Source: an uncultured Streptomycetaceae bacterium
GTDB taxonomy: Bacteria; Pseudomonadota; Gammaproteobacteria; Burkholderiales; SG8-41
Direction of reading: 5' to 3'
NCBI GenBank assembly: GCA_964521405.1
Contig: CAZFRR010000176.1
Span: 16,285 to 80,284, forward strand
DNA: 64,000 nt
Shown: positions 1 through 64,000 of the stretch, piece after piece
Layout of the letters: every line of letters starts with the position of its first letter
Position numbering within the stretch: position 1 is the first letter of the stretch
Notes under the pieces: model-generated
Database searches by the model: none
What the model was told of the DNA's origin: nothing
Seen by the model: the letters and a program-made list of their open reading frames with translations, nothing else
Position numbers and translations under genes: made by a program

Positions 1-647
1 CCGGAAAAAAGCGCGAGATGCAGCCGCGGCGAGAACTGCCCCTCGAACTGGGTAATGGCATCGGACGCGGGCAACCCAAGTTCGGCACGGAATACACGCA
101 GCGGCTGCTCCCAGTGCCATACCATGGCTCGCGGAATACTGAATACCCAGCGGTAGGGTGTGACGCCGAGGCTGCGCACCCACAGCATCCAGGACGCTGC
201 GGGAAACTGCGACGGATCGATGGCCGAGTACATCGTCATCGGCGAGAGCGCGGAAGAAGCCCAGGCGAGCCCCGTCTTGTGCGCGAGTAGCGGCCCAGCG
301 AACGTGAGCGGGTGCGTGACGAGAAGGTCTGCGCCGCTGCAGGCGCGCGCGAGGTCTTCGTAGCTTTCGCGCACGTGCGGCATGAACATCTCCCGCACCA
401 TGATTTCCGGTCCGCGCCAGGGGTCGACCAGCTTTTCCATGATCGCTTCCTTGTCGCCGAAGCGCGTCATGTCGGGACGCATCGGCGCGAACCCGATGCC
501 CGCCGCTTCGACCGCCGCGCGATATTCCTCGAACGTTGCGATCAGCGGCCGGTGGCCGCGGCGCGCGAGCTCGCTCGCCACGGCGACATAAGGATGGAGG
601 TCGCCGAGGGAGCCAAAGGTGGCGAAGACGATTTTTTTGCCGCTCAT
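1..647 (-). CDS. glycosyltransferase, GT1/MGT-like (N-terminal part; gene runs off the window start)
   Basis: Absent from the ORF track because there is no stop in the window. My translation from the ATG at 647: MSGKKIVFATFGSLGDLHPYVAVASELARRGHRPLIATFEEYRAAVEAAGIGFAPMRPD... This is the N-terminal GSxGDxxP loop typical of UDP-glycosyltransferase/MGT-type enzymes. Confidence 0.6.
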   Translation of the reverse strand, partial: MSGKKIVFATFGSLGDLHPYVAVASELARRGHRPLIATFEEYRAAVEAAGIGFAPMRPDMTRFGDKEAIMEKLVDPWRGPEIMVREMFMPHVRESYEDLARACSGADLLVTHPLTFAGPLLAHKTGLAWASSALSPMTMYSAIDPSQFPAASWMLWVRSLGVTPYRWVFSIPRAMVWHWEQPLRVFRAELGLPASDAITQFEGQFSPRLHLALFS

Positions 648-657
648 GGCGGAGAGG

Positions 658-727
658 CGTGATTCGTGAGCCGTGATTCGTGATTCGATAGCGTGGTGGT
701 TTTTCGATTCACGACTCACGATTCACG
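658..727. repeat. inverted arrays of 7-nt tandem repeats (CGTGATT-type arm / GATTCAC-type arm)
   Basis: Left arm cgtgattcgtgagccgtgattcgtgattcg (658-687). Right arm cgattcacgactcacgattcacg (705-727). The arms are imperfectly complementary. The right arm overlaps the oxyR stop codon. Confidence 0.8.
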
Positions 728-1673
728 CTTTTAGAGCGCTCCTGCGGAGCGCGGGTATGCCGGGCTTCCCGCCGCGCCGCCGCAGCTCAAGGATGAACTC
801 GGCGAGCCTGTCGGCGTCCTGCCGGCGCGGGGAGGTGGGGCGCGCCACCAGCGCCAGCGTGCGCGTTGGCGCGGGCGATGCAAACGGGCGGGCGATCAGC
901 TTCGTTCCCTTGAGAATGCCCGCCTTCAGCGTGATCTCGGGCAGCAGGGTCACGCCGAGCCCGCCGTCGACCATCTGAATCAAGGTCGGGAGGCTGGTGG
1001 CTTCCACCCCGGCTTCCCAGGCACCGCGGCGGGGGACGCAGGCGGAGATCACGTGGTCGCGCAGGCAATGGCCTTCTTCCAGCAGCAGGATCTCGCCGGT
1101 GTCGAGCCTGCGCAAGGTGATCTCCTTTTCGCGCGCGGCGGGATCATCCTCGCGCGCCACGAACCAGAATTCGTCCTTGAACAGCTCGCGCACGTAGAGA
1201 TCGCCGGTGTCGTACGGCAGCGCGATCAGCGCGATGTCCAGGCTTCCCGCGCGCAGCCGTTCGATCAGGCGTTCGGTCAGGTCTTCGCGCAGGTGAAGCT
1301 TGAGCCCGGGGTGGGCGCGCCGCAGGGGCGGCAGTACCTCGGGCAACAGGAAGGGCGCGATCGTCGGGATGACCCCCATGCGCAGCGGGCCGGAGAGCGG
1401 TGCGACTGAGCGCTTCGCGACTTCCGCAAGGTCGGTGGCGGCCGCGAGCAAGTCCCTGGCGCGGGCAACCACGTCCTCGCCCACAGCGGTCAGTCGCACG
1501 CTGCGCTGGTTCCGTTCCACCAGCTGCACGCCGAGCACGGACTCGAGCTCCTTGATGCCGGCTGACAGCGTGGATTGGGTGACAAACTGTGCTTCAGCCG
1601 CGGCGCGGAAGTTGAGGCGCCCGGCGAGCTCGACCAGGTAGCTGAGCTGGCGCAGGGAGGGCAGGGCGGGCAT
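723..1673 (-). CDS. oxyR: LysR-family hydrogen peroxide sensor OxyR
   Basis: N-terminal HTH (LRQLSYLVELAGRLNFRAAAEAQFVTQSTLSAGIKELE). Redox Cys pair in EEGHCLRDHVISAC, equivalent to OxyR C199/C208 spacing. Divergent from katG. Start placed at MPALPS because the longer ORF start runs into a heptamer repeat. Confidence 0.85.
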   Translation of the reverse strand: MPALPSLRQLSYLVELAGRLNFRAAAEAQFVTQSTLSAGIKELESVLGVQLVERNQRSVRLTAVGEDVVARARDLLAAATDLAEVAKRSVAPLSGPLRMGVIPTIAPFLLPEVLPPLRRAHPGLKLHLREDLTERLIERLRAGSLDIALIALPYDTGDLYVRELFKDEFWFVAREDDPAAREKEITLRRLDTGEILLLEEGHCLRDHVISACVPRRGAWEAGVEATSLPTLIQMVDGGLGVTLLPEITLKAGILKGTKLIARPFASPAPTRTLALVARPTSPRRQDADRLAEFILELRRRGGKPGIPALRRSALKA

Positions 1674-1688
1674 ACGAAGCTTCGCTTC

Positions 1689-1712
1689 AGGGATGAGGGA
1701 TGAAGGATGACC
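1689..1712. repeat. tandem heptamer (A/G)GGATGA x3
   Basis: agggatg agggatg aaggatg in the oxyR-katG divergent region. Same unit family as 10407-10427, 62902-62936 and 63533-63560. Confidence 0.7.
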
Positions 1713-1741
1713 CCGCACTGCGGCAGGGCCCGTAAACCCGG

Positions 1742-4021
<2,280 letters not shown>

Positions 4022-4028
4022 AGAACCC

Positions 4029-4082
4029 GGAGGCGAGAAGGATCGGAGACGAAAGTCAATTCCTCTTCATCCTTCTTCCTCA
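4029..4082. repeat. short imperfect inverted repeat between convergent katG and the gltD-like gene
   Basis: ggaggcgagaaggatcggagacgaaag pairs with tcctcttcatccttcttcctc. The arms show about 8-nt periodicity. Possible bidirectional terminator-like hairpin, without a T-tract. Confidence 0.45.
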
Positions 4083-4097
4083 ACGGGCGCCCGCGCG

Positions 4098-5723
4098 TCA
4101 GATCTTCTCCGGCACCATCTCGATCGCGCCGCACGGGCACTCGACCGCGCACAGCCCGCAGCCCTTGCAGTAGTCGTAGTTGAACTCGAAGCGCTTGCCC
4201 GGGCCGAGCTTGATCACCGCGTTGTCGGGGCAGATGCCGTAGCAGTTGTCGCACTCGAAGCAGTTGCCGCACGACAGGCAGCGGCGCGCCTCGTAGAGCG
4301 CGTTCGACTCGTCGAGGCTGCCGACGATCTCGTCGAACGTGGACTGGCGCCGCAGGACGTCGAGCGTCGGGCGCATCGTCTTGGGCGCGTCCGAGTAGTA
4401 CCAGGGATTGAGCTTGTCGAAGGTGGCGAGTTCGCGCTTGGCGGGGGCTGCATAACGGGCACCCCGCAGCCAGGCGTCGATGTGGCGCGCCGCCTTCTTG
4501 CCGTGGCCGACGGCGACCGTCACGGTGCGCTCGGACGGCACCATGTCGCCGCCGGCGAAAATGCCCGCGTAGCCGGTCATCATGTCGGGCGCCACCTGGA
4601 CCACCCCGTCCCGCACCTCCAGTCCCGGGACGCCTTTCAGCAGGCCGAGATCCACGTCCTGGCCGAGCGCGAGCACCACGGAGTCGGCTTCCAACGTTTC
4701 GAGCTCCCCGGTGGGCTGGGGGAAGCCCTTGTCGTCGAGGACCATTTTTTCCACGGTGATGCTGGATTCCGCGGCCTCCTTGATGGTGGAGAGCCACTTG
4801 ATCATGACGCCCTCCTGCAGCGCCTCTTCGACCTCGAAATCGTGCGCCGGCATTTTCTCGCGGGTGCGGCGGTAGACGATGATCGACTCGGTGGCGCCCA
4901 ACCGCTTGGCGGTGCGCGCGACGTCGATCGCGGTGTTGCCCCCGCCGTAGACGACGACACGCCGCCCCAGCAGCGGCTGCTCCTCGCCCTCCATGCTGCG
5001 CAGCACCGATACCGCGTCGAGCACCCGCGCGGCGCTCCCGGCCGGAATGTAGGCCCGCTTGCCGATGTGCGCGCCCACCGCGAGAAAAGCGGCGTCGAAG
5101 TGCCCGCTGCGCATGGAGTCCAGGATATTGTCCACCCGGGTGTCGAACTTGAGCCGGACGCCGGTCTCGACGATGCGCTGCACTTCGGCATCGAGCACGT
5201 CGCGGGGCAGGCGGTACTTGGGGATGCCGAAGCGCATCATGCCGCCGGCGAGCGGTCCCGCCTCGTGGATCGTGACCTGGTGGCCGAGGCGCCGCAGGTG
5301 GTAGGCGGCGGAAAGCCCGGAAGGGCCGGCGCCGACGACCAGCACGCGCTTGCCCGATTCATGGGCCGGCGGATCGAACTTCCAGCCGCGCCGGATTGCC
5401 TCGTCGCCGAGGAAGCGCTCCACCGAGTTGATGTTCACGGGGTCGTCCAGGTTGCCGCGGTTGCAGGCGGTCTCGCAGGGGTGATAGCAGACGCGGCCCA
5501 TCACCGCCGGCAGGGGGTTGTCGATCGTCAGCGTGCGCCACGCGGATTCATAGTCGCCGGATTCGGCGTGGTAGAGCCAGCCCTGGATGTTCTCGCCGGC
5601 GGGGCAGGCATGATTGCAGGGCGGCAGCCGGTCGACGTAGACCGGGCGATTGGTTCGCCACGAGCCGGTGAGGTTGGCGAGCGAAGAGCCGACGTCGAGC
5701 GTGATGGCAAAGGGCTTATCCAT
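4098..5723 (-). CDS. GltD-like NAD(P)H-dependent FAD oxidoreductase fused to a C-terminal 2x[4Fe-4S] ferredoxin (PorD-like) domain
   Basis: GltD-type N-terminal Cys cluster (CNHACPAGENIQ...CYHPCETACNRG). Dinucleotide fold VLVVGAGPSGLSAAYHL. C-terminal CLSCGNCFECDNCYGICP and CKGCGLCAVECP motifs. Last gene of the por-like operon. Confidence 0.75.
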   Translation of the reverse strand: MDKPFAITLDVGSSLANLTGSWRTNRPVYVDRLPPCNHACPAGENIQGWLYHAESGDYESAWRTLTIDNPLPAVMGRVCYHPCETACNRGNLDDPVNINSVERFLGDEAIRRGWKFDPPAHESGKRVLVVGAGPSGLSAAYHLRRLGHQVTIHEAGPLAGGMMRFGIPKYRLPRDVLDAEVQRIVETGVRLKFDTRVDNILDSMRSGHFDAAFLAVGAHIGKRAYIPAGSAARVLDAVSVLRSMEGEEQPLLGRRVVVYGGGNTAIDVARTAKRLGATESIIVYRRTREKMPAHDFEVEEALQEGVMIKWLSTIKEAAESSITVEKMVLDDKGFPQPTGELETLEADSVVLALGQDVDLGLLKGVPGLEVRDGVVQVAPDMMTGYAGIFAGGDMVPSERTVTVAVGHGKKAARHIDAWLRGARYAAPAKRELATFDKLNPWYYSDAPKTMRPTLDVLRRQSTFDEIVGSLDESNALYEARRCLSCGNCFECDNCYGICPDNAVIKLGPGKRFEFNYDYCKGCGLCAVECPCGAIEMVPEKI

Positions 5724-5742
5724 GCGACCGCCCCAGCAGCAT

Positions 5743-5856
5743 TACCGCAGAGACGCGGAGGCGCAAAGCGATCGCAAAGCAGGATCGTCCATGAGTGGGA
5801 TGCATATTCATCATTGAGTCTTGCGCTTTCTCTGCGTCTTTGCGCCTTTGCGGTTA
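5743..5856. repeat. inverted repeat with arms made of ~8-nt tandem units (NCGCNNAG), intercistronic in the por-like operon
   Basis: Left arm taccgcagagacgcggaggcgcaaagcgatcgcaaagc. Right arm cttgcgctttctctgcgtctttgcgcctttgcggtta. The right arm contains the stop codon of the upstream beta-subunit gene (5854-5856). Confidence 0.8.
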
Positions 5857-6852
5857 GTGCATTTCATCAATCAGGCCGAAGCGGCGGATGTTGCGGTCGG
5901 CGAGCGCCTGGATGCGCGCGATGGTCTCCACGCGCGAGGGATTGCCGAAGAGATGGGCGAAGCGCTTCTGCGGGCGGAGGTATTCCGCCACGGGCAGCTG
6001 GCGTCGGATTTTCGAGACGCTCGTCACCTCGCCGTGCTCGGCTTCGAACACGGGAAACAGCCCCGTCTCCTTGGCGAGCCGCGAGATACGGATGGTGTCG
6101 TGCGCTTCGTGGCCCCAGCCCAGCGGGCACGGCACGAAGATGTGGATGTAGCGGGCGCCGCGGATTTCCATGGCGCGCCTGACCTTCGCTTCGAGATCGC
6201 GCAGTTCCGCAACGGTGGCCGTCGCGACGTAGGGGATGCCGTGGGCGATGGCGATGAGCGGCAGGTTCTTGCCCTGGCCGAACACATTCCCGGGCTCCGC
6301 GCCCACCGGCATGGTGGTCGCCGTGCGCGCCGAGGGCGGCGTCGCCGAGGAGCGCTGCACCCCGGTGTTCATGTAGGCCTCGTTGTCGTAGCAGATGAAG
6401 AGCACGTCGTCGTTGCGCTCGAACATTCCCGACAGGCATCCGAATCCGATATCGGTGGTGCCGCCGTCGCCGGCTTGCGCGATCACCCGCACGTCGCGGC
6501 GGCCCTTGACCTTGAGCGCCGCGGCGATGCCGGTCGCGACCGCGGCGGTGTTGCCGAACAGGCTGTGGATCCACGGGATCTGCCAGGACGTTTCGGGATA
6601 GGGCGTGGAAAACACTTCCAGGCAGCCGGTGGCGTTGGCGGCGATCAGCTGGTTGCGGGTGGCGTTCATCGCCGCGTCGATCGCGTAGCGCGCGCCGAGC
6701 GCCTCGCCGCAGCCCTGGCACGCGCGGTGGCCCGAATTGAGAGAGTTCGTGCGCTGCATGTTGGCCTGCACCGAGCGCTCGCCGGGCTCGAGCAGCCGGT
6801 TGCCGACCGTGAAGGTGCCGGTCTGGTAGAACTTGATGGGCTGGAACGACAT
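5854..6852 (-). CDS. 2-oxoacid:ferredoxin oxidoreductase beta subunit (TPP-binding)
   Basis: CQGCGEALGARYAI and GDGGTTDIGFGCLSGMFERNDDVLFICYDNEAYMNTG are PorB/KorB-type TPP and Fe-S motifs. Confidence 0.85.
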   Translation of the reverse strand: MSFQPIKFYQTGTFTVGNRLLEPGERSVQANMQRTNSLNSGHRACQGCGEALGARYAIDAAMNATRNQLIAANATGCLEVFSTPYPETSWQIPWIHSLFGNTAAVATGIAAALKVKGRRDVRVIAQAGDGGTTDIGFGCLSGMFERNDDVLFICYDNEAYMNTGVQRSSATPPSARTATTMPVGAEPGNVFGQGKNLPLIAIAHGIPYVATATVAELRDLEAKVRRAMEIRGARYIHIFVPCPLGWGHEAHDTIRISRLAKETGLFPVFEAEHGEVTSVSKIRRQLPVAEYLRPQKRFAHLFGNPSRVETIARIQALADRNIRRFGLIDEMH

Positions 6853-6863
6853 GGCGGCGCTCC

Positions 6864-8117
6864 TCAGCCCACCCGGGCCGCGACCACGCCGACGTCGCGC
6901 AGGATGTTCTCGGCGATGGGGCCGGAGCGCCGCTTCTCCTTCATGCGCTCGAGCTCGCGGTGCACGATGGCCCAGTCGAGATCGAGAAAGGTGAGCGGCT
7001 GCAGCTCGTCCTTCTCGGCCTCGCGGAACAGCTTGTGCAGGGAGCGGCGGGTGATCGGCCGTCCGCCGAGGCCCGCGATCACCGTGTAGCCGTGCAGGTG
7101 CACGCCCGAGAGCGCCATGCGGACGTTGGCCGCAACGATGCCGCCGATGCCGACCGCGAGGCTTTTCTCCAGAACCACGACGCGCTTGGCGTGCTGCAGG
7201 ATCCGGCGCACCTCGGCGAGCGGGAACGGGCGGAACGAGATGATTCCCAGCACCCCGATCCGGTGGCCCTCGCCGCGCATCTCGTCGACGGTGTCCTTGA
7301 TCGTGCCGAGCACCGAGCCGAGCGCCACCACGATGGTCTCGGCGTCCTCGGTGCGGTAGGCGCGCACCAGCCCGCCGCTGTCGCGGCCGAAGATCTGCTG
7401 GAACTCGGCCGCGTGCTGCGGGATCAGCTCTAGCGCCTGCATCTGCTTCGCGTGCGCGAGGTAGCGGACCTCGGTGAAGGCTTCGGGCCCCACCATAGCG
7501 CCGATCGAGACCGGTTCCCTCGGGTCGAGCACCTGCCGCGGCTCATAGGGCGGCAGGTAGGCGTCGACCTGGCCCTGTTCCGGCAGGTCCAGCCGCTCGT
7601 AGGCGTGGGTGAGAATGAAACCGTCCATGCACACCATCACCGGCAGCGACAGCTCCTCGCCCAGGCGGAACGCCTGGATGTGCAGGTCGAGCGCCTCCTG
7701 GTTGTTCTCGGCGAATAGCTGGATCCAGCCGCAGTCGCGTTGCGACATCGAGTCGCTGTGGTCGTTCCAGATGTTGATGGGCGCGCCGATCGCGCGGTTC
7801 GCCACCGTCATGACGATCGGCAGCCCCAGGCCGCCGGCGTTGAACATCGCCTCGACCATGTAGAGCAGCCCCTGGCTCGCCGTGGCGGTGTAGGCGCGCG
7901 CTCCCGCGGCGGAGGCGCCGATCGCGACGCTCATCGCCGCGAACTCGGACTCGACGTTGATGAACTCGCAGGGGCTCAACGTCCCCGCTTTCACCATTTT
8001 CCCGAGCGCCTCCACGATGTGGGTTTGCGGCGAGATCGGGTAGGCGCAGATCACCTCCGGCCGGCACAGCGCCACCGCTTCCGCGACACCGCGCGAGCCT
8101 TCAGTTTGCTTCAACAT
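6864..8117 (-). CDS. 2-oxoacid:ferredoxin oxidoreductase alpha subunit
   Basis: N-terminus GSRGVAEAVALCRPEVICAYPISPQTHIVE and overall PorA/VorA-like layout. Overlaps the gamma gene by 17 nt. Confidence 0.85.
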   Translation of the reverse strand: MLKQTEGSRGVAEAVALCRPEVICAYPISPQTHIVEALGKMVKAGTLSPCEFINVESEFAAMSVAIGASAAGARAYTATASQGLLYMVEAMFNAGGLGLPIVMTVANRAIGAPINIWNDHSDSMSQRDCGWIQLFAENNQEALDLHIQAFRLGEELSLPVMVCMDGFILTHAYERLDLPEQGQVDAYLPPYEPRQVLDPREPVSIGAMVGPEAFTEVRYLAHAKQMQALELIPQHAAEFQQIFGRDSGGLVRAYRTEDAETIVVALGSVLGTIKDTVDEMRGEGHRIGVLGIISFRPFPLAEVRRILQHAKRVVVLEKSLAVGIGGIVAANVRMALSGVHLHGYTVIAGLGGRPITRRSLHKLFREAEKDELQPLTFLDLDWAIVHRELERMKEKRRSGPIAENILRDVGVVAARVG

Positions 8118-8697
8118 GTGCGGCTGCCTCCAACATTTCCTGCCGGACGATGTCGTAAGCCGCCGTGGCGGCGACGATGTTGCCCGCGGCGATCTTGCCC
8201 GGGAACTTGTCGCGGATCGCCGCGGCGACCGAGTCCAGGCTGATGAGCCCGGTCACGGCCGCGAAGCCGCCGAGCAGGCCGGCATTGGGCACCGGGCGCC
8301 CGACGTGCTTCAGCGCGAGCTCGGTGGCGGGCACGGTGCAGAGACGCTCGGGCCGGAAGCCCGAGACGAACTCGCCGATGCCGAGCTCGTCGAAGCTGCG
8401 CGAGGTGTTGATGAGTATGTAGCCATCGCCGCGCTTCAGCCCGCCGAAGACGTCGACCTGGTGGAGGAGCGTGATGTCCTGGATGATGATCGCGTCCGGC
8501 TCCATGATGGGCTCGCGCAGCCGTATCTCCTTGTCGTCGATGCGGCAAAACGCGACCACCGGCGCGCTGGTGCGCTCTGAGCCGAAACTGGGAAAGGCCT
8601 GTGCGTGGCGGCCCTCAAGAAACGCGGCGATGGAAAGCATCTCCGCGCCGGTCACGACGCCCTGGCCACCCCGTCCATGCAGCCGGATCTGAAACAC
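8101..8697 (-). CDS. 2-oxoacid:ferredoxin oxidoreductase gamma subunit
   Basis: MFQIRLHGRGGQGVVTGAEML is the typical PorG start. GTG start at 8697 with GGGAGGAGG upstream. Confidence 0.85.
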   Translation of the reverse strand: MFQIRLHGRGGQGVVTGAEMLSIAAFLEGRHAQAFPSFGSERTSAPVVAFCRIDDKEIRLREPIMEPDAIIIQDITLLHQVDVFGGLKRGDGYILINTSRSFDELGIGEFVSGFRPERLCTVPATELALKHVGRPVPNAGLLGGFAAVTGLISLDSVAAAIRDKFPGKIAAGNIVAATAAYDIVRQEMLEAAAHVEAN

Positions 8698-8750
8698 CCG
8701 CCTCCTCCCGCATCCTCGCGGATGAATGTAATCTGGCCCGGAGGAGGGGA
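8698..8750 (-). promoter_or_regulatory. 5' leader of the por-like operon with a possible SD-sequestering hairpin
   Basis: On the mRNA strand, CCUCCUCC (complement of 8741-8749) can pair with the GGAGGAGG Shine-Dalgarno (complement of 8701-8709). An inner CAUCC-GCGA-GGAUG hairpin sits in the loop. Confidence 0.3.
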
Positions 8751-8798
8751 ATTTGCGCTAGATCAAGGTGTGGAGGCGCGCCGGGCGCGCCCGGGCGG

Positions 8799-10343
8799 TC
8801 ACGCGCCGCGCTGCGCGCCGGGCCGGCCGTCTTCCACCGTCCAGGCGGTGAGCGTTTGCACCGCAGCATCGGGCTCTTTCTCGTTTACGGCGCGCATCCG
8901 CGCGGTGCAGCGCTTGGGGGTAAGTTCCATCGCGGTATAGCCGTGGCGGGTGCCGTTGGCGTAGAGAATGTGAGGGTTCTCCGCCTGCCACGCCTGCGTC
9001 TGCTTTGGCGAAGGGCCTTGGGAAGTGATGGAGCCGCCGCCGAACTCCGTCGCTACCGCCGGCAGCCCCGGCCGGTCGAAATCCACCTTCAGGTTGGCGA
9101 CCCCGAAAGTATGCACGTCACCGCTCAACACCAGCGGGTTGGCGACGCGCTTGTCCTCGATGAACCCGAGCAGCCGCTCGCGCGCCTTCGGGTAGCCGTC
9201 CCAGCCGTCGGTCCAGAAAGACTGGCTTTCGCCCAGGGCGCGATCCACCTGCGCCATCAGGGTCTGCTGCGCGATCACGTTCCAGCGCGTGCCCGCGGCG
9301 GCAAGCCCGTCGTGCAGCCATTGCTCCTGCTTTTCCCCGAGCAGCGTGAGTTTCGGATCGAGCCGCTCCGGGCATTCACCCGCGCGAATGACATTGCTGC
9401 CGCCCCGGCCGGGGCGCGTGCACACCTGGTAGGAGCGGTACTGGCGGTCATCGAGGACGTAGAACGTTGCGAGCCCCCCGAAATTCAACCGCGTGTAGAT
9501 GAGGGCATCGGGGCCGCGCGGCTGCATGTGCGGCGGCAGCGGCAGGTGCTCGTAGTAGGCCTGGTAGGCCGCGGCGCGCCGCTGCAGGAAATCGTCGCGG
9601 GCAGCGAGAAACTGGGAGCGGTCGTTCGCGTAATCGTTCTGCACCTCGTGGTCGTCCCAGGTGGAGATCCAGGGGCATGCCGCGTGCGCCGCCTGCAGAT
9701 CGATGTCGCTCTTATAGAGGGCGTAGCGGTTGCGATACTCATCGAGCGTGACCGGCTCCCCGGCATCGTGCTTGCGAACGTGGTTGCTCCCCCAGGACGA
9801 TTCGTAGATGTAGTCGCCCAGGTGAACCACCAGGTCGAGATCCTCCCGCGCCAGGTGGCGGTAGGCGGTGTAATGGCCCTGCTCGAACTGCTGGCAGGAG
9901 CCGAAGGCGAAGCGCAGCCGCTCCGCCGCGGCGCCCGCGGCGGGTGCGGTGCGGGTCCTGCCGGTCGGGCTCGTGACCCCGCCGGCATGAAAACGATAGA
10001 AATAGTCGTGCGCCGGCGCCAATCCGGCGGCTTCGGCGTGCACCGAATGTGCCCACTGCGGCGTGGCGGTTTCGGTGCCGCGGCGCACGATTTTCCGGAA
10101 GGCTTCGTCGGCGGCGATTTCCCATGCTACTTCGACCCCGGCCTGAGGCATGCCGCCGCCGACATGCGGCTCGGGGGCGAGCCGTGTCCACAGCACGACC
10201 CCTTCCGGCGTGGGGTAGCCCGAAGCGATGCCGAGCGAGAACGGGTTGCGGTCGAACTTCGGCTGCGCGCGGAGGCGGGCAAGCGGCGCCGCGGCGGCCA
10301 GGCCGGCGGCGAGAGTCAGGAACCTGCGGCGGGAGACGGACAT
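8799..10343 (-). CDS. phoD: alkaline phosphatase D family (PhoD), Tat-exported
   Basis: Twin-arginine signal MSVSRRRFLTLAAGLAAAAPLARLRA. Metallophosphatase motifs (GDYIYE, WDDHEV, SGDVH). Confidence 0.85.
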   Translation of the reverse strand: MSVSRRRFLTLAAGLAAAAPLARLRAQPKFDRNPFSLGIASGYPTPEGVVLWTRLAPEPHVGGGMPQAGVEVAWEIAADEAFRKIVRRGTETATPQWAHSVHAEAAGLAPAHDYFYRFHAGGVTSPTGRTRTAPAAGAAAERLRFAFGSCQQFEQGHYTAYRHLAREDLDLVVHLGDYIYESSWGSNHVRKHDAGEPVTLDEYRNRYALYKSDIDLQAAHAACPWISTWDDHEVQNDYANDRSQFLAARDDFLQRRAAAYQAYYEHLPLPPHMQPRGPDALIYTRLNFGGLATFYVLDDRQYRSYQVCTRPGRGGSNVIRAGECPERLDPKLTLLGEKQEQWLHDGLAAAGTRWNVIAQQTLMAQVDRALGESQSFWTDGWDGYPKARERLLGFIEDKRVANPLVLSGDVHTFGVANLKVDFDRPGLPAVATEFGGGSITSQGPSPKQTQAWQAENPHILYANGTRHGYTAMELTPKRCTARMRAVNEKEPDAAVQTLTAWTVEDGRPGAQRGA

Positions 10344-10406
10344 GATGCAACTATAACGCGGACGGGTGACATTGCGCTGACAGGCAAGGAGAAGGAATAA
10401 AATTCA

Positions 10407-10427
10407 GGGATGAGGGATGAGGGATGA
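10407..10427. repeat. tandem heptamer GGGATGA x3
   Basis: gggatga gggatga gggatga, read directly. Confidence 0.8.
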
Positions 10428-10455
10428 CCCGCCTATGATGTCCTTCTTTGTGGTT

Positions 10456-10558
10456 TTCTCTGCGTCTCGGCGGTTCAAATATTTGTAATGGTTTTCTTGG
10501 CGGTCTTGGCGACTTGGCGGTTCGATTCAATTCTTGTTTTTCCTTGTGTCTTGGCGGT
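10456..10558. repeat. three same-orientation copies of the (C)TTGGCGG-type arm ending GGCGGTTCAA / GGCGGTTCGA / GGCGGTGAG, with no complementary partner nearby
   Basis: ttctctgcgtctcggcggttcaa (10456-10477). ttcttggcggtcttggcgacttggcggttcga (10494-10523). ttgtgtcttggcggtgag (10543-10558). They lie in the phoD / DUF2520-gene divergent region. Confidence 0.7.
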
Positions 10559-10576
10559 GAGCAGTTTGGTTAGATT

Positions 10577-11449
10577 GTGAAAACGCTCAACATCATTGGC
10601 TCCGGCAGGGTGGGCCGCGCCTGCGGCCGGTTGTGGGCGCGGGCGCGCGTGTTCGAGATCCAGGACGTGCTGACCCGCTCGCGCGCAAGCGCCGGCGAGG
10701 GCGTGAAATTCATCGGCGCGGGGCGTGCGGTCGGCCAGCTCGAGGAGATGCGCCCAGCCGATGTCTGGATGATCGCCACCCGCGACGACGCGATCGTGCC
10801 GAGCTGCGTGACGCTGGCCGCGTCGGGCAAGATCATCCCGGATGACATCGTTTTTCACGTGAGCGGCGCGACGCCGTCGAGTGATCTCGCCGCGGTGAAG
10901 GAAAAAGGCGCGCTCGTCGCAAGCGTGCATCCGATCAAGACCTTTACCGACGCTGAGGCCGCGGCGCGGACGTTCCGGGGAACCTTCTGCAGCGCCGAGG
11001 GCGACAGCGGGGCGCTGCAAGTGCTCAAGCCCGCGTTCGAGGGAATCGGCGCGACAGTATTCGACATCGATGCCGCACTGAAGCCCGTCTATCACTCGGG
11101 CGGCGTGTTCGCCTGCAACTACCTGGTCGCGCTGATCGAGGCGGCGCTGCGCGCGCACGAGAAAGCCGGGATACCGCGGAGCGCGTCGTTGAAGGCGCTG
11201 GAGCCCATGGTGCGCGAAACGGTGGACGCGATCTTCGACAAAGGACCGGCGCCGGCGCTGACCGGCCCGATCTCCCGCGGGGACGTCGCGACGGTCAGGC
11301 GCCAGTACGCCAAGGTGCGCGACTGGGATCCTGAACTCGGCGCGCTCTACCGCGGCCTGGGCCTGATCGCTGTCGCGCTCGCCGAGTCCGATCATCGCAT
11401 CGATGCTGCGCGCGCGGCGGCACTGCGCGATGCGCTGTCCATCAAGTAA
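10577..11449 (+). CDS. Rossmann-like / DUF2520-type putative oxidoreductase
   Basis: GTG start. MKTLNIIGSGRVGRA is a dinucleotide-binding loop. Length and layout match the Rossmann plus DUF2520 proteins I remember. Confidence 0.55.
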   Translation: MKTLNIIGSGRVGRACGRLWARARVFEIQDVLTRSRASAGEGVKFIGAGRAVGQLEEMRPADVWMIATRDDAIVPSCVTLAASGKIIPDDIVFHVSGATPSSDLAAVKEKGALVASVHPIKTFTDAEAAARTFRGTFCSAEGDSGALQVLKPAFEGIGATVFDIDAALKPVYHSGGVFACNYLVALIEAALRAHEKAGIPRSASLKALEPMVRETVDAIFDKGPAPALTGPISRGDVATVRRQYAKVRDWDPELGALYRGLGLIAVALAESDHRIDAARAAALRDALSIK

Positions 11450-11470
11450 ACTGGTCGCAGCGCTTTCGTC

Positions 11471-11512
11471 GACTCACGAATCACGACTCACGAATCACGA
11501 CTGACGATTCAC
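11471..11512. repeat. tandem heptamers (GACTCAC/GAATCAC) x6
   Basis: gactcac gaatcac gactcac gaatcac gactgac gattcac. Single array ending 8 nt before the radical SAM start codon. Confidence 0.8.
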
Positions 11513-11519
11513 GCCCTCC

Positions 11520-12623
11520 ATGCCTTTGAAGACCCTCTCCGGAAAACACGCCGATCCGCGCAAAGGCCGCGGCGCGGGCATCAACCCTGAGGGCCGCTTC
11601 GAGAAGGTCGAGCGCGAGGCTTTCGACGACGGCTGGAATACCCCGGAAGACGAACTGCCGCCGTTGAAGACCCATGTTACCGAGGAGCGGGTAAAGAGCA
11701 TCATTTCCCGCAACGACTCGCCCGACATTCCTTTCACGCAATCCATCAATCCCTATGCGGGATGCGAACATGGATGCTCATACTGCTACGCTCGTCCTTC
11801 GCACGCCTACCGCAACCTTTCCCCCGGCATCGACTTCGAGACGCGCCTTTTCGCCAAGGTAAACGCCGCCGAGAAGCTCCGCGAGGAATTGTCGAAGCCG
11901 GGATACCGCTGCGAAGTGATCTCGCTCGGCGCCAACACCGACCCCTACCAGCCGGTCGAGCGCGGGCTGAAGATTACCCGCGGCATTCTCGAAGTGTGTG
12001 CGGAGTTCAACCAGCCGGTCAGCATCGTCACCAAGAATGCGCTGGTCGAGCGCGACATCGACATCCTCGCGCCGATGGCGAAGAAGAACCTCGCGGCGGT
12101 GTTCATCTCCTGCAACAACCTCGACCACGATCTCGCGCGCCGGCTGGAGCCGCGCTGCTCCGCTCCAACGCGGCGCTTGCAGGCGATAAGGCGCCTGGCG
12201 GAGGCCGGCATCCCCGCGGGCGTGCTGGTCGCGCCGGTGATCCCGTTTCTCACCGACCACCAGATCGAGCCGGTGCTGGAGGCGGCGTGGGAGCACGGCG
12301 CGCGGCAGACCGGTTACATCCTGATGCGGCTGCCGTGGGAGGTGAAGGATCTCTTCCGGGAATGGCTCGAGCGCCATTATCCTCTCAAGGCGAAGCACGT
12401 GATGAGCCGGGTGCACGAGATGCGCGGCGGGCGCGACAACGACCCCAATTTCGGCAGCCGCATGAAAGGCGAGGGCGAGCTCGCGCGGCTGCTCGCGCAG
12501 CGCTTCAAGCAGGCCTGCGAGCGGCTCGGCTACAATTCGGGAGAGCGCAACCGCTCGCTCGACACCACGCAGTTCCGGGCGCCGGCGCGGGCGGGGCAGC
12601 TGTCGCTGTTCAGTGGCGAGTGA
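11520..12623 (+). CDS. radical SAM protein (PA0069 / SplB-like family)
   Basis: N-terminal KGRGAGINPEGRFE and the CxxxCxxC cluster in NPYAGCEHGCSYCYAR. Confidence 0.75.
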   Translation: MPLKTLSGKHADPRKGRGAGINPEGRFEKVEREAFDDGWNTPEDELPPLKTHVTEERVKSIISRNDSPDIPFTQSINPYAGCEHGCSYCYARPSHAYRNLSPGIDFETRLFAKVNAAEKLREELSKPGYRCEVISLGANTDPYQPVERGLKITRGILEVCAEFNQPVSIVTKNALVERDIDILAPMAKKNLAAVFISCNNLDHDLARRLEPRCSAPTRRLQAIRRLAEAGIPAGVLVAPVIPFLTDHQIEPVLEAAWEHGARQTGYILMRLPWEVKDLFREWLERHYPLKAKHVMSRVHEMRGGRDNDPNFGSRMKGEGELARLLAQRFKQACERLGYNSGERNRSLDTTQFRAPARAGQLSLFSGE

Positions 12624-12647
12624 CGAGTGGCGAGGGGCGAGGGGCGA
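12613..12647. repeat. tandem heptamers (GTGGCGA/GGGGCGA) x5, overlapping the radical SAM stop codon
   Basis: gtggcga gtgacga gtggcga ggggcga ggggcga. The TGA at 12621-12623 lies inside unit 2. Confidence 0.75.
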
Positions 12648-12665
12648 AACGGCGGTGAATGACGC

Positions 12666-13622
12666 ATGAAGAACGAAGTGAAGCTCTACGTTGGTGAATC
12701 GCTCGGGAAATACGGCTTTCCCGACGGGCACCCGTTCGGGACCGACCGCCAGGACGCGTTCTGGAAGGAGGCGGTGAAGCAGGGACTCGACAAGCGCGCC
12801 GCGATTGCCGACCCGCGGATGGCGGCGCAGGAGGAGTTGCACCGCTTCCACACGCCCGAGCACGTGGCCTGGGTGAAGGAAAGATCCGATGAGGGCCACG
12901 GCACCATCGACTACGGCGACACGCCGGCCTGTCCGGGCATTTATGAGGCGGCGGCGACGGTGGCGGGCTCGGCCCTGCATGGCCTCGACACCATCATGAG
13001 CGGCGGCGCGCAGCGCACTTTCCAGCCGATCGGGGGCCTGCACCACGCGCGCCGCGGCACGGCGGCGGGATTCTGCGTGTTCAACGACGTCGGCGTCGTC
13101 ATCGACACGCTGCGCAGCCAGTTCGGGGTGAAGCGCATCGCCTACGTGGACATCGACGTGCATCACGGCGACGGGCTCTACTACCCGTACGAGGAAGACC
13201 CGGATCTCATCTACGCCGACATCCACCAGGACGGGCGCACGCTTTACCCCGGGACCGGCCACGCGCATGAGACCGGCAAGGGCGCGGCGAAGGGCACCAA
13301 GCTCAACATCCCGCTGATGCCGGGGATGGGAGACAAGGAGTTTCTCGCTGCGTGGCCCCAGGTCGAGGCGCACCTGCGCCAGTTCAAGCCGGAATTTTTC
13401 CTGTTCCAGTGCGGCGCCGACAGCCTCGCGGGCGATCCGCTCGCGATGCTCCAGTACACGCCGGCCCCGCACGCGCACGCGGCGAAGCGCTTGTGCGTGC
13501 TGGCCAACGAGATGGCCGGCGGGCGCATCATGGGTTTTGGTGGTGGGGGCTACAACCGTGCCAATCTCGCCGCGGCGTGGTGCGGGGTTCTCGATGAGTT
13601 CATTAAAGGTTCGGAAAGCTGA
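12666..13622 (+). CDS. histone deacetylase-family (AcuC/acetylpolyamine amidohydrolase-like) deacetylase
   Basis: HHARRGTAAGFCVFNDVGV and DIDVHHGDG are active-site motifs. Confidence 0.85.
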   Translation: MKNEVKLYVGESLGKYGFPDGHPFGTDRQDAFWKEAVKQGLDKRAAIADPRMAAQEELHRFHTPEHVAWVKERSDEGHGTIDYGDTPACPGIYEAAATVAGSALHGLDTIMSGGAQRTFQPIGGLHHARRGTAAGFCVFNDVGVVIDTLRSQFGVKRIAYVDIDVHHGDGLYYPYEEDPDLIYADIHQDGRTLYPGTGHAHETGKGAAKGTKLNIPLMPGMGDKEFLAAWPQVEAHLRQFKPEFFLFQCGADSLAGDPLAMLQYTPAPHAHAAKRLCVLANEMAGGRIMGFGGGGYNRANLAAAWCGVLDEFIKGSES

Positions 13623-13687
13623 ACCACGAAGGGCGCCAAGGAAGAATCAAGAACAATATTGAACCGCCAAGACGCCATGACGCCAGG
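13621..13687. repeat. left-type arms (GAACCACGAAGG..., TTGAACCGCCAAGACGCCATGACGCCAGG)
   Basis: Complementary in design to the arms at 15546-15616, about 1.9 kb away on the other side of the low-GC islet. Confidence 0.65.
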
Positions 13688-13703
13688 AAATAAAAAGTCG
13701 GCA

Positions 13704-13782
13704 GATTAACATTGCGCATCACCGGCAGGACAAGGCAAGCGAAGCGCCGCATTCGACTGCCCGGTGCATGCGCGGGTTAGGC
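13704..13782 (-). other. attC-like recombination site following the methyltransferase cassette
   Basis: Minus-strand reading: GCCTAAC-ccgcgcatgcaccgggcag-...-ctgccggtgatgcgcaat-GTTAATC. This gives an RYYYAAC inverse core, an imperfect palindrome with two unpaired bases, and a GTTRRRY-like core. Length 79 bp, starting 20 nt after the stop codon. Confidence 0.5.
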
Positions 13783-13802
13783 AGGCTATTCATTTCTTAA
13801 AC

Positions 13803-14612
13803 CTATAGCTGGGCAAGTAACACGTGGGTGCGCATCGGGTACCTGAGTTCACCGTCTGTCACGTGAGGCTCTAGCGTCGCCCTCACCTGCTTGAAAAACC
13901 CATCGCGCCCACTTTCAGGGAGAAGAGCCACGGCATGCCGAGTAGACGGTGACCCCAGGGTCATTCCGTCAATAAACGATTCGAGGGACGTGAAGTGAGA
14001 CACTCCATCCTCGGTGCGTAGTTGTATCCGAGAGAACCCTGCACGAGTAGCCGCGTCGCGGATATCCTCTGGATTGGAGAACGAGCATGCACGCTTTGCC
14101 GCTGATGCATCAACGCCTTGACTCTCCAGTGCCTGAACCACCGCATAATGTCCCTTGTTGTACTCAAGGGGCCCCCAAATACTTGCCGCTAGCCGACCCG
14201 ACGGCTTGAGAATCCGACGAATCTCAGCGAGGCCGGCGTGACGATCTGGCAAGAATTGGAGGCCCTGAAGGCAAAGACAGAGATCAAACGTGGCGTCTTT
14301 GAGTGGCATTTGGAGCGCACTTGCGCAATGCCATTCCATCGGAGTCCTTGTGCCCCGCGCCAGCCTACGCGCCACTTCAATCACGCCTGAATCGATATCA
14401 ACGCCCACGACTTTTCCAGCCGGACCAACGAATCGTGCGGCCACCCTTGCCCCGATACCGGTGCCACAGGCTACGTCGGCCACGTGCTCTCCCGATTGCG
14501 GAGCTATGAAGCCAACGACAAGCTCCGTCCAGTGAGCGAACATTCCCGGGACCATGTGTCTCTCATATGCCTCTGCAGTCGTCGTGTCGATCGGCTGATT
14601 TTCTTGTGACAT
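13803..14612 (-). CDS. class I SAM-dependent methyltransferase
   Basis: VADVACGTGIGARVAA is motif I. Lower GC than the flanks. RBS ggaggtgg lies upstream. Confidence 0.8.
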   Translation of the reverse strand: MSQENQPIDTTTAEAYERHMVPGMFAHWTELVVGFIAPQSGEHVADVACGTGIGARVAARFVGPAGKVVGVDIDSGVIEVARRLARGTRTPMEWHCASALQMPLKDATFDLCLCLQGLQFLPDRHAGLAEIRRILKPSGRLAASIWGPLEYNKGHYAVVQALESQGVDASAAKRACSFSNPEDIRDAATRAGFSRIQLRTEDGVSHFTSLESFIDGMTLGSPSTRHAVALLPESGRDGFFKQVRATLEPHVTDGELRYPMRTHVLLAQL

Positions 14613-14653
14613 ATTCGCTCCACCTCCTTCCCAGTACGGTGCCGCGGTCGCCT

Positions 14654-14745
14654 GCCTAACGTCTTGGCGTGCGGCGGGCCGGCGCGATGGTCCAAGCTAC
14701 TGCGACGCTAGCGGCCCGTCCGCACCACCTAAAAGATAGAACGCT
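14654..14745 (-). other. attC-like site following the cupin cassette (degenerate inverse core)
   Basis: The minus strand ends in GTTAGGC (complement of 14654-14660). The internal imperfect palindrome pairs ggtgcggacgggccg with cggcccgccgcacgcc, with one unpaired base. The R''-side is poorly conserved. Confidence 0.4.
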
Positions 14746-14766
14746 CACGAATAACCCTACGCAATG

Positions 14767-15057
14767 TCAACCCTTCTGCCGCTTCAATTCGACTTCGACG
14801 AAGGTATAGAGAGCGTTCCCAACATTGAACACATCGTGCTCAACGCCGGCTTTTCGGAAATAGGCTTTTCCGGTTTGCAATTGCATGACGCTCTCGCCCG
14901 CCGGTCCGGTGGCTTTGATCGTTCCCGCGGTCAGGGGGACCACGGCGTAGTCGTAATTGTGGCGGTGATAGCCCGTCGCGTCGCCGGGCCCGAGCCGCCA
15001 TTCCGTGATGCGAACGTCATCGTTCTCCTCGTGGATCAGAGGTTTTACTGTGCTCAT
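14767..15057 (-). CDS. cupin domain protein (96 aa)
   Basis: GYHRHNYDYAVVPLTAG...AGVEHDVFN matches cupin motifs 1 and 2. Small cassette-sized ORF in the low-GC islet. Confidence 0.7.
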   Translation of the reverse strand: MSTVKPLIHEENDDVRITEWRLGPGDATGYHRHNYDYAVVPLTAGTIKATGPAGESVMQLQTGKAYFRKAGVEHDVFNVGNALYTFVEVELKRQKG

Positions 15058-15329
15058 GATGGTCTCCTATTCAAGAACAAAAGCCCGCCGATTTCACGAC
15101 GGGGTGCGGCATGCATCGGAAATGCGGGACAGACATGTGTGATAGAGCGTTCTAACGTTCAATCATAAGCAAAAGTGCTTATTAGCATGGTCGCTTCCAG
15201 TCTTTGTTTCGTCATTCTGCCTTTGAATCATTGCGCTAAAGAACTGTATATTTCTACAGTATCCACGATGAACGGCTATTTATGGGTCAAGCCCCTGATT
15301 CCCTCCGGGATTCTTCAAAAGCATCCCAT

Positions 15330-15505
15330 GCGCCCCGCCTGATCGAGCGTTTTCGCGCGGCGATCCGCTCGCGTCACTACAGCCGGTGCATCGAATGAAC
15401 AAGGGCGGGCGAGGAGTGAAGATCCCGCTCGATTCCAGCGGCGTTGGCCAGCCGCCGGTCGCGCGGGACGTCACCGCGGATTACAGTGAGCGGTCGCCCG
15501 GCTAA
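15330..15505 (+). pseudogene. integron-integrase-like tyrosine recombinase remnant (N-terminal and C-terminal ends only, internal deletion plus frameshift)
   Basis: 15339-15398 encodes LIERFRAAIRSRHYSRCIE*, compared with IntI LDQLRERIRYLHYSLRTE. 15395-15505, in another frame, encodes MNKGGRGVKIPLDSS..., compared with the IntI C-terminus KVGGAGVRSPLD. About 280 codons of the catalytic core are missing. Confidence 0.5.
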
Positions 15506-15545
15506 CGCGATCCAGGCAATCCCGTATATTGAAGCGTAATTCTGT

Positions 15546-15616
15546 TTCTCTCTGCGGCTCGGCGGTTCAATTGTCGTTCTTGAGTTTCTTGGCGGCCTTG
15601 GCGTCTTGGCGGTGAG
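15546..15616. repeat. right-type arms (…CTCGGCGGTTCAA; TTCTTGGCGGCCTTGGCGTCTTGGCGGTGAG)
   Basis: ttctctctgcggctcggcggttcaa (15546-15570) and ttcttggcggccttggcgtcttggcggtgag (15586-15616). The latter is the near reverse complement of 13659-13687. Confidence 0.7.
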
Positions 15617-15624
15617 AGGTTCAG

Positions 15625-17043
15625 CTAACCGAGCAGCCGCTGCACCCGCCGCGCCGCGGCGACGTGCCCGTCCTTGAGGAACCGCTCGTGGTTCTCGTCC
15701 ACCTTGTCAAGGTCGTAGCGGTAGCTCGCCATCATGCCGTAAGACTGCCGCATGCCGCGGGCGGAGGTGTCCGCCAGCCAGTAGATGCGGCTCACCCGCG
15801 CGCCGTTGTGGAGATGGAACTGCGCGACCGGGTCGAGCGGCTGGTTGCCGGATTTTTCCTGCAGGAGGTAGCGGGCGCACAGTTTTTCCAGCAGCTCGCG
15901 CAGCGCGCTCCCGAAGCGGGCGTCGGTCAGCCATTCGGGACGAGCCAGCGCGTCGGCGATCGCGGTGCGGGGATCGGGATGCCCAAGCGCCTGGGCGAAC
16001 TTCGCTGCTTCCGCTTCCGGCAAAACCGCTCGCCCTTCGGCGAGCGCCTGGTCCAGCCACTTGCGAAAGCCGGGAAGCGGCGAGAGAGTTGAGAATATCT
16101 TCAGGCGCGGCAGGTCACGCCGCAGATCCTCGATCACGCGTTTCAGCAGCAGGTTGCCAAGGCTGATGCCGCGGAGCCCCTTCTGCGTGTTGGAGATCGA
16201 GTAGAAGACCGCGGTGTCGGCGGCGCCCGGGTCCTGCAGCGGCGCGCTCTCGTCGAGCAGCAGCTGAACGCTGTCCGGGGTGCCGCTCAACAGCGCGATC
16301 TCGACGAAGATCATCGGCTCGTCGGGCAGTCGCGGATGGAAAAACGCGTAGCAGCGGCGGTCGGTGTCGAGGCGGTTCCTGAGATCGTTCCACGAGGCGA
16401 TCGGGTGCACGGCCTCGTAGGTCATGAGCTTTTCGAGCACGAGCGCCGGCGACTGCCAGGTGATGCGCTTCAACTCGAGAAAGCCCGGGTCGAACCAGCT
16501 CTCGAGCAGCCCGTCGAGCTCGACCCGCAGCACTTCGAGCGCGGGTTCGTGCGGCAGCAGCGCCAGCAGGTCGGCGCGCAGGTCGACGAGAAACTTCACG
16601 CCCTCCGGCAGGAGGTTGAACTGCGCAAAAAACTTCGCGCGCGGCGCATTCAACGCGATGCGCAGCCGGGCCTCCGCCTGGCTCAGTTCGGCGTCGTTAG
16701 CCGCGCCCCGCATCGCCGCGATCGCGCTCTCGAGCGCGTCACGATCGGGTGCAAACGCATGGGTTATCAGGTTGAGGATGGCGGCGCGCTGCGGCAGGTC
16801 GGCGCCGCGGTAGAGCGCCGCGATGCGCCCGGCGCGCGCGCGCGCGGTGACCTCGCTGCCGCGATGGGCCCGGATTTCCTCGAGCAGCGGCTCGATCCGT
16901 TCGATCAGTCGCGCGGCGGCCTGATCGGCGGCGGTTGCCCCGGCTGTGGGGAAAACCGATGTGGCAAGCCGGTGCCACCAGTGGCGCAGCCGCTCTAAGG
17001 CGGTGAGCGGGTTCGGTTTGCTGGCCACGCGGTTCATAGACAT
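15625..17043 (-). CDS. malonyl-CoA decarboxylase family protein
   Basis: FFHPRLPDEPMIFVEIAL, FYSISNTQKGLRGISLGNLLLKRV and FSTLSPLPGFRKWL are MCD-family blocks. Start ambiguous: M at 17043, 17037 or 17097. Confidence 0.8.
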   Translation of the reverse strand: MSMNRVASKPNPLTALERLRHWWHRLATSVFPTAGATAADQAAARLIERIEPLLEEIRAHRGSEVTARARAGRIAALYRGADLPQRAAILNLITHAFAPDRDALESAIAAMRGAANDAELSQAEARLRIALNAPRAKFFAQFNLLPEGVKFLVDLRADLLALLPHEPALEVLRVELDGLLESWFDPGFLELKRITWQSPALVLEKLMTYEAVHPIASWNDLRNRLDTDRRCYAFFHPRLPDEPMIFVEIALLSGTPDSVQLLLDESAPLQDPGAADTAVFYSISNTQKGLRGISLGNLLLKRVIEDLRRDLPRLKIFSTLSPLPGFRKWLDQALAEGRAVLPEAEAAKFAQALGHPDPRTAIADALARPEWLTDARFGSALRELLEKLCARYLLQEKSGNQPLDPVAQFHLHNGARVSRIYWLADTSARGMRQSYGMMASYRYDLDKVDENHERFLKDGHVAAARRVQRLLG

Positions 17044-17208
17044 CTTTCTTCGATATTCCTGCCATGCCGATTCTAGCCAGCCGCCGTGACAGTTCAAAGC
17101 AATTCCCGACTGGATTGATTTGAATCGATGGGCGAGTCGTCAAAAACAGACACCCACCCGCTTCCGGAGTGCTACCTCGGCATCTACCCTATAATGATCG
17201 GACATCCG

Positions 17209-18216
17209 ATGCGGCTCAGCGTTCTCGACCAGTCCCCGATCATCAGCGGTCACACGCCGGCGCAGGCAGTGCACGAGACCATCCGCCTGGTGAAGGCGGC
17301 GGAGGCGCTCGGTTTTCACCGCTACTGGCTGGCCGAGCATCACTCGATTGCCGCGCTGGCCGACCCCTGTCCCGAGATCCTGCTGGCGAGGATAGCGGCC
17401 GAGACCTCGCGCATCCGCGTCGGGACCGGCGGCATCCTGCTGCCGTATTACAGCCCGCTCAAGGTGGCGGAGCAGTTCCGCATGCTCGAGGCGCTCTACC
17501 CGGGCCGCATCGACCTCGGCATCGGGCGCGCGCCGGGCGGCGACCAGGTCACCAACCTCGCGATGGGCGAAGGGCGCTATAGTGGAGCGGAGCACTTCCC
17601 GGAGCAGGTGCAGTATGTCGTCGCCTATCTCGACGGCGCGCTGCCCAAGGAGCACCCGTTCGCCGGCGTGAAGGTCATGCCGGCGGGCCCGACGGCCCCG
17701 GAAGTCTGGCTGCTCGGCTCTTCGGACTACAGCGGGGCGCTCGCGGCACAGCTCGGCCTGCGCTTCGCCTTCGCGAATTTCATCAGCGCCGACGGCGGGG
17801 ATGCCGTGATGCGGGAATACCAGCGCCGCTACCAGCCTTCGCAGCGCGAGCCGCGGCCGCACGCCCTGCTGTGCGTGTTCGTGATTTGCGCTCAAACGGC
17901 GGCCGAGGCCGAGCGGCTTGCCGGCAGCATCGATCTGCGCCGGCTCAACATGGATTACGGCGTCAACGCGCCGGTGCCCACCGAGGAAGAGGCGGCGCAC
18001 TATCCCTATACCGAGGCCGATCGCCGGCGCATCGCCCACAATCGCCGCCGCGTCGTGCTCGGCACGCCCGATTCGGTGCGCGACCGCCTGCTGCAAATGC
18101 AGGAGGCCTTCCAGGCCGACGAGTTGATGGCGATCACCATCACGGGGGACTATGACACCCGCTTGAAGTCCTACGAACTGCTGGCGCGGGCCTTCAACCT
18201 GGGTCAGCCAGTTTGA
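17209..18216 (+). CDS. LLM-class (luciferase-like) flavin-dependent oxidoreductase
   Basis: MRLSVLDQSPIISGHTPAQAVHETIRLVKAAEALGFHRYWLAEHH is a YhbW-like N-terminus. Confidence 0.8.
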   Translation: MRLSVLDQSPIISGHTPAQAVHETIRLVKAAEALGFHRYWLAEHHSIAALADPCPEILLARIAAETSRIRVGTGGILLPYYSPLKVAEQFRMLEALYPGRIDLGIGRAPGGDQVTNLAMGEGRYSGAEHFPEQVQYVVAYLDGALPKEHPFAGVKVMPAGPTAPEVWLLGSSDYSGALAAQLGLRFAFANFISADGGDAVMREYQRRYQPSQREPRPHALLCVFVICAQTAAEAERLAGSIDLRRLNMDYGVNAPVPTEEEAAHYPYTEADRRRIAHNRRRVVLGTPDSVRDRLLQMQEAFQADELMAITITGDYDTRLKSYELLARAFNLGQPV

Positions 18217-18318
18217 GCTTCGTGCGTTAATATGAGGGCGGCGTTACAGCAATCCGGCGCCGGGGTCCCGCTCCCAAGGGGCGGAATTTATTGAAATCAA
18301 TAAGTTGAGGAGTCGAGA

Positions 18319-18666
18319 ATGAAAAAGCTGATCGCAGCGCTGTGTTGTCTGATGCTGGTGGGCTCGCCGCTGGCGCTGGCCCAGGACAAAACCACCAGTA
18401 CCGCGCCGAAGAAGGAACCGACTGAAGCCCAGAAGAAGCAGCAGGAACGCATGAAGTCGTGCAATGCCACCGCCGGAGACAAGAAGCTCGAAGGCGACGC
18501 CCGCAAGAAGTTCATGAGTTCCTGTCTCTCGGGCGATACCGCGGGCCCTTCGGACAAGCAGAAGGCCCAGCAGCAAAAGATGAAAGACTGTAACGTGCAG
18601 GCGGGCAACAAGAAGCTCGAAGGCGATGCCCGCAAGTCGTTCATGAGCTCGTGCCTTAAAGGATAG
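18319..18666 (+). CDS. psiF: PsiF-repeat protein (phosphate starvation-inducible PsiF-like), secreted
   Basis: Signal peptide followed by two repeats, Q(E/Q)(R/K)MK(S/D)CN..AG.KKLEGDARK.FMSSCL. Confidence 0.75.
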   Translation: MKKLIAALCCLMLVGSPLALAQDKTTSTAPKKEPTEAQKKQQERMKSCNATAGDKKLEGDARKKFMSSCLSGDTAGPSDKQKAQQQKMKDCNVQAGNKKLEGDARKSFMSSCLKG

Positions 18667-18719
18667 CAGCGAGGATAGCAGTGGCTAGCGGGGGCGGGCC
18701 GATTGCCCGCCGCCTGGCG

Positions 18720-18760
18720 CAAGGGGCATACTGGGACAACCGGTGTGCCCCTTGTTTTTT
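18720..18760 (+). terminator. intrinsic terminator after psiF
   Basis: caaggggca...(17-nt loop)...tgccccttg followed by tttttt. Confidence 0.6.
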
Positions 18761-18810
18761 GACCTGTCAAAAAACAGGATTGGATTCAGACGGATTTTCA
18801 CGGAGCGGCA

Positions 18811-19569
18811 ATGCGCCCGGTATGGAATAGCCTGATCGCGATGGCCGGCGTGTTAATGGCGGCTGCGGGAGGAATGATGGAAGCCCAGGCGCAGGATACC
18901 TACGAGCCGCAGCGCAAGCGCATGGTGGAAGAGATCGCCGCGCTCGCGCGCGAGACGCGTTCCGAGACCGGGCGGACGGCGCTGTCGGAGCGCGTGATGG
19001 CGGCGATGGCGAAGGTGCCGCGCCACGAGTTCGTGCCCGAAGCCGAGAGGCGCAATGCCTACGCCAATCGGCCGCTGCCGATCGGCCTCGCGCAGACCAT
19101 TTCACAACCCTACATCGTCGCGCTGATGACCGACCTCATGGCGGTGCAGCCCGGCGACCGGGTGCTCGAAATCGGCACCGGCTCCGGCTACCAGGCGGCG
19201 GTGTTGTCGGAGCTCGCCGGCACGGTCTATACCGTGGAGATCGTCGAGCCGCTCGCGCGCGAGGCGCAGGAGCGGCTGAAGCGGCTGGGTTACCGCAACG
19301 TGACGGCGCGAACGGGCGATGGCTATCAAGGCTGGCCCGAGCACGCGCCGTTCGATTCCATCATGGTGACCGCCGCGCCACGCGAGGTGCCGCAACCGTT
19401 GATCGATCAGTTAAAGCCCGGCGGACGGCTGGTGGTGCCGGTAGGCGGCCAGGCCAGCGGACAATCCTTGCTGCTGATCGAGAAGCAGCCGGATGGAAAG
19501 ATCACGCGCCGCAACGTGCTCGCGGTGCGCTTCGTGCCTCTGACTGATAAGTCAGGAAAACAGCAGTGA
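18811..19569 (+). CDS. pcm: protein-L-isoaspartate O-methyltransferase with an N-terminal signal-like extension
   Basis: TISQPYIVALMT and VLEIGTGSGYQAAVLS motifs. N-terminus MRPVWNSLIAMAGVLMAAAGGMMEAQAQ is hydrophobic. Confidence 0.85.
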   Translation: MRPVWNSLIAMAGVLMAAAGGMMEAQAQDTYEPQRKRMVEEIAALARETRSETGRTALSERVMAAMAKVPRHEFVPEAERRNAYANRPLPIGLAQTISQPYIVALMTDLMAVQPGDRVLEIGTGSGYQAAVLSELAGTVYTVEIVEPLAREAQERLKRLGYRNVTARTGDGYQGWPEHAPFDSIMVTAAPREVPQPLIDQLKPGGRLVVPVGGQASGQSLLLIEKQPDGKITRRNVLAVRFVPLTDKSGKQQ

Positions 19570-19571
19570 AT

Positions 19572-19600
19572 AAAAAGAGCGGCCCGAGCCGCTCTTTTTA
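19572..19600. terminator. bidirectional intrinsic terminator between pcm and the convergent OMP gene
   Basis: aaaaAGAGCGGC-ccga-GCCGCTCTtttta, with an A-run and a T-run flanking an 8-bp GC stem. Confidence 0.8.
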
Positions 19601-19613
19601 TCCTGGGGAAACC

Positions 19614-19641
19614 GGTCACCTGTCACGGGTCACCGGTCACG
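19614..19641. repeat. tandem heptamers GGTCACS x4
   Basis: ggtcacc tgtcacg ggtcacc ggtcacg, directly after the terminator. Confidence 0.7.
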
Positions 19642-19647
19642 CTTTAT

Positions 19648-20430
19648 CTAAAAACGGTAGCGCATGCCGAGGCGCAGGCCCTGCACCCGGAGCGGGCTGG
19701 CCGCGTCCTGAAGCAGGTCGTAACTCAAAGCCCAGCTTGGCGTGAGCCAGTGCTGGCCGGTGAAAGCGAGCTGGCGCGGGCCGGAACTTGCGGGATCATG
19801 GAACGGCGTGAAGGTCTCCACATCGCGTCCCACCGCGAGGCCGAAGCTGCTGGTGATGCTGTGCTGATAACTCATCTGCAACTGGTAGCTCGGGGCGAGA
19901 CCGGCGCCGGACTGGTACCAGGGAGCCAGCGTGTAACCGTTGTTGACCGGCGTATCGCCGGTTGCGCCGTAACGCAAGCCGGCATCCGTATCGTACACCC
20001 CGTACTTGAGCCCCACGCTCAAGGCGCGTCCCTGGCTCAACGAGGTGTGCAACTGGCCAGCGAGCGTGTAACGCCGGGGCGCGAACAGGGATTCCTGGGA
20101 AATCCCCGCTTCGAACGAGGAGCCCCAGCCGCCCGGCAGGGAATAGACGACGCCCCCGTACGATTCAGGCATGCGTAGCCCGAGGCGGGGCGCGTCGCGC
20201 GTACCGGCATAGAGCGTGTATTCGGACGTGCCGGACGTGCGCGCGTTCTGCCAGACCTGAATGGCTTCGCTGCCGAAAGCCGTGTAATCAGGGAGCTTCG
20301 CCGCGCCAGCCCGGGGCTGGAGTCCGAGATCCGCTACATAATCTCGCGTCCTCGCAGGCTCGCCGATAGCGGCGCCAGAGACGAAAGCGAGCAGGGTGAT
20401 GAGTGCGAGCTGTTTGAGGGGGTGGCTCAT
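19648..20430 (-). CDS. putative outer-membrane beta-barrel protein
   Basis: Signal peptide MSHPLKQLALITLLAFVSGAAIG. Alternating aromatic and small residues. C-terminal ...GMRYRF. Family not recognised with confidence; it may be YaiO-like. Confidence 0.5.
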   Translation of the reverse strand: MSHPLKQLALITLLAFVSGAAIGEPARTRDYVADLGLQPRAGAAKLPDYTAFGSEAIQVWQNARTSGTSEYTLYAGTRDAPRLGLRMPESYGGVVYSLPGGWGSSFEAGISQESLFAPRRYTLAGQLHTSLSQGRALSVGLKYGVYDTDAGLRYGATGDTPVNNGYTLAPWYQSGAGLAPSYQLQMSYQHSITSSFGLAVGRDVETFTPFHDPASSGPRQLAFTGQHWLTPSWALSYDLLQDAASPLRVQGLRLGMRYRF

Positions 20431-20635
20431 ATGACCTTGGAATAGAGTGTAACTCCCACGACCGCAGCGATCAATTCAGTGTACCAACCCCGCAGTTGAG
20501 GGCGCAACAACTCACGCACATTGGGCTGCGAGGGTGGCTGCACCACGTCCAGGCATGGCGGGAAGGTAATGCACCAATAACTGGCGTCTTATCGGGATGC
20601 CTTTTTCAACCCCTTGAATGAATTATAAAAATAGT

Positions 20636-20651
20636 TGGCACAACGGTTGCT
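20636..20651 (+). promoter_or_regulatory. sigma-54 (-24/-12) promoter candidate
   Basis: TGGCAC-aacgg-TTGCT matches TGGCAC-N5-TTGCW exactly. It lies 60 nt upstream of the ybiB-like ATG. Confidence 0.6.
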
Positions 20652-20710
20652 AGACCACAGGGGAAGGGATTGCCTTCTGCGCTGCGGATGGGCCCTCCCG
20701 GGAGGCCCAG

Positions 20711-21694
20711 ATGAGTCTGACACAGGCGATCAAGTTGCTGTCCGGCGAGATAGCGGGGGAACGTGACTTAAGCGAGCGCGAAGCTTACGAACTGATGTCG
20801 GCAATGCTCGATGGGGGGCTCGGCGAACTCGAGCTGGGCGCGCTGCTCGCATTGCTCGAGCACAAGCCCGTGACGCTGGCCGAGTTGCTGGGTTATTGCG
20901 CTGCGCTGTCGCCGCGTTGCAGCCGCTTGAAGCCGCCGCCAGGTTCCGCGCGGACGGTCCTGTTCGCGTGCTATCACGGCGTGCGCAGCCAGCCGCACCT
21001 GCTGCCGCTGGTCGCGCTCATGCTGCAGCGGCTCGGCGTGCCGGTGCTCGTGCACGGCGTACTCGATGGCGCCGGCGGTGTCGCCGCAGCCTACGTCTTT
21101 CGCGAACTGGGCGTTCTTCCCTGCATGAGCCTTGCCCAGGCGCAATCCCGGTTCGATGAGCACCAGCTCGTTTTTGTTCCGACCGCTGTGCTCTCGCCAG
21201 GGCTTGCCGAACTGCTGGCGTTGAAAGGGCGCCTGGGTTTCGGCGGCTTCATCCAGGCGATCGCCAGGATGCTGGTGCCGTTCGAGGCCGAGACACTGCA
21301 GGTGGCGGGAACCAACGCGGTGATGGACAGCGCGTTGCTGCGCGAGTATCTGGCGGTGAGCGGTTCAAGGGCGTTATTGCTCGAAGGGGTGGAAGGGGAG
21401 GCGTTCGCCGATCCCCGGTGCAGGCCGCGACTCGAGCACGTGACCGCGGATGAGTGCCGGGTGCTGTTCGAAGCGGAAACCGTTACGTTGAAGCAGGCCG
21501 CTGCGCTGCCGTCCGCGAATGACGCGCACACGGTGGCGAACTGGATCCGCCGCGCGATGGCGGGAGAAGTGCCGTTGCCCCCGCCGCTCGTCAACCAGAT
21601 CGCCTGCTGTCTCCACGGCGCGGGCTATACCGATGACATAAACCAGGCCAAGGCGATCGTCGCCGTCGAGACCAGTAGCCTCGCCGCCGCCTGA
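20711..21694 (+). CDS. ybiB: TrpD2/YbiB-family protein (glycosyl transferase family 3 fold, nucleic-acid binding)
   Basis: Collinear with my memory of E. coli YbiB: LELGALL, VLVHGV, FDEHQLVFVP (compare LDEHQPVFMP), QIACCL (compare QMACCL). Confidence 0.75.
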   Translation: MSLTQAIKLLSGEIAGERDLSEREAYELMSAMLDGGLGELELGALLALLEHKPVTLAELLGYCAALSPRCSRLKPPPGSARTVLFACYHGVRSQPHLLPLVALMLQRLGVPVLVHGVLDGAGGVAAAYVFRELGVLPCMSLAQAQSRFDEHQLVFVPTAVLSPGLAELLALKGRLGFGGFIQAIARMLVPFEAETLQVAGTNAVMDSALLREYLAVSGSRALLLEGVEGEAFADPRCRPRLEHVTADECRVLFEAETVTLKQAAALPSANDAHTVANWIRRAMAGEVPLPPPLVNQIACCLHGAGYTDDINQAKAIVAVETSSLAAA

Positions 21695-21857
21695 ACTTTC
21701 CGCGGGCCGGGTTCCTGCTCCGTCCGGGGGCGGCCTGCCCAAACAAGCTGTCCGCAAGACCCTGCTGCCGAGTCGAGTAAGCGGGGCGGGCCTTTGCGGC
21801 TGTGCTAGAATTTTCGCCAGTTGTTACCAAAAAACACTACTACAAAGGAGCGGATCG

Positions 21858-22445
21858 ATGAGCGCGATATTCCAGTCATTGGGGAAAACCATCACTGCCG
21901 GGTTCGTGATTCTGATCGTCATCATCCTCGCGACGGGCGGCGCGGGCGCAAAAGCGGGCGATCATGCCTGGTGGGCATTCGTGTTTCGCTGGCTGCACGT
22001 GATGTCGGGTGTCATGTGGATCGGCCTGCTGTGGTATTTCAATTTCGTGCAGACCCCGTCCATGCCGAAGATTCCCGACGAGCAGAAACCCGCGGTGAGC
22101 AAGGTGATCGCGCCGACGGCGCTGTTCTGGTTTCGCTGGTCCGCGCTGGCTACGGTCGTAACCGGCCTCATCGTCGCTGGCATGGCGGGCTATCTTGGCT
22201 CGGCGCTGATGCTGAACAAGGGCGTGCATGCGATCGGGATCGGCATGTGGCTCGCCCTGATCATGGCGTTCAACGTGTGGTTCATCATCTGGCCCAATCA
22301 GAAAAAGGCCCTGGGCATCGTCCAGGTGTCGGCCGAGGAGAAGGCCGCCGCCGCGAAGCTGGCCGGCATGACTTCGCGCATCAACACCATGCTGTCCATA
22401 CCGATGCTGTTCTGCATGGTTGCGCAACAAAACGCCGGATTGTGA
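21858..22445 (+). CDS. integral membrane protein (possibly related to the membrane domain of PuuD-type urate hydroxylases)
   Basis: Several predicted TM helices. The WLHVMSGVMWIGLLWYFNFVQ block recalls that family, but the functional call is weak. Confidence 0.55.
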   Translation: MSAIFQSLGKTITAGFVILIVIILATGGAGAKAGDHAWWAFVFRWLHVMSGVMWIGLLWYFNFVQTPSMPKIPDEQKPAVSKVIAPTALFWFRWSALATVVTGLIVAGMAGYLGSALMLNKGVHAIGIGMWLALIMAFNVWFIIWPNQKKALGIVQVSAEEKAAAAKLAGMTSRINTMLSIPMLFCMVAQQNAGL

Positions 22446-22471
22446 CCGCCTGATTGCCATCAGCCGTACGT

Positions 22472-22502
22472 AAAAACGCCCGGGGCTCCCGGGCGTTTTT
22501 TT
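22472..22502 (+). terminator. intrinsic terminator
   Basis: aaaaaCGCCCGG-ggctc-CCGGGCGttttttt. Confidence 0.85.
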
Positions 22503-22506
22503 GCGC

Positions 22507-22698
22507 GTTCCAAGTTCCAAGTTCCAGGTTCAAAGTTCCGAGTTCAACGTTCCATGTTCCAAGTTCAAAGTTGAACTTCGTACTCGGATGTCGTCCAACC
22601 TTGAACCTTGAACCTTGAACCTTGAACCTGGAACCTTGAACCTTGAACCTGGAACCTGGAACCTGGAACCTGGAACCCGGAACCCGGAACCCGGAACC
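22507..22698. repeat. large inverted pair of heptamer arrays (GTTCCAA-type x~9 / CTTGAAC-CTGGAAC-CCGGAAC x~14.5)
   Basis: Left arm 22507-22570, unique centre 22571-22596, right arm 22597-22698. The right arm shows block-wise unit changes: ccttgaa, then cctggaa, then cccggaa. Confidence 0.9.
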
Positions 22699-22707
22699 GA
22701 TAGCGCG

Positions 22708-23172
22708 CTAGCGCGCGGGCGGCGCGCGTTCGATCCCGTCCACCTTTGCGCCCGGCTTGATGCCGCGCTTGCCGAACCAGCCCAGATTGACCTCCAGCGC
22801 GTACTTGGCGGGCTTTGCGGCGGGATGGGTATCCTGAGTATGCGGTTTCATGTCCTCGATGTTGATGATTACGCCGCGCTCGTCGAGGAAAGCCACGGAC
22901 AGGGGGATGTAGGTGTTCATCATCCACATGGCGTGTACAGCGGTATTTTCGAAAACGAACAGCATGCCGCGGCTCTCGGGGAGCATCCGGCGGTGCATCA
23001 GGCCCTGCATGCGCGTGGCATCAGTGTGCGCGACTTCCGCCGTCAGCTTGTGCCCGTTGACCGACAGGATGACCTCGGGAAGCTGCTGGGCTTGCGCTGC
23101 GGCGTAAACCGCCAGCGTCAGCGCCGCCACTGTCAGCGGATACCTGATGAACCGCCGGGCAATGCAATTCAT
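22708..23172 (-). CDS. DUF192 domain protein, secreted
   Basis: Signal peptide. RMQGLMHRRMLPESRGMLFVF and YIPLSVAFLDERGVII are DUF192-like blocks. Start set at MNCIARRF. The stop TAG lies in the palindrome GCGCGCTAGCGCGC. Confidence 0.7.
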   Translation of the reverse strand: MNCIARRFIRYPLTVAALTLAVYAAAQAQQLPEVILSVNGHKLTAEVAHTDATRMQGLMHRRMLPESRGMLFVFENTAVHAMWMMNTYIPLSVAFLDERGVIINIEDMKPHTQDTHPAAKPAKYALEVNLGWFGKRGIKPGAKVDGIERAPPAR

Positions 23173-23175
23173 CTC

Positions 23176-23297
23176 GAACCGCCGAGGCGCCGAGAGAAGC
23201 AAATACAAGAATAAGATTCAGGCAAAAAGAGACTCTTCATCATCAGATGTTATTTTTTGCCATTGCTCATGTTTCTCTCGGCGTCTCGGCGGTTCAA
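23176..23297. repeat. inverted repeat with 8-nt-unit arms and GAACCGCC / GGCGGTTC termini
   Basis: gaaccgccgaggcgccgagagaagc (23176-23200) pairs with tttctctcggcgtctcggcggttcaa (23272-23297). The spacer is AT-rich. Confidence 0.85.
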
Positions 23298-23304
23298 TGG
23301 TTCT

Positions 23305-23709
23305 TCACCGCGGCGCGCTGCTCACCAGCCAATCTGCGATCGCATTCAGCAGCTCGGTGACTTCGCCGATTGGCGGCAGCATCTTGATTGCCGCAGCCGG
23401 GTGTCTTGCGCCCAGGTCTTTCAGCAGGAGAGGCAGGTCCTTTTTCAGGTGACCGCCCTGCGCGAGGAACAGCGGCGCGATGGTGATGCGCTGGTGGCCA
23501 TCCCTGACCAGGTGCGCGACGCAGTCGCCGAGCGCCGGTTCCATCAGCTCGAGGAACGCAAGTTCCACGGTGAGATCGGGGCGGCGGCCCGAGACTGTTT
23601 TCTGGAGCGAGCGGAATGGCTCGGCCCATTGTGCGTCGCGAGCGCCGTGCGCAAACAGAACCAGTGCTGAGTGTTGAGTGTTGAGTGTTGAGTTAACAGT
23701 TGCAGACAT
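23305..23709 (-). CDS. CbiX/SirB-type chelatase domain protein
   Basis: VLFAHGARD...ITIAPLFLAQGGHLKKDLP. N-terminal codons (VNSTLNTQHS) are encoded by a heptamer array, so the start is uncertain. Confidence 0.65.
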   Translation of the reverse strand: MSATVNSTLNTQHSALVLFAHGARDAQWAEPFRSLQKTVSGRRPDLTVELAFLELMEPALGDCVAHLVRDGHQRITIAPLFLAQGGHLKKDLPLLLKDLGARHPAAAIKMLPPIGEVTELLNAIADWLVSSAPR

Positions 23710-23760
23710 ATAAGCGCTTGCTCCTCCTTCACTCAAAACTCAACACTCAAAACTCAACAC
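23665..23760. repeat. inverted heptamer arrays (GTGTTGA-type / ACTCAAM-type)
   Basis: Left arm gtgctgagtgttgagtgttgagtgttgagtta. Right arm actcaaaactcaacactcaaaactcaacac. The element spans the dut stop to the cbiX-like start. Confidence 0.85.
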
Positions 23761-24209
23761 TAGCCTTTGCCCGTGCTGCCAAACCCGCTCGCGCCGCGGC
23801 CGCTCGCGCCGAACTCCTCCACCACGTTGAAGCCGACCTGCACCACCGGCACGACCACGAGTTGGGCGAGGCGCTCCATCGGGTTGACGGTGAAGGGGGC
23901 GTTGCCTCGGTTCCAGGTCGATACGAAAATCTGGCCCTGGTAGTCGGAGTCGATCAGCCCGACAAGGTTCCCCAGCACGATGCCGTGCTTGTGGCCCAGG
24001 CCCGAGCGCGGCAGGACCACCGCGGCGAGGCCCGGGTCAGCAAGGTGAATGGCGATGCCCGTGGGAATCAGCTCGGTGTGGCCGGGCGCGAGCATGACGG
24101 GAGCGGCGATGCAGGCGCGCAGATCGAGCCCCGCCGACCCCGGCGTCGCGTACTGCGGCAGCTGGCCGCGCAGGCGCTCGTCGAGAATCCTGACGTCGAT
24201 CACTCTCAT
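23760..24209 (-). CDS. dut: dUTP diphosphatase
   Basis: [31 protein letters not shown] and GFGSTG motifs. Confidence 0.95.
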
Positions 24210-24223
24210 CTGGATGCAAAGCT

Positions 24224-24305
24224 AAAACACGAAGGACACAAAGGACACGAAGGGTTTGTCGATTACTTTATGATTTCCTTTGTGCCCTTGGTGTCCTTTG
24301 TGGTT
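24224..24305. repeat. inverted repeat with 9-nt-unit arms (ACACNAAGG)
   Basis: aaaacacgaaggacacaaaggacacgaaggg pairs with cctttgtgcccttggtgtcctttgtggtt. The right arm runs into the coaBC stop codon. Confidence 0.85.
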
Positions 24306-25513
24306 CAAGATTTTGTTTTTCTTCGTGCGCCGTAGAGCCCGGCGATGTAGGAAATCAGCTGCCGCGCCACGATTTCCTTGGAAGCGCGCGCGAGCTTGTG
24401 CGTGCCCTGGTCGTCGAGGAGCGTCACTTCGTTGTCGTCGGAGCCGATGGCTTCCTGGGCCAGATTGGCGACCATCAGGGGCACTTTCTTCCTGCGCCGC
24501 TTCTCCTCGGCGTAGCGATCGAGATTGCGGCTCTCGGCGGCAAAGCCGACGCAGAACGGCGGGGTGGGTCGAGCCGCCATCCAGGCGAGGATGTCGGGAT
24601 TGGGCACAAGCCTCAATTCGAGCTGCTTGCTGTCGGTCTTCTTGATCTTGTGCCGCCTGGGCTTGTCTACCCGGTAATCGGCGACCGCAGCAACGCCGAT
24701 ATAGATGTCGGCGCGCGCCGCGTTGCGCTTGACCGCATCGAACATCTCGGCGGCTGTCACGATCTGCGTCACTTCTGCGCCCGCCGGGGCGGAGAGGCTC
24801 ACGGGACCCGATATGAGGGTGACCTTGGCGCCGGCATCCAGCGCCGCGCGCGCGATCGCGTAACCCATCTTGCCCGAGCTGCGGTTAGTGATGCCGCGCA
24901 CGGCATCGATAGGCTCGAAGGTCGGCCCGGCGGTGATCAGCACTCGAGTGCCGGCAAGCAGCTTGGGCGCCAGCAGCCCGGCAACCGACTCGGCGATCTC
25001 GTACGCTTCGAGCATGCGCCCCATGCCGACTTCGCCGCATGCCTGGTCGCCGCTCACGGGCCCCAGTACCGACACGCCGTCGCGCAGCAATCGGTCGATA
25101 TTGCGTCGCGTCGCGGGGCTCTGCCACATCTGGCGGTTCATGGCGGGCGCGACGATCAGCGGGCACTCGCGCGCCAGGCATAGCGTCGAGAGCAGGTCGT
25201 CCGCCAACCCATTCGCCAGCTTGGCGATGAAATCGGCCGTGGCGGGCGCGACGACGATCGCATCCTTGCCGCGCGACACCTCGATATGCGCCATGTTGTC
25301 CGGGATGCTGGCGTCCCACATGTCGGTGTAGACCGGTTTTCCGGACAAAGCCTGGAAAGTTGCAGGGGTAACCATGCCCTGAGCCGCCTCGGTCATGACT
25401 ACCTGGACGTCGATACCGAGGCGCTGCAGGTCGCGCGTCAGCTGCGCCGCCTTGTACGCGGCGATGCCCCCGGTGACACCGAGGACGACAGATTTTCTTG
25501 AATTTTCAGCCAT
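24305..25513 (-). CDS. coaBC: bifunctional phosphopantothenoylcysteine decarboxylase / phosphopantothenate-cysteine ligase
   Basis: VVLGVTGGIAAYKA and PAMNRQMW, followed by the C-terminal CoaB domain. Start at MAENSRK. Confidence 0.95.
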   Translation of the reverse strand: MAENSRKSVVLGVTGGIAAYKAAQLTRDLQRLGIDVQVVMTEAAQGMVTPATFQALSGKPVYTDMWDASIPDNMAHIEVSRGKDAIVVAPATADFIAKLANGLADDLLSTLCLARECPLIVAPAMNRQMWQSPATRRNIDRLLRDGVSVLGPVSGDQACGEVGMGRMLEAYEIAESVAGLLAPKLLAGTRVLITAGPTFEPIDAVRGITNRSSGKMGYAIARAALDAGAKVTLISGPVSLSAPAGAEVTQIVTAAEMFDAVKRNAARADIYIGVAAVADYRVDKPRRHKIKKTDSKQLELRLVPNPDILAWMAARPTPPFCVGFAAESRNLDRYAEEKRRRKKVPLMVANLAQEAIGSDDNEVTLLDDQGTHKLARASKEIVARQLISYIAGLYGARRKTKS

Positions 25514-25560
25514 GTAGCGCTTCATCTTCAAGTGGGGGTAAGAGTGTAACCGCAAACGGC

Positions 25561-25595
25561 GTGAATCGTAAATCGTTAATCGTTAATCGTGAATC
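25561..25595. repeat. tandem heptamers GTNAATC x5
   Basis: gtgaatc gtaaatc gttaatc gttaatc gtgaatc. Confidence 0.8.
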
Positions 25596-25627
25596 AAATT
25601 TCGCCCCAGGTAAACGCGGTTTGCGCC

Positions 25628-25653
25628 TGACTCGTTAGAGGACTAACGAGTCA
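25628..25653. repeat. perfect 11-bp palindrome TGACTCGTTAG-agga-CTAACGAGTCA
   Basis: Read directly. It lies 20 nt upstream of the radC start in the coaBC/radC divergent region. Confidence 0.85.
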
Positions 25654-25672
25654 CTATTTATGAATAACGCTT

Positions 25673-26347
25673 ATGGCTATCACTGACTGGCCGCTCGATG
25701 ACCGCCCGCGCGAGAAGCTGATCGCGAAGGGCGCTGAAGCGCTGTCCGACGCGGAACTGGTGTCTATTTTTTTTCGCACCGGCGTCAAGGGCAGGAGCGC
25801 CGTGGATCTCGCTCGCGAAGCGCTCGTCCGCTTCGGTTCGCTCTCCGGGCTGTTCGCGGCGGACTCGGGAGCGCTAACCGCCGTTTCAGGGCTGGGGACG
25901 GCAAAATACGCGCAACTGCAGGCGGTGCTGGAGATGGCGCGCCGCGCGCTGCGCGAGAAGCTCGAGGTGAGCTCGGCGCTCGGTTCTCCGCAGGCGGTTC
26001 GCGACTTTCTGCGATTGAAGCTGCAGGACCGCCCGCACGAAGTTTTCGTTGCCGTCTTTCTCAATGCCCAGAACCGGGTGCTGGCGGTGGAGGAGCTGTT
26101 CCGCGGGACGCTGACCCAGACCAGCGTCTACCCGCGCGAGGTGGTGAAACGCGCGCTCGCCCACAACGCGGCCGCACTGATCTTCGCTCACAACCACCCC
26201 TCGGGTATCGCGGAGCCGAGCCGTTCCGACGAGGCGCTCACCCAGGCGCTCAAGCAGGCGTTATCGCTGGTGGACGTCAAGGTGCTCGACCATTTCGTGA
26301 TTGGGGCGGGGGCGGCGATGTCGTTTGCCGAGCGCGGACTGCTCTAG
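25673..26347 (+). CDS. radC: RadC-family JAB/MPN domain protein
   Basis: [18 protein letters not shown] and [15 protein letters not shown] (JAMM motif). Confidence 0.9.
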
Positions 26348-26483
26348 GCAACAAGCACATCTGGCGCATTGCCGCTGGCATAACGCAGGTGTTGTATTTG
26401 GCTTGATTGGACTAAGATTGGAACTGCAACGCCGATGGTGGTGTATATCCGGCTACATCAGACTGGATCAAGGAGGGTCTATC

Positions 26484-26936
26484 ATGCACTACAAGCACAT
26501 CATGTTGCCCGTTGACGGATCAGAGTTGTCGCGTAAGGCGGAAAAGGAGTGCGTCGCCTTCGCCAAGTCCACTGGCGCGAAAGTGACCGCGATCCACGTG
26601 ATATCGCACTTTTACTTGCACTTTAAGCCATATGAAATACCCAAGAACGTGCCCGCCAAGATCGAAACAGAGCACGAGGAGGAAACCAGGGAAGCCGCAC
26701 AGAAGATAACCTCCGCGCTCGTGTCGCGCTTCAAAGCGGAGGGCGTTGACTGCGATGGTCTGGTCGTCGTCGGCGACCATCCTTACGAGGAGATCATCAG
26801 CCACGCCGAAAAGCGCAACTGCGATCTGATCATGATGGCTTCGCATGGCCGCAGGGGCCTCGATGCCGTGCTGCTCGGCAGCGAAACGGTGAAGGTGCTC
26901 ACGCATACCAAGATTCCGGTGCTGGTTGTGAGGTAG
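26484..26936 (+). CDS. universal stress protein (UspA family)
   Basis: HIMLPVDGSELS...MMASHGRRGLDAVLLGSETVKVLTHTKIPVLVV. RBS aaggaggg. Noticeably lower GC than the neighbours. Confidence 0.85.
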   Translation: MHYKHIMLPVDGSELSRKAEKECVAFAKSTGAKVTAIHVISHFYLHFKPYEIPKNVPAKIETEHEEETREAAQKITSALVSRFKAEGVDCDGLVVVGDHPYEEIISHAEKRNCDLIMMASHGRRGLDAVLLGSETVKVLTHTKIPVLVVR

Positions 26937-27095
26937 GCCGGGAATCGTGAGCCTGCTTCAGGGGCGCTGCGACATCGTTCGTCGAAAGCGGGTTTCTTAT
27001 CACTCGTCGCGCCCTGCGGAGCCGCCGGACTAGGGCTTGAGGCGTCGGCGAAAACCCTGTAGAATCCGCGCCTTTCCTGAATTCCGGAGCTGTCC

Positions 27096-27332
27096 ATGTC
27101 ACGCGTATGCCAGGTCACCGGCAAGAAGCCGATGCTGGGAAACAATGTGTCCCACGCCAACAACAAGACGCGGCGGCGCTTTCTGCCGAACCTGCACTAC
27201 CGCCGCCTCTGGGTCGAGAGCGAGAATCGCTGGGTCAGCTTGCGCCTGTCCCAGGCCGGGCTGCGCACCATCGACCGCAAGGGAATCGACGTCGTGCTGG
27301 CCGAGATGCGGGCCCGCGGCGAGAACGTTTAG
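27096..27332 (+). CDS. rpmB: 50S ribosomal protein L28
   Basis: [33 protein letters not shown]. Confidence 0.95.
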
Positions 27333-27359
27333 GGAAAACCTGAGACAGGGGGTTACGCC

Positions 27360-27515
27360 ATGCGCGAAAAAATCAAGCTCGAGTCGAGCGCCGGAACCGG
27401 CCACTTCTACACCACGACCAAGAACAAGCGCACCAAGCCCGACAAGATGGAATTGATGAAATTCGACCCGGTGGCGCGCAAGCACGTCATCTACAAAGAG
27501 ACGAAGATCAAATAA
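27360..27515 (+). CDS. rpmG: 50S ribosomal protein L33
   Basis: Not in the ORF track (51 aa). My translation: [51 protein letters not shown]. Confidence 0.9.
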
Positions 27516-27585
27516 TCAAGCGGCAGCGCAGGCCGTTGGAGCGGACGCAAGCGCCGCTCAACGGCGAAGAGACTTTCGAAAGCTA

Positions 27586-27614
27586 AAAAGCCCGCCGTCA
27601 GGCGGGCTTTTTTA
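27586..27614 (+). terminator. intrinsic terminator after rpmG
   Basis: aaaaaGCCCGCC-gtca-GGCGGGCtttttt. Confidence 0.85.
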
Positions 27615-27619
27615 TTCAA

Positions 27620-27656
27620 CTCGAAACTCGAAACTTGGAACCTGGAACCTGGAACC
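27620..27656. repeat. tandem heptamers (CTCGAAA x2, CTTGGAA, CCTGGAA x2)
   Basis: Single array between the rpmG terminator and the convergent desaturase stop. Confidence 0.75.
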
Positions 27657-27660
27657 GCGG

Positions 27661-28824
27661 TTACGCGTAACAGCGTAACCGGCGCGAGAACTCCTGCAGC
27701 GGGATGATGCCGCTGGCTTCCGCGCGCGCGCACCAGTCTTCGAGCTGGCGCACGAGCTGTTCCTTGGAGACGTTCGAGCGCTGCCAGAGCGAGGCCAGAT
27801 CCTGGCGCATGCTGCAAATGGTGGCGAGCACCTTGCTCTTGTCGAGCGCCTTGTCGACCCTGGCGCGCTCGCTGGCCGGCAGCGCGTCGGCGCCGAAGTG
27901 CAACGTGCGCCTCACTGCCGCCCAGTCGACGCTCACCGCGCGCGACCTGAGATTCTGGATCTCGTCGGCGCAGGTCTGGCGCAGCGAATGCGCGTACTTG
28001 GCGATCACCTCGTAACGATGGGTGATCACGGCCTGCACGGTGGCGAGGTCGCACTGCGTCTTGGCGGGATCGAGCCTCACTTCGGGCGCGACTTTCTTGA
28101 CCTGGGCCAGCCCCAGCGTTTCCAGAACGCGGATATAGAGCCAGCCGAGGTCAAACTCGAACCAGCGGTTGGAAAAGCGCGCCGAGCTCGGGTAGGCGTG
28201 GTGATTGTTGTGCAGTTCTTCACCGCCGACCACGATGCCCCACGGCACGACGTTGGTGCTCGCATCCTCCGGCTGGAAGGTGCGGTAGCCCCAGTAGTGC
28301 CCGATCCCGTTGATCACGCCCGCGGCAAAGAACGGTATCCACGCCATCTGTATGGCCCAGATGCTGATGCCGACGAAGCCGAACAGGGTGAAGTTGATGA
28401 CTAACATGGTGCCGATGCCGATCCGGTCGTGGATCGAGTAGACGTTATGCTCGAGCCAGTCATCCGGCGTGCCGCGGCCGTATTTGTCCTTCGTTTCCTG
28501 GTTGCGCGCTTCTCTGCGATAGAGCTCGGCGCCTTCCCACAATACCTTGTTGATGCCTTCGATCTGCGGGCTGTGCGGATCTTCCGCGGTCTCGCACCGG
28601 GCGTGGTGCTTGCGGTGGATCGCGGTCCAGTTCTTCGTAACCATGCCGGTGGTGAGCCACAACCAGAAACGGAAGAAGTGACTGACAACCGGATGGAGAT
28701 CAAGCGCGCGGTGCGCCTGGCAGCGATGTAGAAAGATGGTGACGGCGGCAATGGTGATGTGGGTGACGACGAGCGCGTACGCCACGTAACCCCACCACGG
28801 TAGATCCCAGACCCCTGTAAGCAA
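27661..28824 (-). CDS. membrane acyl-CoA (delta-9 type) fatty acid desaturase
   Basis: Three His boxes: HRCQAHRA, HRKHHARCE and HNNHHAYP. TM helices at the N-terminus. Confidence 0.85.
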   Translation of the reverse strand: MLTGVWDLPWWGYVAYALVVTHITIAAVTIFLHRCQAHRALDLHPVVSHFFRFWLWLTTGMVTKNWTAIHRKHHARCETAEDPHSPQIEGINKVLWEGAELYRREARNQETKDKYGRGTPDDWLEHNVYSIHDRIGIGTMLVINFTLFGFVGISIWAIQMAWIPFFAAGVINGIGHYWGYRTFQPEDASTNVVPWGIVVGGEELHNNHHAYPSSARFSNRWFEFDLGWLYIRVLETLGLAQVKKVAPEVRLDPAKTQCDLATVQAVITHRYEVIAKYAHSLRQTCADEIQNLRSRAVSVDWAAVRRTLHFGADALPASERARVDKALDKSKVLATICSMRQDLASLWQRSNVSKEQLVRQLEDWCARAEASGIIPLQEFSRRLRCYA

Positions 28825-29084
28825 ATGGCCTCCTCGAGAGGGAGAGTTGTAGTAATTAATATGCCGCCAGTCTACCGAATATCAACCATGCGGCATAGCA
28901 TCTAATGCTCTTGAAACGTATAGTTCAATGATTAGTTGGGTAAATTTAAAAATTACTTCATCCCGGATTGTGAAATTCAATGAAAATCGGTCACTCGATC
29001 ACAGCCGCGGCGCCGCTGGCTGATGCCATTCCAGCTTCCTGACAGGAATCGGGAATTTGGAGCGCGACATGAATTGGAAGAGAA

Positions 29085-30359
29085 CTAGGGTGCGCGAGCT
29101 GCGTCCATCACCCGCACCACAGGCTGAGGATAGGGAATCTCGATCCCTTGTGCCTGAAATGAGCGCCAGATGTCGGTGTAGAGGTCGGATCGCAGGCGGC
29201 CCTGTCCCTGCTCCGGGTCATCGATCCATGCGCCAAGCTCGAGCTCGATGCCGTTGTCGGTGAATTGCCGGATGACGACATCGGGTGCTGGCTCGCGCAG
29301 GACACGTGGATGGCGTACGGCGGCGTCCTGCATGAGGCGCATCGCCGCCTCGGGATCCGCGCGGTAGCTCACTTGCAGCTGCACTGCGACACGCACCTTG
29401 CGGTCGGAGTAGGTAAGGTTCACGACGGGGGAGATGACCAGGGTCTCGTTCGGAATCAACGTTTCGGTGCCGTCGAGGCCGCGCAACACCACGTAGCGCG
29501 CCGTCATCTTGGCGATCCGCCCGGAATGCCGGTCGATGGTGACCACATCGCCGAGGCTGACCGAGCGGTCCAGCAGGATGATGAATCCGCTCACGTAGTT
29601 GCTGGCGATCTTCTGCAAGCCGAAACCCAGGCCGACGCCAACCGCGCCGCCGAATATCGAGAGCACAGTGAGATCTATGCCCACCGCGGGCAGCGCGATC
29701 AGGATGGCCGCCAGCACCAGCAGCGCCTGCGCCAGCTTCGAGAACATCACGCGCAGGTTGACGTCGAGCGTTTCCGCGCGCATGAAGCGGGACTCGAGGG
29801 TGCGGCCCAGCCACAGCGCGAGCAACAGGGTGATGCTGACCGAGAGCACCGCCTGCAGGATCAGCAGCAGGGAGAACCGCTGCTTGCCAATCTTGAAGGC
29901 GGCATCGTCGAGGAAATCGAGAATCGACGGCGCCAGCCCCGTGATGTAGGCCGCGAAACCGAGCCAGATTATCCATACGATGAGGCGCTCGTAGGTGCGT
30001 ACCGATGCACCGGGCGAGAATACACGGCGCAGCGCATACACCACCATGCGAGTAATGGCGAGCGCGGTCAGCAGCGGCACCGCGACGTTGAGCAGATTGA
30101 CCGGATACCAGTGCTGCAGCACGGCTCGTCCAGCCAGCACGACGAGCAAAGCGGTCAACGGAAACTGCAGCCGTTGCAGCCCGCCCGCAGTGAAAGTGAG
30201 AGTCTGCTCCTTGTCCGCAAGCCGCGGACGTATCAGGCGGCTGGCCCACCACGCGACAGCCAGGGCCGTTGCCACCACGACCATCTGCCACAGCACGTGC
30301 ACGGAGTGCAGGTCGCGCCAGAGGTCGAGCAGCAGGGTGTAGGCTTCGCTGGATTTCAC
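29085..30359 (-). CDS. mechanosensitive ion channel family protein (MscS-like)
   Basis: Multiple N-terminal TM helices, then ASNYVSGFIILLDRSVSLGDVVTI, the MscS pore/beta-domain signature. Confidence 0.8.
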   Translation of the reverse strand: MKSSEAYTLLLDLWRDLHSVHVLWQMVVVATALAVAWWASRLIRPRLADKEQTLTFTAGGLQRLQFPLTALLVVLAGRAVLQHWYPVNLLNVAVPLLTALAITRMVVYALRRVFSPGASVRTYERLIVWIIWLGFAAYITGLAPSILDFLDDAAFKIGKQRFSLLLILQAVLSVSITLLLALWLGRTLESRFMRAETLDVNLRVMFSKLAQALLVLAAILIALPAVGIDLTVLSIFGGAVGVGLGFGLQKIASNYVSGFIILLDRSVSLGDVVTIDRHSGRIAKMTARYVVLRGLDGTETLIPNETLVISPVVNLTYSDRKVRVAVQLQVSYRADPEAAMRLMQDAAVRHPRVLREPAPDVVIRQFTDNGIELELGAWIDDPEQGQGRLRSDLYTDIWRSFQAQGIEIPYPQPVVRVMDAARAP

Positions 30360-30444
30360 GGGGGAAGGATCAAGTAGAGCGGGCGAAAAGGAGCCGTAAA
30401 AATTCTAACACGAGCAACGCGCGCGGCCGTTCCCTGCCCGCGCG

Positions 30445-31704
30445 TCAACGCGGGGCGTATTCCAGCACCGCCGCGAAAAATCCGTCGGTGCCGTGGCGGT
30501 GCGGAAACAGCCTGAGAAACGGCCCGGTATCGAGCGCGATGCGCGCTTCGCGCAGGATGACCGCGCAGTCGAGTTGCCGGAAGTCTACGCGCCCCGCCAG
30601 GAATGCCGCGACGATGTCCTCGTTCTCCTCGGCGAGCAGGCTGCAGGTCGCGTAGACGAGCCGCCCGCCGGGCTTCAGCAGCTTCGCCGCCGAGCGCAGG
30701 ATCGCGACCTGTTTGCGCCTCAACTCCTCGACCGATTGCGGCGACTGGCGCCACTTGAGGTCGGGATTGCGGCGCAGCGTGCCGAGCCCGCTGCACGGCG
30801 CATCCACCAGCACGCGGTCGATCTTTCCCTGGAGCCGCTTCACGCGGATGTCGTTCTCTTTGCTGATCGTATGCGGGAAGAGGTTGGACAACCCCGATCG
30901 CTTGAGCCTGGGCTTCAAGCGGTTCAACCGCGCCGCCGAGACGTCGAAGGCGTAAATGCGGCCCTGGGAATGCATCAGCGCCCCGAGCATGAGGCTCTTG
31001 CCGCCCGCGCCGGCGCAGAAATCCACGATGAGGTCGTGGCGCCGCGGCGCGACGAGGTGGCACAGGAGCTGGCTGCCCTCGTCCTGGACTTCTATCGCGC
31101 CTGACAGGAACAGCGGATGGCGGTTGATCGAGGGCCGGCCTTTGATGCGCAGGCCGGCCGGTGAGTAGGGCGTGAATCCGGCTTCGATGCCGCTCGCAGC
31201 AAGCTCGCGCTGCACCGCCTCGCGATCGGCGCGCAGCGTATTCACCCGCAGATCCATCGGCGCCGGCTCGTTCAGGCCGCGGGCGATTGCGAGCAGCTCC
31301 GGTTCGGAATAATGGCGCGAGAGCCGTTCCGCGACCCAATCTGGCAGTTCGGCGCGCACCGGCAGAGACAGTCCTTCGAGCGGTTCCGCCTTGATCTTTG
31401 CGAGCCAGGATTGCTCGTTCGGATGGGTCGCGCTGGCAAGCTCGCGGATGCTGACTCCGGCGATGCGCGCCAAATACGCGAGCAGCTGGTGCCGCGGCGC
31501 GCCGTCCGGCACGAGGTGGTCCACGGTGCGCTTGCGGCGCAGCACGCCGTAGACCGTGTCGGCCACCAGCGCCCGGTCGAGCCCGCCCAGCGCGCGCTGT
31601 TCGCGGAAGAAGTCATGCAGGACCGAGTCGGCGGGGCGGTCGAATTTCAGCGCGAGCTCGAGCGCTTGGGCGGCGGCTTCGAGTTGCGTGCGGGTGATAG
31701 ACAT
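30445..31704 (-). CDS. rsmB: RsmB/NOL1/NOP2/Sun-family rRNA cytosine-C5 methyltransferase
   Basis: NusB-like N-terminal domain. DFCAGAGGKS and DAPCSGLGTLRRNPDLKW motifs. Start at MSITRT, because the ORF-track start lies in heptamer repeats. Confidence 0.8.
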   Translation of the reverse strand: MSITRTQLEAAAQALELALKFDRPADSVLHDFFREQRALGGLDRALVADTVYGVLRRKRTVDHLVPDGAPRHQLLAYLARIAGVSIRELASATHPNEQSWLAKIKAEPLEGLSLPVRAELPDWVAERLSRHYSEPELLAIARGLNEPAPMDLRVNTLRADREAVQRELAASGIEAGFTPYSPAGLRIKGRPSINRHPLFLSGAIEVQDEGSQLLCHLVAPRRHDLIVDFCAGAGGKSLMLGALMHSQGRIYAFDVSAARLNRLKPRLKRSGLSNLFPHTISKENDIRVKRLQGKIDRVLVDAPCSGLGTLRRNPDLKWRQSPQSVEELRRKQVAILRSAAKLLKPGGRLVYATCSLLAEENEDIVAAFLAGRVDFRQLDCAVILREARIALDTGPFLRLFPHRHGTDGFFAAVLEYAPR

Positions 31705-31705
31705 T

Positions 31706-31803
31706 GTTCCGAGTTCCGAGTTCAATGTTCCGAGTTCAAAGCTCAAAGCTCAACCGGGAACTCCGACTTCGGAACCCGGAACCCGGAACCCGGAACCCGG
31801 AAC
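31706..31803. repeat. inverted heptamer arrays (GTTCCGA/GTTCAAW-type / CCGGAAC x4)
   Basis: Left arm 31706-31754, right arm 31770-31803. The element exactly fills the gap between the upstream stop (31804) and the rsmB start (31704). Confidence 0.9.
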
Positions 31804-32817
31804 TCATTCTTCGCTGATGCGGATCTCGCTCACCACCTGCTCGCCGGAGAACCTGCCTTCGCGGTCGAAGTGGCGGATGAGGACGGGCAGGTAGCGGTAC
31901 TCCGTGGCGAGCCAGATCTGGATGCTTTCCATTCCTTGTTTCGGCAGTTGCTTCACTGGCAGCGCGCGCAACGTCCCGATCGGGGTCTCGATGCTCTCCT
32001 CGGGCGTGACCTCGATTTCATAGATATCGAAGCGTGAACCGGTCGTCACCGGCACCCGGAAGCGGCCGGGCAGGGGCGGCATCACAGTGTGATGGTAGAT
32101 CAGGCTCATCAGGTCCTGGGTGCCCTCCGGCAGGGGCGCTTGCCGCGGTTCCCGCGCCAGGCCGTAGGCGAGGCTGCCCGCGCTCCAGTCAAAGCGCGCC
32201 TGTGCGGCCTCGGTCTGGCCGCGCCGGGTGCGGCTCATCAGGAAGGAATCGGGCCGCAATCCTTCGCGCGTGATCCGGCCCTGGCTCAGGTAACGCAGGC
32301 GCTGCGGCCGGAACAACTCGACGACGCCGCTGGTCTCGGCATCGCTCGTAATCCGGTAGACGCTGTTTTCGACCTCCCACGACTGCACGACCCTGCCCAC
32401 GGGGGAACGGTCCTCGCCGTAGACCAGCGTGTAGGTGATGCGCCCCCTGCGCGGCAGGCTGTGCGCAATCGGGGCGGTGGACTCCACGGCGAGCGCGATC
32501 TTCTGCGGGGGCTCCGGCGCGACGGGTTCATCCGCCGCGATTTCCGCTGGTGCGACATCGGGGAGGGCTTCCGGCAAGACGAGGGGGCTGGCTGCCGCGA
32601 GCACCGGGATCGGCGGCGCGGGTGCGGCACGCTGCGGATTCTGCACTCTTGGCCGGGGCGCCGTTGGCCTGATTTCCGGAGCAGGCGAGAGCCGCGCGAT
32701 GAGCGGCCGCGCCGCGCGCTCCGGTTGCGGGATCAGCAGCCATTCTCCGGAAATGACCAGCCCGTGCAGCGCTACGGACACGAGAGCAGCGAGTAACAGG
32801 CGGGCGCGTGTCGTCAC
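31804..32817 (-). CDS. membrane-anchored Pro-rich / DUF3108-like protein
   Basis: N-terminal TM helix, a TonB-like proline-rich linker, and a C-terminal region paralogous to the next gene (…IWLATEYRYLPVLIRHFDREG compared with …IWLAPEHRFLPVKLLVLEEDG). Confidence 0.55.
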   Translation of the reverse strand: MTTRARLLLAALVSVALHGLVISGEWLLIPQPERAARPLIARLSPAPEIRPTAPRPRVQNPQRAAPAPPIPVLAAASPLVLPEALPDVAPAEIAADEPVAPEPPQKIALAVESTAPIAHSLPRRGRITYTLVYGEDRSPVGRVVQSWEVENSVYRITSDAETSGVVELFRPQRLRYLSQGRITREGLRPDSFLMSRTRRGQTEAAQARFDWSAGSLAYGLAREPRQAPLPEGTQDLMSLIYHHTVMPPLPGRFRVPVTTGSRFDIYEIEVTPEESIETPIGTLRALPVKQLPKQGMESIQIWLATEYRYLPVLIRHFDREGRFSGEQVVSEIRISEE

Positions 32818-33524
32818 TTGATCTCGAGCCGGGTGATGACCTGCTCGTAGCGCGCACCGTCTTCTTCCAGCACCAGCAGTTTCACCGGCAGGAAACGGTG
32901 CTCGGGCGCAAGCCAGATTTCAGTGCCGCTCTCGTCGGGCTGGTGCTGCTTCACGAGGTGGAGCGTCTTCATGCGGCCGAGCGGGGTGTCGATCTCCACC
33001 TCCGGGCTGACCGTGTAGACGTAGTGGCCGAGCTTGCGGCCATTGGTCATGGCGAGTTGCAGGTGGTTGCGCTGGTCGAATGCATGGAACATGAACTGGT
33101 ACAGGAACGAGAGCCGGTCCTGGGCGTCCCGGGGCAGCGCCACTACGTCCGTTTTGCCGCCGTGCACGAGCGTCAGCCGGCTCGCTTTCCAGTCGAACTC
33201 GCCACGCACCTGCCGCGGGTCGGACTCACCGCGCTTGCCCTCGAATTGCAGGGGACGCAGGCCCGAAGCCGTGATCTGCCCGTTGCTGACGAAACGCAGC
33301 GGTTGCCGCTCGATGAGCGCCAGCAGTCCCACGGCCCGGCTCTCGCTGACGATGCGATAGGCGCCGTCCTTCGACTCGAAGGTCTCGTGCATGACGGCAA
33401 CGGGGACACCGTTGCGAGACATGTCGTAACTCGCCGTGATTGCTTGCGGGGCCGAAGGCGCGGCGGCCGCGCAGGCAAGCGCAGGTATGAGCCATGCCAC
33501 CGCCAATGCGGATGCTGGCCTCAT
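32814..33524 (-). CDS. DUF3108 domain protein, secreted
   Basis: Signal peptide MRPASALAVAWLIPALACAAA, then beta-rich DUF3108-like blocks. Start chosen at that Met. Confidence 0.6.
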   Translation of the reverse strand: MRPASALAVAWLIPALACAAAAPSAPQAITASYDMSRNGVPVAVMHETFESKDGAYRIVSESRAVGLLALIERQPLRFVSNGQITASGLRPLQFEGKRGESDPRQVRGEFDWKASRLTLVHGGKTDVVALPRDAQDRLSFLYQFMFHAFDQRNHLQLAMTNGRKLGHYVYTVSPEVEIDTPLGRMKTLHLVKQHQPDESGTEIWLAPEHRFLPVKLLVLEEDGARYEQVITRLEIK

Positions 33525-33528
33525 GGTC

Positions 33529-34179
33529 TCAGCTCGCTTCGGGCGCCGGCGAGGTGAGGGCACCCCCCGCCGCGCGTGCCGCAGCCACCGCCACTGTGCC
33601 ATCCGCGCCAAGACGCAGCCGCCCTTCGCAGAACCAGCGCACGGCTTGCGGGTAAATCTTGTGTTCCTCGGCCAGCACTCGCGCTGCCAGCCGTTCCTCG
33701 GTGTCCGCGGGCAGCACCGGCACCGCCGCCTGCACGATGATCGGCCCGCTATCCACCGCCGGGGCAACGAAGTGCACGGTGCAGCCGTGCAGGCGCGCGC
33801 CGGCCGCGAGGGCCCGCCGGTGCGTGTCGAGCCCGGTGAACGCCGGCAGCAGCGAGGGATGGATGTTCATCAGCCGCCCGTGGTAGCGCTCGATGAAGGG
33901 CGCCGTGAGTATGCGCATGAAGCCCGCGAGCGCGACGAGATCGGGCCGGTGCCGGTCGATCTCCGCCGCGAGCGCGGCGTCGAATGCCGCGCGGTCGGGA
34001 AACGAACGGTGGTTGACCACGGCGGTAGCCACGCCGCGCGCCTGCGCAGTAACGAGACCACGCGCCTGCGGGTTGTTGCTGATCACAGCGGCGATCCGCG
34101 CCGGCAAGCCGGCGTCCAGGAGCGCTTCCATGTTGCTGCCGCGCCCGGAGATCAGGATGACGAGGGTCTTGTCAGCCAT
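33529..34179 (-). CDS. purN: phosphoribosylglycinamide formyltransferase
   Basis: LVILISGRGSNMEALL, MNIHPSLLPAF and GCTVHFV motifs. Confidence 0.9.
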   Translation of the reverse strand: MADKTLVILISGRGSNMEALLDAGLPARIAAVISNNPQARGLVTAQARGVATAVVNHRSFPDRAAFDAALAAEIDRHRPDLVALAGFMRILTAPFIERYHGRLMNIHPSLLPAFTGLDTHRRALAAGARLHGCTVHFVAPAVDSGPIIVQAAVPVLPADTEERLAARVLAEEHKIYPQAVRWFCEGRLRLGADGTVAVAAARAAGGALTSPAPEAS

Positions 34180-34192
34180 GCTCGACGTATCA

Positions 34193-34279
34193 ATGTTGAA
34201 TTTTGAGTGTTGAGTGTTGAATTGGAAAAGACCGGGGCCAGAGGTGCCTTTGCAATTCAACATTCAACATTCAACATTC
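34193..34279. repeat. inverted heptamer arrays (GTGTTGA-type / ATTCAAC x3)
   Basis: atgttgaattttgagtgttgagtgttgaatt pairs with aattcaacattcaacattcaacattc, in the purM-purN intercistronic gap. Confidence 0.85.
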
Positions 34280-34285
34280 GTCTAT

Positions 34286-35335
34286 TCAGACGATCATCAC
34301 CTGCGGGCCGTTCCTGCGGCGCCGCACGATTTTGCCGATGCGCCAGGCGGTCTCGCCGGCCGCTTTCAGCAGTTTTATCGACCTGGCTGCGTCGGCTTCC
34401 CGGACCACCACTACCATGCCGATGCCGCAATTGAAGACCCGGTAGAGTTCCGCGTCCGTAACGTTGCCCTCATCCTTGAGCCAGCGAAACAGCGACGGCA
34501 TCTTCCAGGCTGCGCGCTCGATGCGCGCCGCCAGCCGGTCGGACAGGATGCGCGGCACGTTGTCCACGAGGCCCCCGCCGGTGATGTGGGCGAGGCCCTT
34601 GATGGCGACCGCGCGGGAGAGCTTCAGCACCGGCTTCACGTAGATGCGCGTCGGCTCCAGGATCGCGTCGGCGAGCGTCCCGCCATGGAACTTCCTCGCC
34701 AGGTCCACGTTCCTGACTGCGAGGATCTTGCGGATCAGCGAGTAGCCGTTCGAATGCGCGCCACTGGAGGCAAGGCCCAGCACGGCATCGCCCTCGCGGA
34801 TGCTCGAGCCATCGATGATGCGGCTTTTCTCGACGATGCCGACAGCGAAACCGGCGAGATCGTATTCGCCGCTCGGGTACATGCCGGGCATTTCGGCGGT
34901 CTCGCCGCCTAGCAGCGCGCAGCTGGCCTGCTCGCAACCGCGGGCGATGCCCTTGACGACCTCGGTGGCGGTCGCGACGTCGAGCTTGCCGCACGCGTAA
35001 TAGTCGAGAAAGAACAGCGGTTCGGCGCCGAGCGTCAGGATATCGTTCACGCTCATCGCCACCAGGTCGATGCCGATGGTGGCGTGGCGGCCGAGTTCGA
35101 ATGCGAGCTTCAGCTTGGTGCCCACGCCATCGGTGCCGGACACCAGCACCGGCTCGCGGTATTTCCCCGCCGCGATCGCGTAGAGCGCCCCGAAGCCGCC
35201 GATGCCGGCGAGCACGCCCTTCGTCAGCGTTTTTTTCGCGAACGGCTTGATGTTCTCGACCAGCCGGTCGCCGGCGTCGATGTCCACACCGGCGTCCCGG
35301 TAGGTCAGCGGTCGAGGGGCGGCGGGCTTTTTCAA
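34286..35335 (-). CDS. purM: phosphoribosylformylglycinamidine cyclo-ligase (AIR synthetase)
   Basis: [21 protein letters not shown] and [11 protein letters not shown]. Confidence 0.95.
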
Positions 35336-35454
35336 GCGGTAATTCCGAGAGGGGGGCGATCGCGGCGTTTTGGGCTAAGATAGGCGCACGAAAAGGCTGC
35401 CGTCCCGCCCCTCTGCGTTCCCTGCGTTGTCCAAGGCAAGCGGATTTTACCGTA

Positions 35455-36144
35455 ATGAAACAGCTCGCGCTCGACTTCGCCAGCCAGCCGCTGCCCACGC
35501 TCGATAATTTCATCGCGGGAAGGAACGGCGAATTGCTCGCCAACCTGAGGCGGCTTGCCGCGCGCCAGGCGCAGGAGCGTTTTTTCTACGTCTGGGGACG
35601 GCCTGCCAGCGGCCGCAGCCACCTGCTGAAGGGCACGGTGGCCGGACTGCAGCGCACGGGGGCGGCCGCGGTTTTCATATCGTGCGCGGCGGAAACCCGG
35701 CTCGCCGAGGGTCTCGAGCGCATGGACTGCGTCGCGCTCGACGACGTGGACCGGCTCGATGAAGCAGGGCAGATCGCGGCATTCAGCCTCTACAACGCCC
35801 TGCGCGAGCGTAGCGGCGCGTTGCTGGCCTGTGGCTCCGCGCCGCCGGTGCAGTTGAAGCTCCGCGAGGACCTGGTGACCCGGCTCGCCTGGGGCCTGGT
35901 TTACCAGGTGCACGCGTTGACGGACAACGAGAAGGCGCAGGCGCTCGCCGATCACGCGGCGGGCCGCGGCTTCCGGCTGCTGCCCGAGGTGTGCGACTAC
36001 CTGCTGACGCGGGCCAGCCGCGACCTGCCCTCGCTGCTGGCGACGCTGGATGCGCTCGATCGCTACTCGCTCGAGACCAAGCGCGCTGTCACTGTGCCGC
36101 TCGCCCGCGAGCTGCTGCAGGCGGTGGAACGACGGGATCGGTGA
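35455..36144 (+). CDS. hda: DnaA regulatory inactivator Hda
   Basis: MKQLALDF...LDNFIAGRN...FYVWGRPASGRSHLL (Walker A-like). Typical position divergent from purM. Confidence 0.85.
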   Translation: MKQLALDFASQPLPTLDNFIAGRNGELLANLRRLAARQAQERFFYVWGRPASGRSHLLKGTVAGLQRTGAAAVFISCAAETRLAEGLERMDCVALDDVDRLDEAGQIAAFSLYNALRERSGALLACGSAPPVQLKLREDLVTRLAWGLVYQVHALTDNEKAQALADHAAGRGFRLLPEVCDYLLTRASRDLPSLLATLDALDRYSLETKRAVTVPLARELLQAVERRDR

Positions 36145-36145
36145 T

Positions 36146-36180
36146 GCGGGATACGGGATTGAGGATTGAGTGTTGAGCGA
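36146..36180. repeat. five heptamers whose unit drifts stepwise (GCGGGAT, ACGGGAT, TGAGGAT, TGAGTGT, TGAGCGA)
   Basis: Read directly. The array bridges the hda stop and the TTG start of the HAD gene. Confidence 0.6.
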
Positions 36181-36835
36181 ACGACTGGTCCTGTTTGATC
36201 TCGATAACACGCTGCTCTCGGGGGACAGCGATTTCGAGTGGGCGCAGTTCCTGATCGAGCAGAAAGTGCTCGACCGCGAGGTCTACGAGGCGCGCAACCA
36301 GGCGTTCTACGACCAGTACAAGGCGGGCAAGCTGGACATCCACGCATTTCTCGATTTCCAGCTGAAACCGCTGTCGCGACACCCACGCGCGCAGCTCGAT
36401 GCCTGGCATCGCGAGTTCATGGAAAGCAGGATCCGGCCGCTGATCCGAGGCAAGGCGCGCGCGCTCGTCGAGAGCCACCGCGGCGACCTGTGCGTCGTGA
36501 TCACCGCCACCAACAGTTTCGTCACCACGCCGATCGCGCGCGAGTTCGGGGTCGCGAACCTGATTGCGACCGAGCCGGAGAGCCGCGGTGACGGCTTCAC
36601 GGGAGGCGTGTCCGGCATTCCGTGCTTCCGCGAGGGCAAGGTCGCGCGGCTCGACGCCTGGCTGGCGGATCGTGGCCTGGCGCTAGACTCGTTTTCCGAA
36701 TCGCGCTTCTACAGCGACTCCCTCAACGATCTGCCGCTGCTCGAGCGGGTCACTCATCCCGTTGCCGTTGACCCCGATCCGACATTGCGCGAGCATGCCG
36801 GGCGCAAGGGCTGGCCGGTCATCAGCCTCGACTAA
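36170..36835 (+). CDS. HAD-IB family hydrolase (SerB-like)
   Basis: LVLFDLDNTLL (motif I), ITATNSF (motif II) and a YSDSLNDLPLL-type motif III/IV. TTG start. Confidence 0.75.
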   Translation: MLSERLVLFDLDNTLLSGDSDFEWAQFLIEQKVLDREVYEARNQAFYDQYKAGKLDIHAFLDFQLKPLSRHPRAQLDAWHREFMESRIRPLIRGKARALVESHRGDLCVVITATNSFVTTPIAREFGVANLIATEPESRGDGFTGGVSGIPCFREGKVARLDAWLADRGLALDSFSESRFYSDSLNDLPLLERVTHPVAVDPDPTLREHAGRKGWPVISLD

Positions 36836-36838
36836 CAT

Positions 36839-36950
36839 GTTCCGAGTTCAATGTTCCGAGTTCAATGTTCCGAGTTCAATGTCCAAATTTCCCGCGTAAA
36901 CCTCAAACCTTAACCCTAAACCCGGAACCCGGAACTCGGAACCTTAAACC
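36839..36950. repeat. inverted heptamer arrays (GTTCCGA GTTCAAT x3 / AACCYNA-ACCCGGA-type x7)
   Basis: The left arm is a 14-nt unit repeated 3 times (36839-36885). The right arm is 36899-36950 and ends at the pcnB start. Confidence 0.85.
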
Positions 36951-38318
36951 GTGATAACGCGCTTCCTAGGCAAGATGTTTTCCGGCCGCCTGTTCGGGCC
37001 GGTGCAGCCTAAGATCATCCCGGCGGACGTGCACGGCATCAACCGCAACGCGATCAGTCCCTGCGCGCTGCGCACGACGCAGGCGCTCCAGCGCGAGGGC
37101 CACGCCGCGTTCGTGGTCGGCGGCGCGGTGAGAGACCTGATCCTCGGCGGCAAGCCCAAGGATTTCGATATCGCGACCGACGCCACGCCGGAGCAGGTGC
37201 GGCAGATTTTCCGCCGCTCGCGGATCATCGGGCGCAGGTTCCGCCTGGTGCACGTGCTGTGCGGGCCGGAGATGGTGGAGGTGTCCACCTTCCGCGGCGC
37301 CCATACGCCGGACGAGAGCGACGGGGGCGTCGCTGACGAGCACGGCCGGATACTCCGCGACAACGTATTCGGGAACCAGGAGCAGGATGCCACCCGCCGC
37401 GATTTCACCCTCAACGCGCTGTTCTACGACCCGACCACGCAGGAAGTCTGGGACTATCACGGCGGCGTGGCCGACCTGAAAAAGCGGCGGTTGCGCTTGA
37501 TCGGCGACCCGGAGCGGCGCTATCGGGAAGACCCGATCCGCATGCTGCGCGCGGTGCGGTTCGCGTCGAGCCGCGGGATCGAGATCGACGCGGCGACCCG
37601 CCGGCCGATACACAGGCTCGCCGGGCTGCTTGCTCACGTGCCGCCGTCGCGGCTGCTCGACGAGATGCTGAAGCTGCTGCTTTGCGGCCACGCCGCGGAA
37701 GCCGTGGCGCAATTGCGCAAGGAAGGCCTGCACCACGGCGTACTGCCATTGCTCGATGTGGCCATAGGCAGGGCGGCCGGCGAGCGGTTCGTGATGGCCG
37801 CGCTTGCCAGCACCGACGAACGCGTCCGCGCCGGCAAGACGGTGATGCCGGGCTTTCTGTTCGCGTCGCTGCTGTGGCCCGAGGTCCAGGCCGAGTGGAA
37901 GGTGCTGGAAGAGAAGAACATGCCGCCGGTCCCGGCGCTGTACCAGGCGATGGACCACGTGATGAAGGCCCAGGCGGGGAAGCTGCCGATTCCGCACCGC
38001 TACGGCGCCGACATGAGGGAGATCTGGGCGATGCAGCCGCGGTTTCTCCAGCGGGCCGGCAAGCGCCCGTACCGGCTACTCGAACATCCGCGCTTTCGCG
38101 CCAGTTACGATTTCCTGCTGCTGCGCTGCGAGAGCGGCGACGCCGATCGCCTGCTCGGCGAGTGGTGGGGGCGATTCCAGCGAGCCGGTGAAGACGAGCG
38201 CGGCCAGATGCTGGTGAGCGACAGCGAGCCGCGTGGCCGCCGGCGGCGCCGGCGGCGCAAACCGCGCGGGCCGGGGGGCGGGCCGGACCATGGCGGGGAA
38301 ACAAGCCCCGCGAGCTGA
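36951..38318 (+). CDS. pcnB: poly(A) polymerase I
   Basis: VVGGAVRDLILGGKPKDFDIATDATPEQVRQIFRRSRIIGRRFRLVHV. Arg-rich C-terminus. Start uncertain: GTG 36951 or ATG 36975. Confidence 0.9.
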   Translation: MITRFLGKMFSGRLFGPVQPKIIPADVHGINRNAISPCALRTTQALQREGHAAFVVGGAVRDLILGGKPKDFDIATDATPEQVRQIFRRSRIIGRRFRLVHVLCGPEMVEVSTFRGAHTPDESDGGVADEHGRILRDNVFGNQEQDATRRDFTLNALFYDPTTQEVWDYHGGVADLKKRRLRLIGDPERRYREDPIRMLRAVRFASSRGIEIDAATRRPIHRLAGLLAHVPPSRLLDEMLKLLLCGHAAEAVAQLRKEGLHHGVLPLLDVAIGRAAGERFVMAALASTDERVRAGKTVMPGFLFASLLWPEVQAEWKVLEEKNMPPVPALYQAMDHVMKAQAGKLPIPHRYGADMREIWAMQPRFLQRAGKRPYRLLEHPRFRASYDFLLLRCESGDADRLLGEWWGRFQRAGEDERGQMLVSDSEPRGRRRRRRRKPRGPGGGPDHGGETSPAS

Positions 38319-38385
38319 AGGCTGAAGGCAGAAGGCAAAAGGAAGGTTGTGGCACCAGTCACGAGTCACGAGTCGCGAGTCACGG
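38314..38385. repeat. two unrelated heptamer arrays side by side (GCWGAAG x4-5, then GTCACGA x4)
   Basis: gctgaag gctgaag gcagaag gcaaaag gaaggtt (38314-38348, containing the pcnB TGA). gtcacga gtcacga gtcgcga gtcacgg (38358-38385, inside the first folK codons). The two arrays are not complementary to each other. Confidence 0.8.
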
Positions 38386-38882
38386 CCTTCATTGCCCTGG
38401 GATCGAATCTTGGCGGTTCGGCAGTGCAGATACGCTCGGCGCTGCGCGCGCTGGAAAAGCTGCCGGACACACGCCTCGTGCGCGAGTCTTCTTTCTACCG
38501 CAACCCGCCGGAGGGCGGGCTCGACCAGCCGGCGTTCGTGAACGCGGTGGCGGAAATCGAGACACGCCTTGCCCCGCGCGCGCTGCTCGACCGGCTGCTC
38601 GAGATCGAGCGCGCCCACGGCCGGGTGCGGGACTATCCCAACGCGCCGCGCACGCTCGATCTGGATATCGCCCTCTACGGGGATAGCGTGATCCAGGAGC
38701 CCGGGCTCACGGTCCCTCATCCGCGGATGAGGGAGCGTGCTTTCGTGCTGGTGCCGCTCGCAGAAATCGCGCCCGATGCCGTGGTGCCGGGCAAGGGGCG
38801 CGTCGCCGATCTTGCCGGCAGGCTCGACGCCTCCGGCCTGGTTAAGCTTGAAAATCAGGAAACCGCAGATAAACGCAGATAG
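38349..38882 (+). CDS. folK: 2-amino-4-hydroxy-6-hydroxymethyldihydropteridine diphosphokinase
   Basis: FIALGSNLG, RTLDLDIALYGD and LTVPHPRMRERAFVLVPLAEI. GTG start. Both ends of the ORF are repeat-encoded. Confidence 0.85.
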   Translation: MAPVTSHESRVTAFIALGSNLGGSAVQIRSALRALEKLPDTRLVRESSFYRNPPEGGLDQPAFVNAVAEIETRLAPRALLDRLLEIERAHGRVRDYPNAPRTLDLDIALYGDSVIQEPGLTVPHPRMRERAFVLVPLAEIAPDAVVPGKGRVADLAGRLDASGLVKLENQETADKRR

Positions 38883-39003
38883 ACGCTGATCAAAAAACCA
38901 GAATGGCCTTTTATTTTCTATTTTTCTCTGTGAACACGATATTCTCTGTGTCAATGGTTTTCGGGTTGGAACCTATCCGCGTTTATCTGCGTTTATCTGC
39001 GGC
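38858..39003. repeat. inverted repeat with 10-nt-unit arms (CGCAGATARA) and AACCGC / GCGG termini
   Basis: ggaaaccgcagataaacgcagatagacgctgatc pairs with atccgcgtttatctgcgtttatctgcgg. The left arm supplies the last 7 codons and the TAG of folK. The spacer carries a TTCTCTGTG x2 motif like the arms at 39819-39847. Confidence 0.85.
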
Positions 39004-39021
39004 TAATTCATAAATCTTGGC

Positions 39022-39672
39022 ATGAGTGCGAAGCTGCCGGAGAAGTACCGCTACATCGTGATCGAGGGCCCGATCGGCGCGGGCAAGACCAGCCTCGCCC
39101 GCCTGCTGAGCCGGCACTCGGGCGGGGAGGCGCTGCTGGAGGATCCGGACGCGAACCCGTTTCTCCCCGGCTTCTACCAGGACCGCGCGCGCTACGCGCT
39201 GCCGACGCAGCTCTATTTCCTGTTCCAGCGCGCGACGCAATTGCGCGCGCTGTCCCAGCCGGACTTGTTTGCCGGCAACACCATTGCCGACTTCATGATC
39301 GAGAAGGATTCTCTGTTCGCGCGGCTCACGCTCTCCGACGACGAGTACGCGCTTTACCGCCAGGTCTACGCGCAGTTGAAGCCGCAGGCGCCCGCGCCGG
39401 ATCTCGTCGTCTATCTGCAGGCCTCGCCCGAGACGCTGATCGAACGCGTGCGCCGCCGCGGTGTTGCTTACGAGCGCGCCATTCCCGACGAGTATCTGGT
39501 GCGGCTCGCGGAAATCTATGCGCGGTTCTTCTACCAGTACGACGCGGCGCCGGTGCTGACCGTCAATTCCGATAATCTAAATTTTGTTGATCAGCCTGGT
39601 GATTTTGATTTATTGTTGACCCGTATAGCGGGCCTGCGCGGCCCGCGTGAGTTTTTCAGTATGGGCAGTTAA
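39022..39672 (+). CDS. deoxynucleoside kinase family protein
   Basis: P-loop IVIEGPIGAGKTSLARLL and an ERVRRRG-type LID motif. Confidence 0.8.
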   Translation: MSAKLPEKYRYIVIEGPIGAGKTSLARLLSRHSGGEALLEDPDANPFLPGFYQDRARYALPTQLYFLFQRATQLRALSQPDLFAGNTIADFMIEKDSLFARLTLSDDEYALYRQVYAQLKPQAPAPDLVVYLQASPETLIERVRRRGVAYERAIPDEYLVRLAEIYARFFYQYDAAPVLTVNSDNLNFVDQPGDFDLLLTRIAGLRGPREFFSMGS

Positions 39673-39674
39673 AT

Positions 39675-39847
39675 CAGCCACAGAGAACACAGAGGTCACA
39701 GAGAAGGAGTTCATGAACCGTCAGGGCGCGGGCGTGACAGCATCATGGTATATCCTTATGGATTGAGGCGCGGGCATTTGCTCGTCCTGGGCTGTTTCGT
39801 TTTTTTCTGTAAATGTTTTTCTCCGTGATCTCTGTGTTCTCTGTGGC
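39675..39847. repeat. inverted repeat with 9-nt-unit arms (CACAGAGRN)
   Basis: cagccacagagaacacagaggtcacagagaagg pairs with ttctccgtgatctctgtgttctctgtggc, with a spacer of about 110 nt. Confidence 0.85.
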
Positions 39848-39861
39848 AAAAGGGTATTGAC

Positions 39862-40653
39862 ATGCGCATCACGCTCACCACGCTGCAGAAAATGGCGCAG
39901 GAAGGCTCTAGAATCGCGATGCTGACCTGCTACGACGCGAGCTTCGCCGCCGTGCTCGAGGAGGCCGGCGTGGATTCGCTGCTGGTCGGGGATTCGCTCG
40001 GCAACGTGCTGCAGGGGCACGAGTCCACGCTGCCGGTGACACTGCGCGACATGGTCTATCACACCCAGTGCGTCGCGCGCGGTTCCAAGCGCGCCTTCAT
40101 CGTCGGCGATATGTCGTTCGGCAGCTTCCAGGTGTCGCCGGAGGAGACTTTGCGCAACGCCGCGGAGTTGATGGCCGCCGGCGCCCACATGGTGAAGATC
40201 GAGGGCGGCCGGCCGATGCTCGAAACCATCGAGTTTCTCACCGACCGCGGCATCCCGGTGTGCGGGCACTTGGGATTGACGCCGCAGTCGGTGCACGCGC
40301 TTGGCGGCTACCGGGTGCAGGGCAGGGGCGAGGATGCCGGGCAGCAGTTGTTGAGGGAGGCGAAGCAGCTCGAGCAGGCCGGCGCCGGCATGATCGTGCT
40401 GGAAGCGATACCCGCTACTCTGGCGCGTGAAGTCACCGCGGCCATCACGGTACCCACCATCGGCATTGGCGCCGGCGTGGATTGCTCGGGGCAGGTGCTG
40501 GTGCTGCACGACATGCTTGACGTCTATCCCGGCAAGAAAGCCAAGTTCGTGAAGAACTACATGCGCCCGACCGGCTCGATCCAGGGTGCGGTCGAGCTCT
40601 ACGTCAAGGAAGTGAAGGCCAGGACCTTCCCGGGACCGGAGCACAGCTTCTAG
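39862..40653 (+). CDS. panB: 3-methyl-2-oxobutanoate hydroxymethyltransferase
   Basis: [24 protein letters not shown] and VKIEGG motifs. Confidence 0.95.
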
Positions 40654-40668
40654 TAAGCTGTGCTCCGG
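40636..40668. repeat. perfect 14-bp hairpin with the panB stop codon in its loop
   Basis: CCGGAGCACAGCTT-ctagt-AAGCTGTGCTCCGG. The 5' arm is the last panB codons (PEHSF). The 3' arm is their inverted copy. Confidence 0.9.
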
Positions 40669-40809
40669 GTTCCAAGTTCCGGGTTCCAGGTTCCGAGTTT
40701 AAAGTTCAACAGCGGCACCCTCAAATTAGAGTCCGTTCCAATCTTGCTTGAACCTTGAACCTTGAACCTTGAACCTTGAACCTTGAACCTTGAACCTTGA
40801 ACCTTGAAC
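40669..40809. repeat. inverted heptamer arrays (GTTCCNN x6 / CTTGAAC x9 perfect)
   Basis: Left arm 40669-40710. Right arm 40747-40809, nine exact CTTGAAC units. Located between panB and panC. Confidence 0.9.
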
Positions 40810-40826
40810 GTGGAATAACCTCGACC

Positions 40827-41663
40827 ATGGATGTGATTCACTCCGCCGCCGATCTTCGGGCGCGCCTGCAGCGCGAGCCGAACAACGTGTTCGTGCCGAC
40901 CATGGGGAACCTGCACGAAGGGCACATCCAGTTGATCGACATCGCCAAGCCGCGCGCGGCCTGCACCGTCGTGAGCATTTTCGTGAACCGCCTGCAGTTC
41001 GGCCCGCGCGAGGACTTCGACCGTTATCCCCGCACGCTGGAAAACGATGGCGCGCGGCTGAAGGCGGCGGGCGTGGACGTCGTGTTCGCGCCTGACGAGA
41101 AGGAGATCTACCCCGAGCCGCAGACCTTCGTGGTCGAACCCTCGGACCTGCAGTACATCCTGGAAGGCGCGCACCGGCCGGGGCACTTCCGCGGCGTCGC
41201 CACGGTGGTGCTGAAGCTCTTCAACCTGGTGATGCCGCACTCGGCGATCTTCGGCAAGAAGGACTACCAGCAATATCTCGTGCTGCGTGACATGGTGAAG
41301 CAGTTCGCGCTGCCCATCGAGATCATCCCCGCCGAGACCGTTCGCGCCCCGGACGGCCTGGCGTTGTCCTCGCGCAATAACTATCTGTCGCCGGCAGAGC
41401 GCAAGGAAGCGCCGCGGCTGTATGGCGTGCTGAAGAAAGTCCGGGACGAACTGGGGAGCGGGGCGCGCGATTTCCAGCGCCTCGACCAGAAGGCGATGAC
41501 CGAACTCGCGCGCAACGGCTGGCAGCCGGATTACGTCACCGTGCGCCGGCAGGCCGACCTGCGGCAGCCCACCGAGCGTGACCACGATCTCGTCATCGTG
41601 GCCGCCGCGCGGCTGGGCCGCACGCGGTTGATTGACAACGTCGAAGTGAATCTGCAGCGTTAG
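40827..41663 (+). CDS. panC: pantoate--beta-alanine ligase
   Basis: VPTMGNLHEGHIQLI, FVNRLQFGPREDFDRYPRT and FGKKDYQQ. Confidence 0.95.
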   Translation: MDVIHSAADLRARLQREPNNVFVPTMGNLHEGHIQLIDIAKPRAACTVVSIFVNRLQFGPREDFDRYPRTLENDGARLKAAGVDVVFAPDEKEIYPEPQTFVVEPSDLQYILEGAHRPGHFRGVATVVLKLFNLVMPHSAIFGKKDYQQYLVLRDMVKQFALPIEIIPAETVRAPDGLALSSRNNYLSPAERKEAPRLYGVLKKVRDELGSGARDFQRLDQKAMTELARNGWQPDYVTVRRQADLRQPTERDHDLVIVAAARLGRTRLIDNVEVNLQR

Positions 41664-41675
41664 CTGCAGATTCAC
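41646..41675. repeat. perfect 13-bp hairpin straddling the panC stop codon
   Basis: GTGAATCTGCAGC-gtta-GCTGCAGATTCAC. The 5' arm is the last panC codons (VNLQR). Confidence 0.9.
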
Positions 41676-41676
41676 T

Positions 41677-41876
41677 GTTCCGAGTTCCGAGTTCCGAGTT
41701 CCGAGTTCCGAGTTCCGAGTTCCGAGTTCCGAGTTCCGAGTTCCGAGTTCCGAGTTCCGGGTTCCAGGTTCAAAGTTCCAAGTGCGGAACTTCGAATTCC
41801 ACGTACGTCCAACCTTGAACCTTGAACCTTGAACCTTGAACCTTGAACTTGGAACCCGGAACCCGGAACCCGGAAC
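41677..41876. repeat. largest inverted heptamer array pair (GTTCCGA x11 perfect plus 4 variants / CTTGAAC-CCGGAAC-type x~9)
   Basis: Eleven exact GTTCCGA units at 41677-41753, then gttccgg, gttccag, gttcaaa, gttccaa. Centre 41782-41808. Right arm 41809-41876. The element abuts tRNA-Leu. Confidence 0.95.
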
Positions 41877-41884
41877 GGTAATGC

Positions 41885-41971
41885 TGGTGCCGGGAGCGAG
41901 AGTCGAACTCGCACGCCTTTGGGGGCGCGGGATTTTGAGTCCCGTGCGTCTACCAATTCCGCCATCCCGGC
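41885..41971 (-). tRNA. tRNA-Leu (anticodon CAA)
   Basis: Reverse complement: GCCGGGATGGCGGAATTGGTAGACGCACGGGACTCAAAATCCCGCGCCCCCAAAGGCGTGCGAGTTCGACTCTCGCTCCCGGCACCA. 7-bp acceptor stem, anticodon loop CT-CAA-AA, long variable arm, T-loop GTTCGACTC, encoded CCA. Confidence 0.9.
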
Positions 41972-42087
41972 AGGAGTGGGGGCAAATTATCCCGCATTCC
42001 TGTATCGAGAACAATGAATTGAAGCGTCGCTGCGCGCCGTCCTCTCGCTTCACGAATCTCGATGCACGCTTCTCCTATAATCGGGCG

Positions 42088-43119
42088 ATGCGTCTCGATG
42101 ACTTTGATTACGAGCTGCCGGAGGAACTGATCGCCCAGTTTCCCGCCGGCGTGCGCGGCGCGGATCGCCTGCTGCACCTCGATGGCGGGACTGGGGCGAT
42201 CGCCGACCTCCGGTTCGGCGATCTCGCCGGGCTCGTTGCGCCGGGCGATGTCGTCGTATTGAACGACACGCGCGTGATCAAGGCGCGGCTCCTGGGCAGG
42301 AAGCAAAGCGGCGGCCGGGTCGAAGTGATGGTCGAACGCGTGCTCGGGGCCAATGAAGTGCTGGCGCAAATCGGCGCCAACCATCCCACGCGCACCGGCA
42401 CCACGCTCTATCTGGCCGATGCGCTCGAAGCGACGGTGCTCGCGCGCGAGCGCGAGTTTTTCCGGCTGCGCTTCGAGGGGTGCGAGGATGTACACGCGCT
42501 GCTCGAGCGCCACGGCAGCGTGCCGCTGCCCCTGTACATCGCGCGCGGCGCCGCGGACAGCGACAGGGAGCGCTACCAGACGGTCTACGCGCGTGAGCGC
42601 GGCGCGGTCGCCGCGCCGACCGCGGGCCTGCATTTCGACCAGGCGATGCTGGACGCGCTGCAGGGCAAGGGCGTGGCGCTTGCCTACGTTACGCTGCATG
42701 TCGGCGCCGGCACGTTCCAGCCGGTGCGCGTGCAGGACCTCGCTCAGCACGAAATGCACGGCGAGTGGTATCACGTGCCGCAGGCTACGGTGGATGCGAT
42801 CAACCAGACGCGGGAGAGAGGCGGGCGCGTGCTGGCGGTGGGGACGACAACGCTGCGCGCGCTGGAAAGCGCGGCGGCCGGCGGGGCGCTGGAGGCCGGG
42901 CGTGACGAAACGCGGCTCTTCGTCCTCCCCGGCTATCGCTTCCGCGTGGTCGAGCGCCTCATCACCAACTTCCACCTGCCCCGGTCGACGCTGCTGATGC
43001 TGGTGTCGGCCTTTGGCGGCAGGGATAATGTCCGCCGCGCCTACCGGCACGCGATCGGCGAGCGCTATCGCTTCTACAGTTACGGCGACGCGATGCTGAT
43101 TGAACGTGCAGAAAATTAA
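42088..43119 (+). CDS. queA: S-adenosylmethionine:tRNA ribosyltransferase-isomerase
   Basis: MRLDDFDYELPEELIAQFP, AAPTAGLHF and VGTTTLRALES. Confidence 0.95.
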   Translation: MRLDDFDYELPEELIAQFPAGVRGADRLLHLDGGTGAIADLRFGDLAGLVAPGDVVVLNDTRVIKARLLGRKQSGGRVEVMVERVLGANEVLAQIGANHPTRTGTTLYLADALEATVLAREREFFRLRFEGCEDVHALLERHGSVPLPLYIARGAADSDRERYQTVYARERGAVAAPTAGLHFDQAMLDALQGKGVALAYVTLHVGAGTFQPVRVQDLAQHEMHGEWYHVPQATVDAINQTRERGGRVLAVGTTTLRALESAAAGGALEAGRDETRLFVLPGYRFRVVERLITNFHLPRSTLLMLVSAFGGRDNVRRAYRHAIGERYRFYSYGDAMLIERAEN

Positions 43120-43266
43120 CCGCCAAGACGCCGAGAAAGACAAACACAGCATTTCAACCGCCGAGGCGCCGAGAGAAACGGAGACAAGGTATTTCTTTTT
43201 GTTTTGGTTTTCTCTATCTCGGCGTCTCGGCGGTTAATTATTGCATTTGCCTTTCTTGGCGGTTGA
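43116..43266. repeat. nested pair of inverted repeats (outer TTAACCGCCAAGACGCC.../...CTTGGCGGTTGA; inner TCAACCGCCGAGGCGCCGAGAG.../...CTCGGCGTCTCGGCGGTTAA)
   Basis: Outer arms 43116-43141 and 43250-43266. Inner arms 43154-43189 and 43208-43237. The queA TAA lies in the outer left arm. Confidence 0.85.
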
Positions 43267-43271
43267 CTTGA

Positions 43272-44402
<1,131 letters not shown>

Positions 44403-44414
44403 AAACGAAACTGC

Positions 44415-44532
44415 AATAGACAGGATTAACAGGATTAACAAGATTAGCAAGATTCAATCAAAGCCCTCCAAAGGCATTTCTGTTTTCGATCTAATCTTGT
44501 CAATCCTGTGAATCTTGTAAATCCTGTCTATT
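44415..44532. repeat. AT-richer inverted repeat with 9-nt-unit arms (CARGATTAR)
   Basis: aatagacaggattaacaggattaacaagattagcaagattcaatc pairs with gatctaatcttgtcaatcctgtgaatcttgtaaatcctgtctatt. Confidence 0.85.
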
Positions 44533-44615
44533 ACTTATCTTATTGATGTTGAGGCGAAAGCAGGACAAATCGTGTTAATATTCAACGTTTTTCCTGACTT
44601 CGGAGACGAGAAAGT

Positions 44616-44954
44616 ATGTCCGCTATGTTGATCAACCCAGCCTGGGCCCAGGCCCCCGGTGGCGGCGTGGCCGGCGGCGGCTACGAGAGCATGATCTTGA
44701 TCGTGCTGATGTTCGGGGTGCTTTACTTCCTGATGATCCGGCCGCAGATGAAGCGCGCGAAGGAGCACAAGACGCTGATCGACGCCCTGCAAAAGGGCGA
44801 CGAAGTGGTTGCCTTGGGCGGTGTCCTCGGCCGTATCAGCAAAATCAACGAAAACTACGTGTCGCTTGAGATCGCCAACGGCGTCGAGATCCAGGTGCAG
44901 CGCCCGTCGGTGCAGTTGGTGCTGCCGAAGGGCACCATCAAGAACATCCAGTGA
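44616..44954 (+). CDS. yajC: preprotein translocase subunit YajC
   Basis: LIVLMFGVLYFLMIRPQMKRAKEHK is the YajC signature. Confidence 0.9.
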   Translation: MSAMLINPAWAQAPGGGVAGGGYESMILIVLMFGVLYFLMIRPQMKRAKEHKTLIDALQKGDEVVALGGVLGRISKINENYVSLEIANGVEIQVQRPSVQLVLPKGTIKNIQ

Positions 44955-45048
44955 CTCGTCAATCGTAAATCGTAAATCGTGAATCGGTAGAGTTGATGGC
45001 AGGCAGCGCAGGTTTTTCGATTAACGATTCACCATTTACGATTCACGA
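44954..45048. repeat. inverted heptamer arrays (AATCGTR x4 / CGATTMA-type x4)
   Basis: aatcgta aatcgta aatcgtg aatcggt pairs with cgattaa cgattca ccattta cgattca, in the yajC-secD gap. Confidence 0.85.
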
Positions 45049-45054
45049 CCCTCG

Positions 45055-46920
45055 ATGAACCGCTACTCCCTCTGGCAATACATTCTCATCGCTACCGCGG
45101 TGGTGTTCGGCTTCATCTACACCCTGCCCAACCTCTTCGGCGAGGTCCCGGCGGTGCAGGTTTCGCCGCTGCGGCCGGCGTTGAAGGCCGACACCGCCCT
45201 CATGGGCCGCATCGAGGAGACGCTCAAAAAGGGCGGTATCGCCGCCAACGGCGTGTTCATCGACTCGACCAGCGTCAAGGTCCGCCTGGCCGACACCGAT
45301 ACCCAGTTGAAGACCAAGGATCTGCTGCAGGCGCAACTGGGAGATGACTACGTCGTCGCGCTGAACCTGCTGTCCAATAGCCCGCGCTGGCTGGCTTCGA
45401 TCGGCGCGCTGCCGATGTACCTGGGTCTCGATCTCCGCGGCGGCGTGCATTTCCTGTTGCAGGTGGACATGAAGGCGGCCATTACCAAGAAAATGGAGGC
45501 CTACGGCAACGATATCCGCAACGGGCTGCGCGACAAGCGCATCCAGTACACCGGCGTCTCGCGCGATGGCCAGTCGGTCACGGTGCGGTTTCGCGACAAG
45601 GCGATGCGCGACAAGGGGCTGGCGGAAATCCAGCGCACCATCACCGATCTCGAGTTGAGGGAAGTGGATGACTCAGGCGGCGAATTCCGCATCGTCGGCT
45701 CGCTGAAACCCGAGGCGCAGAAAAAAACCCAGGACTTCGCGATCCAGCAGAACATCACCACGCTGCGCAACCGCGTCAACGAGCTGGGCGTGGCGGAGCC
45801 CATCATCCAGCAGCAGGGAAGCGACCGCGTGGTGGTGCAGCTCCCGGGCGTGCAGGACACCGCCAAGGCGAAGGACATCCTCGGCCGCACGGCGACGCTG
45901 GAAGTGCGGCTGGTGGATGACGACGCCACCAACAACCCGGCGGCGATCCAGGCCGCGATGTCGGGCCAGCTGCCGTTCGGGGACGAGCTCTACCTCGAGC
46001 GCGACGGCCGCCCGATCCTGGTGAAGCGGCAGATCGTGCTGACCGGCGACCGCATCAACGACGCCCAGCCGGGCTTCGACAACCAGACGGGCGAGCCGGC
46101 GGTGCACATCAGTCTCGACGGCACCGGCGCGCGCATCTTCCACCAGGTCACCCGCGAGAATGTCAACAAGCGCATGGCGATCCTGCTCTTCGAGAAGGGC
46201 AAGGGCGAAGTGGTGACCGCCCCGGTGATCCGCTCCGAGATACCGGGCGGCCGGGTGCAGATCAGCGGGCGGATGACGACGCAGGAGGCGCGCGACGTCT
46301 CCCTGCTGCTGCGCGCCGGCGCGCTCGCCGCGCCGATGGAAATCATCGAGGAGCGCACGGTGGGGCCGTCGCTCGGGGCGGAGAACATCCGCATCGGCTT
46401 CCAGTCCATGTGGATGGGATTTCTGGCCATAGCCCTGTTCATGATCGCTTACTACGCGCTGTTCGGCGCGATTTCAATCATCGCGCTGTCGGCGAACCTG
46501 CTGTTCCTGATCGCGCTCCTGTCCATGCTGCAGGCGACGCTGACGCTGCCGGGGATCGCGGCGATCGCGCTGGCGCTCGGCATGGCGATCGACGCCAACG
46601 TGCTGATCAACGAGCGCGTGCGCGAGGAGCTGCGCAACGGCAATTCGCCGCAGGCGGCGATTCACGCCGGCTACGAGCGGGCATGGGCGACGATTCTCGA
46701 CTCCAACGTGACCACGCTAATCGCGGGCATTGCGCTATTGGCGTTCGGCTCGGGACCCGTGAGGGGCTTTGCCGTGGTGCACTGCCTCGGCATACTGACT
46801 TCGATGTTCAGCGCGGTGATGGTCTCGCGCGGAATCGTCAACCTCTATTACGGCAGCCGCCGCCGGCTCGACAAGGTTTCCATCGGCCAGGTGTGGCGGC
46901 CAAATGCAGGAAAGACGTGA
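45055..46920 (+). CDS. secD: protein translocase subunit SecD
   Basis: MNRYSLWQYILI..., LGLDLRGGVHFLLQVD and C-terminal TM bundle motifs. Confidence 0.95.
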   Translation: MNRYSLWQYILIATAVVFGFIYTLPNLFGEVPAVQVSPLRPALKADTALMGRIEETLKKGGIAANGVFIDSTSVKVRLADTDTQLKTKDLLQAQLGDDYVVALNLLSNSPRWLASIGALPMYLGLDLRGGVHFLLQVDMKAAITKKMEAYGNDIRNGLRDKRIQYTGVSRDGQSVTVRFRDKAMRDKGLAEIQRTITDLELREVDDSGGEFRIVGSLKPEAQKKTQDFAIQQNITTLRNRVNELGVAEPIIQQQGSDRVVVQLPGVQDTAKAKDILGRTATLEVRLVDDDATNNPAAIQAAMSGQLPFGDELYLERDGRPILVKRQIVLTGDRINDAQPGFDNQTGEPAVHISLDGTGARIFHQVTRENVNKRMAILLFEKGKGEVVTAPVIRSEIPGGRVQISGRMTTQEARDVSLLLRAGALAAPMEIIEERTVGPSLGAENIRIGFQSMWMGFLAIALFMIAYYALFGAISIIALSANLLFLIALLSMLQATLTLPGIAAIALALGMAIDANVLINERVREELRNGNSPQAAIHAGYERAWATILDSNVTTLIAGIALLAFGSGPVRGFAVVHCLGILTSMFSAVMVSRGIVNLYYGSRRRLDKVSIGQVWRPNAGKT

Positions 46921-47074
46921 TTGAACCGCCAAGACGCCAAGACGCCATGACAACAATGCGAAAACATTCGATTCGATTTCATCCGGAATGCCTTGGCGCA
47001 AGGCGGCGCGGGACGACGCGCATCGCTTTCAATTCATTCCGGATTGCCTTGGCGTCTTGGCGTCTTGGCGGTTA
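46921..47074. repeat. inverted repeat with 8-nt-unit arms (CGCCAAGA x2-3) and TTGAACCGCC / GGCGGTTA termini
   Basis: ttgaaccgccaagacgccaagacgccat (starting the base after the secD TGA) pairs with gccttggcgtcttggcgtcttggcggtta. The spacer holds a partial extra right arm (tccggaatgccttggcg compared with tccggattgccttggcg). Confidence 0.9.
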
Positions 47075-47088
47075 GATAGGGTTTTATC

Positions 47089-48036
47089 ATGGAATTTTTC
47101 AGAATCAAGCGCGACATCCCGTTCATGCGCTACGCGCTGATCTTCAACGTGATCTCGCTCATCACGTTCCTGGTCGCGGTAGGCGCGCTCGCGACGCGCG
47201 GCCTGCACCTCGGCGTGGATTTCACCGGCGGCACGGTGATGGAGCTTTCCTACCAGCAGCCGCCGGACCTCAACCAGATCCGCGAGCGCATGGTGAAGGT
47301 CGGGTTCGCGGACCCGAGCGTGCAGAACTTCGGCACCTCGCGCGACGTGCTGGTCCGGCTGCCGGTCAAGGAGGGCCTGACCAGCGCCAAGCTGTCGGAA
47401 CTGGTCATGCAGGAATTGAAGCAGCTGGACGCCACCGCGGAGCTGCGGCGGGTCGAGTTCGTCGGCCCGCAGGTCGGCAAGGAACTGCTCGAGAACGGCG
47501 CGCTCGCGCTGCTGTTCGTCTCCATCGGCATCGTGCTCTACCTGTGGCTGCGCTTCGAGTGGAAATTCGGGGTCTCGGCAATCATCGCCAACCTGCACGA
47601 CATCGTGATCATTCTCGGCGTGTTCTCGATCTTCCAGTGGGAGTTCTCGCTGCCGGTGCTCGCGGCGGTGCTCGCGATCCTCGGCTACTCGGTGAACGAG
47701 TCGGTGGTTGTGATGGACCGGGTGCGCGAGAATTTCCGCAGCCGCCGCTTCCGCACCGCTTCCGTGCCGCAGGTGATCGACAACGCGATCACCGCGACCC
47801 TGTCGCGCACCATCATCACCCATTTCTGCACCCAGCTGATGGTGTGCTCGATGCTGATTTTCGGCGGCGAGACGCTGCATTATTTCGCGCTGGCGCTGAC
47901 CATCGGCATCTGCTTCGGCATCTATTCCTCGGTGCTGGTGGGCAGCCCGCTCCTGATGTGGCTCGGCCTGCGGCGCGAGGACCTGGCGCGGCCCGACGTC
48001 GAGAAGAAGGCCGGCGAGTCCGGCGCGGTGGTCTAA
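47089..48036 (+). CDS. secF: protein translocase subunit SecF
   Basis: GVDFTGGTVMEL, DIVIILGVFS and SVVVMDRVRENF. Confidence 0.95.
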   Translation: MEFFRIKRDIPFMRYALIFNVISLITFLVAVGALATRGLHLGVDFTGGTVMELSYQQPPDLNQIRERMVKVGFADPSVQNFGTSRDVLVRLPVKEGLTSAKLSELVMQELKQLDATAELRRVEFVGPQVGKELLENGALALLFVSIGIVLYLWLRFEWKFGVSAIIANLHDIVIILGVFSIFQWEFSLPVLAAVLAILGYSVNESVVVMDRVRENFRSRRFRTASVPQVIDNAITATLSRTIITHFCTQLMVCSMLIFGGETLHYFALALTIGICFGIYSSVLVGSPLLMWLGLRREDLARPDVEKKAGESGAVV

Positions 48037-48076
48037 TCTGCGGTTCCATTCAGGCTGTTCTTAGGGAAGCGCGCTC

Positions 48077-48721
48077 GTGGAGTTTTTCGCCGCTTTCGCT
48101 GACCTCGTTCTCCACCTCGACCGCCACCTGCAGTGGCTGGTCGAAAACTACGGCGCATGGATCTACGCGATCCTGTTCCTGATCATCTTCTGCGAAACCG
48201 GGCTGGTGGTGACGCCGTTCCTGCCGGGGGACTCGCTGCTGTTCGTGGCCGGCACGCTCGCCGCGGCCGGCGACATGTACGTGCACGGACTCTTCGCCGC
48301 GCTCGCCTGCGCTTCCTTCCTGGGCGACAACACCAACTACTGGATCGGGCGCTACGCCGGGCCGCGGGTATTCTCGCGCGAGGGCTCGCGGTTGCTGAAC
48401 CCGGCCCACCTCGAGCGCACGCAGCGCTTTTACGATAAATACGGCGCGAACACGATATTCTTCGCGCGCTTCATGCCGATCGTCCGCACCTTTGCGCCCT
48501 TCGTCGCGGGCATCGGGCGCATGCGGTATTCCCGCTTCCTGTTCTACAGCTTCTCGGGCAGCATCGCCTGGGTCGGCTCGCTGACTTATGCCGGCTACTA
48601 CTTCGGCACCGTGCCGGTGGTCAAGCAGAACCTCACGCTGGTGATCGTGGTTATCGTCCTGATCTCGATCCTGCCCGGTATCATCGAATACTTCCGCCAC
48701 CGCAACAGCCGGAAGGCGTGA
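48077..48721 (+). CDS. DedA-family (VTT domain) membrane protein
   Basis: LFLIIFCETGLVVTPFLPGDSLLF and GRF(M)PIVRTFAPFVAG motifs. GTG start. Confidence 0.8.
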   Translation: MEFFAAFADLVLHLDRHLQWLVENYGAWIYAILFLIIFCETGLVVTPFLPGDSLLFVAGTLAAAGDMYVHGLFAALACASFLGDNTNYWIGRYAGPRVFSREGSRLLNPAHLERTQRFYDKYGANTIFFARFMPIVRTFAPFVAGIGRMRYSRFLFYSFSGSIAWVGSLTYAGYYFGTVPVVKQNLTLVIVVIVLISILPGIIEYFRHRNSRKA

Positions 48722-48838
48722 CTCGTCTCTCGTTTTTCGTTACTCGTCCGATGCGATGAAGCCCGGCCCGTTGTTCCTGCCGAGGAACCATTCAAGAGTC
48801 ACCGGCAGCCAGTCACGAGCAACGAGCAACGAGTCACC
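48719..48838. repeat. inverted heptamer arrays (NNCTCGT-type x4 / ACGAGNN-type x4)
   Basis: tgactcgtctctcgtttttcgttactcgtcc pairs with agtcacgagcaacgagcaacgagtcacc. The left arm begins on the dedA TGA. Confidence 0.85.
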
Positions 48839-48849
48839 TCTTATCCAGG

Positions 48850-49911
48850 CTATTCCGGCTTGAGGCCTGCGTCGCTGATCACCTTGCGCCAGCGTGCGGT
48901 TTCCTCCCGGATGAGCCGGGCGAAAGCCTCGGGAGTGAGCGCGCCGGGTTCGAAGGCCTGCTCGGCCAGCGCCTCGCGCAGTTCGGCAGAACCCAGAACG
49001 GAATTCAGCTCGCGGTTGAGCCGCGCGATCACCGTGCCGGGCGTGCGCGCCGGAACGAACACGCCTACCCATAGCGAGGTCTGATAGCCCGGAAACCCCG
49101 ATTCCGCGATGGTCGGCGTCTGGGGGAGCGCGGATAACCGTTGCGGGCTGGTGACGCCGATCGCGCGCAGCTTGCCGGCTCTTACGTGCGGCAACGAGGC
49201 CGCGATGGTGCTGATATTCAACTGGATGCGGCCCGCCAGCAGGTCGATCAACGCGAGGTTGGATCCCTTGTAGGGCACGTGCACCATGTCGATCCCGGCC
49301 GCCTTCTTGAGGAGTTCGCCCGAGAGATGCCCGACGCTGAAGTTGCCGACGGAGGCATAGAGCAGTTTGCCGGGATTGGCGCGGGCGTAGGCGACGAACT
49401 CCCTGACGTTGGATGCCGGCAGCGCGGGATTCACGGTCAGGAAATAGGGCGAGTCACCCAGCAGCGCGACCGGCGAGAAATCCCTGACCGGGTCGTAGCC
49501 CAGCTTGGGGTTCAGGATGTGGGCAAGGGCGTGGGTCGTCGTCGTGCCGAGCCCCCACGTATAGCCGTCGGGCGCGGCGCGTGCCACCGTTTCCACGCCG
49601 ATCGTGCCGCTCGCGCCGGACCGGTTGTCGACCACGATGGGCTGGCCGAGGCGCTCGCCCGCCCGCAGCGCGACGAGCCGCGCCACGACGTCGGTGGTCG
49701 TTCCCGGCGGAAAAGGGACGACGAAGCGGACCGGCCGTGATGGAAACGCCGGCTCTGCGGCATGCACCGCGCCCAACATCCACAACTGAACCGCCAAGAC
49801 GCCAAGCCCGCCAAGGAAAGCAGAATAGAACCGGATTGAAAAGACTCCACACGTTCTCAAGCCTTCTGCATTGTCGCTACTGGCTGAAATAGTGTAATTC
49901 ACGAAAATCAT
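48850..49911 (-). CDS. Bug/TctC-family tripartite tricarboxylate transporter substrate-binding protein (start uncertain)
   Basis: RPVRFVVPFPPGTTTDVVARL..VVDNRSGASGTIG are Bug-family blocks. The only plausible signal peptide (SIRFYSAFLGGLGVLAVQLWMLGAVHA) is encoded by the repeat arm at 49787-49821. Confidence 0.75.
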   Translation of the reverse strand: MIFVNYTISASSDNAEGLRTCGVFSIRFYSAFLGGLGVLAVQLWMLGAVHAAEPAFPSRPVRFVVPFPPGTTTDVVARLVALRAGERLGQPIVVDNRSGASGTIGVETVARAAPDGYTWGLGTTTTHALAHILNPKLGYDPVRDFSPVALLGDSPYFLTVNPALPASNVREFVAYARANPGKLLYASVGNFSVGHLSGELLKKAAGIDMVHVPYKGSNLALIDLLAGRIQLNISTIAASLPHVRAGKLRAIGVTSPQRLSALPQTPTIAESGFPGYQTSLWVGVFVPARTPGTVIARLNRELNSVLGSAELREALAEQAFEPGALTPEAFARLIREETARWRKVISDAGLKPE

Positions 49912-49949
49912 TTTGAATTCTTGGTGGTCTTGGCGGCCTTGGCGGTTGA
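49787..49949. repeat. inverted repeat with 8-nt-unit arms (TGAACCGCCAAGACGCCAAGCCCGCCAAGG / TTCTTGGTGGTCTTGGCGGCCTTGGCGGTTGA)
   Basis: Left arm 49787-49821, right arm 49918-49949. The spacer is AT-rich and contains the ATG at 49911. Confidence 0.85.
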
Positions 49950-49950
49950 T

Positions 49951-51090
49951 TTAGCGGCGCAGCGCGCGGTCGAGACCGAGCAGCAGCTCCTCGAAATCGT
50001 CGAGCGAATTGTAGCGCGGCGCCGCGGCGAGATGCGGCGTGACGATCGCGTTGCGGAAACCGAGCAGCGGGTCATCGGCGCGTCCCGGCGCGTCGTAATG
50101 GGGATCGAGGCCGAAGCCGCCGAGCCGGCCAGAGCGCAGCGCCTCGAGCAAGGCCTCGCGCTCCACCAGCGGCGGGCGCGAGATGTTGATGAGGATCGCG
50201 CCCGGCCTGATGAGCCCGAGTTCGCGCCGGCCGATGATGCCGCGCGTGGCGTCGCTGAACGGCAGGTGCAGGCTCACGAAGTCGCTCGTTGCCAGCAGCT
50301 CGTCAAGCGGAGCGTAGGCCGCGCCGAAACGCGTCTCCTCCAGCTTCGCGAGCTGGCGGCGCTGGGTGTAGACGATGCGCATGCCGAACGCTGCGGCGCG
50401 AAGCGCCACCTCGCGCCCGATCTCGCCGAAGCCGACGATGCCGATTTGTCTGCCGAACAGGTTGCGCGTGCCGGTGATGCGCGCCCAGTTCGCGTTGGCC
50501 GTGTGCTCGCGGTCGTACTTTGTGGGGGAAAAACCTGCCGCCTGCAGCTGCTCGACGCTGATGAGGCCCGCCGTCTCGTGGATCTTGCGCGCCAGGGCCA
50601 GCATCAGCCCGAACGCGTGCTCCGCGCAGGAAATGTTGGCGCGGCGCCGCAGGGTGAGAACCCGGATGCCGGCCCGGCGGCAGGCGGCGGCATCGATGCC
50701 CGACAGCACGGTACCGTATTTCTGAACGATGCGCAGCGTCTTGCCCGCGGCGGCGATCTCCTGTCTTCCGATGGTGAGCGATTCCGTGACCACGGCGGTG
50801 GCGCCGGGCAGAGCAGTGAGCAGCCCGGCCTGGTCCGTGACCAGACGCACCTCGGCGGGGTAGAGGCGCTTCAACCGCGCCCGCAGGCGAGCGCACCAGC
50901 CGGCGAAATCCGGCTCCTCGTGCGCGAAGAAGTGGGAAAACGCCGCCAGCCGCGCAGCGGGTGTCGCGGGGTCCAGGATCACCTGGATCAGGCGGGGGAA
51001 GGGGTCGTCTTCGACGACGACCACTGGTCGTCGCCCGTTGTTCGTTTCTCGTTTCTCGTTTCTCGCAAGCGGTTTCTTGCTTCTGTTCAT
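49951..51090 (-). CDS. D-isomer-specific 2-hydroxyacid dehydrogenase family protein
   Basis: NAD fold IGIVGFGEIGREVA, plus RGIIG..ILINISRPPLVEREALLEAL and DPH (catalytic His region). The N-terminal 15 codons are repeat-encoded. Confidence 0.8.
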   Translation of the reverse strand: MNRSKKPLARNEKRETNNGRRPVVVVEDDPFPRLIQVILDPATPAARLAAFSHFFAHEEPDFAGWCARLRARLKRLYPAEVRLVTDQAGLLTALPGATAVVTESLTIGRQEIAAAGKTLRIVQKYGTVLSGIDAAACRRAGIRVLTLRRRANISCAEHAFGLMLALARKIHETAGLISVEQLQAAGFSPTKYDREHTANANWARITGTRNLFGRQIGIVGFGEIGREVALRAAAFGMRIVYTQRRQLAKLEETRFGAAYAPLDELLATSDFVSLHLPFSDATRGIIGRRELGLIRPGAILINISRPPLVEREALLEALRSGRLGGFGLDPHYDAPGRADDPLLGFRNAIVTPHLAAAPRYNSLDDFEELLLGLDRALRR

Positions 51091-51156
51091 CGCGCTTGCC
51101 TTTAAGCGTTCCTGGTCACGAGCAACGAGTAACGAGAAACGAGCAACGAGTCACGC
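51036..51156. repeat. inverted heptamer arrays (CGTTKYT x4 / ACGAGNA x5) enclosing a start codon
   Basis: Left arm 51036-51066 lies inside the 5' end of the dehydrogenase ORF. Right arm 51116-51154 overlaps the stop of the AhpD-like gene. The ATG at 51090 sits in the spacer. Confidence 0.85.
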
Positions 51157-51681
51157 CTTATCAGGCTGAATGTCGAGCGCCCTCAGCAATCGCGCTTGCA
51201 TGTTGTAGGCGCCGGTCAACACCGTCAGTTCCAGTATTTCGCGCTCGCTGTAGTGCTGGCGCATCGCGTCGAATACGGCGTCCGCAACGGCGACGTCCTG
51301 CGTCATGGCATCGACGTATGCCAGCAGCGCGCTCTCCTTGTCGCCGTAGACGCCGGACTTGCGCCAGTCGCGCAGGGCTTCGACCTCGCGCGGCGCGATG
51401 CCGGCCGGGCCCGCGTACTGCGCTTCGTGGACTTTCCACACGTAGTCGCAGCCGGTCAAGGCGGCGACCCGCATGATGACGAGCTCCCGCGTCCGGTCGC
51501 CGAGGCCGGTCTGGAAACGCACCGCGTTGTTGTAATCGAACCACGCCGAGGCGAGGGTGGGCGTGTGGAGGAGCGCCTTGTAGAAAACATGCAGCTGGCC
51601 CCCGCGCGCACCGCGGATTTTCTTTGCGATCGCGGCGATCTCGGGCGTGGCGTTTTCGTCGATGAGGGAGATGCGGGCCAT
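51151..51681 (-). CDS. carboxymuconolactone decarboxylase / AhpD-like family protein
   Basis: Size and helix-rich CMD-like sequence, with RELVIMRVAALTGCDYVWKVH (CxxW/H-type region). Confidence 0.7.
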   Translation of the reverse strand: MARISLIDENATPEIAAIAKKIRGARGGQLHVFYKALLHTPTLASAWFDYNNAVRFQTGLGDRTRELVIMRVAALTGCDYVWKVHEAQYAGPAGIAPREVEALRDWRKSGVYGDKESALLAYVDAMTQDVAVADAVFDAMRQHYSEREILELTVLTGAYNMQARLLRALDIQPDKA

Positions 51682-51695
51682 ATGCTTGATGAGGC

Positions 51696-51785
51696 GTGAC
51701 TCGTGACTCGTTACTCGTTCTTCGTTATTCGTGTCTGGCGACTCGTGGGTGGATACCAGGAACGAGAAACGAGCAACGAGTCACG
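51696..51785. repeat. inverted heptamer arrays (GTKACTC-type x7 / ACGAGNA x4)
   Basis: gtgactc gtgactc gttactc gttcttc gttattc gtgtctg gcgactc pairs with ggaacgagaaacgagcaacgagtcacg. Confidence 0.85.
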
Positions 51786-51804
51786 GCGCGGTGGATCGGG
51801 ACGC

Positions 51805-53208
<1,404 letters not shown>

Positions 53209-53313
53209 TTACCACGCGGACCTTATCCGATTCATGGCCGCCATGTTCGGCTACAATCGCGTCACCCGGCCGGCGCGTTTCATGCGCGGACCCCGGAGTG
53301 AAAGAGGCTCATC

Positions 53314-54312
53314 ATGAAGCGGCAAATTCGGTGCGGGTGGCTCGCGCGAACCGTCCTGGTGTGCTGCATCTCGGCACTGGGTGCGGCGCAAGCGCCCGCT
53401 CAAACGTGGAGACCGGACAAGAACGTCGAGCTCATCATTCCGGGCGGCGCAGGGGGTGGCCAGGACCGCACCGCTCGCATCATGCAAAAAATCATGCTGG
53501 ACGGCCTCGTGCCCACCACCGTCACGGTAGTCAACCGGCCCGGCGGCGGCAGCAATCTTGCCTACATCCACTTGAACCAGTTCGCGGGGGACGGGCATTA
53601 CCTCGCGTCGGCGACGGCGACGCTCCTGACCAACTACCTACTGGGCACGAGCCCGCTCAATTACACGCATTTCACCCCCGTCAGCGTCCTCTACGGCGAG
53701 TACATCGGCTTCGCGGTGAGGGCCGACGGCCCGTTCAAGAGCGGCAGGGACATCATCGAGCGGATGAAGTCCGCGCCGGATTCAGTGTCGTTTGCTTTCG
53801 GCACCAGCGCCGGCAACGCCAACCACATCGGCATTGCATTGGTGTTGAAAGCGGCCGGTGTCGACCCCGCCCGGATGAAGACGGTGATCTTCAAGGCCTC
53901 GATCGAGGCCGCCAGCGCGCTGATGGGCGGGCACGTGGACGTGGTGGCGACGCCGATGTCCACCTATCTGCCGGTGCTGGGCACCGGCAAGCTGCGGATC
54001 GTCGCGATCGCCGCGCCGCAGCGCGTCGGCGGCAAGTTCGCCGACGTCCCGACCTGGAAGGAGCAAGACTATGACGCGGTGATGCCGAGCTTCCGCATGT
54101 TCATCGGCGCCAAGGGTCTCGACGCGCGGCAATTGCGCTACTGGGACGGCGTATTTGCCAAGCTCGCCGCCAGCGAGGAATGGAAGAAGGAGCTGGCCGC
54201 CAACGAGTGGCAAGGCTCGTACCTGAACAGCGCCGACAGCCTGCGTTACCTCGATGTCCAGGCGCAGTCCTACCGCAAGGTGCTGGCCGAGCTCGGGTTG
54301 GTAAAAAAATGA
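53314..54312 (+). CDS. Bug/TctC-family substrate-binding protein
   Basis: Signal peptide, then ELIIPGGAGGGQDRTAR..VVNRPGGGSNL. Confidence 0.85.
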   Translation: MKRQIRCGWLARTVLVCCISALGAAQAPAQTWRPDKNVELIIPGGAGGGQDRTARIMQKIMLDGLVPTTVTVVNRPGGGSNLAYIHLNQFAGDGHYLASATATLLTNYLLGTSPLNYTHFTPVSVLYGEYIGFAVRADGPFKSGRDIIERMKSAPDSVSFAFGTSAGNANHIGIALVLKAAGVDPARMKTVIFKASIEAASALMGGHVDVVATPMSTYLPVLGTGKLRIVAIAAPQRVGGKFADVPTWKEQDYDAVMPSFRMFIGAKGLDARQLRYWDGVFAKLAASEEWKKELAANEWQGSYLNSADSLRYLDVQAQSYRKVLAELGLVKK

Positions 54313-54346
54313 CCGCGCCCAATTTTAAGCCTGATTACGTCGGTCG

Positions 54347-54484
54347 TTAACCGCGGAGGCGCAGAGACGCAGAGGTAACGCATCGAAAATCGATGAAACG
54401 ACGACTCAACGGATTGGGGAATCACAGAAGTTTTGAAAGTTGTAGAAATTTATGTTCTCCGCGTCTCAGCGCCTCCGCGGTTCA
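54347..54484. repeat. inverted repeat with 8-nt-unit arms (CGCRGAGR) and TTAACCGCGG / CCGCGGTTCA termini
   Basis: ttaaccgcggaggcgcagagacgcagaggtaacgc pairs with ttctccgcgtctcagcgcctccgcggttca. Confidence 0.85.
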
Positions 54485-54501
54485 TTTTTCAGGTTAAGGG
54501 C

Positions 54502-55200
54502 TCAAGTGGTATGGCGCTTGAGCAGATCGGTGTACTGCCGCGCGCCGCGAGCGATGATGTTGGTGGTGCGGACGTTCAGCCAGCGCACGCCGTTCGACAG
54601 CAGCCACGGCATGCGCTGCTCCCAGTTGGTGAGAACGTTGAGGCCGGCGGTCTTGCCGCCCTTGACGACCCGCGCGATCGCTTTTTCGAGCATCGCGGTG
54701 ACTTCCGGGTGTTCCGGCTGGCCCGGGAAACCCATGGCCAGCGCCACGTCGTTGACTCCGATGTTGATCACGTCGACGCCGGGCACCGCGGCGATCTCGT
54801 CTATCCTCTCGATTGCAGCCGGCGTCTCGACCATGATGATGACGATCTTGTCGGCGTGGTCCTTGGGCCGCGCGTAGCGAACGATGTCGACCATCCTGCG
54901 CGCGGTCGCCCCGTCCTCGACGTGCGGCACCATGATGCCGTCCACGCCGCAGTCGAAATAGCGCGTGATCAGCCCCGCGTCGTTCAACCACGGGCGCGCC
55001 ACCGAGGCGATGCCCGCCAGCCGCGCCGCGCGCGTCATCTCCTCGATACGCTCGAAATCGTAGCTCATGCGCTCGGCGTCTATCCACACCACGTCCAGGC
55101 CAAGCCCGCCCAGGAACTCGACCAGGCGCGGCGAGGTGAAATCCGGATTGAACATCGTGACCACCTGGCCGGCGGCCAGCTTCTGCTTGATCCTGTTCAT
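54502..55200 (-). CDS. HpcH/HpaI-family aldolase / citrate-lyase-beta-like protein
   Basis: LGLDVVWIDAE(R) and MVETPAAIERIDEIAAVPGVDVINIGVNDV are family blocks. Start at MNRIKQKL. Confidence 0.8.
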   Translation of the reverse strand: MNRIKQKLAAGQVVTMFNPDFTSPRLVEFLGGLGLDVVWIDAERMSYDFERIEEMTRAARLAGIASVARPWLNDAGLITRYFDCGVDGIMVPHVEDGATARRMVDIVRYARPKDHADKIVIIMVETPAAIERIDEIAAVPGVDVINIGVNDVALAMGFPGQPEHPEVTAMLEKAIARVVKGGKTAGLNVLTNWEQRMPWLLSNGVRWLNVRTTNIIARGARQYTDLLKRHTT

Positions 55201-55312
55201 TGTCGCTCCCGGTTCATTTGCGGCATTATAGGCAGCTCCGGCCCGGCGCATCGTCACCGACCAGAGTACGGACTCCGGGAATCGTCCAAATCAACACAAG
55301 GGAAAATGCCTC

Positions 55313-56656
55313 ATGACCGCCGCGAAAACGCTTGCCGAATTCGCCGTCAATCTGAAATACGAAGCCATCCCGCCGGAAGTCATCGAGCGCGCCAAGGACT
55401 GCATCATCGACACGGTCGGCGCCTGCGCCTTCGGCTCCCAGATGCCGTGGACGCAAATCGTCATCGAGCACGGCAAGCGCAACAGCGCGCCCGGTGAATG
55501 CAGCGTGTTCGGCACGCCCGTCAAGCTGCGCGCGCCGTTTGCCTGCCTCGCCAACGGCGCATCGGCGCACGCCTTCGAGCTCGATGCCCTGTGCGAGCCG
55601 AGCGTCGGCATCCATCCCGGCGCCGCGTTGTGCGTGCCGGGACTCGCCCCCTCGCAGGGCCGCAAGGGCAACGGGCGCGCGCTGCTCTCCGCCGTCGTCG
55701 CCGGCTACGAGGTGCTGTATCGCATCGGCGACGCGGCGAACCAGTCGATCGAGAAGGTCGGTTTCCATTCGCCGGGGGTGATCGGCGCGTTCGGCACCGC
55801 GGTGGTGATCGGCCGGCTGTTCGAGATCAGCGCGGAGAAGATGGCGCATGCGCTCGGCATCGCAGGCTCGCTCGGCTCCGGGCTGATGGAGTTTTCGAGG
55901 ACGGGCGGTATGGTGAAGCGCCTGCATCTCGGCCGCTCGGCGGAAAGCGGTTTCATGGCGGCGGTGCTGGCGCGAGACGGCTACACCGGTCCCGCGGGCG
56001 TATTCGAGGGCAAGTACGGCTTCCTCAACACGTTCTGCCGCAACGCGGAGCCGGCGCGCCTGACGCAGGAGCTCGGCACGACGTGGCACGTGATGAAGAC
56101 CAAGATCAAGCGCTATTCCTGCCACGCGACCTCACAGGTCCCGGTAACGCTCGCGCTCGACCTCAAGGCGCAGCACCAGCTCGCCGGTGACGACGTCGCG
56201 GGCATCACCATTGCCGCCAACGAGAAAACGGTGAGCCATCACGCCATCAACGAGCCGCAGGACATGACGATGGCGCAGTACAGCACGCCGTTCAACGTCG
56301 CGCTCGCGCTCTACCTGGACCCGATGGACCCGCGGTCGTTTTCCGAGAAGAGCCTTGCCGACCCGAAGATCCGCGCGCTGGCGAAGGGCGCCAAGGTCGA
56401 GCTCTACCCGGGCGCATCGAGCCCTGTGGCGCAGGATTGCCGGGTCACTTTCAAGTTGAAGAACGGCAAGGAAGTGACCGCGCAGGGCAACAATTTCAAG
56501 GGCACGCCGACGATGCCGCTCTCGCGCGACGAGCTGCGCGAGAAATTCCTCAAGCTCACCGCGCACAAGGACCGCGCGAAGGCGGACCGGCTGTTCTCGC
56601 AGCTTGCGGACGCGGAGAAGGTGGCGGACTTCAGCACCCTCGATTTCGCGCTCTAA
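55313..56656 (+). CDS. MmgE/PrpD-family protein (copy A)
   Basis: LAEFAVNLKYEAIPPEVIERAKDCIIDTVG.., HAFELD and KRYSCHA are PrpD-fold blocks. Confidence 0.85.
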   Translation: MTAAKTLAEFAVNLKYEAIPPEVIERAKDCIIDTVGACAFGSQMPWTQIVIEHGKRNSAPGECSVFGTPVKLRAPFACLANGASAHAFELDALCEPSVGIHPGAALCVPGLAPSQGRKGNGRALLSAVVAGYEVLYRIGDAANQSIEKVGFHSPGVIGAFGTAVVIGRLFEISAEKMAHALGIAGSLGSGLMEFSRTGGMVKRLHLGRSAESGFMAAVLARDGYTGPAGVFEGKYGFLNTFCRNAEPARLTQELGTTWHVMKTKIKRYSCHATSQVPVTLALDLKAQHQLAGDDVAGITIAANEKTVSHHAINEPQDMTMAQYSTPFNVALALYLDPMDPRSFSEKSLADPKIRALAKGAKVELYPGASSPVAQDCRVTFKLKNGKEVTAQGNNFKGTPTMPLSRDELREKFLKLTAHKDRAKADRLFSQLADAEKVADFSTLDFAL

Positions 56657-56689
56657 GCATTACTCCTGTAACAACCCCGGAGGCGGGCC

Positions 56690-57295
56690 ATGGCAAACAA
56701 GGAAACGATAGGCGGCGTCAGCGTTTATCTCCCGACGGGAGAATTAGCGACGGGCGCAGCGCACCTCGCGCCACGACTGAAGACGCTACGTGGCGCCCGC
56801 GTCGGCATACTCGACAACTGCAAAGAATTTGCCGACATCGTGCTGCGCGGCGTAGCCGAGGTCCTCGAGCGCGAATACGGCGCGCAGGTGAAATTCTGGC
56901 GCAAATCCTACCTGGGGATTCCTTCGCCTTTCGCGCAAGTGATGGCAAAGGAGTGCGACGCCGTCATCAACGGCGTCGGCCACTGAGGGTCCTCGACACC
57001 CTGGACCGCGCGTGACGCGGTCAACCTCGAGAACCTCGGAACCCCGACTGTAACTGTCATCAGCACCGCCTTCGCCGCGCTCGGGCAGGTGACCGGCGAG
57101 GGTGCGGGACACGCGAGCCTGCCCATCGTCGTCGTGCCGCACCCGGTCGGCGATCGTGACGAAAACCTCATCCGGCAGAGGGGCGCGGACATCGCGCGAG
57201 AGTGCGTGCGCGTGCTCACGACACCGGTCGAGGAGCTGTCACGCGAGTTCAAGGACAAGCGGCATCCGCTTCCTCGCGCCGTCATGCCCCGCTGA
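56690..57295 (+). CDS. candidate selenoprotein, UxxC-family variant (U-G-S-S), 201 codons with TGA at codon 99 (copy A)
   Basis: Track ORFs 56690-56986 and 57089-57295 are in the same frame and are separated only by the TGA at 56984-56986. Both halves align with copy B: LDN.KE.ADI upstream, U-G-S-x-T...D.V..E..G.P...AF...PHPV downstream. Confidence 0.6.
57004..57022 (+). promoter_or_regulatory. candidate bacterial SECIS hairpin (copy A)
   Basis: GACCGCG-cguga-CGCGGUC, a perfect 7-bp stem starting 17 nt after the TGA, with G and U in the apical loop. Confidence 0.45.
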
Positions 57296-57305
57296 ACGAG
57301 CGCCG

Positions 57306-58358
57306 ATGAAGCCTGAAATGACCCCGATTGCGGAGACCGACGAGTCCTACGACCGCATCAACGATGCCTTCTACGAGCGCGGCTGGACCGACGGCCTGCC
57401 TATTGTGCCGCCGACCGAGGCGCGGGTGCGGGCGATGCTGGCCGGCATGCCGGGGCGCGACGCGGACGACCTGGTGAGCGTGGTGCCGCCCAAGATGGGT
57501 CACGCGACGATGCGCCAGATCGCGATCAACGCCGTGATGGCGGGCTGCCGTCCGGAATACCTGCCGGTAGTGGTCGCTGCGCTGCAGGCGGTTTCCGAGC
57601 CCGCCTACGGGCTTTCCCACCGGCAGACGACGACGCACGCGGGCGCGCCGCTCATCATCGTCAACGGCCCGATCGCGAAGCGCCTGAAGATCAACGGCGG
57701 GCGCGGGTTATTCGGGCCGGGCTGGCGGGCCAACGCGACCATCGGCCGGGCGCTGCGGCTGGTCCTCGTCAACGTCGGCGGCGCGGGGCCGGACGTGGAC
57801 GCGTCGCAAACCGGCCATCCCGGCAAGTACACCTATTGCATCGCCGAGTTCGAGGATGCCAACCCCTGGGAGCCGCTGCACGTCGAGCGCGGCTTCCGGC
57901 GCGAGCAGAGCGTCGTCACCGTGGTGAACACGGAAGCGCCGCATAGCATGACGGAAAACGTGCAGACTGACCCGGTCGAAATCATGCGCACGTTCGCGTC
58001 CTCAATGGCGACGCTGGGCGTGAATAATCTCTATTCGCAGGGCCACCCGGTGCTGGTGCTGGGCCTCGAGCATGTGCACCATCTCTCGGCAGCGGGCTGG
58101 AGCAAGATGGACGTGAAGCGCGCGCTGTTCGAGATGGCCCGGCAGCCCTGGGGGCTCATGAAGAACCGCGGCAAGTCGAAGGGGCCGCGCTTCCCGGAAT
58201 TCGTCGACCAGAACGACGACAACTCCATGGTCCCGATCCTGTGGGAAGCGAAGGACCTCATATTGATCGTGGGCGGCGGCGCCGGCGGCAAGTCGATGTT
58301 CCTGCCGACGGCCGGCGGGCAGAGCCTGAGCGTGTCGAAGGCAATCGAAGAAAGATGA
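57306..58358 (+). CDS. conserved protein of unknown function, partner of the TGA gene (copy A, 350 aa)
   Basis: Paralog of 61884-62903. Shared blocks: W(T/S)DG.P.V.PTE.RVR.MLAG, MAGC(R/K)PEYLPV, IVNGP, FGPG(W/F)RAN..IGRA.RL.L.N.GG. The stop overlaps the next start (ATGA). Confidence 0.8.
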   Translation: MKPEMTPIAETDESYDRINDAFYERGWTDGLPIVPPTEARVRAMLAGMPGRDADDLVSVVPPKMGHATMRQIAINAVMAGCRPEYLPVVVAALQAVSEPAYGLSHRQTTTHAGAPLIIVNGPIAKRLKINGGRGLFGPGWRANATIGRALRLVLVNVGGAGPDVDASQTGHPGKYTYCIAEFEDANPWEPLHVERGFRREQSVVTVVNTEAPHSMTENVQTDPVEIMRTFASSMATLGVNNLYSQGHPVLVLGLEHVHHLSAAGWSKMDVKRALFEMARQPWGLMKNRGKSKGPRFPEFVDQNDDNSMVPILWEAKDLILIVGGGAGGKSMFLPTAGGQSLSVSKAIEER

Positions 58359-59383
58359 CGAACCTGGAGAATGGAACGACGAGGTGGAAGCGTGTGGGGC
58401 GCGTCGCATGCGTGCGGCTGGCGATCGCCGTGGCGCTTTGCGCGGTCGTGCCGGCGCCCGCCTTCGCGCAGTCCGGCTGGAAACCGGAAAGTACCGTGGA
58501 GCTGATCGTGCCGTCGGGGCCCGGCGGCGGCACCGATCACACGGCGCGGGTCGTGCAGCAGGTCCTGCAACAGAAGCAACTGGTGAGCGTGCCGGTGGCG
58601 GTGGTCAACAAGACCGGCGGCGGCGGAACGCTGGCGCTGTCCTACCTCAACCAGTTCCGGGGCAATGCGCACTACCTGCACCTGGCATCGGCGGTGCTGC
58701 TGACGAGCCACATCGTCGGCCGCACGCCCATCAACTACACGGATCTCACGCCGGTTGCGCTGCTGCAGAGCGAATACGTGGTGCTGGCGGTCAAAGCCGA
58801 TTCATCGCTCAAGAACGCCCATGACCTGGTGGCGCGCCTGAAGCAGGATCCCGCCGCGCTGAGTATTTCCGTGGGCACCAGCTTCGGCGGCGCCAACCAT
58901 TCCGCGATCGCCGCCGTGGCGCGTAGCGCAGGCATCGATTCCCGCAAGCTCAAGACGGTGGTATTCAAGTCATCGTCGGAAGCGGCGCTCGCCGCGCTCG
59001 GCGGGCACGTGGACGTTGTGTCAGCGAGCGCGTCCCAGGTGCTCACCCACGTCCGGTCGGGCGCTCTGCGTCTCATCGGCGTGACGTCACCGGCGAGGCT
59101 GAAAGGGGACCTCGCCACGGTGCCGACGCTGAAGGAGCAGGGCATCAACGTCGAGGTCAACAACTTCCGCATGCTGGTCGGACCGAAGGACCTCACCACG
59201 CCGCAGCTCGCCTATTGGGACCAGGTTCTCGCGAAGATGGTGCAGGCCGAGGAATGGAAGAAGGACCTCGAACGGGATGTGGTCGAGGACACCTACCTGA
59301 ACAGCCGCGACATCCGCAAGTATCTCGACTCCGAATACGCCGAGCTGAAGAGCCTGCTGATCGAGATGGGGCTCGCCAGGTAG
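58355..59383 (+). CDS. Bug/TctC-family substrate-binding protein
   Basis: Signal peptide ...VVPAPAFAQ, then ELIVPSGPGGGTDHTAR..VVNKTGGGGTLA. Confidence 0.85.
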   Translation: MTNLENGTTRWKRVGRVACVRLAIAVALCAVVPAPAFAQSGWKPESTVELIVPSGPGGGTDHTARVVQQVLQQKQLVSVPVAVVNKTGGGGTLALSYLNQFRGNAHYLHLASAVLLTSHIVGRTPINYTDLTPVALLQSEYVVLAVKADSSLKNAHDLVARLKQDPAALSISVGTSFGGANHSAIAAVARSAGIDSRKLKTVVFKSSSEAALAALGGHVDVVSASASQVLTHVRSGALRLIGVTSPARLKGDLATVPTLKEQGINVEVNNFRMLVGPKDLTTPQLAYWDQVLAKMVQAEEWKKDLERDVVEDTYLNSRDIRKYLDSEYAELKSLLIEMGLAR

Positions 59384-59425
59384 CGTAGCGGCGCGGATTG
59401 CCCGCGCCCCGATAAATCATCCGGG

Positions 59426-60823
59426 ATGGACATGAAAACCAACGATGCCAGGGAGCCGCTCGCCGCTCATGTCGCGGCGTTCGTGACGAAAACGCGCCAT
59501 GCCGGCCTGCCTGCCGAGACGGCGCGCGTCGTGAAGAAGCACATGCTCGATACGCTTGCGTGCGGCCTCGCCGGCGTGCCCGCGGAGGGCAGCGACATCG
59601 TGCGGCGCTACATCGAGCGCCTGGGATGCAGTGGCAGCGCGACCGTGTTCGGCACGGCGCAGCAGGCGGCCCCGCGGTTCGCGGCCCTGGCCAACGCCAC
59701 CGCGATGCACGCCGACGACTTCGACGACACTTACCATCCGACGCGATTTCACCCCACGGCCCCCGTGCTGTCCGCCGTGTGTGCCGTGGGCGAGGAAAAC
59801 GGCGCTTCCGGTGCCGAGGTGCTGGCGGCAGTCGCGGTCGGCACCGAGGTCTCCCTGAAACTCAGTCACACCATCGACCAGCAGCATTACCTGCGCGGCT
59901 TCCACATGACCAGCACCTGCGGTGTGTTCGGCGCCACAGCGGGCGTATGCAACCTGCTCCGGCTGTCCACTGATGCCACAACACGCGCCATCGGTATCGC
60001 CGGCAGCCACTCCGCCGGAGTGCGCGAGAACTTCGGCACGATGGTGAAGCCCTTGCACTCGGGGCGCGCCGCTGAGAACGCCGTGTTTGCGGCCTCACTC
60101 GCGGCAATGGATTTCACGGCGTCGCCGACGATCCTCGAGGGCGACCGCGGCTATTTCATGACGGGCGCCGGGGGCTACAATGCCGACGAGCTGGTCGGCA
60201 AACTCGGCAACCCGTGGAACTACGTTGCCAGGGGCGTGGCGATCAAGCCGTATCCCTGCGGCAACCTCCAGCAGCCGGCCATGGACAAGTTGCGGGATCT
60301 CGTCGTGGAACACGACATCAAGCCGGGGCAGGTCGAGCGCCTCGCGGTGAAGAGCCACCGCCTGATGCCGCTCAACCTCACTTACCACCGGCCGGTGACG
60401 GGGCTGGAAGGCAAGTTCAGCATGGAATTCAGCCTCGCCTCGATCCTCGTGCTACGGCGCGCCGGCCTCGCCGAGTACAGCGATGCGGTCGTGAACCGCC
60501 CCGACATCCAGGATGCGATAGGCAGGATCGACTACACCGTGTTCAGCGACGAGGAAGCCGAGGCGAAGGGCTACACGCTGCTCACCACCTTCCTCGACAT
60601 CAAGTTGAAGGACGGGCGGACCCTTTCCGCGCGGGTGGACGCGGCCAAGGGCAGTGCCACGCTTCCCATGAGCGAGGAAGACGTCGCGCGCAAGTTCCGC
60701 GAGTGCGCGGAGTTCGCAGGCTTGCCCGGCGGGAGGGCCGGGAAGATCATCGATCTCGTTCTCAAGCTCGAGGATGTGCGCGACATACGCGACCTGACGC
60801 GGCTCATCGGGACGGCACACTGA
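59426..60823 (+). CDS. MmgE/PrpD-family protein (copy B)
   Basis: LAAHVAAFVTKTRHAGLPAETARVVKKHMLDTLACG.., HADDFDD and IKPYPCG are PrpD-fold blocks. Confidence 0.85.
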   Translation: MDMKTNDAREPLAAHVAAFVTKTRHAGLPAETARVVKKHMLDTLACGLAGVPAEGSDIVRRYIERLGCSGSATVFGTAQQAAPRFAALANATAMHADDFDDTYHPTRFHPTAPVLSAVCAVGEENGASGAEVLAAVAVGTEVSLKLSHTIDQQHYLRGFHMTSTCGVFGATAGVCNLLRLSTDATTRAIGIAGSHSAGVRENFGTMVKPLHSGRAAENAVFAASLAAMDFTASPTILEGDRGYFMTGAGGYNADELVGKLGNPWNYVARGVAIKPYPCGNLQQPAMDKLRDLVVEHDIKPGQVERLAVKSHRLMPLNLTYHRPVTGLEGKFSMEFSLASILVLRRAGLAEYSDAVVNRPDIQDAIGRIDYTVFSDEEAEAKGYTLLTTFLDIKLKDGRTLSARVDAAKGSATLPMSEEDVARKFRECAEFAGLPGGRAGKIIDLVLKLEDVRDIRDLTRLIGTAH

Positions 60824-60881
60824 GCCTGCAATGCGGGGGCCGGATCGACAGCGTGCCCAGGCGCCAGCAGAGGAAAGAAAA

Positions 60882-61868
60882 ATGAACGCGAGCTTCAAAT
60901 TCAAGTCAGCCGCCCGCATCGTTTTCATGGCGTTTGCCTGCTGCGGCGTGTCCGGCGTGCAGGCGCAGGCGTATCCGTCCAAAATCGTGCGACTGGTTCT
61001 GCCGTTCCCGCCGGGTGGCGGCACGGACGTGGTTGGTCGCCTGCTGGCGCAGAAGCTCGGCCAGGCGCTGGGCCAGCAGGTTATCGTGGACAATCGCGCG
61101 GGCGCCGGCGGGCGCATTGGCGCCGAGCTGGTCGCGAGATCAGCGCCGGACGGATACACGCTGCTCCTCGCCGGCAGCAGCGTCATGGCAACGGCGCCGG
61201 CGCTGTATGCGAAGCTGCCGTTCGACATGCCGAAGGACTTCGCCCCGATATCGCTGGTGGCATACACTGCATACGTGCTGGTCGTGCATCCGTCCGTACC
61301 CGCGAGAATGGTGAAGGAACTGATCGCGCTCGCGAAATCGCGGCCCGGCCGGCTCACGTTCGCGTCGTCGGGCGCCGGCGGAGCGGCGCATCTTTCGGGG
61401 GAGCTGTTCAGCGCGATGGCCGGCGTGAAAATGATCCACGTGCCGTACAAGGGGAGCTCTCCGGGAACGCTGTCGGTGATCGCCGGCGAGACCGACCTGA
61501 TGTTCAGCAATACCGTAGCGGCACTGCCTTCGGTGAAGAGCGGCCGGCTGCGGACGCTAGGCGTCACCGCTCTACGGCGCTCCACGATCATGCCCGATGT
61601 GCCGACGGTGGCCGAATCGGGGCTTCCGGGGTTCGAGGTGCAGCAGAACTACGGTTTGCTGGCGCCGGCGGGCACGCCGCGGGAAATCGTGATCCGGCTG
61701 AACCAGGAGGTTGGTAAGGTGATGCGGACGGAGGACGCGAGGAGCAGGCTCCTCGTGGACGGCTCGGAGGCCAAGTTCAGCACTCCCGAGGAACTGGAGA
61801 AGATGATCACGGCCGAGATCGCAAAGTGGTCGAAGGTCATCAAGCAGGCGGGCATCAAGGAAGAGTGA
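60882..61868 (+). CDS. Bug/TctC-family substrate-binding protein
   Basis: Signal peptide MNASFKFKSAARIVFMAFACCGVSGVQA, then VRLVLPFPPGGGTDVVGRL..VVDNRAGAGGRIG. Confidence 0.85.
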   Translation: MNASFKFKSAARIVFMAFACCGVSGVQAQAYPSKIVRLVLPFPPGGGTDVVGRLLAQKLGQALGQQVIVDNRAGAGGRIGAELVARSAPDGYTLLLAGSSVMATAPALYAKLPFDMPKDFAPISLVAYTAYVLVVHPSVPARMVKELIALAKSRPGRLTFASSGAGGAAHLSGELFSAMAGVKMIHVPYKGSSPGTLSVIAGETDLMFSNTVAALPSVKSGRLRTLGVTALRRSTIMPDVPTVAESGLPGFEVQQNYGLLAPAGTPREIVIRLNQEVGKVMRTEDARSRLLVDGSEAKFSTPEELEKMITAEIAKWSKVIKQAGIKEE

Positions 61869-61883
61869 GGTGGAGGAGGCGAT

Positions 61884-62903
61884 TTGAGCGCTGTGGTTGA
61901 TCCATTCGAGTTTTTCCTGGAAAAGGAGTGGTCGGACGGGTATCCGGTCGTCACGCCGACCGAAGAGCGCGTCCGCTGGATGCTGGCCGGGACGCGGCGT
62001 GACCCGGACGAGCTGGTGGGCCTGATACCGCCGGCGATGGAGCCGGCGACGGTTCGCACCGTCGCCATCCACGCGCTGATGGCAGGCTGCAAGCCGGAAT
62101 ACCTGCCGGTCGCGCTGGGCGCGGTGAAGCACATCATTCGCGAGGAATTCAATATGGGCGGCGTGCAGTGCACAATGCACGGCGTTGCGCCGCTGATGAT
62201 CGTGAACGGCCCCTATGCGCAGACCATCGGGCTGCACGGCGGCGCCGGCTGCTTCGGTCCGGGGTTTCGCGCCAATACCAGCATCGGCCGCGCGATCCGG
62301 CTGATGCTGCTCAATCTCGGCGGCGGCATATCGGGACGCGCCTCGGCGACCGTGTTCAGCTCGCCGTTCCGCTATACCGCCTGCATTACCGAAAACATGG
62401 CATCGAGCCCATGGGAGAGCCTCGCGGTGTCGCGAGGCTATTCGCCGCACGACAACGTGATCACGTTCGCGATGGCGGAGAACCCGCGCCTGCACTTCGA
62501 CGACGTCAGCACCGAGCCCGAGCGGCTGCTGCGGGGGATCGGTGACGCCATGACGGCGCCCGGCTCGTGGAACATGTGGTTCGTTTCGGACATGGTCGTC
62601 GCGATGAGCCCGCAACACGCGAAGTTGTGCGCGGACGCCGGCATGAGCCGCGCCGACGTGGTCGGGCGCCTGAGCCAGCTCGCCGTGCGCCGGCAATCCG
62701 GGGTGAAGTACGGCGGCAACTGGCGGCCCGAGCGCGCACGAGCGATGGGCATCGACCCCGACGACGAGAATGCCCTCATCAAGGCCGTCAAGGACCCGGG
62801 GCGGCTGCATCTCATCGTCGCGGGCGGCAACGGCCCGATCACCGCCGTGTGCCACGGCTGGAACGAGACCAGCCGTGCAGTGCACGGCACCTACGAGGTA
62901 TGA
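61884..62903 (+). CDS. conserved protein of unknown function, partner of the TGA gene (copy B, 339 aa)
   Basis: Paralog of 57306-58358 (see the shared blocks there). TTG start at 61884 or GTG at 61893. Confidence 0.8.
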   Translation: MSAVVDPFEFFLEKEWSDGYPVVTPTEERVRWMLAGTRRDPDELVGLIPPAMEPATVRTVAIHALMAGCKPEYLPVALGAVKHIIREEFNMGGVQCTMHGVAPLMIVNGPYAQTIGLHGGAGCFGPGFRANTSIGRAIRLMLLNLGGGISGRASATVFSSPFRYTACITENMASSPWESLAVSRGYSPHDNVITFAMAENPRLHFDDVSTEPERLLRGIGDAMTAPGSWNMWFVSDMVVAMSPQHAKLCADAGMSRADVVGRLSQLAVRRQSGVKYGGNWRPERARAMGIDPDDENALIKAVKDPGRLHLIVAGGNGPITAVCHGWNETSRAVHGTYEV

Positions 62904-62984
62904 GGGCGGAGGGATGAGGGATGCGCGATGCGGGTTTCTCTCATCTCGTATCCCGGATCTCGTATCCCGTATCACGATTCACGC
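62902..62984. repeat. inverted heptamer arrays (GAGGGAT-type x5 / GTATCCC-type x6)
   Basis: gagggcg gagggat gagggat gcgcgat gcgggtt pairs with tcatctc gtatccc ggatctc gtatccc gtatcac gattcac. The element starts on the upstream TGA. Confidence 0.8.
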
Positions 62985-62997
62985 TTTTTATTAGGAA

Positions 62998-63534
62998 ATG
63001 AACATGACGAATGACCTGGGCTTCATCGACCCCACCGCGGGCGGCAACAAGGCGAGGATCCCGCTGGCGCCGCGGCCGATGGACCTCGCCGGCAAGGTGG
63101 TGGGCCTCCTCGATAACACCAAGGAGCAGGCCGATATTATTTTCGAAACCGTCGCGGACGTCCTGCGCAGCCGCTACGGAGTGGCTAAAGTGATCATCCG
63201 GCGCAAGGAGGCCTTCTCCCGGCCCGCGACCGAAGCGCTGCTGAACGAGATGGCGAAGGAGGTGCAGGTGGCCGCCGCCGCCCTCGGCGGGTGAGGGTCC
63301 TGCACGTTGTGCAGTGTGCACGACACGGTGGAGTTCGAGAAACGCGGCATACCCGCCACGATGTTTCTCACGCAGGCGTTCAAGAACGCGGCGGTCTATC
63401 AATTCCGCGGCAAGGGCATGGACGGGCACCCGTTCATCGAGCTGCCGCATCCGGTGAGCAACCTCACGCCCGGCGAGATGCGCGCGCTCACGCTGAAATA
63501 CGTCGAGCAGATGGTCAGGCAGCTGACTGCGTGA
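62998..63534 (+). CDS. candidate selenoprotein with U-G-S-C motif, 178 codons with TGA at codon 99 (copy B)
   Basis: Track ORFs 62998-63294 and 63307-63534 share a frame. The junction reads ...AAALGG-TGA-GSCTLCSVHDTVEFEKRGIPATMFLTQAF...LPHPVSN. U-x-x-C resembles a CxxC redox motif. Confidence 0.65.
63300..63321 (+). promoter_or_regulatory. candidate SECIS region (copy B): two alternative hairpins
   Basis: CUGCAC-guu-GUGCAG (63300-63314) or GUGCA-gug-UGCAC (63309-63321). They lie 6-15 nt after the TGA, and the apical loops contain G and U. Confidence 0.4.
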
Positions 63535-63560
63535 GGGGCGAGGGATGAGGGATTAGTGAC
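63533..63560. repeat. tandem heptamers (GAGGGGC, GAGGGAT x2, TAGTGAC)
   Basis: Starts inside the TGA stop of the preceding gene. Confidence 0.7.
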
Positions 63561-63565
63561 GAAGG

Positions 63566-64000
63566 ATGGGAAAGCCGACATCAGTCCGTGCAGTAGCAAA
63601 ACCGTCGAACCGGTTTTATTTAGTTTTGCACTCCACGGCGATCGTTGCTCTCGCCGCGCTTCCAATCCCGATGACGAGTCCGAGTGCGGTGGCGCAAAAC
63701 TACCCTTCGCGGCCGCTGCGGGTGGTGGTGCCGTTCGCGCCGGGCGGTGCGGTGGATCTCGTCGCGCGGACCGTCGCGCCGAAGCTCTCCGAGGCGCTGG
63801 GCCAGCCGGTGGTGGTGGACAACCGCGGCGGCGCCGGGGGCACGATAGGCACCGATATCGTCGCGAAGGCGCGGCCGGACGGTCACACGCTGCTCGTAGC
63901 CAGCATGGGCGTTGCGGTCAACGCGGTGCTCTATCCGAAGCTGCCGTACGACACGCTGAAGGACCTCGCGCCGGTCACCTCGCTGGGCGAGCAGCCCAAC
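63566..64000 (+). CDS. Bug/TctC-family substrate-binding protein (5' part; runs off the window end)
   Basis: Not in the ORF track (no stop). My translation: MGKPTSVRAVAKPSNRFYLVLHSTAIVALAALPIPMTSPSAVAQNYPSRPLRVVVPFAPGGAVDLVARTVAPKLSEALGQPVVVDNRGGAGGTIG... Confidence 0.75.
   Translation, partial: MGKPTSVRAVAKPSNRFYLVLHSTAIVALAALPIPMTSPSAVAQNYPSRPLRVVVPFAPGGAVDLVARTVAPKLSEALGQPVVVDNRGGAGGTIGTDIVAKARPDGHTLLVASMGVAVNAVLYPKLPYDTLKDLAPVTSLGEQPN

What the first reader, a model, noticed from the sequence alone, without database searches (positions are those of the whole stretch)
13704..15505. Decayed integron-like module: deleted intI remnant plus two cassettes with attC-like sites, in a lower-GC islet
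Plus strand 15339-15398 encodes LIERFRAAIRSRHYSRCIE and 15395-15505 encodes NKGGRGVKIPLDSS... These match the extreme N- and C-terminal signatures of integron integrases (IR.LHYS.RTE and GG.GV.SPLD), with the roughly 280-codon core missing.

Upstream of it and on the opposite strand, as in integrons, lie two small genes: cupin 14767-15057 and methyltransferase 13803-14612. Each is followed by an imperfect palindrome bounded by core-like sites:

- GTTAGGC at 14654-14660 (complement);
- GCCTAAC...GTTAATC over 13782-13704 (complement), with unpaired bases in the stem.

The methyltransferase is flanked by the inverted 11-mer GTTAGGCAGGC / GCCTGCCTAAC. That is the pattern expected from consecutive attC core and inverse-core sites.

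By eye, the GC content of this stretch is clearly below that of the flanks.
Basis: partly seen in the sequence, partly recalled or inferred. Interest (0 to 1): 0.65.

Follow-up and report, generated by a model that had tools for sequence, protein, structure and literature searches.

The report
Decayed chromosomal integron, two cassettes
This is the wreck of a chromosomal integron (a bacterial gene-capture device): its integrase gene has lost 844 bases, but its insertion site and two captured genes remain. Such decay is common and already described.

Summary

- **intI remnant.** Window 15282-15505 (+) is an integron-integrase (intI) gene that lost exactly 844 nt. The junction is at 15395|15396 and the reading frame is broken. 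Related uncultured Burkholderiales carry an intact or frameshifted intI at the same place, just after the malonyl-CoA decarboxylase gene. That intact protein passes the integron-integrase model TIGR02249 with 462 bits against a cut-off of 265; XerC/D models score about 140.
- **attC sites.** Site 13704-13782 (-) scores 38 bits (E 1e-8). Site 14654-14741 (-) scores 21 bits (E 1e-3).
- **Cassettes.** Both also occur in other metagenomes in different contexts, and similarity breaks exactly at the predicted G|TT crossovers.
- **New details.** The attI junction lies at 15155|15156. A near-consensus LexA box (15242-15261) overlaps the intI promoter. A point mutation (AAC to ATC, position 14736) damages the cupin cassette's attC. 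The remnant has substitutions at invariant IntI positions.
- **Composition.** The islet is the lowest-GC stretch of the window (0.567 against 0.644).

Verdict: a real, frozen sedentary integron, equivalent to a CALIN (attC cluster without integrase) with an intI scar. It is a new member of a known kind, of modest interest.

The parts
13704..13782 (-). attC site 2, belonging to the methyltransferase cassette. R'' is GCCTAAC (13782-13776) and R' is GTTAATC (13710-13704); the crossover lies between G13710 and T13709.
   Evidence: The attC covariance model R1 was built from 19 sites of relatives and none from the window. It gives this site 38.1 bits, E 1.1e-8, the best hit in the window. The bottom strand folds as a hairpin with a partly paired R box and two bulged bases on its 3' arm, z -2.5. 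In runs X7 and X8 the same cassette (about 95.5% identical) diverges from the window left of 13707, which is inside R'.
13803..14612 (-). Cassette ORF 2: a class I SAM-dependent methyltransferase of 269 aa with unknown substrate.
   Evidence: Pfam Methyltransf_11 at E 4e-22, with Methyltransf_25 and Ubie_methyltran also matching. PDB relatives are generic O-/C-methyltransferases. GC3 is 0.58. Against the X7 variant, 10 changed codons are synonymous and 8 are non-synonymous.
13710..14659 (-). Cassette 2 as a mobile unit, 950 bp, running from T14659 to G13710. Its 5' end TTAGGCAGGC is complementary to its own R'' region GCCTGCCTAA.
   Evidence: Exact inverted 11-mer (I17). Boundaries are taken from the R1 hits and from the context break in X7/X8.
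14654..14741 (-). attC site 1, belonging to the cupin cassette. R' is GTTAGGC (14660-14654). R'' is TTCTATC (14741-14735), a damaged box in which the conserved AAC has become ATC at position 14736.
   Evidence: R1 gives 20.8 bits, E 1e-3, the second-best hit in the window. The highest non-integron scores are at most 16.6 bits in 221 kb of relatives' loci. Runs X4 and X5 carry this cassette with 14736 A>T, which restores TTCTAAC. The bottom strand forms the L-box hairpin with a bulged T but no R box. The site is close in sequence to an attC in L057.
14767..15057 (-). Cassette ORF 1: a small single-domain cupin of 96 aa with unknown function.
   Evidence: Pfam Cupin_2 at 30.5 bits. PDB 3LAG (RPA4178) at E 4e-26 and 2FQP (BP2299) at E 1e-22, both uncharacterised. 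All 4 differences from the X5 variant are synonymous.
14660..15155 (-). Cassette 1 as a mobile unit, 496 bp, running from T15155 to G14660. Its 5' end TTAGAACGCTC is complementary to its own R'' region GAGCGTTCTA(T)C.
   Evidence: Inverted repeat I11. An X4 contig with the same cassette (7 differences in 484 nt) diverges from the window right of 15159. Homology to the attI of L042 starts at 15154.
15156..15241 (.). attI region, with the recombination junction at 15155|15156 (G|TTAGAAC on the minus strand).
   Evidence: The region is 87% identical to L042 from 15154 rightwards, while L042 carries a different first cassette to the left (G|TTGGGC...). Four contigs in X4, X5 and X7 share 15152/3-15193 but have unrelated sequence on the cassette side.
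15223..15252 (+). Promoter-like site for intI (Pint): TTGAAT, 18-nt spacer, TATATT.
   Evidence: This is the only sigma-70-like match in 13600-15650. That is a consensus match only; 0.9 sites are expected by chance in the region.
15242..15261 (+). LexA (SOS) box AACTGTATATTTCTACAGTA, overlapping the -10 hexamer of Pint.
   Evidence: It matches 17 of 20 positions of TACTGTATATATATACAGTA; none of 100 shuffles gave a match. It is the only CTGT-N8-ACAG in the window. Of 72 related intI loci, 10 have such a box in the same zone, and these account for 10 of the 13 boxes found in 367 kb. The consensus is as given in PMC3108266.
15282..15398 (+). intI 5' remnant: a 38-codon ORF MGQAPDSLRDSSKASHAPRLIERFRAAIRSRHYSRCIE*. 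Homology to intact intI runs up to 15395.
   Evidence: Window 15154-15395 aligns to L042 437-678 at 87% nt identity. The IntI profile matches at positions 7-37 with E 2.6e-4. R34C and T35I fall at positions that are R in 30 of 31 and T in 31 of 31 relatives.
15395..15396 (+). Deletion junction. The 844 nt between L042 positions 678 and 1523 are missing, which removes the whole catalytic core and shifts the reading frame.
   Evidence: Logan contigs L113 and L114, from two separate runs, are 100% identical to the window; L114 (16184-14755) runs across the junction and L113 (15386-13656) stops just short of it. Depth in X1 is uniform at 16.9.
15396..15505 (+). intI 3' remnant: (M)NKGGRGVKIPLDSSGVGQPPVARDVTADYSERSPG*, in the +1 frame relative to the 5' remnant.
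   Evidence: tblastn with the L008 IntI matches residues 316-347 at 66% identity, E 1e-6. Nucleotide identity is 80-83% to the intI 3' ends of L008 and L011. S327I falls at a position that is S in 31 of 31 relatives.

Best explanation
The islet (about 13686-15553) is a sedentary chromosomal integron. It sits between the convergent genes for an HDAC-like deacetylase and for malonyl-CoA decarboxylase, in an uncultured freshwater-sediment Burkholderiales bacterium.

**Original working (established knowledge of integrons).** A LexA-repressed promoter drove intI on the + strand. After SOS induction, the IntI recombinase captured circular, promoterless cassettes at attI by recombining with their folded bottom-strand attC hairpins. 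It also excised cassettes by attC x attC recombination. Cassettes are read leftwards from the attI side.

**Present state (shown).** An 844-nt deletion removed the whole catalytic core of intI and shifted the frame. What is left is a 38-codon 5' stub and an out-of-frame 3' stub, both of which have since picked up substitutions at invariant positions. attI, the LexA box and the Pint-like promoter are intact. Two cassettes remain: a cupin cassette of 496 bp and a SAM-methyltransferase cassette of 950 bp. The terminal attC is well formed. The attC between the cassettes has lost the conserved AAC of its R'' box through a single A-to-T change.

**Consequence (inferred).** The array is frozen in cis. 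The two ORFs are intact and conserved, and so are probably still useful to the host. An IntI supplied in trans could probably still use attI and the terminal attC, but would handle the cupin attC poorly.
For: **Orthology of the intI remnant**
- tblastn shows the two stubs about 900 nt apart, directly after the MCD gene, in relatives L008 and L011.
- L008 encodes an intact 350-aa protein that scores 462 bits on TIGR02249 (cut-off 265). XerC and XerD models score about 140 bits, below their cut-offs.
- The best PDB match of that protein is VchIntIA (2A3V) at 302 bits, against 109 bits for a XerC-like chain.
- L042 is 87% nt identical to the window across attI, Pint and the intI 5' end. It fixes the deletion at 844 nt.
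- A profile of 31 IntI relatives hits only the two stubs in the six-frame window.

**attC sites**
- Model R1, trained only on sites next to related intI genes, finds both sites on the cassette strand as hits 1 and 2 of the window.
- R1 also recovers untrained sites in L008, L002, L007 and L011.
- The training sites show 90.5% pairing and 13 pairs with compensatory changes.

**Cassette mobility**
- The cupin cassette in X4/X5 and the methyltransferase cassette in X7/X8 occur in other contexts. The breaks fall at 15159/15160 and at 13707, within the conserved core bases next to the predicted G|TT points.
- Each cassette's 5' end is complementary to its own R'' box (I11, I17).

**Other support**
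- LexA box.
- Foreign base composition.
- Not an assembly artefact.
- Drift in the remnant at invariant positions.
Against: - No promoter for the cassettes (Pc) was found on the minus strand by the consensus scan. Expression of the cassettes is therefore not shown.
- The only RNA-labelled run with exact contigs (X3) has an ambiguous library description and may contain DNA.
- The cupin attC scores only 20.8 bits, and its R box does not fold.
- IntegronFinder's generic attC model could not be run. My model is specific to this family, and its training sites were picked partly by folding criteria.
- Pfam and NCBIfam models do not recognise the concatenated remnant on their own. Family assignment of the window copy therefore rests on orthology.
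- Only 64 kb of the genome is visible, so a second, intact intI elsewhere cannot be excluded.
Confidence: 0.93

Rival explanations
1. This is a CALIN (attC cluster lacking an integrase) that arose from cassettes inserted at a secondary chromosomal site by an integrase encoded elsewhere. The neighbouring recombinase-like peptides would then be unrelated or accidental.
For: CALINs are common, and 95% of them have no recognisable intI pseudogene nearby (PMC4889954). Family HMMs do not call the concatenated remnant.
Against: The stubs are collinear with an intact intI of relatives at the very same locus, at 80-87% nt identity, and are followed by a homologous attI and promoter. The first cassette abuts that attI exactly at the crossover.
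Confidence: 0.02
2. The internal deletion is an assembly or binning artefact, and the organism really has a full-length intI.
For: The window comes from a metagenome. Repeats flank the islet, and many short contigs pile up on them.
Against: Contigs assembled independently from two runs (L113, L114) are 100% identical to the window, and L114 runs across the junction. Depth in X1 is flat at 16.9 across 13736-15499, with no alternative joint inside intI. The remnant also carries substitutions at invariant residues and a frame shift, as a true pseudogene would.
Confidence: 0.02
3. The 1.87-kb islet is a unit mobilised by the roughly 80-nt inverted repeats that bracket it (13611-13690 and 15549-15632). 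It would then be a MITE-like or composite element that merely carries integron debris.
For: Inverted repeats I1, I2, I8 and I9 flank the islet in mirror order; I2 is 15 of 15 complementary. Contigs in X1 join the two arms across short spacers.
Against: The repeat is a genome-wide element that starts at stop codons: 22 copies in the window against 3.5 expected. It occurs singly or as close inverted pairs elsewhere. Convergent genes that each carry their own 3' units give the same picture. Relatives L008 and L011 hold the integron at this locus without those arms. The joints seen in X1 carry different spacer sequences and very high depth, so they are other copies of the repeat and not excision products.
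Confidence: 0.03
4. The palindromes are ordinary terminators or REP-type repeats, and the resemblance to attC and IntI is coincidence.
For: An exact 11-mer inverted repeat is expected by chance in 2.2 kb (my estimate). z-scores of the DNA folds are only -2.3 to -2.5.
Against: R1 E-values are 1e-8 and 1e-3, with both sites in the correct strand and spacing. The sites are close in sequence to attC sites in arrays next to intact intI genes (L045, L057, L008). The cassette breakpoints fall at the core sites.
Confidence: 0.01

Closest known systems
CALIN elements and intI pseudogenes as defined by IntegronFinder (Cury et al. 2016, PMC4889954)
   Same: There are two attC sites within 4 kb and no functional intI. 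The cassettes are not resistance genes. Origin 'by loss of intI' is one of the routes that paper proposes.
   Different: Here the intI scar is still readable, but it covers only about 15% of the protein and lacks the IntI-specific region. That paper's pseudogene screen required more than 50% profile coverage, so it would miss this scar and file the locus as an orphan CALIN.
Sedentary chromosomal integrons with inactivated integrases in soil and freshwater Proteobacteria, for example Xanthomonadales (as summarised in Cambray et al. 2011, PMC3108266)
   Same: The integron sits at a fixed chromosomal locus shared by related genomes. intI is inactivated independently and in different ways among relatives: L011 by frameshift, L002 and L004 reduced to fragments, the window by internal deletion. 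Cassette content differs between relatives.
   Different: That paper reports that inactivation goes together with loss of the LexA box. Here a near-consensus LexA box is retained beside a dead intI. The host clade is uncultured Burkholderiales, and the locus lies between the MCD gene and an HDAC-like gene.
Vibrio cholerae VchIntIA (IntI4) and its VCR attC sites (PDB 2A3V)
   Same: The intact orthologue in L008 aligns over its whole length with 2A3V at 302 bits. The attC sites have the same R-box, L-box and bulged-base architecture.
   Different: The array has two cassettes rather than the very large array of V. cholerae (array size from my own knowledge, not tested here). Several attC sites of this family bulge a C on the bottom strand where canonical sites bulge a G (canonical state from my own knowledge).
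Class 1 integrons with truncated intI1
   Same: intI is truncated or deleted while attI and the cassettes are retained. A LexA box overlaps Pint (PMC3108266).
   Different: The window element is not on a transposon or plasmid and carries no resistance cassettes. The integrase is only distantly related: the L008 orthologue scores 363 bits on NF011946, below that model's cut-off of 435.

Membership tests
Complete integron (intI + attI + at least one attC; Cury et al. 2016) | A functional integron-integrase gene | tested here: not met
   844 nt, including the whole catalytic core, are missing and the frame is shifted. No other IntI-like sequence is found in the 64 kb.
Complete integron (intI + attI + at least one attC; Cury et al. 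2016) | attI next to the 5' end of intI, with cassettes co-oriented and reading away from intI | tested here: met
   The junction lies at 15155|15156, defined by L042 and by four metagenome contigs that carry different first cassettes. Both ORFs and both attC sites are on the minus strand and the intI remnant is on the plus strand.
CALIN (at least two attC sites, no intI within 4 kb) | Two or more attC sites on one strand within 4 kb | tested here: met
   R1 hits at 13704-13782 (-) and 14654-14741 (-). IntegronFinder's own model was not available.
Integron integrase (IntI; NCBIfam TIGR02249) | The protein passes the IntI-specific model and scores better than on XerC/D | tested here: inconclusive
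   The window remnant alone matches no model. Its syntenic orthologue in L008 scores 462 bits (cut-off 265), against about 140 bits on XerC/D, and matches 2A3V at 302 bits. Membership of the ancestral gene is therefore inferred by orthology.
Integron integrase (IntI; NCBIfam TIGR02249) | Tyrosine-recombinase catalytic residues and the IntI-specific extra domain are present | tested here: not met
   Residues about 38-315 are deleted in the window. The window copy is a pseudogene.
attC recombination site | R'' (RYYYAAC) and R' (GTTRRRY) boxes with conserved AAC and GTT triplets | tested here: met
   This row is site 2 (13704-13782). It has GCCTAAC and GTTAATC, with both triplets present.
attC recombination site | R'' (RYYYAAC) and R' (GTTRRRY) boxes with conserved AAC and GTT triplets | tested here: not met
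   This row is site 1 (14654-14741). R' is GTTAGGC and is intact. R'' is TTCTATC, where AAC has become ATC. The X4 and X5 variants have TTCTAAC.
attC recombination site | Imperfect palindrome whose bottom strand folds with extrahelical bases on its 3' (R''/L'') arm; length about 57-141 nt | tested here: met
   The sites are 79 and 88 nt long. Bottom-strand DNA folds show bulged bases on the 3' arm: C and C in site 2, T in site 1. Which arm should carry the bulges, and the length range, are from my own knowledge of attC structure.
attC recombination site | Bounds a discrete mobile cassette: the same cassette is found elsewhere, with the break at G|TT | tested here: met
   The cupin cassette in X4 breaks at 15159/15160. 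The methyltransferase cassette in X7 and X8 breaks at 13707.
attC recombination site | Is recombined by IntI | not testable with these tools
   This needs an in vivo or in vitro recombination assay.
SOS (LexA)-controlled intI promoter | A CTGT-N8-ACAG box overlapping the intI promoter | tested here: met
   The box at 15244-15259 overlaps the -10 hexamer TATATT at 15247-15252. LexA binding and repression were not tested.

The most novel reading that the evidence does not exclude
The locus is one snapshot of a clade-wide series. In it, an ancestral integron fixed between the MCD gene and an HDAC-like gene decays independently in different lineages of uncultured Burkholderiales. The observed states are intact, frameshifted, internally deleted, reduced to fragments, and no trace at all.

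In the window the array is frozen in cis but keeps an intact attI, an intact terminal attC and an intact LexA box, while the attC between the cassettes is damaged. An IntI supplied in trans would therefore tend to move the cupin and methyltransferase genes together as one fused two-gene cassette. That would make this a natural intermediate in two processes: the birth of multi-gene cassettes, and the origin of 'orphan' CALINs whose intI scar is too small for profile searches to see.
Probability: 0.35. Interest if true: 0.4.

Novelty: new member of a known kind. Interest (0 to 1): 0.28.

Why it matters
- It is a clean, fully resolved example of how an integron dies. Every landmark is placed to the base: the intI deletion junction, the attI crossover, both cassette boundaries, and the single mutation that disables the attC between the cassettes.
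- It shows that a locus which automated tools would file as an orphan attC cluster can still carry an integrase scar, one that covers only about 15% of the protein. That bears on the open question of where the many CALIN elements come from (PMC4889954).
- It is a counter-example to the reported link between loss of the LexA box and integrase inactivation (PMC3108266).
- It is not a new kind of system, and the two cassette genes have no known function.

Tried and rejected
- **Family models on the remnant.** Pfam and NCBIfam scans of the concatenated 74-aa remnant gave no hit. Family assignment had to come from relatives.
- **Strict pattern search.** A search for RYYYAAC...GTTRRRY with a fold filter found textbook sites in L008 but paired neither window site. 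The cupin attC has a mutated R'', and the terminal attC has GTTAATC as R', which the strict GTTRRRY pattern does not accept.
- **First alignment of the remnant.** A global MAFFT alignment against intI misplaced the 5' stub. Local alignments and blastn replaced it.
- **18-mer direct repeat (14644-14661 / 15490-15507).** I considered it as a possible third core site at the intI stop codon. I rejected it as chance: 18 of 100 shuffles give at least two matches, and 15490-15498 is homologous to the intI 3' end of L008.
- **Joints skipping about 1.9 kb in run X1.** I considered them as excision of the islet. I rejected that: they carry varied spacers and depths up to 27, and they come from other copies of a multi-copy hairpin repeat.
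- **Cassette promoter.** A consensus scan and inspection by eye found no convincing Pc on the minus strand.
- **RNA evidence.** Only X3 holds exact contigs, and its library is labelled METAGENOMIC RNA-Seq. It is not usable as proof of transcription.
- **Other relatives.** L003, L009, L012 and L015 have 0.7-3 kb between the two flanking genes but no detectable IntI or attC signal. Their content was not analysed further.
Full report
**1. Observation**

- On the + strand, an ORF starts at ATG 15282 and encodes MGQAPDSLRDSSKASHAPRLIERFRAAIRSRHYSRCIE, with its stop at 15396-15398.
- A second ORF, in the next frame, runs from 15395 to 15505 and encodes MNKGGRGVKIPLDSSGVGQPPVARDVTADYSERSPG.
- On the - strand lie a 96-aa cupin (14767-15057; Pfam Cupin_2) and a 269-aa class I SAM methyltransferase (13803-14612; Methyltransf_11/25).
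- The flanking genes are convergent. One is an HDAC-family deacetylase (12666-13622, +) and the other is malonyl-CoA decarboxylase, MCD (15625-17097, -).
- GC is 0.567 for 13686-15553 against 0.644 for the window. This is the lowest-GC stretch of that length in the window.
- GC3 is 0.58 for the methyltransferase and 0.70 for the cupin, against 0.85-0.87 in five neighbouring genes.

**2. The integrase remnant is real and orthologous to integron integrases**

I searched one genome per species for relatives of the MCD protein. This gave 32 loci, the closest being uncultured Burkholderiales and Betaproteobacteria MAGs.

tblastn of the two stubs hits L008 and L011 directly after the MCD gene. The two hits lie about 900 nt apart on the strand opposite to the MCD gene.
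- **L008** encodes an intact 350-aa protein there. It scores 462 bits on NCBIfam TIGR02249 'integron integrase' (cut-off 265). XerC and XerD models score about 140 bits, below their cut-offs. Its best solved relative is VchIntIA (2A3V) at 302 bits, against 109 bits for a XerC-like chain.
- **L011** has the gene split by a frameshift, followed by cassettes and then the HDAC-like gene.
- **L002 and L004** keep only short fragments.
- **L010** has 87 nt between the two flanking genes and no trace of an integron.

A scan of metagenome contigs with the L008 protein gave 80 more intI loci. One of them, L042, is the closest relative.
- Window 15154-15395 matches L042 437-678 at 87% nt identity.
- Window 15396-15430 matches L042 1523-1557.
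- Exactly 844 nt are therefore missing, and the junction is at 15395|15396.
- 844 is not a multiple of three, which explains the change of frame.

A profile of 31 IntI relatives, run on the six-frame translation of the whole window, hits only the two stubs. They match profile positions 7-37 (E 2.6e-4) and 318-334 (E 0.017); the next hit has E 3.

The stubs carry R34C, T35I and S327I. Those positions are R in 30 of 31 relatives, T in 31 of 31 and S in 31 of 31. This fits drift after inactivation.

Two Logan contigs from separate runs are 100% identical to the window, and one of them (L114) runs across the junction. Depth is uniform there. The deletion is therefore not an assembly artefact.

**3. 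The attC sites**

L008 has a textbook array with GCCCAAC...GTTGGGC sites after each ORF.

I collected 19 strict sites next to intI relatives, none of them from the window. I aligned them and built a covariance model, R1. It models the R box and two L-box stems, separated by single unpaired positions. On the training alignment 90.5% of cells pair, and 13 pairs show compensatory changes. One caveat applies: the sites were chosen partly by how well they fold.

R1 searched over the whole window on both strands gives these results:
- 13704-13782 (-): 38.1 bits, E 1.1e-8.
- 14654-14741 (-): 20.8 bits, E 1e-3.
- Nothing else scores better than E 0.03.

Over 221 kb of relatives' loci the highest non-integron scores are at most 16.6 bits. 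R1 also recovers untrained sites in L008, L002, L007 and L011.

As single-stranded DNA, the bottom strand of site 2 folds into a hairpin with a partly paired R box and two bulged bases on its 3' arm. Site 1 forms the L-box hairpin with a bulged T, but its R box does not form.

The reason is a single base. The R'' box of site 1 reads TTCTATC. The same cassette in two other sediment metagenomes (X4, X5) has T instead of A at 14736, which gives the canonical TTCTAAC.

**4. Cassette boundaries and attI**

Each cassette's 5' end is complementary to its own R'' box, as expected for a unit that once circularised.
- Methyltransferase cassette: TTAGGCAGGC pairs with GCCTGCCTAA.
- Cupin cassette: TTAGAACGCTC pairs with GAGCGTTCTA(T)C (I17, I11).

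Independent contexts confirm the crossover points.
- An X4 contig carries the cupin cassette with 7 differences in 484 nt. It diverges from the window right of 15159.
- Contigs in X7 and X8 carry the methyltransferase cassette at about 95.5% identity. They diverge left of 13707, inside R'.
- L042 and four contigs in X4, X5 and X7 share the attI side (from 15152-15154 rightwards) but have unrelated first cassettes.

The units are therefore:
- attI, with its junction at 15155|15156;
- cassette 1, 15155 to 14660 (496 bp);
- cassette 2, 14659 to 13710 (950 bp).

All differences in the cupin ORF are synonymous. In the methyltransferase ORF, 10 changed codons are synonymous and 8 are not. Both genes therefore look conserved.

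**5. Regulation**

AACTGTATATTTCTACAGTA (15242-15261) matches the LexA-box consensus of beta- and gamma-proteobacteria at 17 of 20 positions. None of 100 shuffles gave such a match. It is the only CTGT-N8-ACAG in the window. It overlaps the -10 hexamer of the only promoter-like site in the region, which faces intI.

Among 72 related intI loci, 10 have such a box in the same zone. These account for 10 of the 13 boxes found in 367 kb. SOS control of intI is well established, and the consensus is taken from PMC3108266.

No cassette promoter was found. RNA evidence is limited to one ambiguous library.

**6. What it is and how it works**

This is a sedentary chromosomal integron that has lost its recombinase.
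- Shown: the anatomy, the orthology, the deletion, the attC model scores, the cassette breakpoints and the mutated R'' box.
- Inferred from established integron biology: the former SOS-induced capture and excision cycle; the present immobility in cis; the likely poor recombination of the damaged cupin attC; and the possibility that an IntI acting in trans could still use attI and the terminal attC.

**7. Comparison with what is known**

In IntegronFinder's terms the locus is a CALIN with an intI pseudogene (PMC4889954). That study found recognisable pseudogenes near only 15 of 279 CALINs, using a screen that required more than 50% profile coverage. The scar here would fail that screen.

Integrase inactivation is reported for 43-46% of intI homologues, is especially common in soil and freshwater bacteria, and usually goes together with loss of the LexA box (PMC3108266). 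Here the box is retained.

None of this lies outside the known kind.

**8. Things that are not part of the integron**

The roughly 80-nt inverted repeats around the islet belong to a genome-wide repeat at gene 3' ends: 22 hits against 3.5 expected. They are very abundant in the metagenome. They appear mirrored here because the two flanking genes converge.

**9. Verdict**

This is a new member of a known kind, with interest of about 0.28.

Noticed in passing
window 13611-13690 and 15549-15632; also 10460-10558, 23178-23293, 43119-43234, 46925-47072, 49790-49804: A genome-wide repeat, (T)GAACCGCCAAGACGCCAAG and its CCGAG variant, begins at or next to stop codons. It occurs singly, in tandem, or as inverted pairs 60-110 nt apart. 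There are 22 hits against 3.5 expected, and its depth in metagenome X1 is 500-900 against 17 for unique sequence. Two nested units flank the integron islet in mirror order.
   Followed up: partly
window 14644-14661 and 15490-15507: An 18-mer direct repeat, GCGGTCGCC(T/C)G(C/G)CTAACG, links the start of the methyltransferase cassette with the intI stop-codon region. I judged it chance-level (18 of 100 shuffles), and 15490-15498 is homologous to the intI 3' end of L008.
   Followed up: yes
window 15084-15103 (-): A terminator-like GC-rich hairpin followed by a T-run lies inside the 98-nt leader of the cupin cassette, just upstream of its ribosome-binding site. It could attenuate read-through from the attI side, or it could be chance (1 site found, 1.7 expected).
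   Followed up: no
window 55735-55795 (+) and 40183-40267 (-): Weak hits of the attC model (15.7 and 13.9 bits; E 0.03 and 0.09), with unpaired L-box positions. They are probably noise.
   Followed up: no
L008 11673-11750 and 12360-12437; L045 (two sites); window 13704-13782: Several attC sites of this family bulge a C on the bottom strand (a G on the top strand) at the first extrahelical position, where canonical attC sites have a bottom-strand G (canonical state from my own knowledge). Other sites of the family, such as L008 12947-13042, have the canonical base.
   Followed up: partly
L042 525-545, compared with window 15242-15261: The closest relative with an intact intI has a degraded LexA box (CTGT-N8-ACCG). 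The window, with a dead intI, has a perfect CTGT-N8-ACAG. This is the opposite of the trend reported in the literature.
   Followed up: partly
L011 about 9470-9520; L015 about 2050-2110: Short tandem repeats lie in the same intergenic locus of relatives: the heptamer GTGA(A/G/T)TC in L011 and the octamer GGGAGAGC in L015.
   Followed up: no
L007 9615-9702 (-) and 10994-11057 (-): Two good attC-model hits (31-32 bits) lie downstream of the MCD gene but on the strand opposite to the arrays of L008, L011 and the window. No intI was detected there. This may be an inverted array.
   Followed up: no
run X5, contig 8, against window 15152-15290: A related attI/intI-promoter contig matches 15152-15179 and 15251-15290, but 15180-15250, which includes the LexA-box zone, is replaced by 70 unrelated letters.
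   Followed up: no

Follow-up and report, generated by a model that had tools for sequence, protein, structure and literature searches.

Intergenic hairpins built from inverted heptamer arrays in a 64-kb betaproteobacterial window, and their resemblance to the heptanucleotide repeats of Xanthomonas

RESULTS

Array hairpins on both sides of panC

In the 64-kb window (the whole stretch of DNA that was analyzed), the gaps between panB and panC and between panC and a tRNA-Leu gene each contain two facing arrays of 7-nt units. The earlier note had described heptamer-array palindromes at both places, and TRF and direct counting confirmed them in position and in unit. The features of the locus are as follows; the arrays carry no strand.

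40636-40668, plus strand: stop-codon palindrome of panB, CCGGAGCACAGCTTC-tag-TAAGCTGTGCTCCGG, 14/15 pairs
40664-40717: panB/panC hairpin, 5' arm, GTTCCAA GTTCCGG GTTCCAG GTTCCGA GTTTAAA GTTCAAC (TRF at periods 7 and 14, direct counting)
40747-40809: panB/panC hairpin, 3' arm, nine exact copies of CTTGAAC (TRF 100% matches, direct counting)
41645-41676, plus strand: stop-codon palindrome of panC, AGTGAATCTGCAGC-gtta-GCTGCAGATTCACT, 14/14 pairs
41677-41783: panC/tRNA-Leu hairpin, 5' arm, eleven exact copies of GTTCCGA, then GTTCCGG, GTTCCAG, GTTCAAA, GTTCCAA (TRF 15.3 copies, 95%)
41811-41876: panC/tRNA-Leu hairpin, 3' arm, AACCTTG x5, AACTTGG, AACCCGG x3 (TRF, direct counting)
41885-41971, minus strand: tRNA-Leu(CAA), 8 nt from the end of the preceding 3' arm

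At both loci GTTCNNN arrays stand opposite NNNGAAC arrays, and the arms are 76 to 86% complementary. The panC ATG (40827) lies 17 nt beyond the end of the panB/panC 3' arm, and at the second locus the exact GTTCCGA run occupies 41677-41753, with the four variants extending the array to 41783. The predicted RNA folds of 40630-40830 and 41640-41884 are far more stable than those of shuffled sequences (z = -5.1 and z = -10.9, respectively, equaled by 0 of 200 shuffles in either case), and the MFE structure makes up less than 0.4% of the ensemble at both loci, so that many alternative pairing registers are predicted. In the centroid fold of 40630-40830 a single helix is well defined, namely, the stop-codon palindrome of panB, in which the 15 nt 3' of the stop repeat the last 15 coding nucleotides in reverse complement. 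Such stop-centered palindromes are unique to panB and panC among the 54 genes, the others reaching at most 7 pairs and 500 coding controls a maximum of 11.

Inventory of the window

About 24 array hairpins were found in the window, a density of roughly one per 2.7 kb. Some 13 have period 7 and belong to three core families (GTTC, TCGT, and GAGKG), and some 11 have period 8 to 10 and a conserved TGAACCGCC head; we refer to the latter as class B. All of the eleven further loci that the earlier note had named are real (11/11), and the recurrence of the architecture that it had claimed is borne out by a strict detector, which returned 35 arrays where Markov-shuffled controls gave 2.8; 26 of the 35 have period 7 (TRF and the strict detector; approximately 0 expected). 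Neighboring arrays were inverted-related in 18 of 23 pairs and direct-related in 0 of 23, and an inverted relation was found in only 55 of 1,461 non-neighboring pairs (P = 6e-22). Most arrays carry at least four units, and the same unit families recur at 5 to 8 loci each.

GTTC family
22501-22698: heptad hairpin of about 10 and about 15 units, convergent gap (TRF; 75-nt arms, 80%)
31706-31805: heptad hairpin between a DUF3108 gene and rsmB (minus strand), adjoining the stop codon and 1 nt from the next start
36837-36954: heptad hairpin between a HAD hydrolase gene and pcnB (TRF)
27618-27656: single array (AACTCGA/AACCTGG), flanked by the stop of an ORF on the minus strand and by a canonical terminator (27585-27612)

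TCGT family
654-727: heptad hairpin, GTGATTC opposite GATTCAC, one U:U mismatch per heptad
25559-25670: heptad hairpin between the divergent genes coaBC and radC; no other divergent gap was seen to have a paired hairpin
44956-45048: heptad hairpin, yajC/secD, beginning 1 nt past the stop and ending 6 nt short of the start
48719-48840: heptad hairpin, convergent gap (TRF)
51029-51155: heptad hairpin, TCGTTTC x3 opposite ACGAGNA x5 (TRF)
51695-51785: heptad hairpin (TRF)

GAGKG family
23663-23761: heptad hairpin of GAGTGTT units adjoining the dut stop codon, arms 88%
34192-34279: heptad hairpin 3' of purM (TRF)
62895-62973: heptad hairpin, GAGGGAT opposite ATCCCGT (TRF)

Periods 8 to 10
5739-5860: class-B hairpin, period 8, CGCAGAGA type, head AACCGC
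23177-23294: class-B hairpin, AACCGCCGAGGCGCC opposite its complement
24218-24313: class-B-like hairpin, period 9, ACACGAAGG, coaBC/dut (TRF)
38863-39002: class-B hairpin, period 10, CGCAGATAAA, folK/dNK gene (TRF; arms 93%)
39677-39847: class-B hairpin, period 9, CACAGAGAA, dNK gene/panB
43114-43239: nested class-B hairpin, period 8, CGCCRAGA, queA/tgt
44415-44532: period-9 hairpin, ACAGGATTA, tgt/yajC (TRF)
46924-47073: class-B hairpin, AACCGCCAAGACGCCAAGACGCC, secD/secF, arms 93% complementary
49789-49946: class-B hairpin, CGCCAAGA opposite TCTTGGCGG (TRF)
54349-54482: class-B hairpin, AACCGCGGAGGCGCAGAGACGC, convergent gap
13640-13690: class-B left arm of a split pair flanking a 1.9-kb low-GC island
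15560-15625: class-B right arm of the same split pair, inverted relative to 13640-13690, at the same 1.9-kb island

Unpaired arrays
10406-10521: two unpaired arrays, AGGGATG x3 and TCTTGGCGG x3, divergent gap (TRF)
11470-11513: heptad array, CGACTCA/CGAATCA x6 (TRF)
12612-12647: heptad array, AGTGGCG x5 (TRF)
19611-19640: heptad array, ACCGGTC x4, beside a canonical terminator (19564-19605)
38314-38384: heptad arrays GCTGAAG x4 and CACGAGT x4, side by side and not complementary to each other, pcnB/folK junction (TRF)
63532-63568: heptad array, TGAGGGA x5 (TRF)

G3 tracts are confined to the GGGATGA/GAGGGAT arrays (1689, 10406, 62895, and 63532) and absent from the units of the GTTC and TCGT families and of class B.

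An invariant core with free neighbors

Within each family a 4-nt core is 87 to 98% invariant in the two arms alike and at every locus, and the other three positions are conserved to 47 to 74%. Over 99 units the GTTC core is conserved to 87 to 98% against 49 to 57% at the remaining positions, and over 68 units the T|CGT core to 90 to 97% against 47 to 74%. Polarity is fixed within families (27 to 3 in the window) and constant in IMG/VR contigs (7/7). The earlier note had proposed that selection or the generating mechanism does not act on a fixed sequence, a proposal that the invariant cores, the fixed polarity, and the few families that recur do not support. Its statement that the two arms of a locus match each other holds at the level of the 4-nt core and fails beyond it: the dominant variant is GTTCCGA (x19) in 5' arms and, read as reverse complement, GTTCAAG (x20) and GTTCCGG (x12) in 3' arms, and the order of variants is mirrored between arms only weakly (Stouffer Z = 2.3). 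Long exact runs occur in a single arm only. Class B (about 11 loci), the stop palindromes of panB and panC, the match at core level only, and the recurrence of families had all escaped that first reading.

The period-7 families have no conserved outer ends at the window loci, and loops within families of the window are unrelated. In class B, by contrast, about 25 arm ends of the window carry the conserved head, and the TGAACCGCC head and the CRAGRCGC unit are common to Burkholderiales and Rhodocyclales, a conservation across orders that suggests recognition by some factor, or mobility.

Placement between stop and start codons

The hairpins begin -20 to +19 nt from the preceding stop codon, as a rule 0 to 15 nt past it, and end, at most loci, 1 to 35 nt before the next start codon. 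By gene calls that are crude (GC3-based), co-directional gaps held a paired hairpin in 17 cases, a single array in 5, and neither in 12; the corresponding numbers are 4, 3, and 1 for convergent gaps and 1, 2, and 6 for divergent gaps. Paired hairpins thus occupy 21 of 42 non-divergent and 1 of 9 divergent gaps, a marginal difference (Fisher P = 0.06). They lie inside housekeeping operons, namely pcnB-folK-dNK-panB-panC and queA-tgt-yajC-secD-secF, the latter with a hairpin in each spacer. Several downstream starts lack a recognizable Shine-Dalgarno sequence and stand 1 to 6 nt from the 3' arm, and four of the six GTTC-family loci lie directly 3' of a small perfect hairpin.

Gain, loss, and resizing among relatives

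Orthologous spacers of relatives hold hairpins of other units, or none. The panB/panC spacer measures 173 nt here, 19 nt in L001 (PanC identity, 90%), and 0 nt in L002 (88%), and in L004, L005, L007, and L090 it contains heptad hairpins built from other units; where the hairpin is absent, the panB stop and the panC start overlap or lie at most 19 nt apart. The ongoing slippage that the earlier note had supposed is supported by CCCATTA x15 in L005 against x2 in L088, whose flanks are 87 to 95% identical, by a concerted change between GCCATCC x5 in L081 and GCCTTCC x5 in L083, and by the exact runs in one arm. Elsewhere a 225-nt nested hairpin in L005 corresponds to a 5-nt spacer in L088, and no target-site duplication was seen when the filled and the empty site were compared. 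The class-B arm at 39677 is nearly identical to an arm at L005 position 7450, a non-orthologous site, and a phage-like contig has the same hairpin architecture between its genes with units of its own. The relatives are mostly short-read MAGs, in which copy numbers may therefore be collapsed, and L001 (2.3 kb) and L083, which ends inside panC, are short contigs.

Comparison with known repeat classes

REP, BIME, and REPIN elements are extragenic hairpins that occur after genes and inside operons in genome-specific families of hundreds of copies. A REP is a single imperfect palindrome of 20 to 40 nt with a conserved sequence and a 5' head recognized by RAYT, two inverted REPs of fixed polarity make up a REPIN, and REPs stabilize mRNA 3' ends. 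The window hairpins share their placement (extragenic, 3' of genes or intercistronic) and their ability to form hairpins, but they are tandem arrays of variable copy number whose loops and arm lengths are not conserved, and the period-7 families share a 4-nt core only; we therefore rejected a conserved 20- to 40-nt REP/REPIN palindrome, to which class B comes nearer through its TGAACCGCC head. CRISPR arrays were rejected as well, since the units here are 7 to 10 nt long, contiguous, and arranged in inverted pairs, as opposed to repeats of 23 to 50 nt with unique spacers, and so were MITEs, given unrelated loops within families and no duplication at the filled versus the empty site. The earlier note had thus rightly set the arrays apart from CRISPR, MITE, and classical REP/BIME elements. 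In Rfam the tRNA alone passes the gathering threshold, and the subthreshold matches are generic miRNA-precursor hairpins. A Pfam scan of the approximately 50 window proteins found no Y1 domain such as a RAYT would carry and no transposase except for an ISL3 fragment, 64 kb being a small sample.

The array hairpins are not terminators. They lack U-tracts and lie inside operons, and the terminators are separate: of the 21 terminator-like sites in the window (expectation, 15.7 ± 4.1) not one coincides with an array hairpin, and canonical terminators stand next to arrays at 19564, 22471, and 27585, the second being a perfect bidirectional terminator (about 22471-22500) directly ahead of the hairpin at 22501-22698.

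G·U-type mismatches in the stems are distributed evenly between the sense (23) and the antisense (28) strand (P = 0.58; 51 informative mismatches), an absence of strand bias that points to an origin at the DNA level. Analysis of unit conservation and mirror order revealed no compensatory pattern at the variable positions, and there is no sign that RNA pairing is maintained by selection.

DISCUSSION

Tandem heptamers of the type GGGAATC or (GGGANTN)n, with a conserved core, variable positions, and 2 to 26 units, are known from Xanthomonas, where 70 to 75 convergent pairs occur among about 185 arrays per genome (Rehm 2015, PMC4692102). Those arrays lie at stop codons and before starts, are rare between divergent ORFs, vary in length between related species, and have no link to IS elements (PMC4692102). 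The arrays of the window share with them head-to-tail heptamers, a core with variable positions, convergent pairing, stop/start placement, and length variation between relatives, and they are the same kind of object. The earlier note had taken the architecture to be undescribed and had named an already described family as what would refute it; the Xanthomonas repeats are such a family and count against novelty. The Xanthomonas report, the sole detailed study of heptanucleotide inverted pairs, dealt with one G-rich unit (GGGNATC), read as a G-quadruplex motif with a preference for four units (PMC4692102). In contrast, the window has at least three heptad cores, most of them (GTTC and TCGT) unable to form a G4, as well as a class of period 8 to 10 whose units carry no G3 tract. 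Orthologous sites differ in their units, the architecture is also present in a phage-like contig, and the host is a soil betaproteobacterium. Since several non-quadruplex units here share the architecture and the stop-to-start placement of the Xanthomonas repeats, the common denominator is a heptad period, inverted pairing, and a short invariant core.

Other systems are less close. Long simple-sequence repeats (LSSRs) are, according to Mrazek, Guo and Shah (2007) as quoted in PMC4679880 and PMC4692102, most often of period 7 in many bacteria, with Burkholderia and Xanthomonas among the richest genomes and polymerase slippage with a 7-nt footprint as the proposed origin; as quoted there, they are tandem arrays without inverted pairing, core-plus-variable structure, or stop-to-start placement. 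The cyanobacterial STRR and the Beggiatoaceae TAACTGA repeats are tandem intergenic heptamers with lineage-specific units, often just upstream of starts, but are almost all direct arrays ('Maribeggiatoa' has 169 direct sets versus 1 indirect, and in Nostoc pairs are few; PMC4679880), whereas those of the window are inverted pairs.

Our results lead us to a reading to which we assign about an even chance, namely, that these 'heptad-zipper' hairpins are palindromic simple-sequence repeats that are driven by slippage and affect RNA much as REPs do. A heptad-zipper consists of two convergent tandem arrays with an invariant core of 4 to 5 nt and 2 to 3 free positions, period 7 being the commonest. 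A palindromic seed of fixed polarity would be laid down at the DNA level, possibly through fold-back or template-switch synthesis, a process that would also yield the stop-centered palindromes of panB and panC, and the arms would then expand and contract independently through replication slippage. Presumably the hairpins persist only in non-promoter spacers because their period is not divisible by three and promoters are intolerant of them. On mRNA they would form long stem-loops with many alternative registers and, by analogy with REPs, would most likely act as a barrier to 3' exonucleases, as an RNase III substrate, or by folding away the intercistronic insert.

Non-autonomous mobility of a REPIN- or MITE-like kind, in which hairpins or arms are copied by an enzyme encoded elsewhere and resized by slippage, seems to us unlikely for the arrays as a whole and fits best for class B, with TGAACCGCC heads at both outer ends. 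The recurrence of polar unit families at 5 to 8 loci each speaks for such copying, as do the class-B heads at about 25 window arm ends and in other orders of Betaproteobacteria, the near-identical arms at 39677 and L005 7450, the presence or absence of hairpins between relatives that are 87 to 95% identical, and nested hairpins that resemble loop insertions (43114-43239 and the dNK/panB spacer of L005). Small perfect hairpins, of the kind that precedes four of the six GTTC-family loci, are targets of some IS families. Against it stand the unrelated loops, the lack of a target-site duplication between L005 and L088, the period-7 families without conserved outer ends, the ISL3 fragment as the only transposase trace in the small sample of window proteins, and the phage-like contig with its own units.

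Improbable, in our view, are RNA devices under selection, either a stop-to-start hairpin that is opened by the terminating ribosome and exposes the next start (translational coupling) or an RNase III processing site that sets the stability of each cistron, like the intercistronic hairpins of phage T7. That the hairpins span almost exactly stop to start agrees with such a role, and so do the panB and panC genes of hairpin-less relatives, which by overlap or close spacing are coupled, the starts without a recognizable Shine-Dalgarno sequence beside 3' arms, and the hairpins in every queA-tgt-yajC-secD-secF spacer and in the gene gaps of the phage-like contig. Neither the G·U-type mismatches, which lack a sense-strand excess, nor the variable positions, which lack compensation, fit this role, the same junctions lack a hairpin in the closest relatives, and convergent gaps, which have no downstream start, hold them as well.

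Slippage alone leaves two observations unexplained: a 4-nt core that is invariant over 99 GTTC and 68 TCGT units with free neighbors, and the fixed polarity within families. A bolder proposal, for which we see only a slim chance, is that the hairpins are written immediately 3' of stops by a generator that is polar and templated, and are maintained by a factor reading the 4-nt core every 7 nt; they would then form a previously unrecognized class of self-propagating non-coding elements common to soil Betaproteobacteria, Xanthomonas, and the phages of both, and the G-quadruplex reading in Xanthomonas would be incidental. The candidate generator in that proposal is again fold-back or template-switch synthesis, as the panB and panC palindromes suggest.

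Still less probable are binding arrays at the DNA level for proteins that read contiguous heptads, even though the core is invariant and strictly phased, no asymmetry of the transcribed strand is seen, and arrays mostly have at least four units. Reading of heptads in mixed orientations has a precedent in omega/ParB of pSM19035, a ribbon-helix-helix protein that binds contiguous 7-bp units, direct or inverted, and needs at least four of them (PMC9499535). That system, however, comprises few plasmid promoter and centromere sites with one unit type and neither loop-separated arms nor stop-to-start placement. At least four different cores in 64 kb would require several proteins, close relatives differ by wholesale replacement of units, the near-obligatory convergent layout around a variable loop (18 of 23) is not something that duplex binding needs, and placement follows stop and start codons rather than promoters. 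Assembly artifacts can practically be dismissed: assembly of tandem and palindromic repeats is difficult and some contigs of relatives (L001 and L083) are short, but the same architecture recurs with other units across many assemblies and projects that are independent of one another, always in non-coding spacers between intact genes, and the 64-kb window is contiguous.

About half of the non-divergent spacers are filled, including all of those in an essential secretion operon, and together with the turnover at 87 to 95% identity this makes effects on operon mRNA processing and on short-read assembly likely. The array hairpins could serve as strain-typing markers, and they offer a tractable system for the birth of palindromic repeats.

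Results

The DNA comes from an uncultured bacterium of the order Burkholderiales, and the 64 kb that make up our sample of its genome have a G+C content of 64% and carry housekeeping genes (Pfam assignments on heuristic gene calls). Those around the pantothenate genes are the following.

Genes from pcnB to secF in the window
36951-38318: pcnB
38349-38882: folK
39022-39672: deoxynucleoside kinase gene (dNK)
39862-40653: panB
40827-41663: panC
41885-41971, minus strand: tRNA-Leu(CAA)
42076-48036: queA, tgt, yajC, secD and secF

Both spacers that border panC contain a heptad hairpin, that is, two facing period-7 arrays related as reverse complements. Between panB and panC, TRF finds about 5-6 imperfect copies of TCCGGGT/GTTCCNN (40664-40707) and 9.0 exact copies of CTTGAAC (40747-40809; 9 exact by direct count). 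Between panC and tRNA-Leu, it finds 15.3 copies of GTTCCGA at 95% (41677-41783), which direct counting resolves into 11 exact units followed by GTTCCGG, GTTCCAG, GTTCAAA, and GTTCCAA, and arrays of AACCTTG and GGAACCC (41811-41876). The sequence, TRF, and direct counts agree with the coordinates and units that an earlier note had given for 40636-41876, and the remaining loci it listed are all real. In both spacers, the facing arms are 76-86% complementary, and folding of the two regions is much more stable than that of shuffled sequence (z = -5.1 and z = -10.9; 0 of 200 shuffles equal). The minimum-energy structure accounts for <0.4% of the ensemble in each, because numerous pairing registers are equivalent.

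Across the window, a strict array detector identified 35 arrays, 26 of them with period 7, versus 2.8 in Markov controls. Neighboring arrays were inverted-related in 18 of 23 pairs and direct-related in none of the 23, against a background of 55 of 1,461 for non-neighbors (p = 6e-22). The earlier note held that units differ between loci and that a fixed sequence is not what is selected or generated; instead, the period-7 units belong to three core families with invariant 4-nt cores and fixed polarity. In the GTTC family (99 units), positions 1-4 are conserved at 87-98% and positions 5-7 at only 49-57%; in the TCGT family (68 units), T|CGT is conserved at 90-97% and the three middle positions at 47-74%; the GAGKG core is looser than either. 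Within families, polarity agrees in 27 related locus pairs and is opposite in 3, with GTTC, TCGT, GAGKG, or CGCNRAGA in the 5' arm and the complement in the 3' arm. The claim that the arms match each other holds for the core and fails for the dominant variant, which is GTTCCGA (19 copies) in 5' arms and GTTCAAG (20) and GTTCCGG (12) in 3' arms read as reverse complement, and the order of variants in one arm mirrors that in the other only weakly (Stouffer Z = 2.3, a signal that stems from the 41677 locus).

Hairpins occupy each spacer of queA-tgt-yajC-secD-secF. They start -20 to +19 nt relative to the upstream stop and, at most loci, end 1-35 nt upstream of the next start. They are scarcer in divergent gaps, a difference of marginal significance among the gaps of this window (Fisher p = 0.06).

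Arrays in the intergenic gaps of the window
Co-directional gaps: paired arrays 17, single array 5, none 12
Convergent gaps: paired arrays 4, single array 3, none 1
Divergent gaps: paired arrays 1, single array 2, none 6

None of the 21 terminator-like sites in the window (15.7 +/- 4.1 expected) coincides with an array hairpin. Perfect bidirectional intrinsic terminators, built of an A-tract, a G+C-rich stem, and a T-tract, lie in convergent gaps at 19564-19605, ~22471-22500, and 27585-27612, and each of the three is directly adjoined by a heptad array or hairpin that separates it from the stop of the minus-strand gene.

Pfam searches of about 50 window proteins found no transposase-like domain besides an ISL3 fragment. 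It is part of a single minus-strand ORF (27661-28824) that joins a fatty-acid desaturase domain (residues 10-213) to an ISL3-family DDE transposase fragment (residues 266-384, ~27673-28029). What is left of an IS has probably been fused to the desaturase gene or has truncated it, and a GTTC-family array follows 4 nt beyond the stop of the ORF. Genes for TctC/Bug-family periplasmic receptors were found by Pfam at 48850-49911, 53314-54312, and 58241-59383, with a probable fourth, judged by eye, from 63535 onward; they lie among genes of organic-acid metabolism (HpcH aldolase, PrpD-like, 2-hydroxyacid dehydrogenase), as is usual in Burkholderiales. Pfam gave no match for the ORFs at 57102-58358 and 19648-20430.

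Exact-protein look-ups with PanC and YajC returned no match, and the closest PanC matches, on MAG and metagenome contigs, were 86-91% identical. Synteny across 36.3-45.3 kb is kept in seven contigs from relatives (L001-L007), and the panB|panC spacer varies widely among these and further relatives.

The panB|panC spacer in the window and in contigs from relatives
Window: 173 nt
L001: 19 nt, without hairpin
L002: 0 nt, stop/start overlap
L085, L089: 0-5 nt
L004: heptad hairpin, GTGATGA / TCATCGC
L005: heptad hairpin, AGCGATC / GCTGAAC
L007: heptad hairpin, GTGAACN
L090: heptad hairpin, GGATTGA / GATCCTC

By a strict test, 7 of 155 betaproteobacterial loci have a periodic-arm hairpin directly upstream of panC. 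Between folK and dNK, the window has a period-10 hairpin of class B (the sister class described below), and L002 has a heptad hairpin with GGTAATG / CCCATTA units. In L005 and L088, the coding blocks are 87-95% identical (~95% next to the dNK|panB spacer), and that spacer is a 225-nt nested hairpin in L005 (2885-3105) versus 5 nt in L088 (2112-2125). From the outside in, the four nested hairpins of L005 are a period-9 class-B hairpin, one of period 10, one of period 8, and a G+C-rich core; the outer element and "AAAGGnATTGAC ATG" tail match the window element 39677-39847 at the orthologous site, and this shared outer element is missing from the closer relatives L001 and L002. CCCATTA occurs in 15 copies in L005 versus 2 in L088, figures from a set of mostly short-read assemblies in which repeat copy numbers may be collapsed, and the panB|panC spacers of the two are unrelated. 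The homologous panB|panC spacers of L081 and L083 (2900-3000 in each) carry five units of GCCATCC and five of GCCTTCC, respectively, one base differing in every copy, a clear case of concerted evolution within the array.

Class-B hairpins have units of period 8-10 (CGCCAAGA, CGCAGAGA, CGCAGATAAA, CACAGAGAA, ACAGGATTA), longer loops (22-113 nt), and an outer head, TGAACCGCC, conserved on both strands; the window has about 11 such loci. Elements with the same head lie directly upstream of panC in Rhodocyclales and other Burkholderiales (L033, L034, L036, L079, L118), and on IMG/VR contigs the pattern is ordered "+ then -", 40-120 nt apart, in 7 of 7 close pairs. Plasmid BLAST with a class-B hairpin and the panC hairpin gave no match, to which the low-complexity filter may contribute. 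At 13640-15625, inverted class-B arms sharing ~35 nt (TCAAGAACnAnnATTGAACCGCC...) enclose a 1.9-kb island (G+C 0.57 versus 0.64) with minus-strand ORFs that, judged from their translations, are methyltransferase-like (13803-14612) and cupin-like (14767-15057); reading these translations revealed no transposase. The island looks like a cassette inside a class-B hairpin loop.

The heptad architecture also occurs in a 40.8-kb phage-like contig (IMGVR_UViG_3300005578_000008; loci L162/L164) that encodes a virion structural protein, an M15 endolysin, and many ORFans. Within 18 kb, it has 17 period-7 arrays; among them are intergenic hairpins of GTGCTGA / CTCAGCA and runs of CTCGGAA, which in reverse complement reads TTCCGAG (GTTCCGA family).

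Only panB (40636-40668) and panC (41645-41676), 2 of 54 called genes, have a perfect or near-perfect 14-15-bp palindrome with the stop codon at its center: past the stop, the final coding nucleotides recur as their reverse complement for 14-15 nt, and the heptad array follows at once. The palindrome was absent from six relatives checked by eye (L001, L002, L004, L005, L081, L083), and relatives' panB/panC coding ends differ synonymously from those of the window, so the copy would seem to be templated and recent. At 7790-7918 of L041, a contig of the comparison set, an (ACGCACA)n array comes straight after a perfect hairpin of 22 bp, and its unit carries on from where the 3' arm of that hairpin ends; a perfect hairpin of 18 bp comes next. 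This suggests that arrays can be extended by slippage that begins where a hairpin arm ends.

Discussion

The hairpins are a real, dense, and widespread feature of a kind described once before. They are tandem arrays in convergent pairs, placed from stop to start inside operons, that are rapidly gained, lost, replaced, and resized, with arm-specific exact runs and no terminator signature. We favor an origin as slippage-driven palindromic repeats: a palindromic seed of fixed polarity would be laid down, possibly via fold-back or template-switch synthesis, of which the stop-codon palindromes are the sole direct hint, and each arm would then slip independently. Arrays would be restricted to non-promoter spacers because their periods are not multiples of three and promoters would be intolerant of them. 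Once transcribed, they would form a long, register-degenerate stem-loop that would tuck the insert away between a once-coupled stop and start and, by analogy with REP elements and the RNase III sites of polycistronic phage mRNAs, would block 3' exonucleases or undergo processing.

This seed-plus-slippage model does not explain why the 4-nt cores are invariant, why polarity is fixed, or why class B is conserved from one order to another, and these three points lend some weight to two other, less probable readings. That the hairpins are mobile elements seems unlikely, as shared loops, the mark of a MITE or REPIN, were sought within families and not found, the loops being unrelated. That a binding factor reads the heptads we regard as very improbable.

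Selected RNA structure was dropped as the main reading because G.U mismatches show no strand asymmetry: at loci whose transcribed strand is known, G.U versus A.C mismatches in stems comprised 23 G.U on sense RNA and 28 that are G.U only on the antisense (p = 0.58), besides 46 other mismatches, so that RNA-level selection was not detected at 51 informative sites, a number of limited power. The mismatch spectrum looks neutral and strand-symmetric, and no compensation between arms was seen at variable unit positions. The palindromic symmetry therefore fits the way in which the elements are generated better than it fits selection for RNA pairing, within the limited power of those 51 sites.

The window hairpins do not fit the definition of a REP/REPIN, a MITE, a CRISPR array, an intrinsic terminator, or any Rfam family, as the earlier note had expected of REP, CRISPR, and MITE, and Rfam gave no family at gathering or permissive thresholds. 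From the sequences alone, integron attC sites (mismatched GTTRRRY core), DNA uptake sequences, and GGA repeats of CsrA or Shine-Dalgarno-like type (which some units contain but GTTC and TCGT lack) were also rejected. Searching the literature for the literal repeat strings found no paper. The architecture is nonetheless not undescribed, as had been supposed: Xanthomonas has (GGGANTN)n arrays, ~185 per genome with 70-75 convergent pairs among them, in which unit positions 1-4 and 6 are conserved (Rehm et al. 2015; PMC4692102). Coding-strand arrays there lie 0-50 bp from, or overlap, the stop codon and opposite-strand arrays right upstream of the next ORF; they are scarce between divergent ORFs, differ in length among species, are not linked to IS elements, and have no assigned function (PMC4692102). 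The window hairpins share all of these architectural features but lack the G-quadruplex property, with G-tracts only in GGGATGA arrays. As quoted in later work, Mrazek et al. 2007 found heptanucleotides to be the most abundant class of long SSRs, with Burkholderia among the richest genomes.

New here are the occurrence in one genome of several cores that are not G-rich together with a class of period 8-10, orthologous spacers with replaced units, invariant 4-nt cores with fixed polarity, palindromes centered on stop codons, and the occurrence of the architecture in a phage-like contig. A minor point of likeness is that tandem TCGT-family units spell GANTC (GAATC, GATTC, GACTC, GAGTC) at 654-727, 11470-11513, 25560-25595, 44956-45048, and 51695-51785, a pentamer also embedded in the Xanthomonas GGGAATC unit, which may be coincidence or a link to methylation sites.

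What the first reader, a model, noticed from the sequence alone, without database searches (positions are those of the whole stretch)
46921..47074. Second repeat class: 8-10-nt-unit arms with conserved T(T/G)AACCGC...GCGGTT(C/A)A termini and locus-specific, compensating interiors
The elements at 5743, 23176, 24224, 38858, 39675, 43116, 44415, 46921, 49787 and 54347 share three features:

- an outer terminus resembling TTGAACCGCC;
- 2-4 tandem units of 8-10 nt, such as CGCCAAGA, CGCCGAGG, CGCRGAGR, CGCAGATRRA, CACAGAGRN or ACACNAAGG;
- an AT-rich, non-conserved spacer of 20-120 nt, followed by the reverse-complement arm.

The variable dinucleotides inside the units change together in both arms of a locus. 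For example, CCAAGA pairs with TCTTGG at 46921 and CGGAGG pairs with CCTCCG at 54347. This is covariation of the kind that supports a folded DNA or RNA structure.

GGAACC/GGTTCC-like cores also occur in the heptamer class, so the two classes may be related.
Basis: seen in the sequence. Interest (0 to 1): 0.7.

Follow-up and report, generated by a model that had tools for sequence, protein, structure and literature searches.

The report
Tandem-unit palindromic intergenic repeat family
The 154-base feature between secD and secF is one copy of an abundant, fast-turning-over family of hairpin-forming intergenic repeats with short tandem-unit arms, found in an uncultured soil Burkholderiales lineage and its phages; it resembles REP/REPIN and MITE repeats but fits none of the described families.

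Summary
At 46924-47073, two 24-nt arms pair perfectly (AACCGCCAAGACGCCAAGACGCCA / its reverse complement) around a 102-nt spacer, and they fill the gap from the secD stop codon to the secF ribosome-binding site. All ten listed loci hold such elements. Seven or eight carry the (G)AACCGC...GCGGTT(C) tip.

The arm class is far above chance: 11 left and 13 right arms in the window against 0-1 in shuffles. Compensation between the arms of a locus is significant: own arm 20.9/24 matched against 16.7/24 for other loci, permutation p<1e-5.

The elements are not an artefact. The same arm families occur in independent MAGs, in metagenome contigs and in genuine phage contigs, one of them only 41% GC.

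Orthologous spacers show gain, loss, nesting, replacement by other unit families and hybrid arms. Spacers are shared only between orthologues. No target-site duplications were found. G.T and A.C mismatches show no transcription-strand bias. Few elements have a terminator-type T-run.

Best reading: a REPIN/MITE-like, probably non-autonomous palindromic repeat family. Complementarity is kept at the DNA level, and the elements are tolerated because they fold compactly in the stop-to-RBS gap. The mobilising machinery is unknown. I rate it a new variant of a known kind, of moderate interest.

The parts
46921..47074 (.). Focal element: tip + 3x8-nt left arm (46924-46953), 90-102-nt spacer, right arm (47044-47073). 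It fills the secD stop to secF RBS gap.
   Evidence: 24/24 perfect core pairing; fold z -7.6 as RNA, -8.2 as DNA; flanking genes are SecD and SecF
46981..47044 (.). Inner palindrome within the focal spacer (ATCCGGAATG...CATTCCGGAT), plus a 27-nt direct duplication of the spacer/right-arm boundary (46972-46998 and 47028-47054)
   Evidence: I4, D1; inner stem in the MFE structure
5744..5854 (.). CGCRGAGR-class element between two minus-strand genes. The right tip GCGGTTA overlaps the stop codon of the TPP-enzyme gene.
23176..23295 (.). CGCCGAGR-class element, 22/23 paired. The right tip GGTTCA supplies the stop codon of the minus-strand ORF 23294-23629.
24225..24305 (.). 9-nt ACACRAAGG-class element between dUTPase and the DFP gene. 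The GTGGTTCAA tip is present on the right only.
38858..39004 (.). 10-nt CGCAGATRAA-class element. The left arm encodes the last ~7 residues and the stop codon of folK (HPPK). The spacer holds stray CACAGAG-type right-arm units.
39677..39847 (.). 9-nt CACAGAGRN-class element (27/29 paired) between the deoxynucleoside kinase gene and panB
43114..43264 (.). Compound nested element between queA and tgt: outer CGCCAAGA pair (43118-43128 / 43254-43264) and inner CGCCGAGR pair (43156-43174 / 43217-43235). The queA TAA stop codon lies in the tip.
44368..44403 (.). Unpaired CGCAGATGAA left arm forming the last 9 codons and the stop codon of tgt
   Evidence: (the TGT domain ends at residue 366 of 374)
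44415..44532 (.). 9-nt ACARGATTA-class element with its own tip, AATAGACAGG; 34/40 paired
49789..49947 (.). CGCCAAGR-class element (8/9-nt spacing) abutting the stop codon of the 2-hydroxyacid dehydrogenase gene
54349..54482 (.). CGCRGAGR-class element (24/26 paired) between convergent genes; absent from the orthologous site in L086
13620..13690 (.). Two stacked left arms (the outer tip TGAACC includes the stop codon of the deacetylase-family gene). Their partners lie 1.9 kb away.
15547..15623 (.). The two matching right arms, closing the bracket around a lower-GC methyltransferase + cupin segment
10448..10560 (.). Three consecutive solo right arms with no left partners, in a divergent spacer
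48037..48052 (.). Remnant right tip (TAATCTGCGGTTCC) of a CGCAGATRAA hairpin that is intact at this site in L082, L086 and L093

Best explanation
The feature is one copy of a lineage-specific family of REPIN/MITE-like palindromic intergenic repeats that are probably non-autonomous.

Anatomy. Each arm is a module: a conserved tip, (G)AACCGC, followed by about three tandem units. Each unit is a 7-nt core, C(G/A)C-N-R-A-(G/T), plus a 1-3-nt linker. The arm then decays inward into purine-rich sequence on the left and pyrimidine-rich sequence on the right. Two inverted modules flank an unconstrained spacer.

Shown:
- The modules are gained, lost, nested, stacked, recombined into hybrids and replaced at gene 3' ends.
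- This happens in an uncultured Burkholderiales lineage and in its phages.

Inferred:
- The modules spread by a DNA-level, sequence- or structure-specific mechanism that leaves no target-site duplication. The best analogy is single-strand HUH/RAYT-type transposition of REPINs.
- Arm complementarity comes from copying whole palindromes and from correction within an element (template switching or gene conversion across the hairpin), together with unit-level slippage. It does not come from RNA-specific selection.
- When transcribed, the element folds into a hairpin of 24 bp or more that compacts the stop-to-RBS gap. This is why insertions are tolerated inside operons such as secD-secF. Effects on mRNA 3'-end stability or RNase III processing would be side effects that may sometimes be co-opted.
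For: Real and widespread:
- Arm counts are far above shuffles.
- The same unit families, with the same tips, occur in independent MAGs and metagenome contigs.
- They also occur in 23 IMG/VR contigs, of which L163 and L182 were checked and both carry portal and major-head genes.
- L167, at 41% GC, carries an arm identical to the window's. That arm cannot have arisen from local sequence.

Gain, loss and replacement at orthologous sites:
- The secD-secF spacer is 10-35 nt with no element in L002, L081 and L083. It holds a GTGAATC heptamer hairpin in L082 and L086-L088, and a CGCCAAGA-class hairpin in L094.
- At the site of 49787, eight genomes show eight arrangements, including hybrids and stacked arms.
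- The site of 54347 is empty in L086.
- A deletion remnant survives at 48037-48052.
- Relatives L184 and L188 have 15-43-nt spacers where the window has elements.

Arms behave as modules:
- Spacers are shared only between orthologues, never between paralogues.
- Solo, stacked, nested and mismatched arms all occur.
- Elements 23176 and 43156 share the same left/right asymmetry, GAGG against GAGA. This points to common descent of a two-armed element.

Complementarity is kept at the DNA level:
- Own-arm matching is significant.
- G.T and A.C mismatches show no sense-strand bias.
- Mismatches concentrate toward the loop.

Position:
- The median distance from arm tip to stop codon is 6 nt, with about 17 nt left before the next start codon.
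- Elements are enriched between convergent genes (28% against a 15.5% baseline) and depleted between divergent genes (7% against 13%).
- Only 7% have a T-run on the sense strand.
- A canonical terminator is retained next to an added hairpin at 22478-22698.
Against: - No transposase, RAYT or recombinase that could move the elements was found in the 64-kb window. The only transposase trace is an ISL3 fragment.
- Whole genomes could not be searched.
- No pair of paralogous copies shares a spacer, which recent copy-and-paste of whole elements would predict.
- No insertion-site motif or target-site duplication was seen in 21 complete elements.
- Arrays at one site in different genomes often share a core that includes the upstream stop codon, for example GTGA at yajC-secD. 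This fits in-situ evolution as well as it fits insertion.
- Ten or more unit families in one genome would need several recognition systems, or one that reads structure.
- The mismatch test has limited power (65 informative mismatches in co-directional contexts). It excludes only a strong RNA wobble bias.
Confidence: 0.5

Rival explanations
1. Selected RNA elements. The hairpins are functional intercistronic or 3'-UTR structures. They could block 3' exonucleases, act as RNase III processing sites, or preserve translational coupling. Under this view the compensatory changes reflect purifying selection on the folded transcript.
For: - The elements sit between the stop codon and the RBS inside conserved operons and at gene 3' ends.
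- The stems are 24 bp or longer and very stable.
- Phages keep complete hairpins between structural genes, for example between the protease/scaffold and major-head genes in L163.
- The covariation statistics are strong.
- The stacked-arm spacer at site A is about 94% identical between L086 and L093 (my count on the sequences printed), while the two loci are 87% identical overall.
Against: - G.U-type mismatches show no excess over A.C-type on the sense strand.
- Close relatives do without the element at the same sites, and different families substitute for one another.
- Solo arms and hybrid arms that cannot pair persist.
- Identical arm sequences, not just structures, recur across distant replicons.
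Confidence: 0.2
2. In-situ origin without mobility. Short local sequences next to stop codons expand by replication slippage into tandem arrays. Quasi-palindrome template switching copies each expansion to the opposite arm. The shared units reflect slippage-prone or tolerated sequences, not transposition.
For: - Long simple-sequence repeats with 5-11-nt units, heptamers above all, are known to be enriched in Burkholderia and Xanthomonas and have been attributed to polymerase slippage (PMC4679880 and PMC4692102, read).
- Many arrays begin at, and incorporate, the upstream stop codon, and keep a site-specific core across genomes while period and sequence drift (yajC-secD GTGA units).
- No target-site duplications.
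- Spacers are unrelated.
- The mismatch spectrum is symmetric.
Against: - Arms of 24 nt or more, with the same tip, are identical or nearly so at unrelated sites, in genomes of 70-80% protein identity, and in phages including one of 41% GC.
- The 8-10-nt class almost always has about 3 units, not a free copy-number distribution.
- Whole elements are present or absent at orthologous sites with clean boundaries. One example is TGA|TTGAACCGCC...GGCGGTT|AGATAG against TAG|CG|AGATAG in L002.
Confidence: 0.15
3. Double-stranded DNA protein-binding arrays. The tandem 7-10-bp units would be cooperative binding sites for a small DNA-binding protein, as with ribbon-helix-helix proteins on heptad or 8-bp arrays, or for a nucleoid-associated factor. 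The arms match because both bind the same protein, with no hairpin involved.
For: - The units share a 7-nt core with a variable linker.
- Solo arms persist.
- The mismatch spectrum is symmetric.
- From my own knowledge, not tested here: MetJ binds tandem 8-bp boxes, and the omega repressor binds direct and inverted heptads WATCACW. The heptamer unit AATCACG resembles that heptad.
Against: - The elements sit at gene 3' ends and inside operons rather than at promoters, and are depleted in divergent spacers.
- Ten or more distinct unit families would need as many proteins.
- Variants at given positions within an arm are mirrored in the partner arm. Binding-site arrays do not require this.
- No candidate protein was identified.
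Confidence: 0.07
4. Recombination sites that bound gene cassettes, in the manner of attC or dif-module sites. Inverted arms would mark the boundaries of inserted cargo, and the short hairpins would be empty sites.
For: - Nested arm pairs bracket a 1.9-kb lower-GC methyltransferase + cupin segment.
- In L003 and L017, ORF-sized inserts of 1,451 and 921 nt lie between the arms of the queA-tgt element; their ORFs look toxin-antitoxin-like by eye, but no family search was run on them.
- The tips contain AAC...GTT, and stop codons often lie in the tip.
Against: - The tips do not fit RYYYAAC/GTTRRRY, apart from isolated cases read directly from the sequence.
- No integrase was found.
- The elements lie between core housekeeping genes in conserved order.
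- In L003 the cargo is flanked by arms of different families.
- The larger insertion 13623-17127 has no arm at its right end.
Confidence: 0.05

Closest known systems
REP / BIME / REPIN elements with their RAYT (Y1 HUH) transposases (PMC3116915, PMC3337134)
   Same: - Very abundant and strictly intergenic.
- Inverted pairs form long hairpins around a less conserved spacer.
- Several families per genome.
- No target-site duplication.
- Solo units and clusters occur.
- Located at gene 3' ends and inside operons.
- Mostly vertical persistence, with turnover.
   Different: - A single arm is not itself a palindrome (left arm -0.2 kcal/mol).
- There is no GTAG or CGTC head. The tip is (G)AACCGC.
- Arms are tandem arrays of 8-10-nt units.
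- Spacer length is free (23-139 nt).
- No RAYT was seen in the held sequence.
- Copies also occur in phage genomes.
Convergent (inverted) GGGAATC heptamer arrays of Xanthomonas, and long simple-sequence repeats with 5-11-nt units in Burkholderia and Xanthomonas (PMC4692102; Mrazek 2007 as cited in PMC4679880)
   Same: - Tandem short-unit arrays in intergenic DNA.
- Most are paired in convergent orientation, so that stem-loops can form.
- They lie within about 50 bp of stop codons.
- They are under-represented between divergent genes.
- Length and sequence vary between close species.
   Different: - One G-rich heptamer there. Here there are ten or more unit families, the 8-10-nt class has a conserved non-repeat tip, and copy number is nearly fixed at about 3.
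- No G-quadruplex potential.
- Nesting, stacking, hybrids, cargo between arms and phage copies are not described there.
MITEs (e.g. Correia/NEMIS, ERIC, Nezha)
   Same: - Size of 80-250 bp.
- Terminal inverted repeats.
- Presence/absence at orthologous sites.
- Nested insertions.
- Gene C-termini or stop codons are sometimes supplied by the element.
   Different: - No target-site duplication (0 of 21).
- No conserved internal sequence.
- No parent IS with the same ends.
- Arms are tandem repeats.
- No Rfam or literature match.
Integron attC sites
   Same: - Imperfect palindromes whose structure, rather than sequence, is conserved.
- AAC...GTT at the ends.
- Stop codons often lie inside the site.
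- Cargo genes can lie between the sites.
   Different: - The tips do not fit RYYYAAC/GTTRRRY.
- No integrase and no cassette array.
- They lie between core housekeeping genes.
- Arms are tandem repeats.
Cyanobacterial STRR heptamers and Beggiatoaceae TAACTGA repeats (PMC4679880)
   Same: Abundant intergenic tandem heptamer-scale repeats close to gene boundaries, shared across unrelated lineages.
   Different: Those are direct arrays, mostly upstream of start codons. Only one inverted case is reported. They have no conserved tips and no hairpin architecture.

Membership tests
REP / REPIN | Each REP unit is itself a 20-40-nt imperfect palindrome | tested here: not met
   Left arms fold at -0.2 to -4.4 kcal/mol with no hairpin. 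Pairing occurs only between the two arms.
REP / REPIN | Conserved GTAG or CGTC tetranucleotide at the head of the unit (PMC3733652) | tested here: not met
   The tips are TGAACCGC, TTAACCGC, GGAACCGC and TTAGCCGC.
REP / REPIN | Two inverted units forming a hairpin, at high copy number and extragenic | tested here: met
REP / REPIN | A cognate RAYT gene in the genome, usually flanked by the repeats | not testable with these tools
   None among the window's genes. The rest of the genome is not available.
MITE | Terminal inverted repeats, size 50-500 bp | tested here: met
MITE | Target-site duplication flanking the element | tested here: not met
   0 of 21 complete elements have a direct flank repeat of 2 nt or more.
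MITE | Copies share the internal sequence, and a parent IS has the same ends | tested here: not met
   Spacers match only between orthologues. No IS with these ends occurs in about 2 Mb of held sequence. The only transposase trace is an unrelated ISL3 fragment.
Inverted SSR arrays (Xanthomonas GGGAATC type) | Intergenic tandem arrays of a short unit, commonly in convergent pairs near stop codons and rare between divergent genes | tested here: met
   description in PMC4692102
Inverted SSR arrays (Xanthomonas GGGAATC type) | G-tract units able to form G-quadruplexes | tested here: not met
   1 of 21 elements has any G4 motif.
Integron attC | R''/R' core sites RYYYAAC...GTTRRRY, an integrase, and a cassette array | tested here: not met
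   The tips rarely fit. The flanking genes are a conserved queA-tgt-yajC-secD-secF operon. No integrase was found.
Intrinsic terminator | Short GC-rich stem with a 3-8-nt loop, followed by a U-tract | tested here: not met
   None of the arms is called by the terminator scan. Only 7% have 5 or more T in the 10 nt after the right arm on the sense strand. A separate canonical terminator is retained at 22478-22505.
Any Rfam family | Match at the gathering threshold | tested here: not met
   Only a tRNA at 41888-41971.

The most novel reading that the evidence does not exclude
The arms are the substrates or products of an undescribed sequence-specific machinery shared by an uncultured Burkholderiales lineage and its phages. 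Candidates are a new single-strand transposase or recombinase, or a templated repeat-adding activity. This machinery would install tip-plus-three-unit modules at gene boundaries. The resulting palindromes would then serve as platforms where accessory genes are inserted. That would make them a new class of modular genome punctuation rather than a REP or MITE variant.
Probability: 0.25. Interest if true: 0.8.

Novelty: new variant of a known kind. Interest (0 to 1): 0.55.

Why it matters
If the reading holds, a large share of the intergenic DNA of a widespread but uncultured group of soil and sediment Betaproteobacteria consists of modular palindromes with tandem-unit arms. These palindromes turn over faster than the flanking genes. 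They supply stop codons and C-terminal tails to housekeeping genes, and they also sit in the phages of these hosts.

This gives a tractable system for three open questions about REP-like DNA:
- What moves it.
- What keeps the two arms complementary. Here the evidence favours DNA-level correction over RNA selection.
- Whether hosts and phages co-opt it for operon expression.

There are practical consequences too. Such hairpins are likely break points in metagenome assembly and a source of gene-calling errors at 3' ends. The unit families could serve as lineage and phage-host markers.

Tried and rejected
- **Covariance model.** True elements score 17 bits or less because spacers of 80-140 nt cannot be bridged. 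I abandoned it for arm-level regular expressions and tip-anchored searches.
- **Exact-protein look-ups.** Look-ups of the window's SecF and YajC, meant to find sister strains, returned nothing. Strain-level polymorphism could therefore not be examined.
- **Rfam.** At gathering thresholds only a tRNA matched.
- **Plasmids.** Distant blastn found no match.
- **Literature.** A search for the literal repeat strings found only unrelated primer hits for the 11-mer. Keyword searches found analogues but no description of this family.
- **Terminator hypothesis.** Rejected.
- **G-quadruplex and REP-type self-palindromes.** Rejected.
- **Intrastrand triplex motif paper (PMC4666352).** I read the outline only and did not pursue it.
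- **Target-site duplication and insertion-site motif.** None found.
- **Integron attC.** Rejected on tip sequence and gene context.
- **Assembly artefact.** Rejected, because the same families occur in independent MAGs, JGI metagenomes and IMG/VR contigs.
- **Empty-hairpin test for the 13.6-15.6 kb island.** I tried to show that the island was inserted into a previously empty hairpin. The result was inconclusive, because relatives lack the whole 13623-17127 region.
- **L086 against L093 for short-term arm evolution.** The two are only 87% identical, so this was not informative.
Full report
**1. What is at the coordinates**

The stretch 46921-47074 lies between secD (45055-46920, +) and secF (47089-48036, +). 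Both genes were identified by Pfam.

- The left arm 46924-46947, AACCGCCAAGACGCCAAGACGCCA, pairs perfectly (24/24) with 47050-47073. Allowing mismatches, the pairing extends to 30 nt at 93%.
- Each arm is a tip, AACC, followed by three 8-nt units, GCCAAGAC.
- The 102-nt spacer contains a second, inner palindrome (46981-46995 / 47030-47044) and a 27-nt duplication of the boundary between spacer and right arm.
- The element begins 3 nt after the secD TGA and ends 15 nt before the secF ATG.
- Folded as RNA it reaches -85.7 kcal/mol (shuffles -54.2 +/- 4.2, z = -7.6). Folded as DNA it reaches -54.5 kcal/mol (z = -8.2).

**2. The set of elements**

They belong to a much larger population. Nearly every intergenic gap of the window that is not a divergent promoter region carries a hairpin whose arms are tandem arrays.

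- Heptamer families: GTTCCRR, CGTGAWT, AGTGTTG, TCGTTWC, AGGGATG.
- 8-10-nt families: CGCCAAGA / CGCCGAGR / CGCRGAGR, CACAGAGRN, ACACRAAGG, ACARGATTA, CGCAGATRAA.

Counts against chance:
- A strict detector finds 25 inverted-repeat clusters against 1-9 in dinucleotide shuffles.
- Arms of the CGC-N-R-A-K class number 11 left and 13 right against 0-1 in shuffles.

The (G)AACCGC...GCGGTT(C) tip holds for seven of the ten elements and partly for an eighth. Element 44415 has its own tip, AATAGACAGG, which is conserved in other genomes.

The units are best read as a 7-nt core plus a 1-3-nt linker, because 8- and 9-nt spacings mix within single arms.

- three solo right arms at 10448-10560
- a split, nested pair at 13620-13690 / 15547-15623
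- an unpaired left arm that forms the last nine codons and the stop codon of tgt (44368-44403)
- a remnant tip at 48037-48052

**3. Is the compensation real?**

Yes.

- For nine tip-aligned 8-nt elements, a left arm matches its own right arm at 20.9/24 positions against 16.7/24 for right arms of other loci. None of 100,000 permutations reached the observed value.
- The pair-count tool gives 92.6% paired cells against 79.7% in shuffles (0 of 500 shuffles reach it). Twelve of 24 pairs have changes on both sides, and 32 cells have double changes against 13.2 expected. Slid-partner controls fall to 39-51%.
- The variable columns are unit positions 4, 5 and 8.
- Mismatches increase toward the loop.

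**4. What the compensation does and does not show**

These are paralogous palindromes. Matched arms could come from birth as inverted copies, from arm-to-arm correction, or from selection on a fold.

The test that can single out RNA is wobble asymmetry. I applied it to 97 intergenic tandem-arm hairpins from the window and related loci.

- G.T and A.C mismatches are balanced between + genes (31 vs 34) and between - genes (13 vs 14).
- A transcript under selection for pairing should tolerate G.U but not A.C on the sense strand. A strong RNA-specific constraint is therefore not supported.
- The power is limited, so only a strong bias is excluded.

**5. Where the family occurs**

- The window comes from an uncultured Burkholderiales lineage. 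The best species representatives reach 94%, 86% and about 80% SecD identity. The nearest named hit for a flanking gene is a Sulfuritalea sp. MAG at 85%.
- Tandem-arm hairpins are dense in the nearest relatives, patchy further out, and not detected in the roughly 22-kb samples from cultured genera such as Ideonella, Xylophilus and Dechloromonas.
- The same unit families, with the same tips, recur at unrelated sites in genomes of only 65-80% protein identity:
  - ACAGGATTA in L003, L027, L094, L108 and L129
  - AACCGCCGATGAA in L058, L086, L093 and L094
  - CGCAAAGR in L026 and L027
- An exact-pattern scan of IMG/VR found 23 viral contigs.
  - They include complete hairpins (L163 twice, L165, L168, L173, L175) and nested ones (L174, L178, L179).
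  - L163 and L182 are true tailed-phage structural modules with portal, major head, protease and adaptor genes.
  - L167 has 41% GC yet carries an arm identical to the window's, directly after a stop codon.
- The family is therefore neither an artefact nor confined to one contig.

**6. Dynamics at orthologous sites**

secD-secF spacer:

| Loci | Spacer content |
|---|---|
| L002, L081, L083 (up to 93% SecF identity) | 10-35 nt, no element |
| L082, L086-L088 | GTGAATC heptamer hairpin |
| L094 | CGCCAAGA-class hairpin at the same place as the window |
| L093 | right arm only |
| other lineages | at least six other unit types |

- The boundaries are clean. The window reads TGA|TTGAACCGCC...GGCGGTT|AGATAG, against TAG|CG|AGATAG in L002.
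- At the site of 49787, eight genomes have eight arrangements. These include three stacked left arms (L086, L093) and hybrids whose left and right arms belong to different families (L081, L003).
- The site of 54347 is empty in L086.
- Downstream of secF the window keeps only TAATCTGCGGTTCC, where L082, L086 and L093 have a full hairpin.
- Relatives L184 and L188 have 15-43-nt spacers where the window has elements 23176 and 24224.
- Spacers are similar only between orthologous copies, never between paralogues.
- No complete element has a target-site duplication (0 of 21).

**7. Position and relation to expression signals**

- The median distance from an arm tip to the adjacent stop codon is 6 nt, and 56% lie between -35 and +10. 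About 17 nt remain before the next start codon.
- The tips often supply or overlap the stop codon: TAA at queA, TCA read on the opposite strand at 23294 and 24305, and TGA at 13620.
- Arms encode the C-terminal tails of tgt and folK.
- Elements are enriched between convergent genes (28% against 15.5%) and depleted between divergent genes (7% against 13%).
- They are not intrinsic terminators. Only 7% have a T-run on the sense strand, and none is called by the terminator scan.
- At 22478-22698 a canonical terminator shared with L184 and L188 is retained, and the hairpin is added after it.

**8. Cargo between arms**

- Two nested arm pairs bracket a 1.9-kb lower-GC segment that encodes a SAM-methyltransferase and a cupin protein.
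- In L003 and L017, ORF-sized inserts of 1,451 and 921 nt lie between the arms of the queA-tgt element. Their ORFs look toxin-antitoxin-like by eye, but no family search was run on them.
- Relatives lack the whole 13623-17127 region. I could therefore not show that the cargo entered a pre-existing hairpin.
- In L003 the two flanking arms belong to different families.

**9. Interpretation**

Shown:
- There is an abundant family of modular palindromic repeats.
- Each module is a conserved tip, about three tandem units and a decaying interior.
- Complementarity is locus-specific.
- Gain, loss and replacement at gene 3' ends are rapid.
- The family is present in phages.

Inferred:
- Spread is by a DNA-level mechanism that leaves no duplication. 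The closest analogy is HUH/RAYT-type single-strand transposition of REPINs.
- Arms are kept complementary by copying of palindromes and by template switching or gene conversion within an element.
- Insertions persist because a compact hairpin is harmless in the stop-to-RBS gap.

I put this reading at about 0.5. The rivals are:
- selected RNA hairpins, 0.2
- in-situ slippage plus quasi-palindrome correction, 0.15
- protein-binding arrays, 0.07
- cassette-boundary recombination sites, 0.05

**10. Comparison with known systems**

The family works most like REP/BIME/REPIN elements and like the convergent GGGAATC heptamer arrays of Xanthomonas (PMC4692102). It fails defining features of each candidate family:
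- REP: the arms are not self-palindromic and have no GTAG or CGTC head.
- MITE: there is no target-site duplication, no conserved interior and no parent IS.
- Xanthomonas arrays: there is no G-quadruplex potential, and the tip and near-fixed unit number differ.
- attC: the core sites, the integrase and the cassette context are all missing.
- No Rfam family and no paper in the searchable library describes it.

I therefore class it as a new variant of a known kind. The open point that could raise its importance is the unidentified machinery behind the arms.

Noticed in passing
window 22507-22698, 41677-41876, 40664-40809, 36837-36949, 31705-31805, 27618-27656: GTTCCRR / YYGGAAC heptamer hairpins with up to 15 units per arm. 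This is the most expanded member of the same architecture. The unit equals the (T/G)GAACC tip of the 8-10-nt class.
   Followed up: partly
window 657-728, 11470-11513, 25560-25595, 44956-45048; 23663-23761, 34192-34279; 48713-48842, 51036-51150, 51695-51785; 1689-1710, 10406-10427, 62895-62973, 63532-63568: Further heptamer families (CGTGAWT, AGTGTTG, TCGTTWC, AGGGATG), paired or solo. At yajC-secD, the CGTGAWT hairpin is replaced in other genomes by 8-nt GTGAAGGN or GTGAACGR hairpins that all keep the GTGA of the yajC stop-codon context.
   Followed up: partly
window 13623-17127: This 3.5-kb stretch is an insertion relative to L184, L188 and L189, where the AcuC-like deacetylase gene is directly followed by the luciferase-like monooxygenase gene. 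It holds an arm-bracketed methyltransferase (13803-14612, -) and cupin (14767-15057, -), plus a malonyl-CoA decarboxylase gene (15625-17097, -).
   Followed up: partly
window 43275-44399 (tgt) and 38349-38882 (folK/HPPK): The last 9 residues of Tgt (EPQMNADER) and the last ~7 of HPPK, with their stop codons, are encoded by CGCAGATRAA repeat arms. These tails are not conserved in relatives.
   Followed up: yes
window 27661-28824 (-): An ORF that combines a fatty-acid desaturase N-terminal part with a fragment of an ISL3-family DDE transposase. It lies in a lower-GC stretch (about 26.3-28.8 kb) and is probably an IS remnant or a fusion artefact of ORF calling.
   Followed up: no
window 41888-41971 (-): A tRNA gene (Rfam, 58.5 bits) between panC and queA, next to a large heptamer hairpin.
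   Followed up: no
window 20636-20650 (+): A sigma-54-type -24/-12 motif, TGGCACAACGGTTGC, in a 280-nt divergent spacer that is free of repeats and well conserved in L184. One match against 0.15 expected by chance.
   Followed up: no
window 22478-22505: A canonical intrinsic terminator, AAAACGCCCGGGGCTCCCGGGCGTTTTTTT, conserved in L184 and L188. In the window a 190-nt heptamer hairpin has been added directly after it.
   Followed up: yes
L094:4625-4715: A different palindromic insertion (TCCCGTTCCAATG...CATTGGAACGGGA) splits a CGCAGATAAA arm, with TAAA on both sides. It looks like a classical MITE with a target-site duplication, inserted into one of these elements.
   Followed up: no
L182:1042-1075 and 3077-3220 (phage contig): CGCCAAGR left arms lie in frame, without stop codons, inside the portal ORF and at the protease/scaffold junction. 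They encode NRQDAKDAK-type peptides. Three of the four arms in this phage are preceded by GGAGGA(A)TTG.
   Followed up: partly
L169:1668-1712 and 3915-3966 (viral contig, not verified as phage): Single right arms make up the entire stop-to-RBS spacer between two genes (TGA-CCTTGGCGCTCTTGGCGCCTTGGCGGTT-CAAAGGAGG-ATG). This shows that unpaired arms persist at gene junctions.
   Followed up: partly
L086:3225-3405 and L093:9050-9267: Three left arms of three different families are stacked head to tail, followed by one right arm. By my count on the printed sequences, this spacer is about 94% identical between two genomes that are 87% identical overall.
   Followed up: partly
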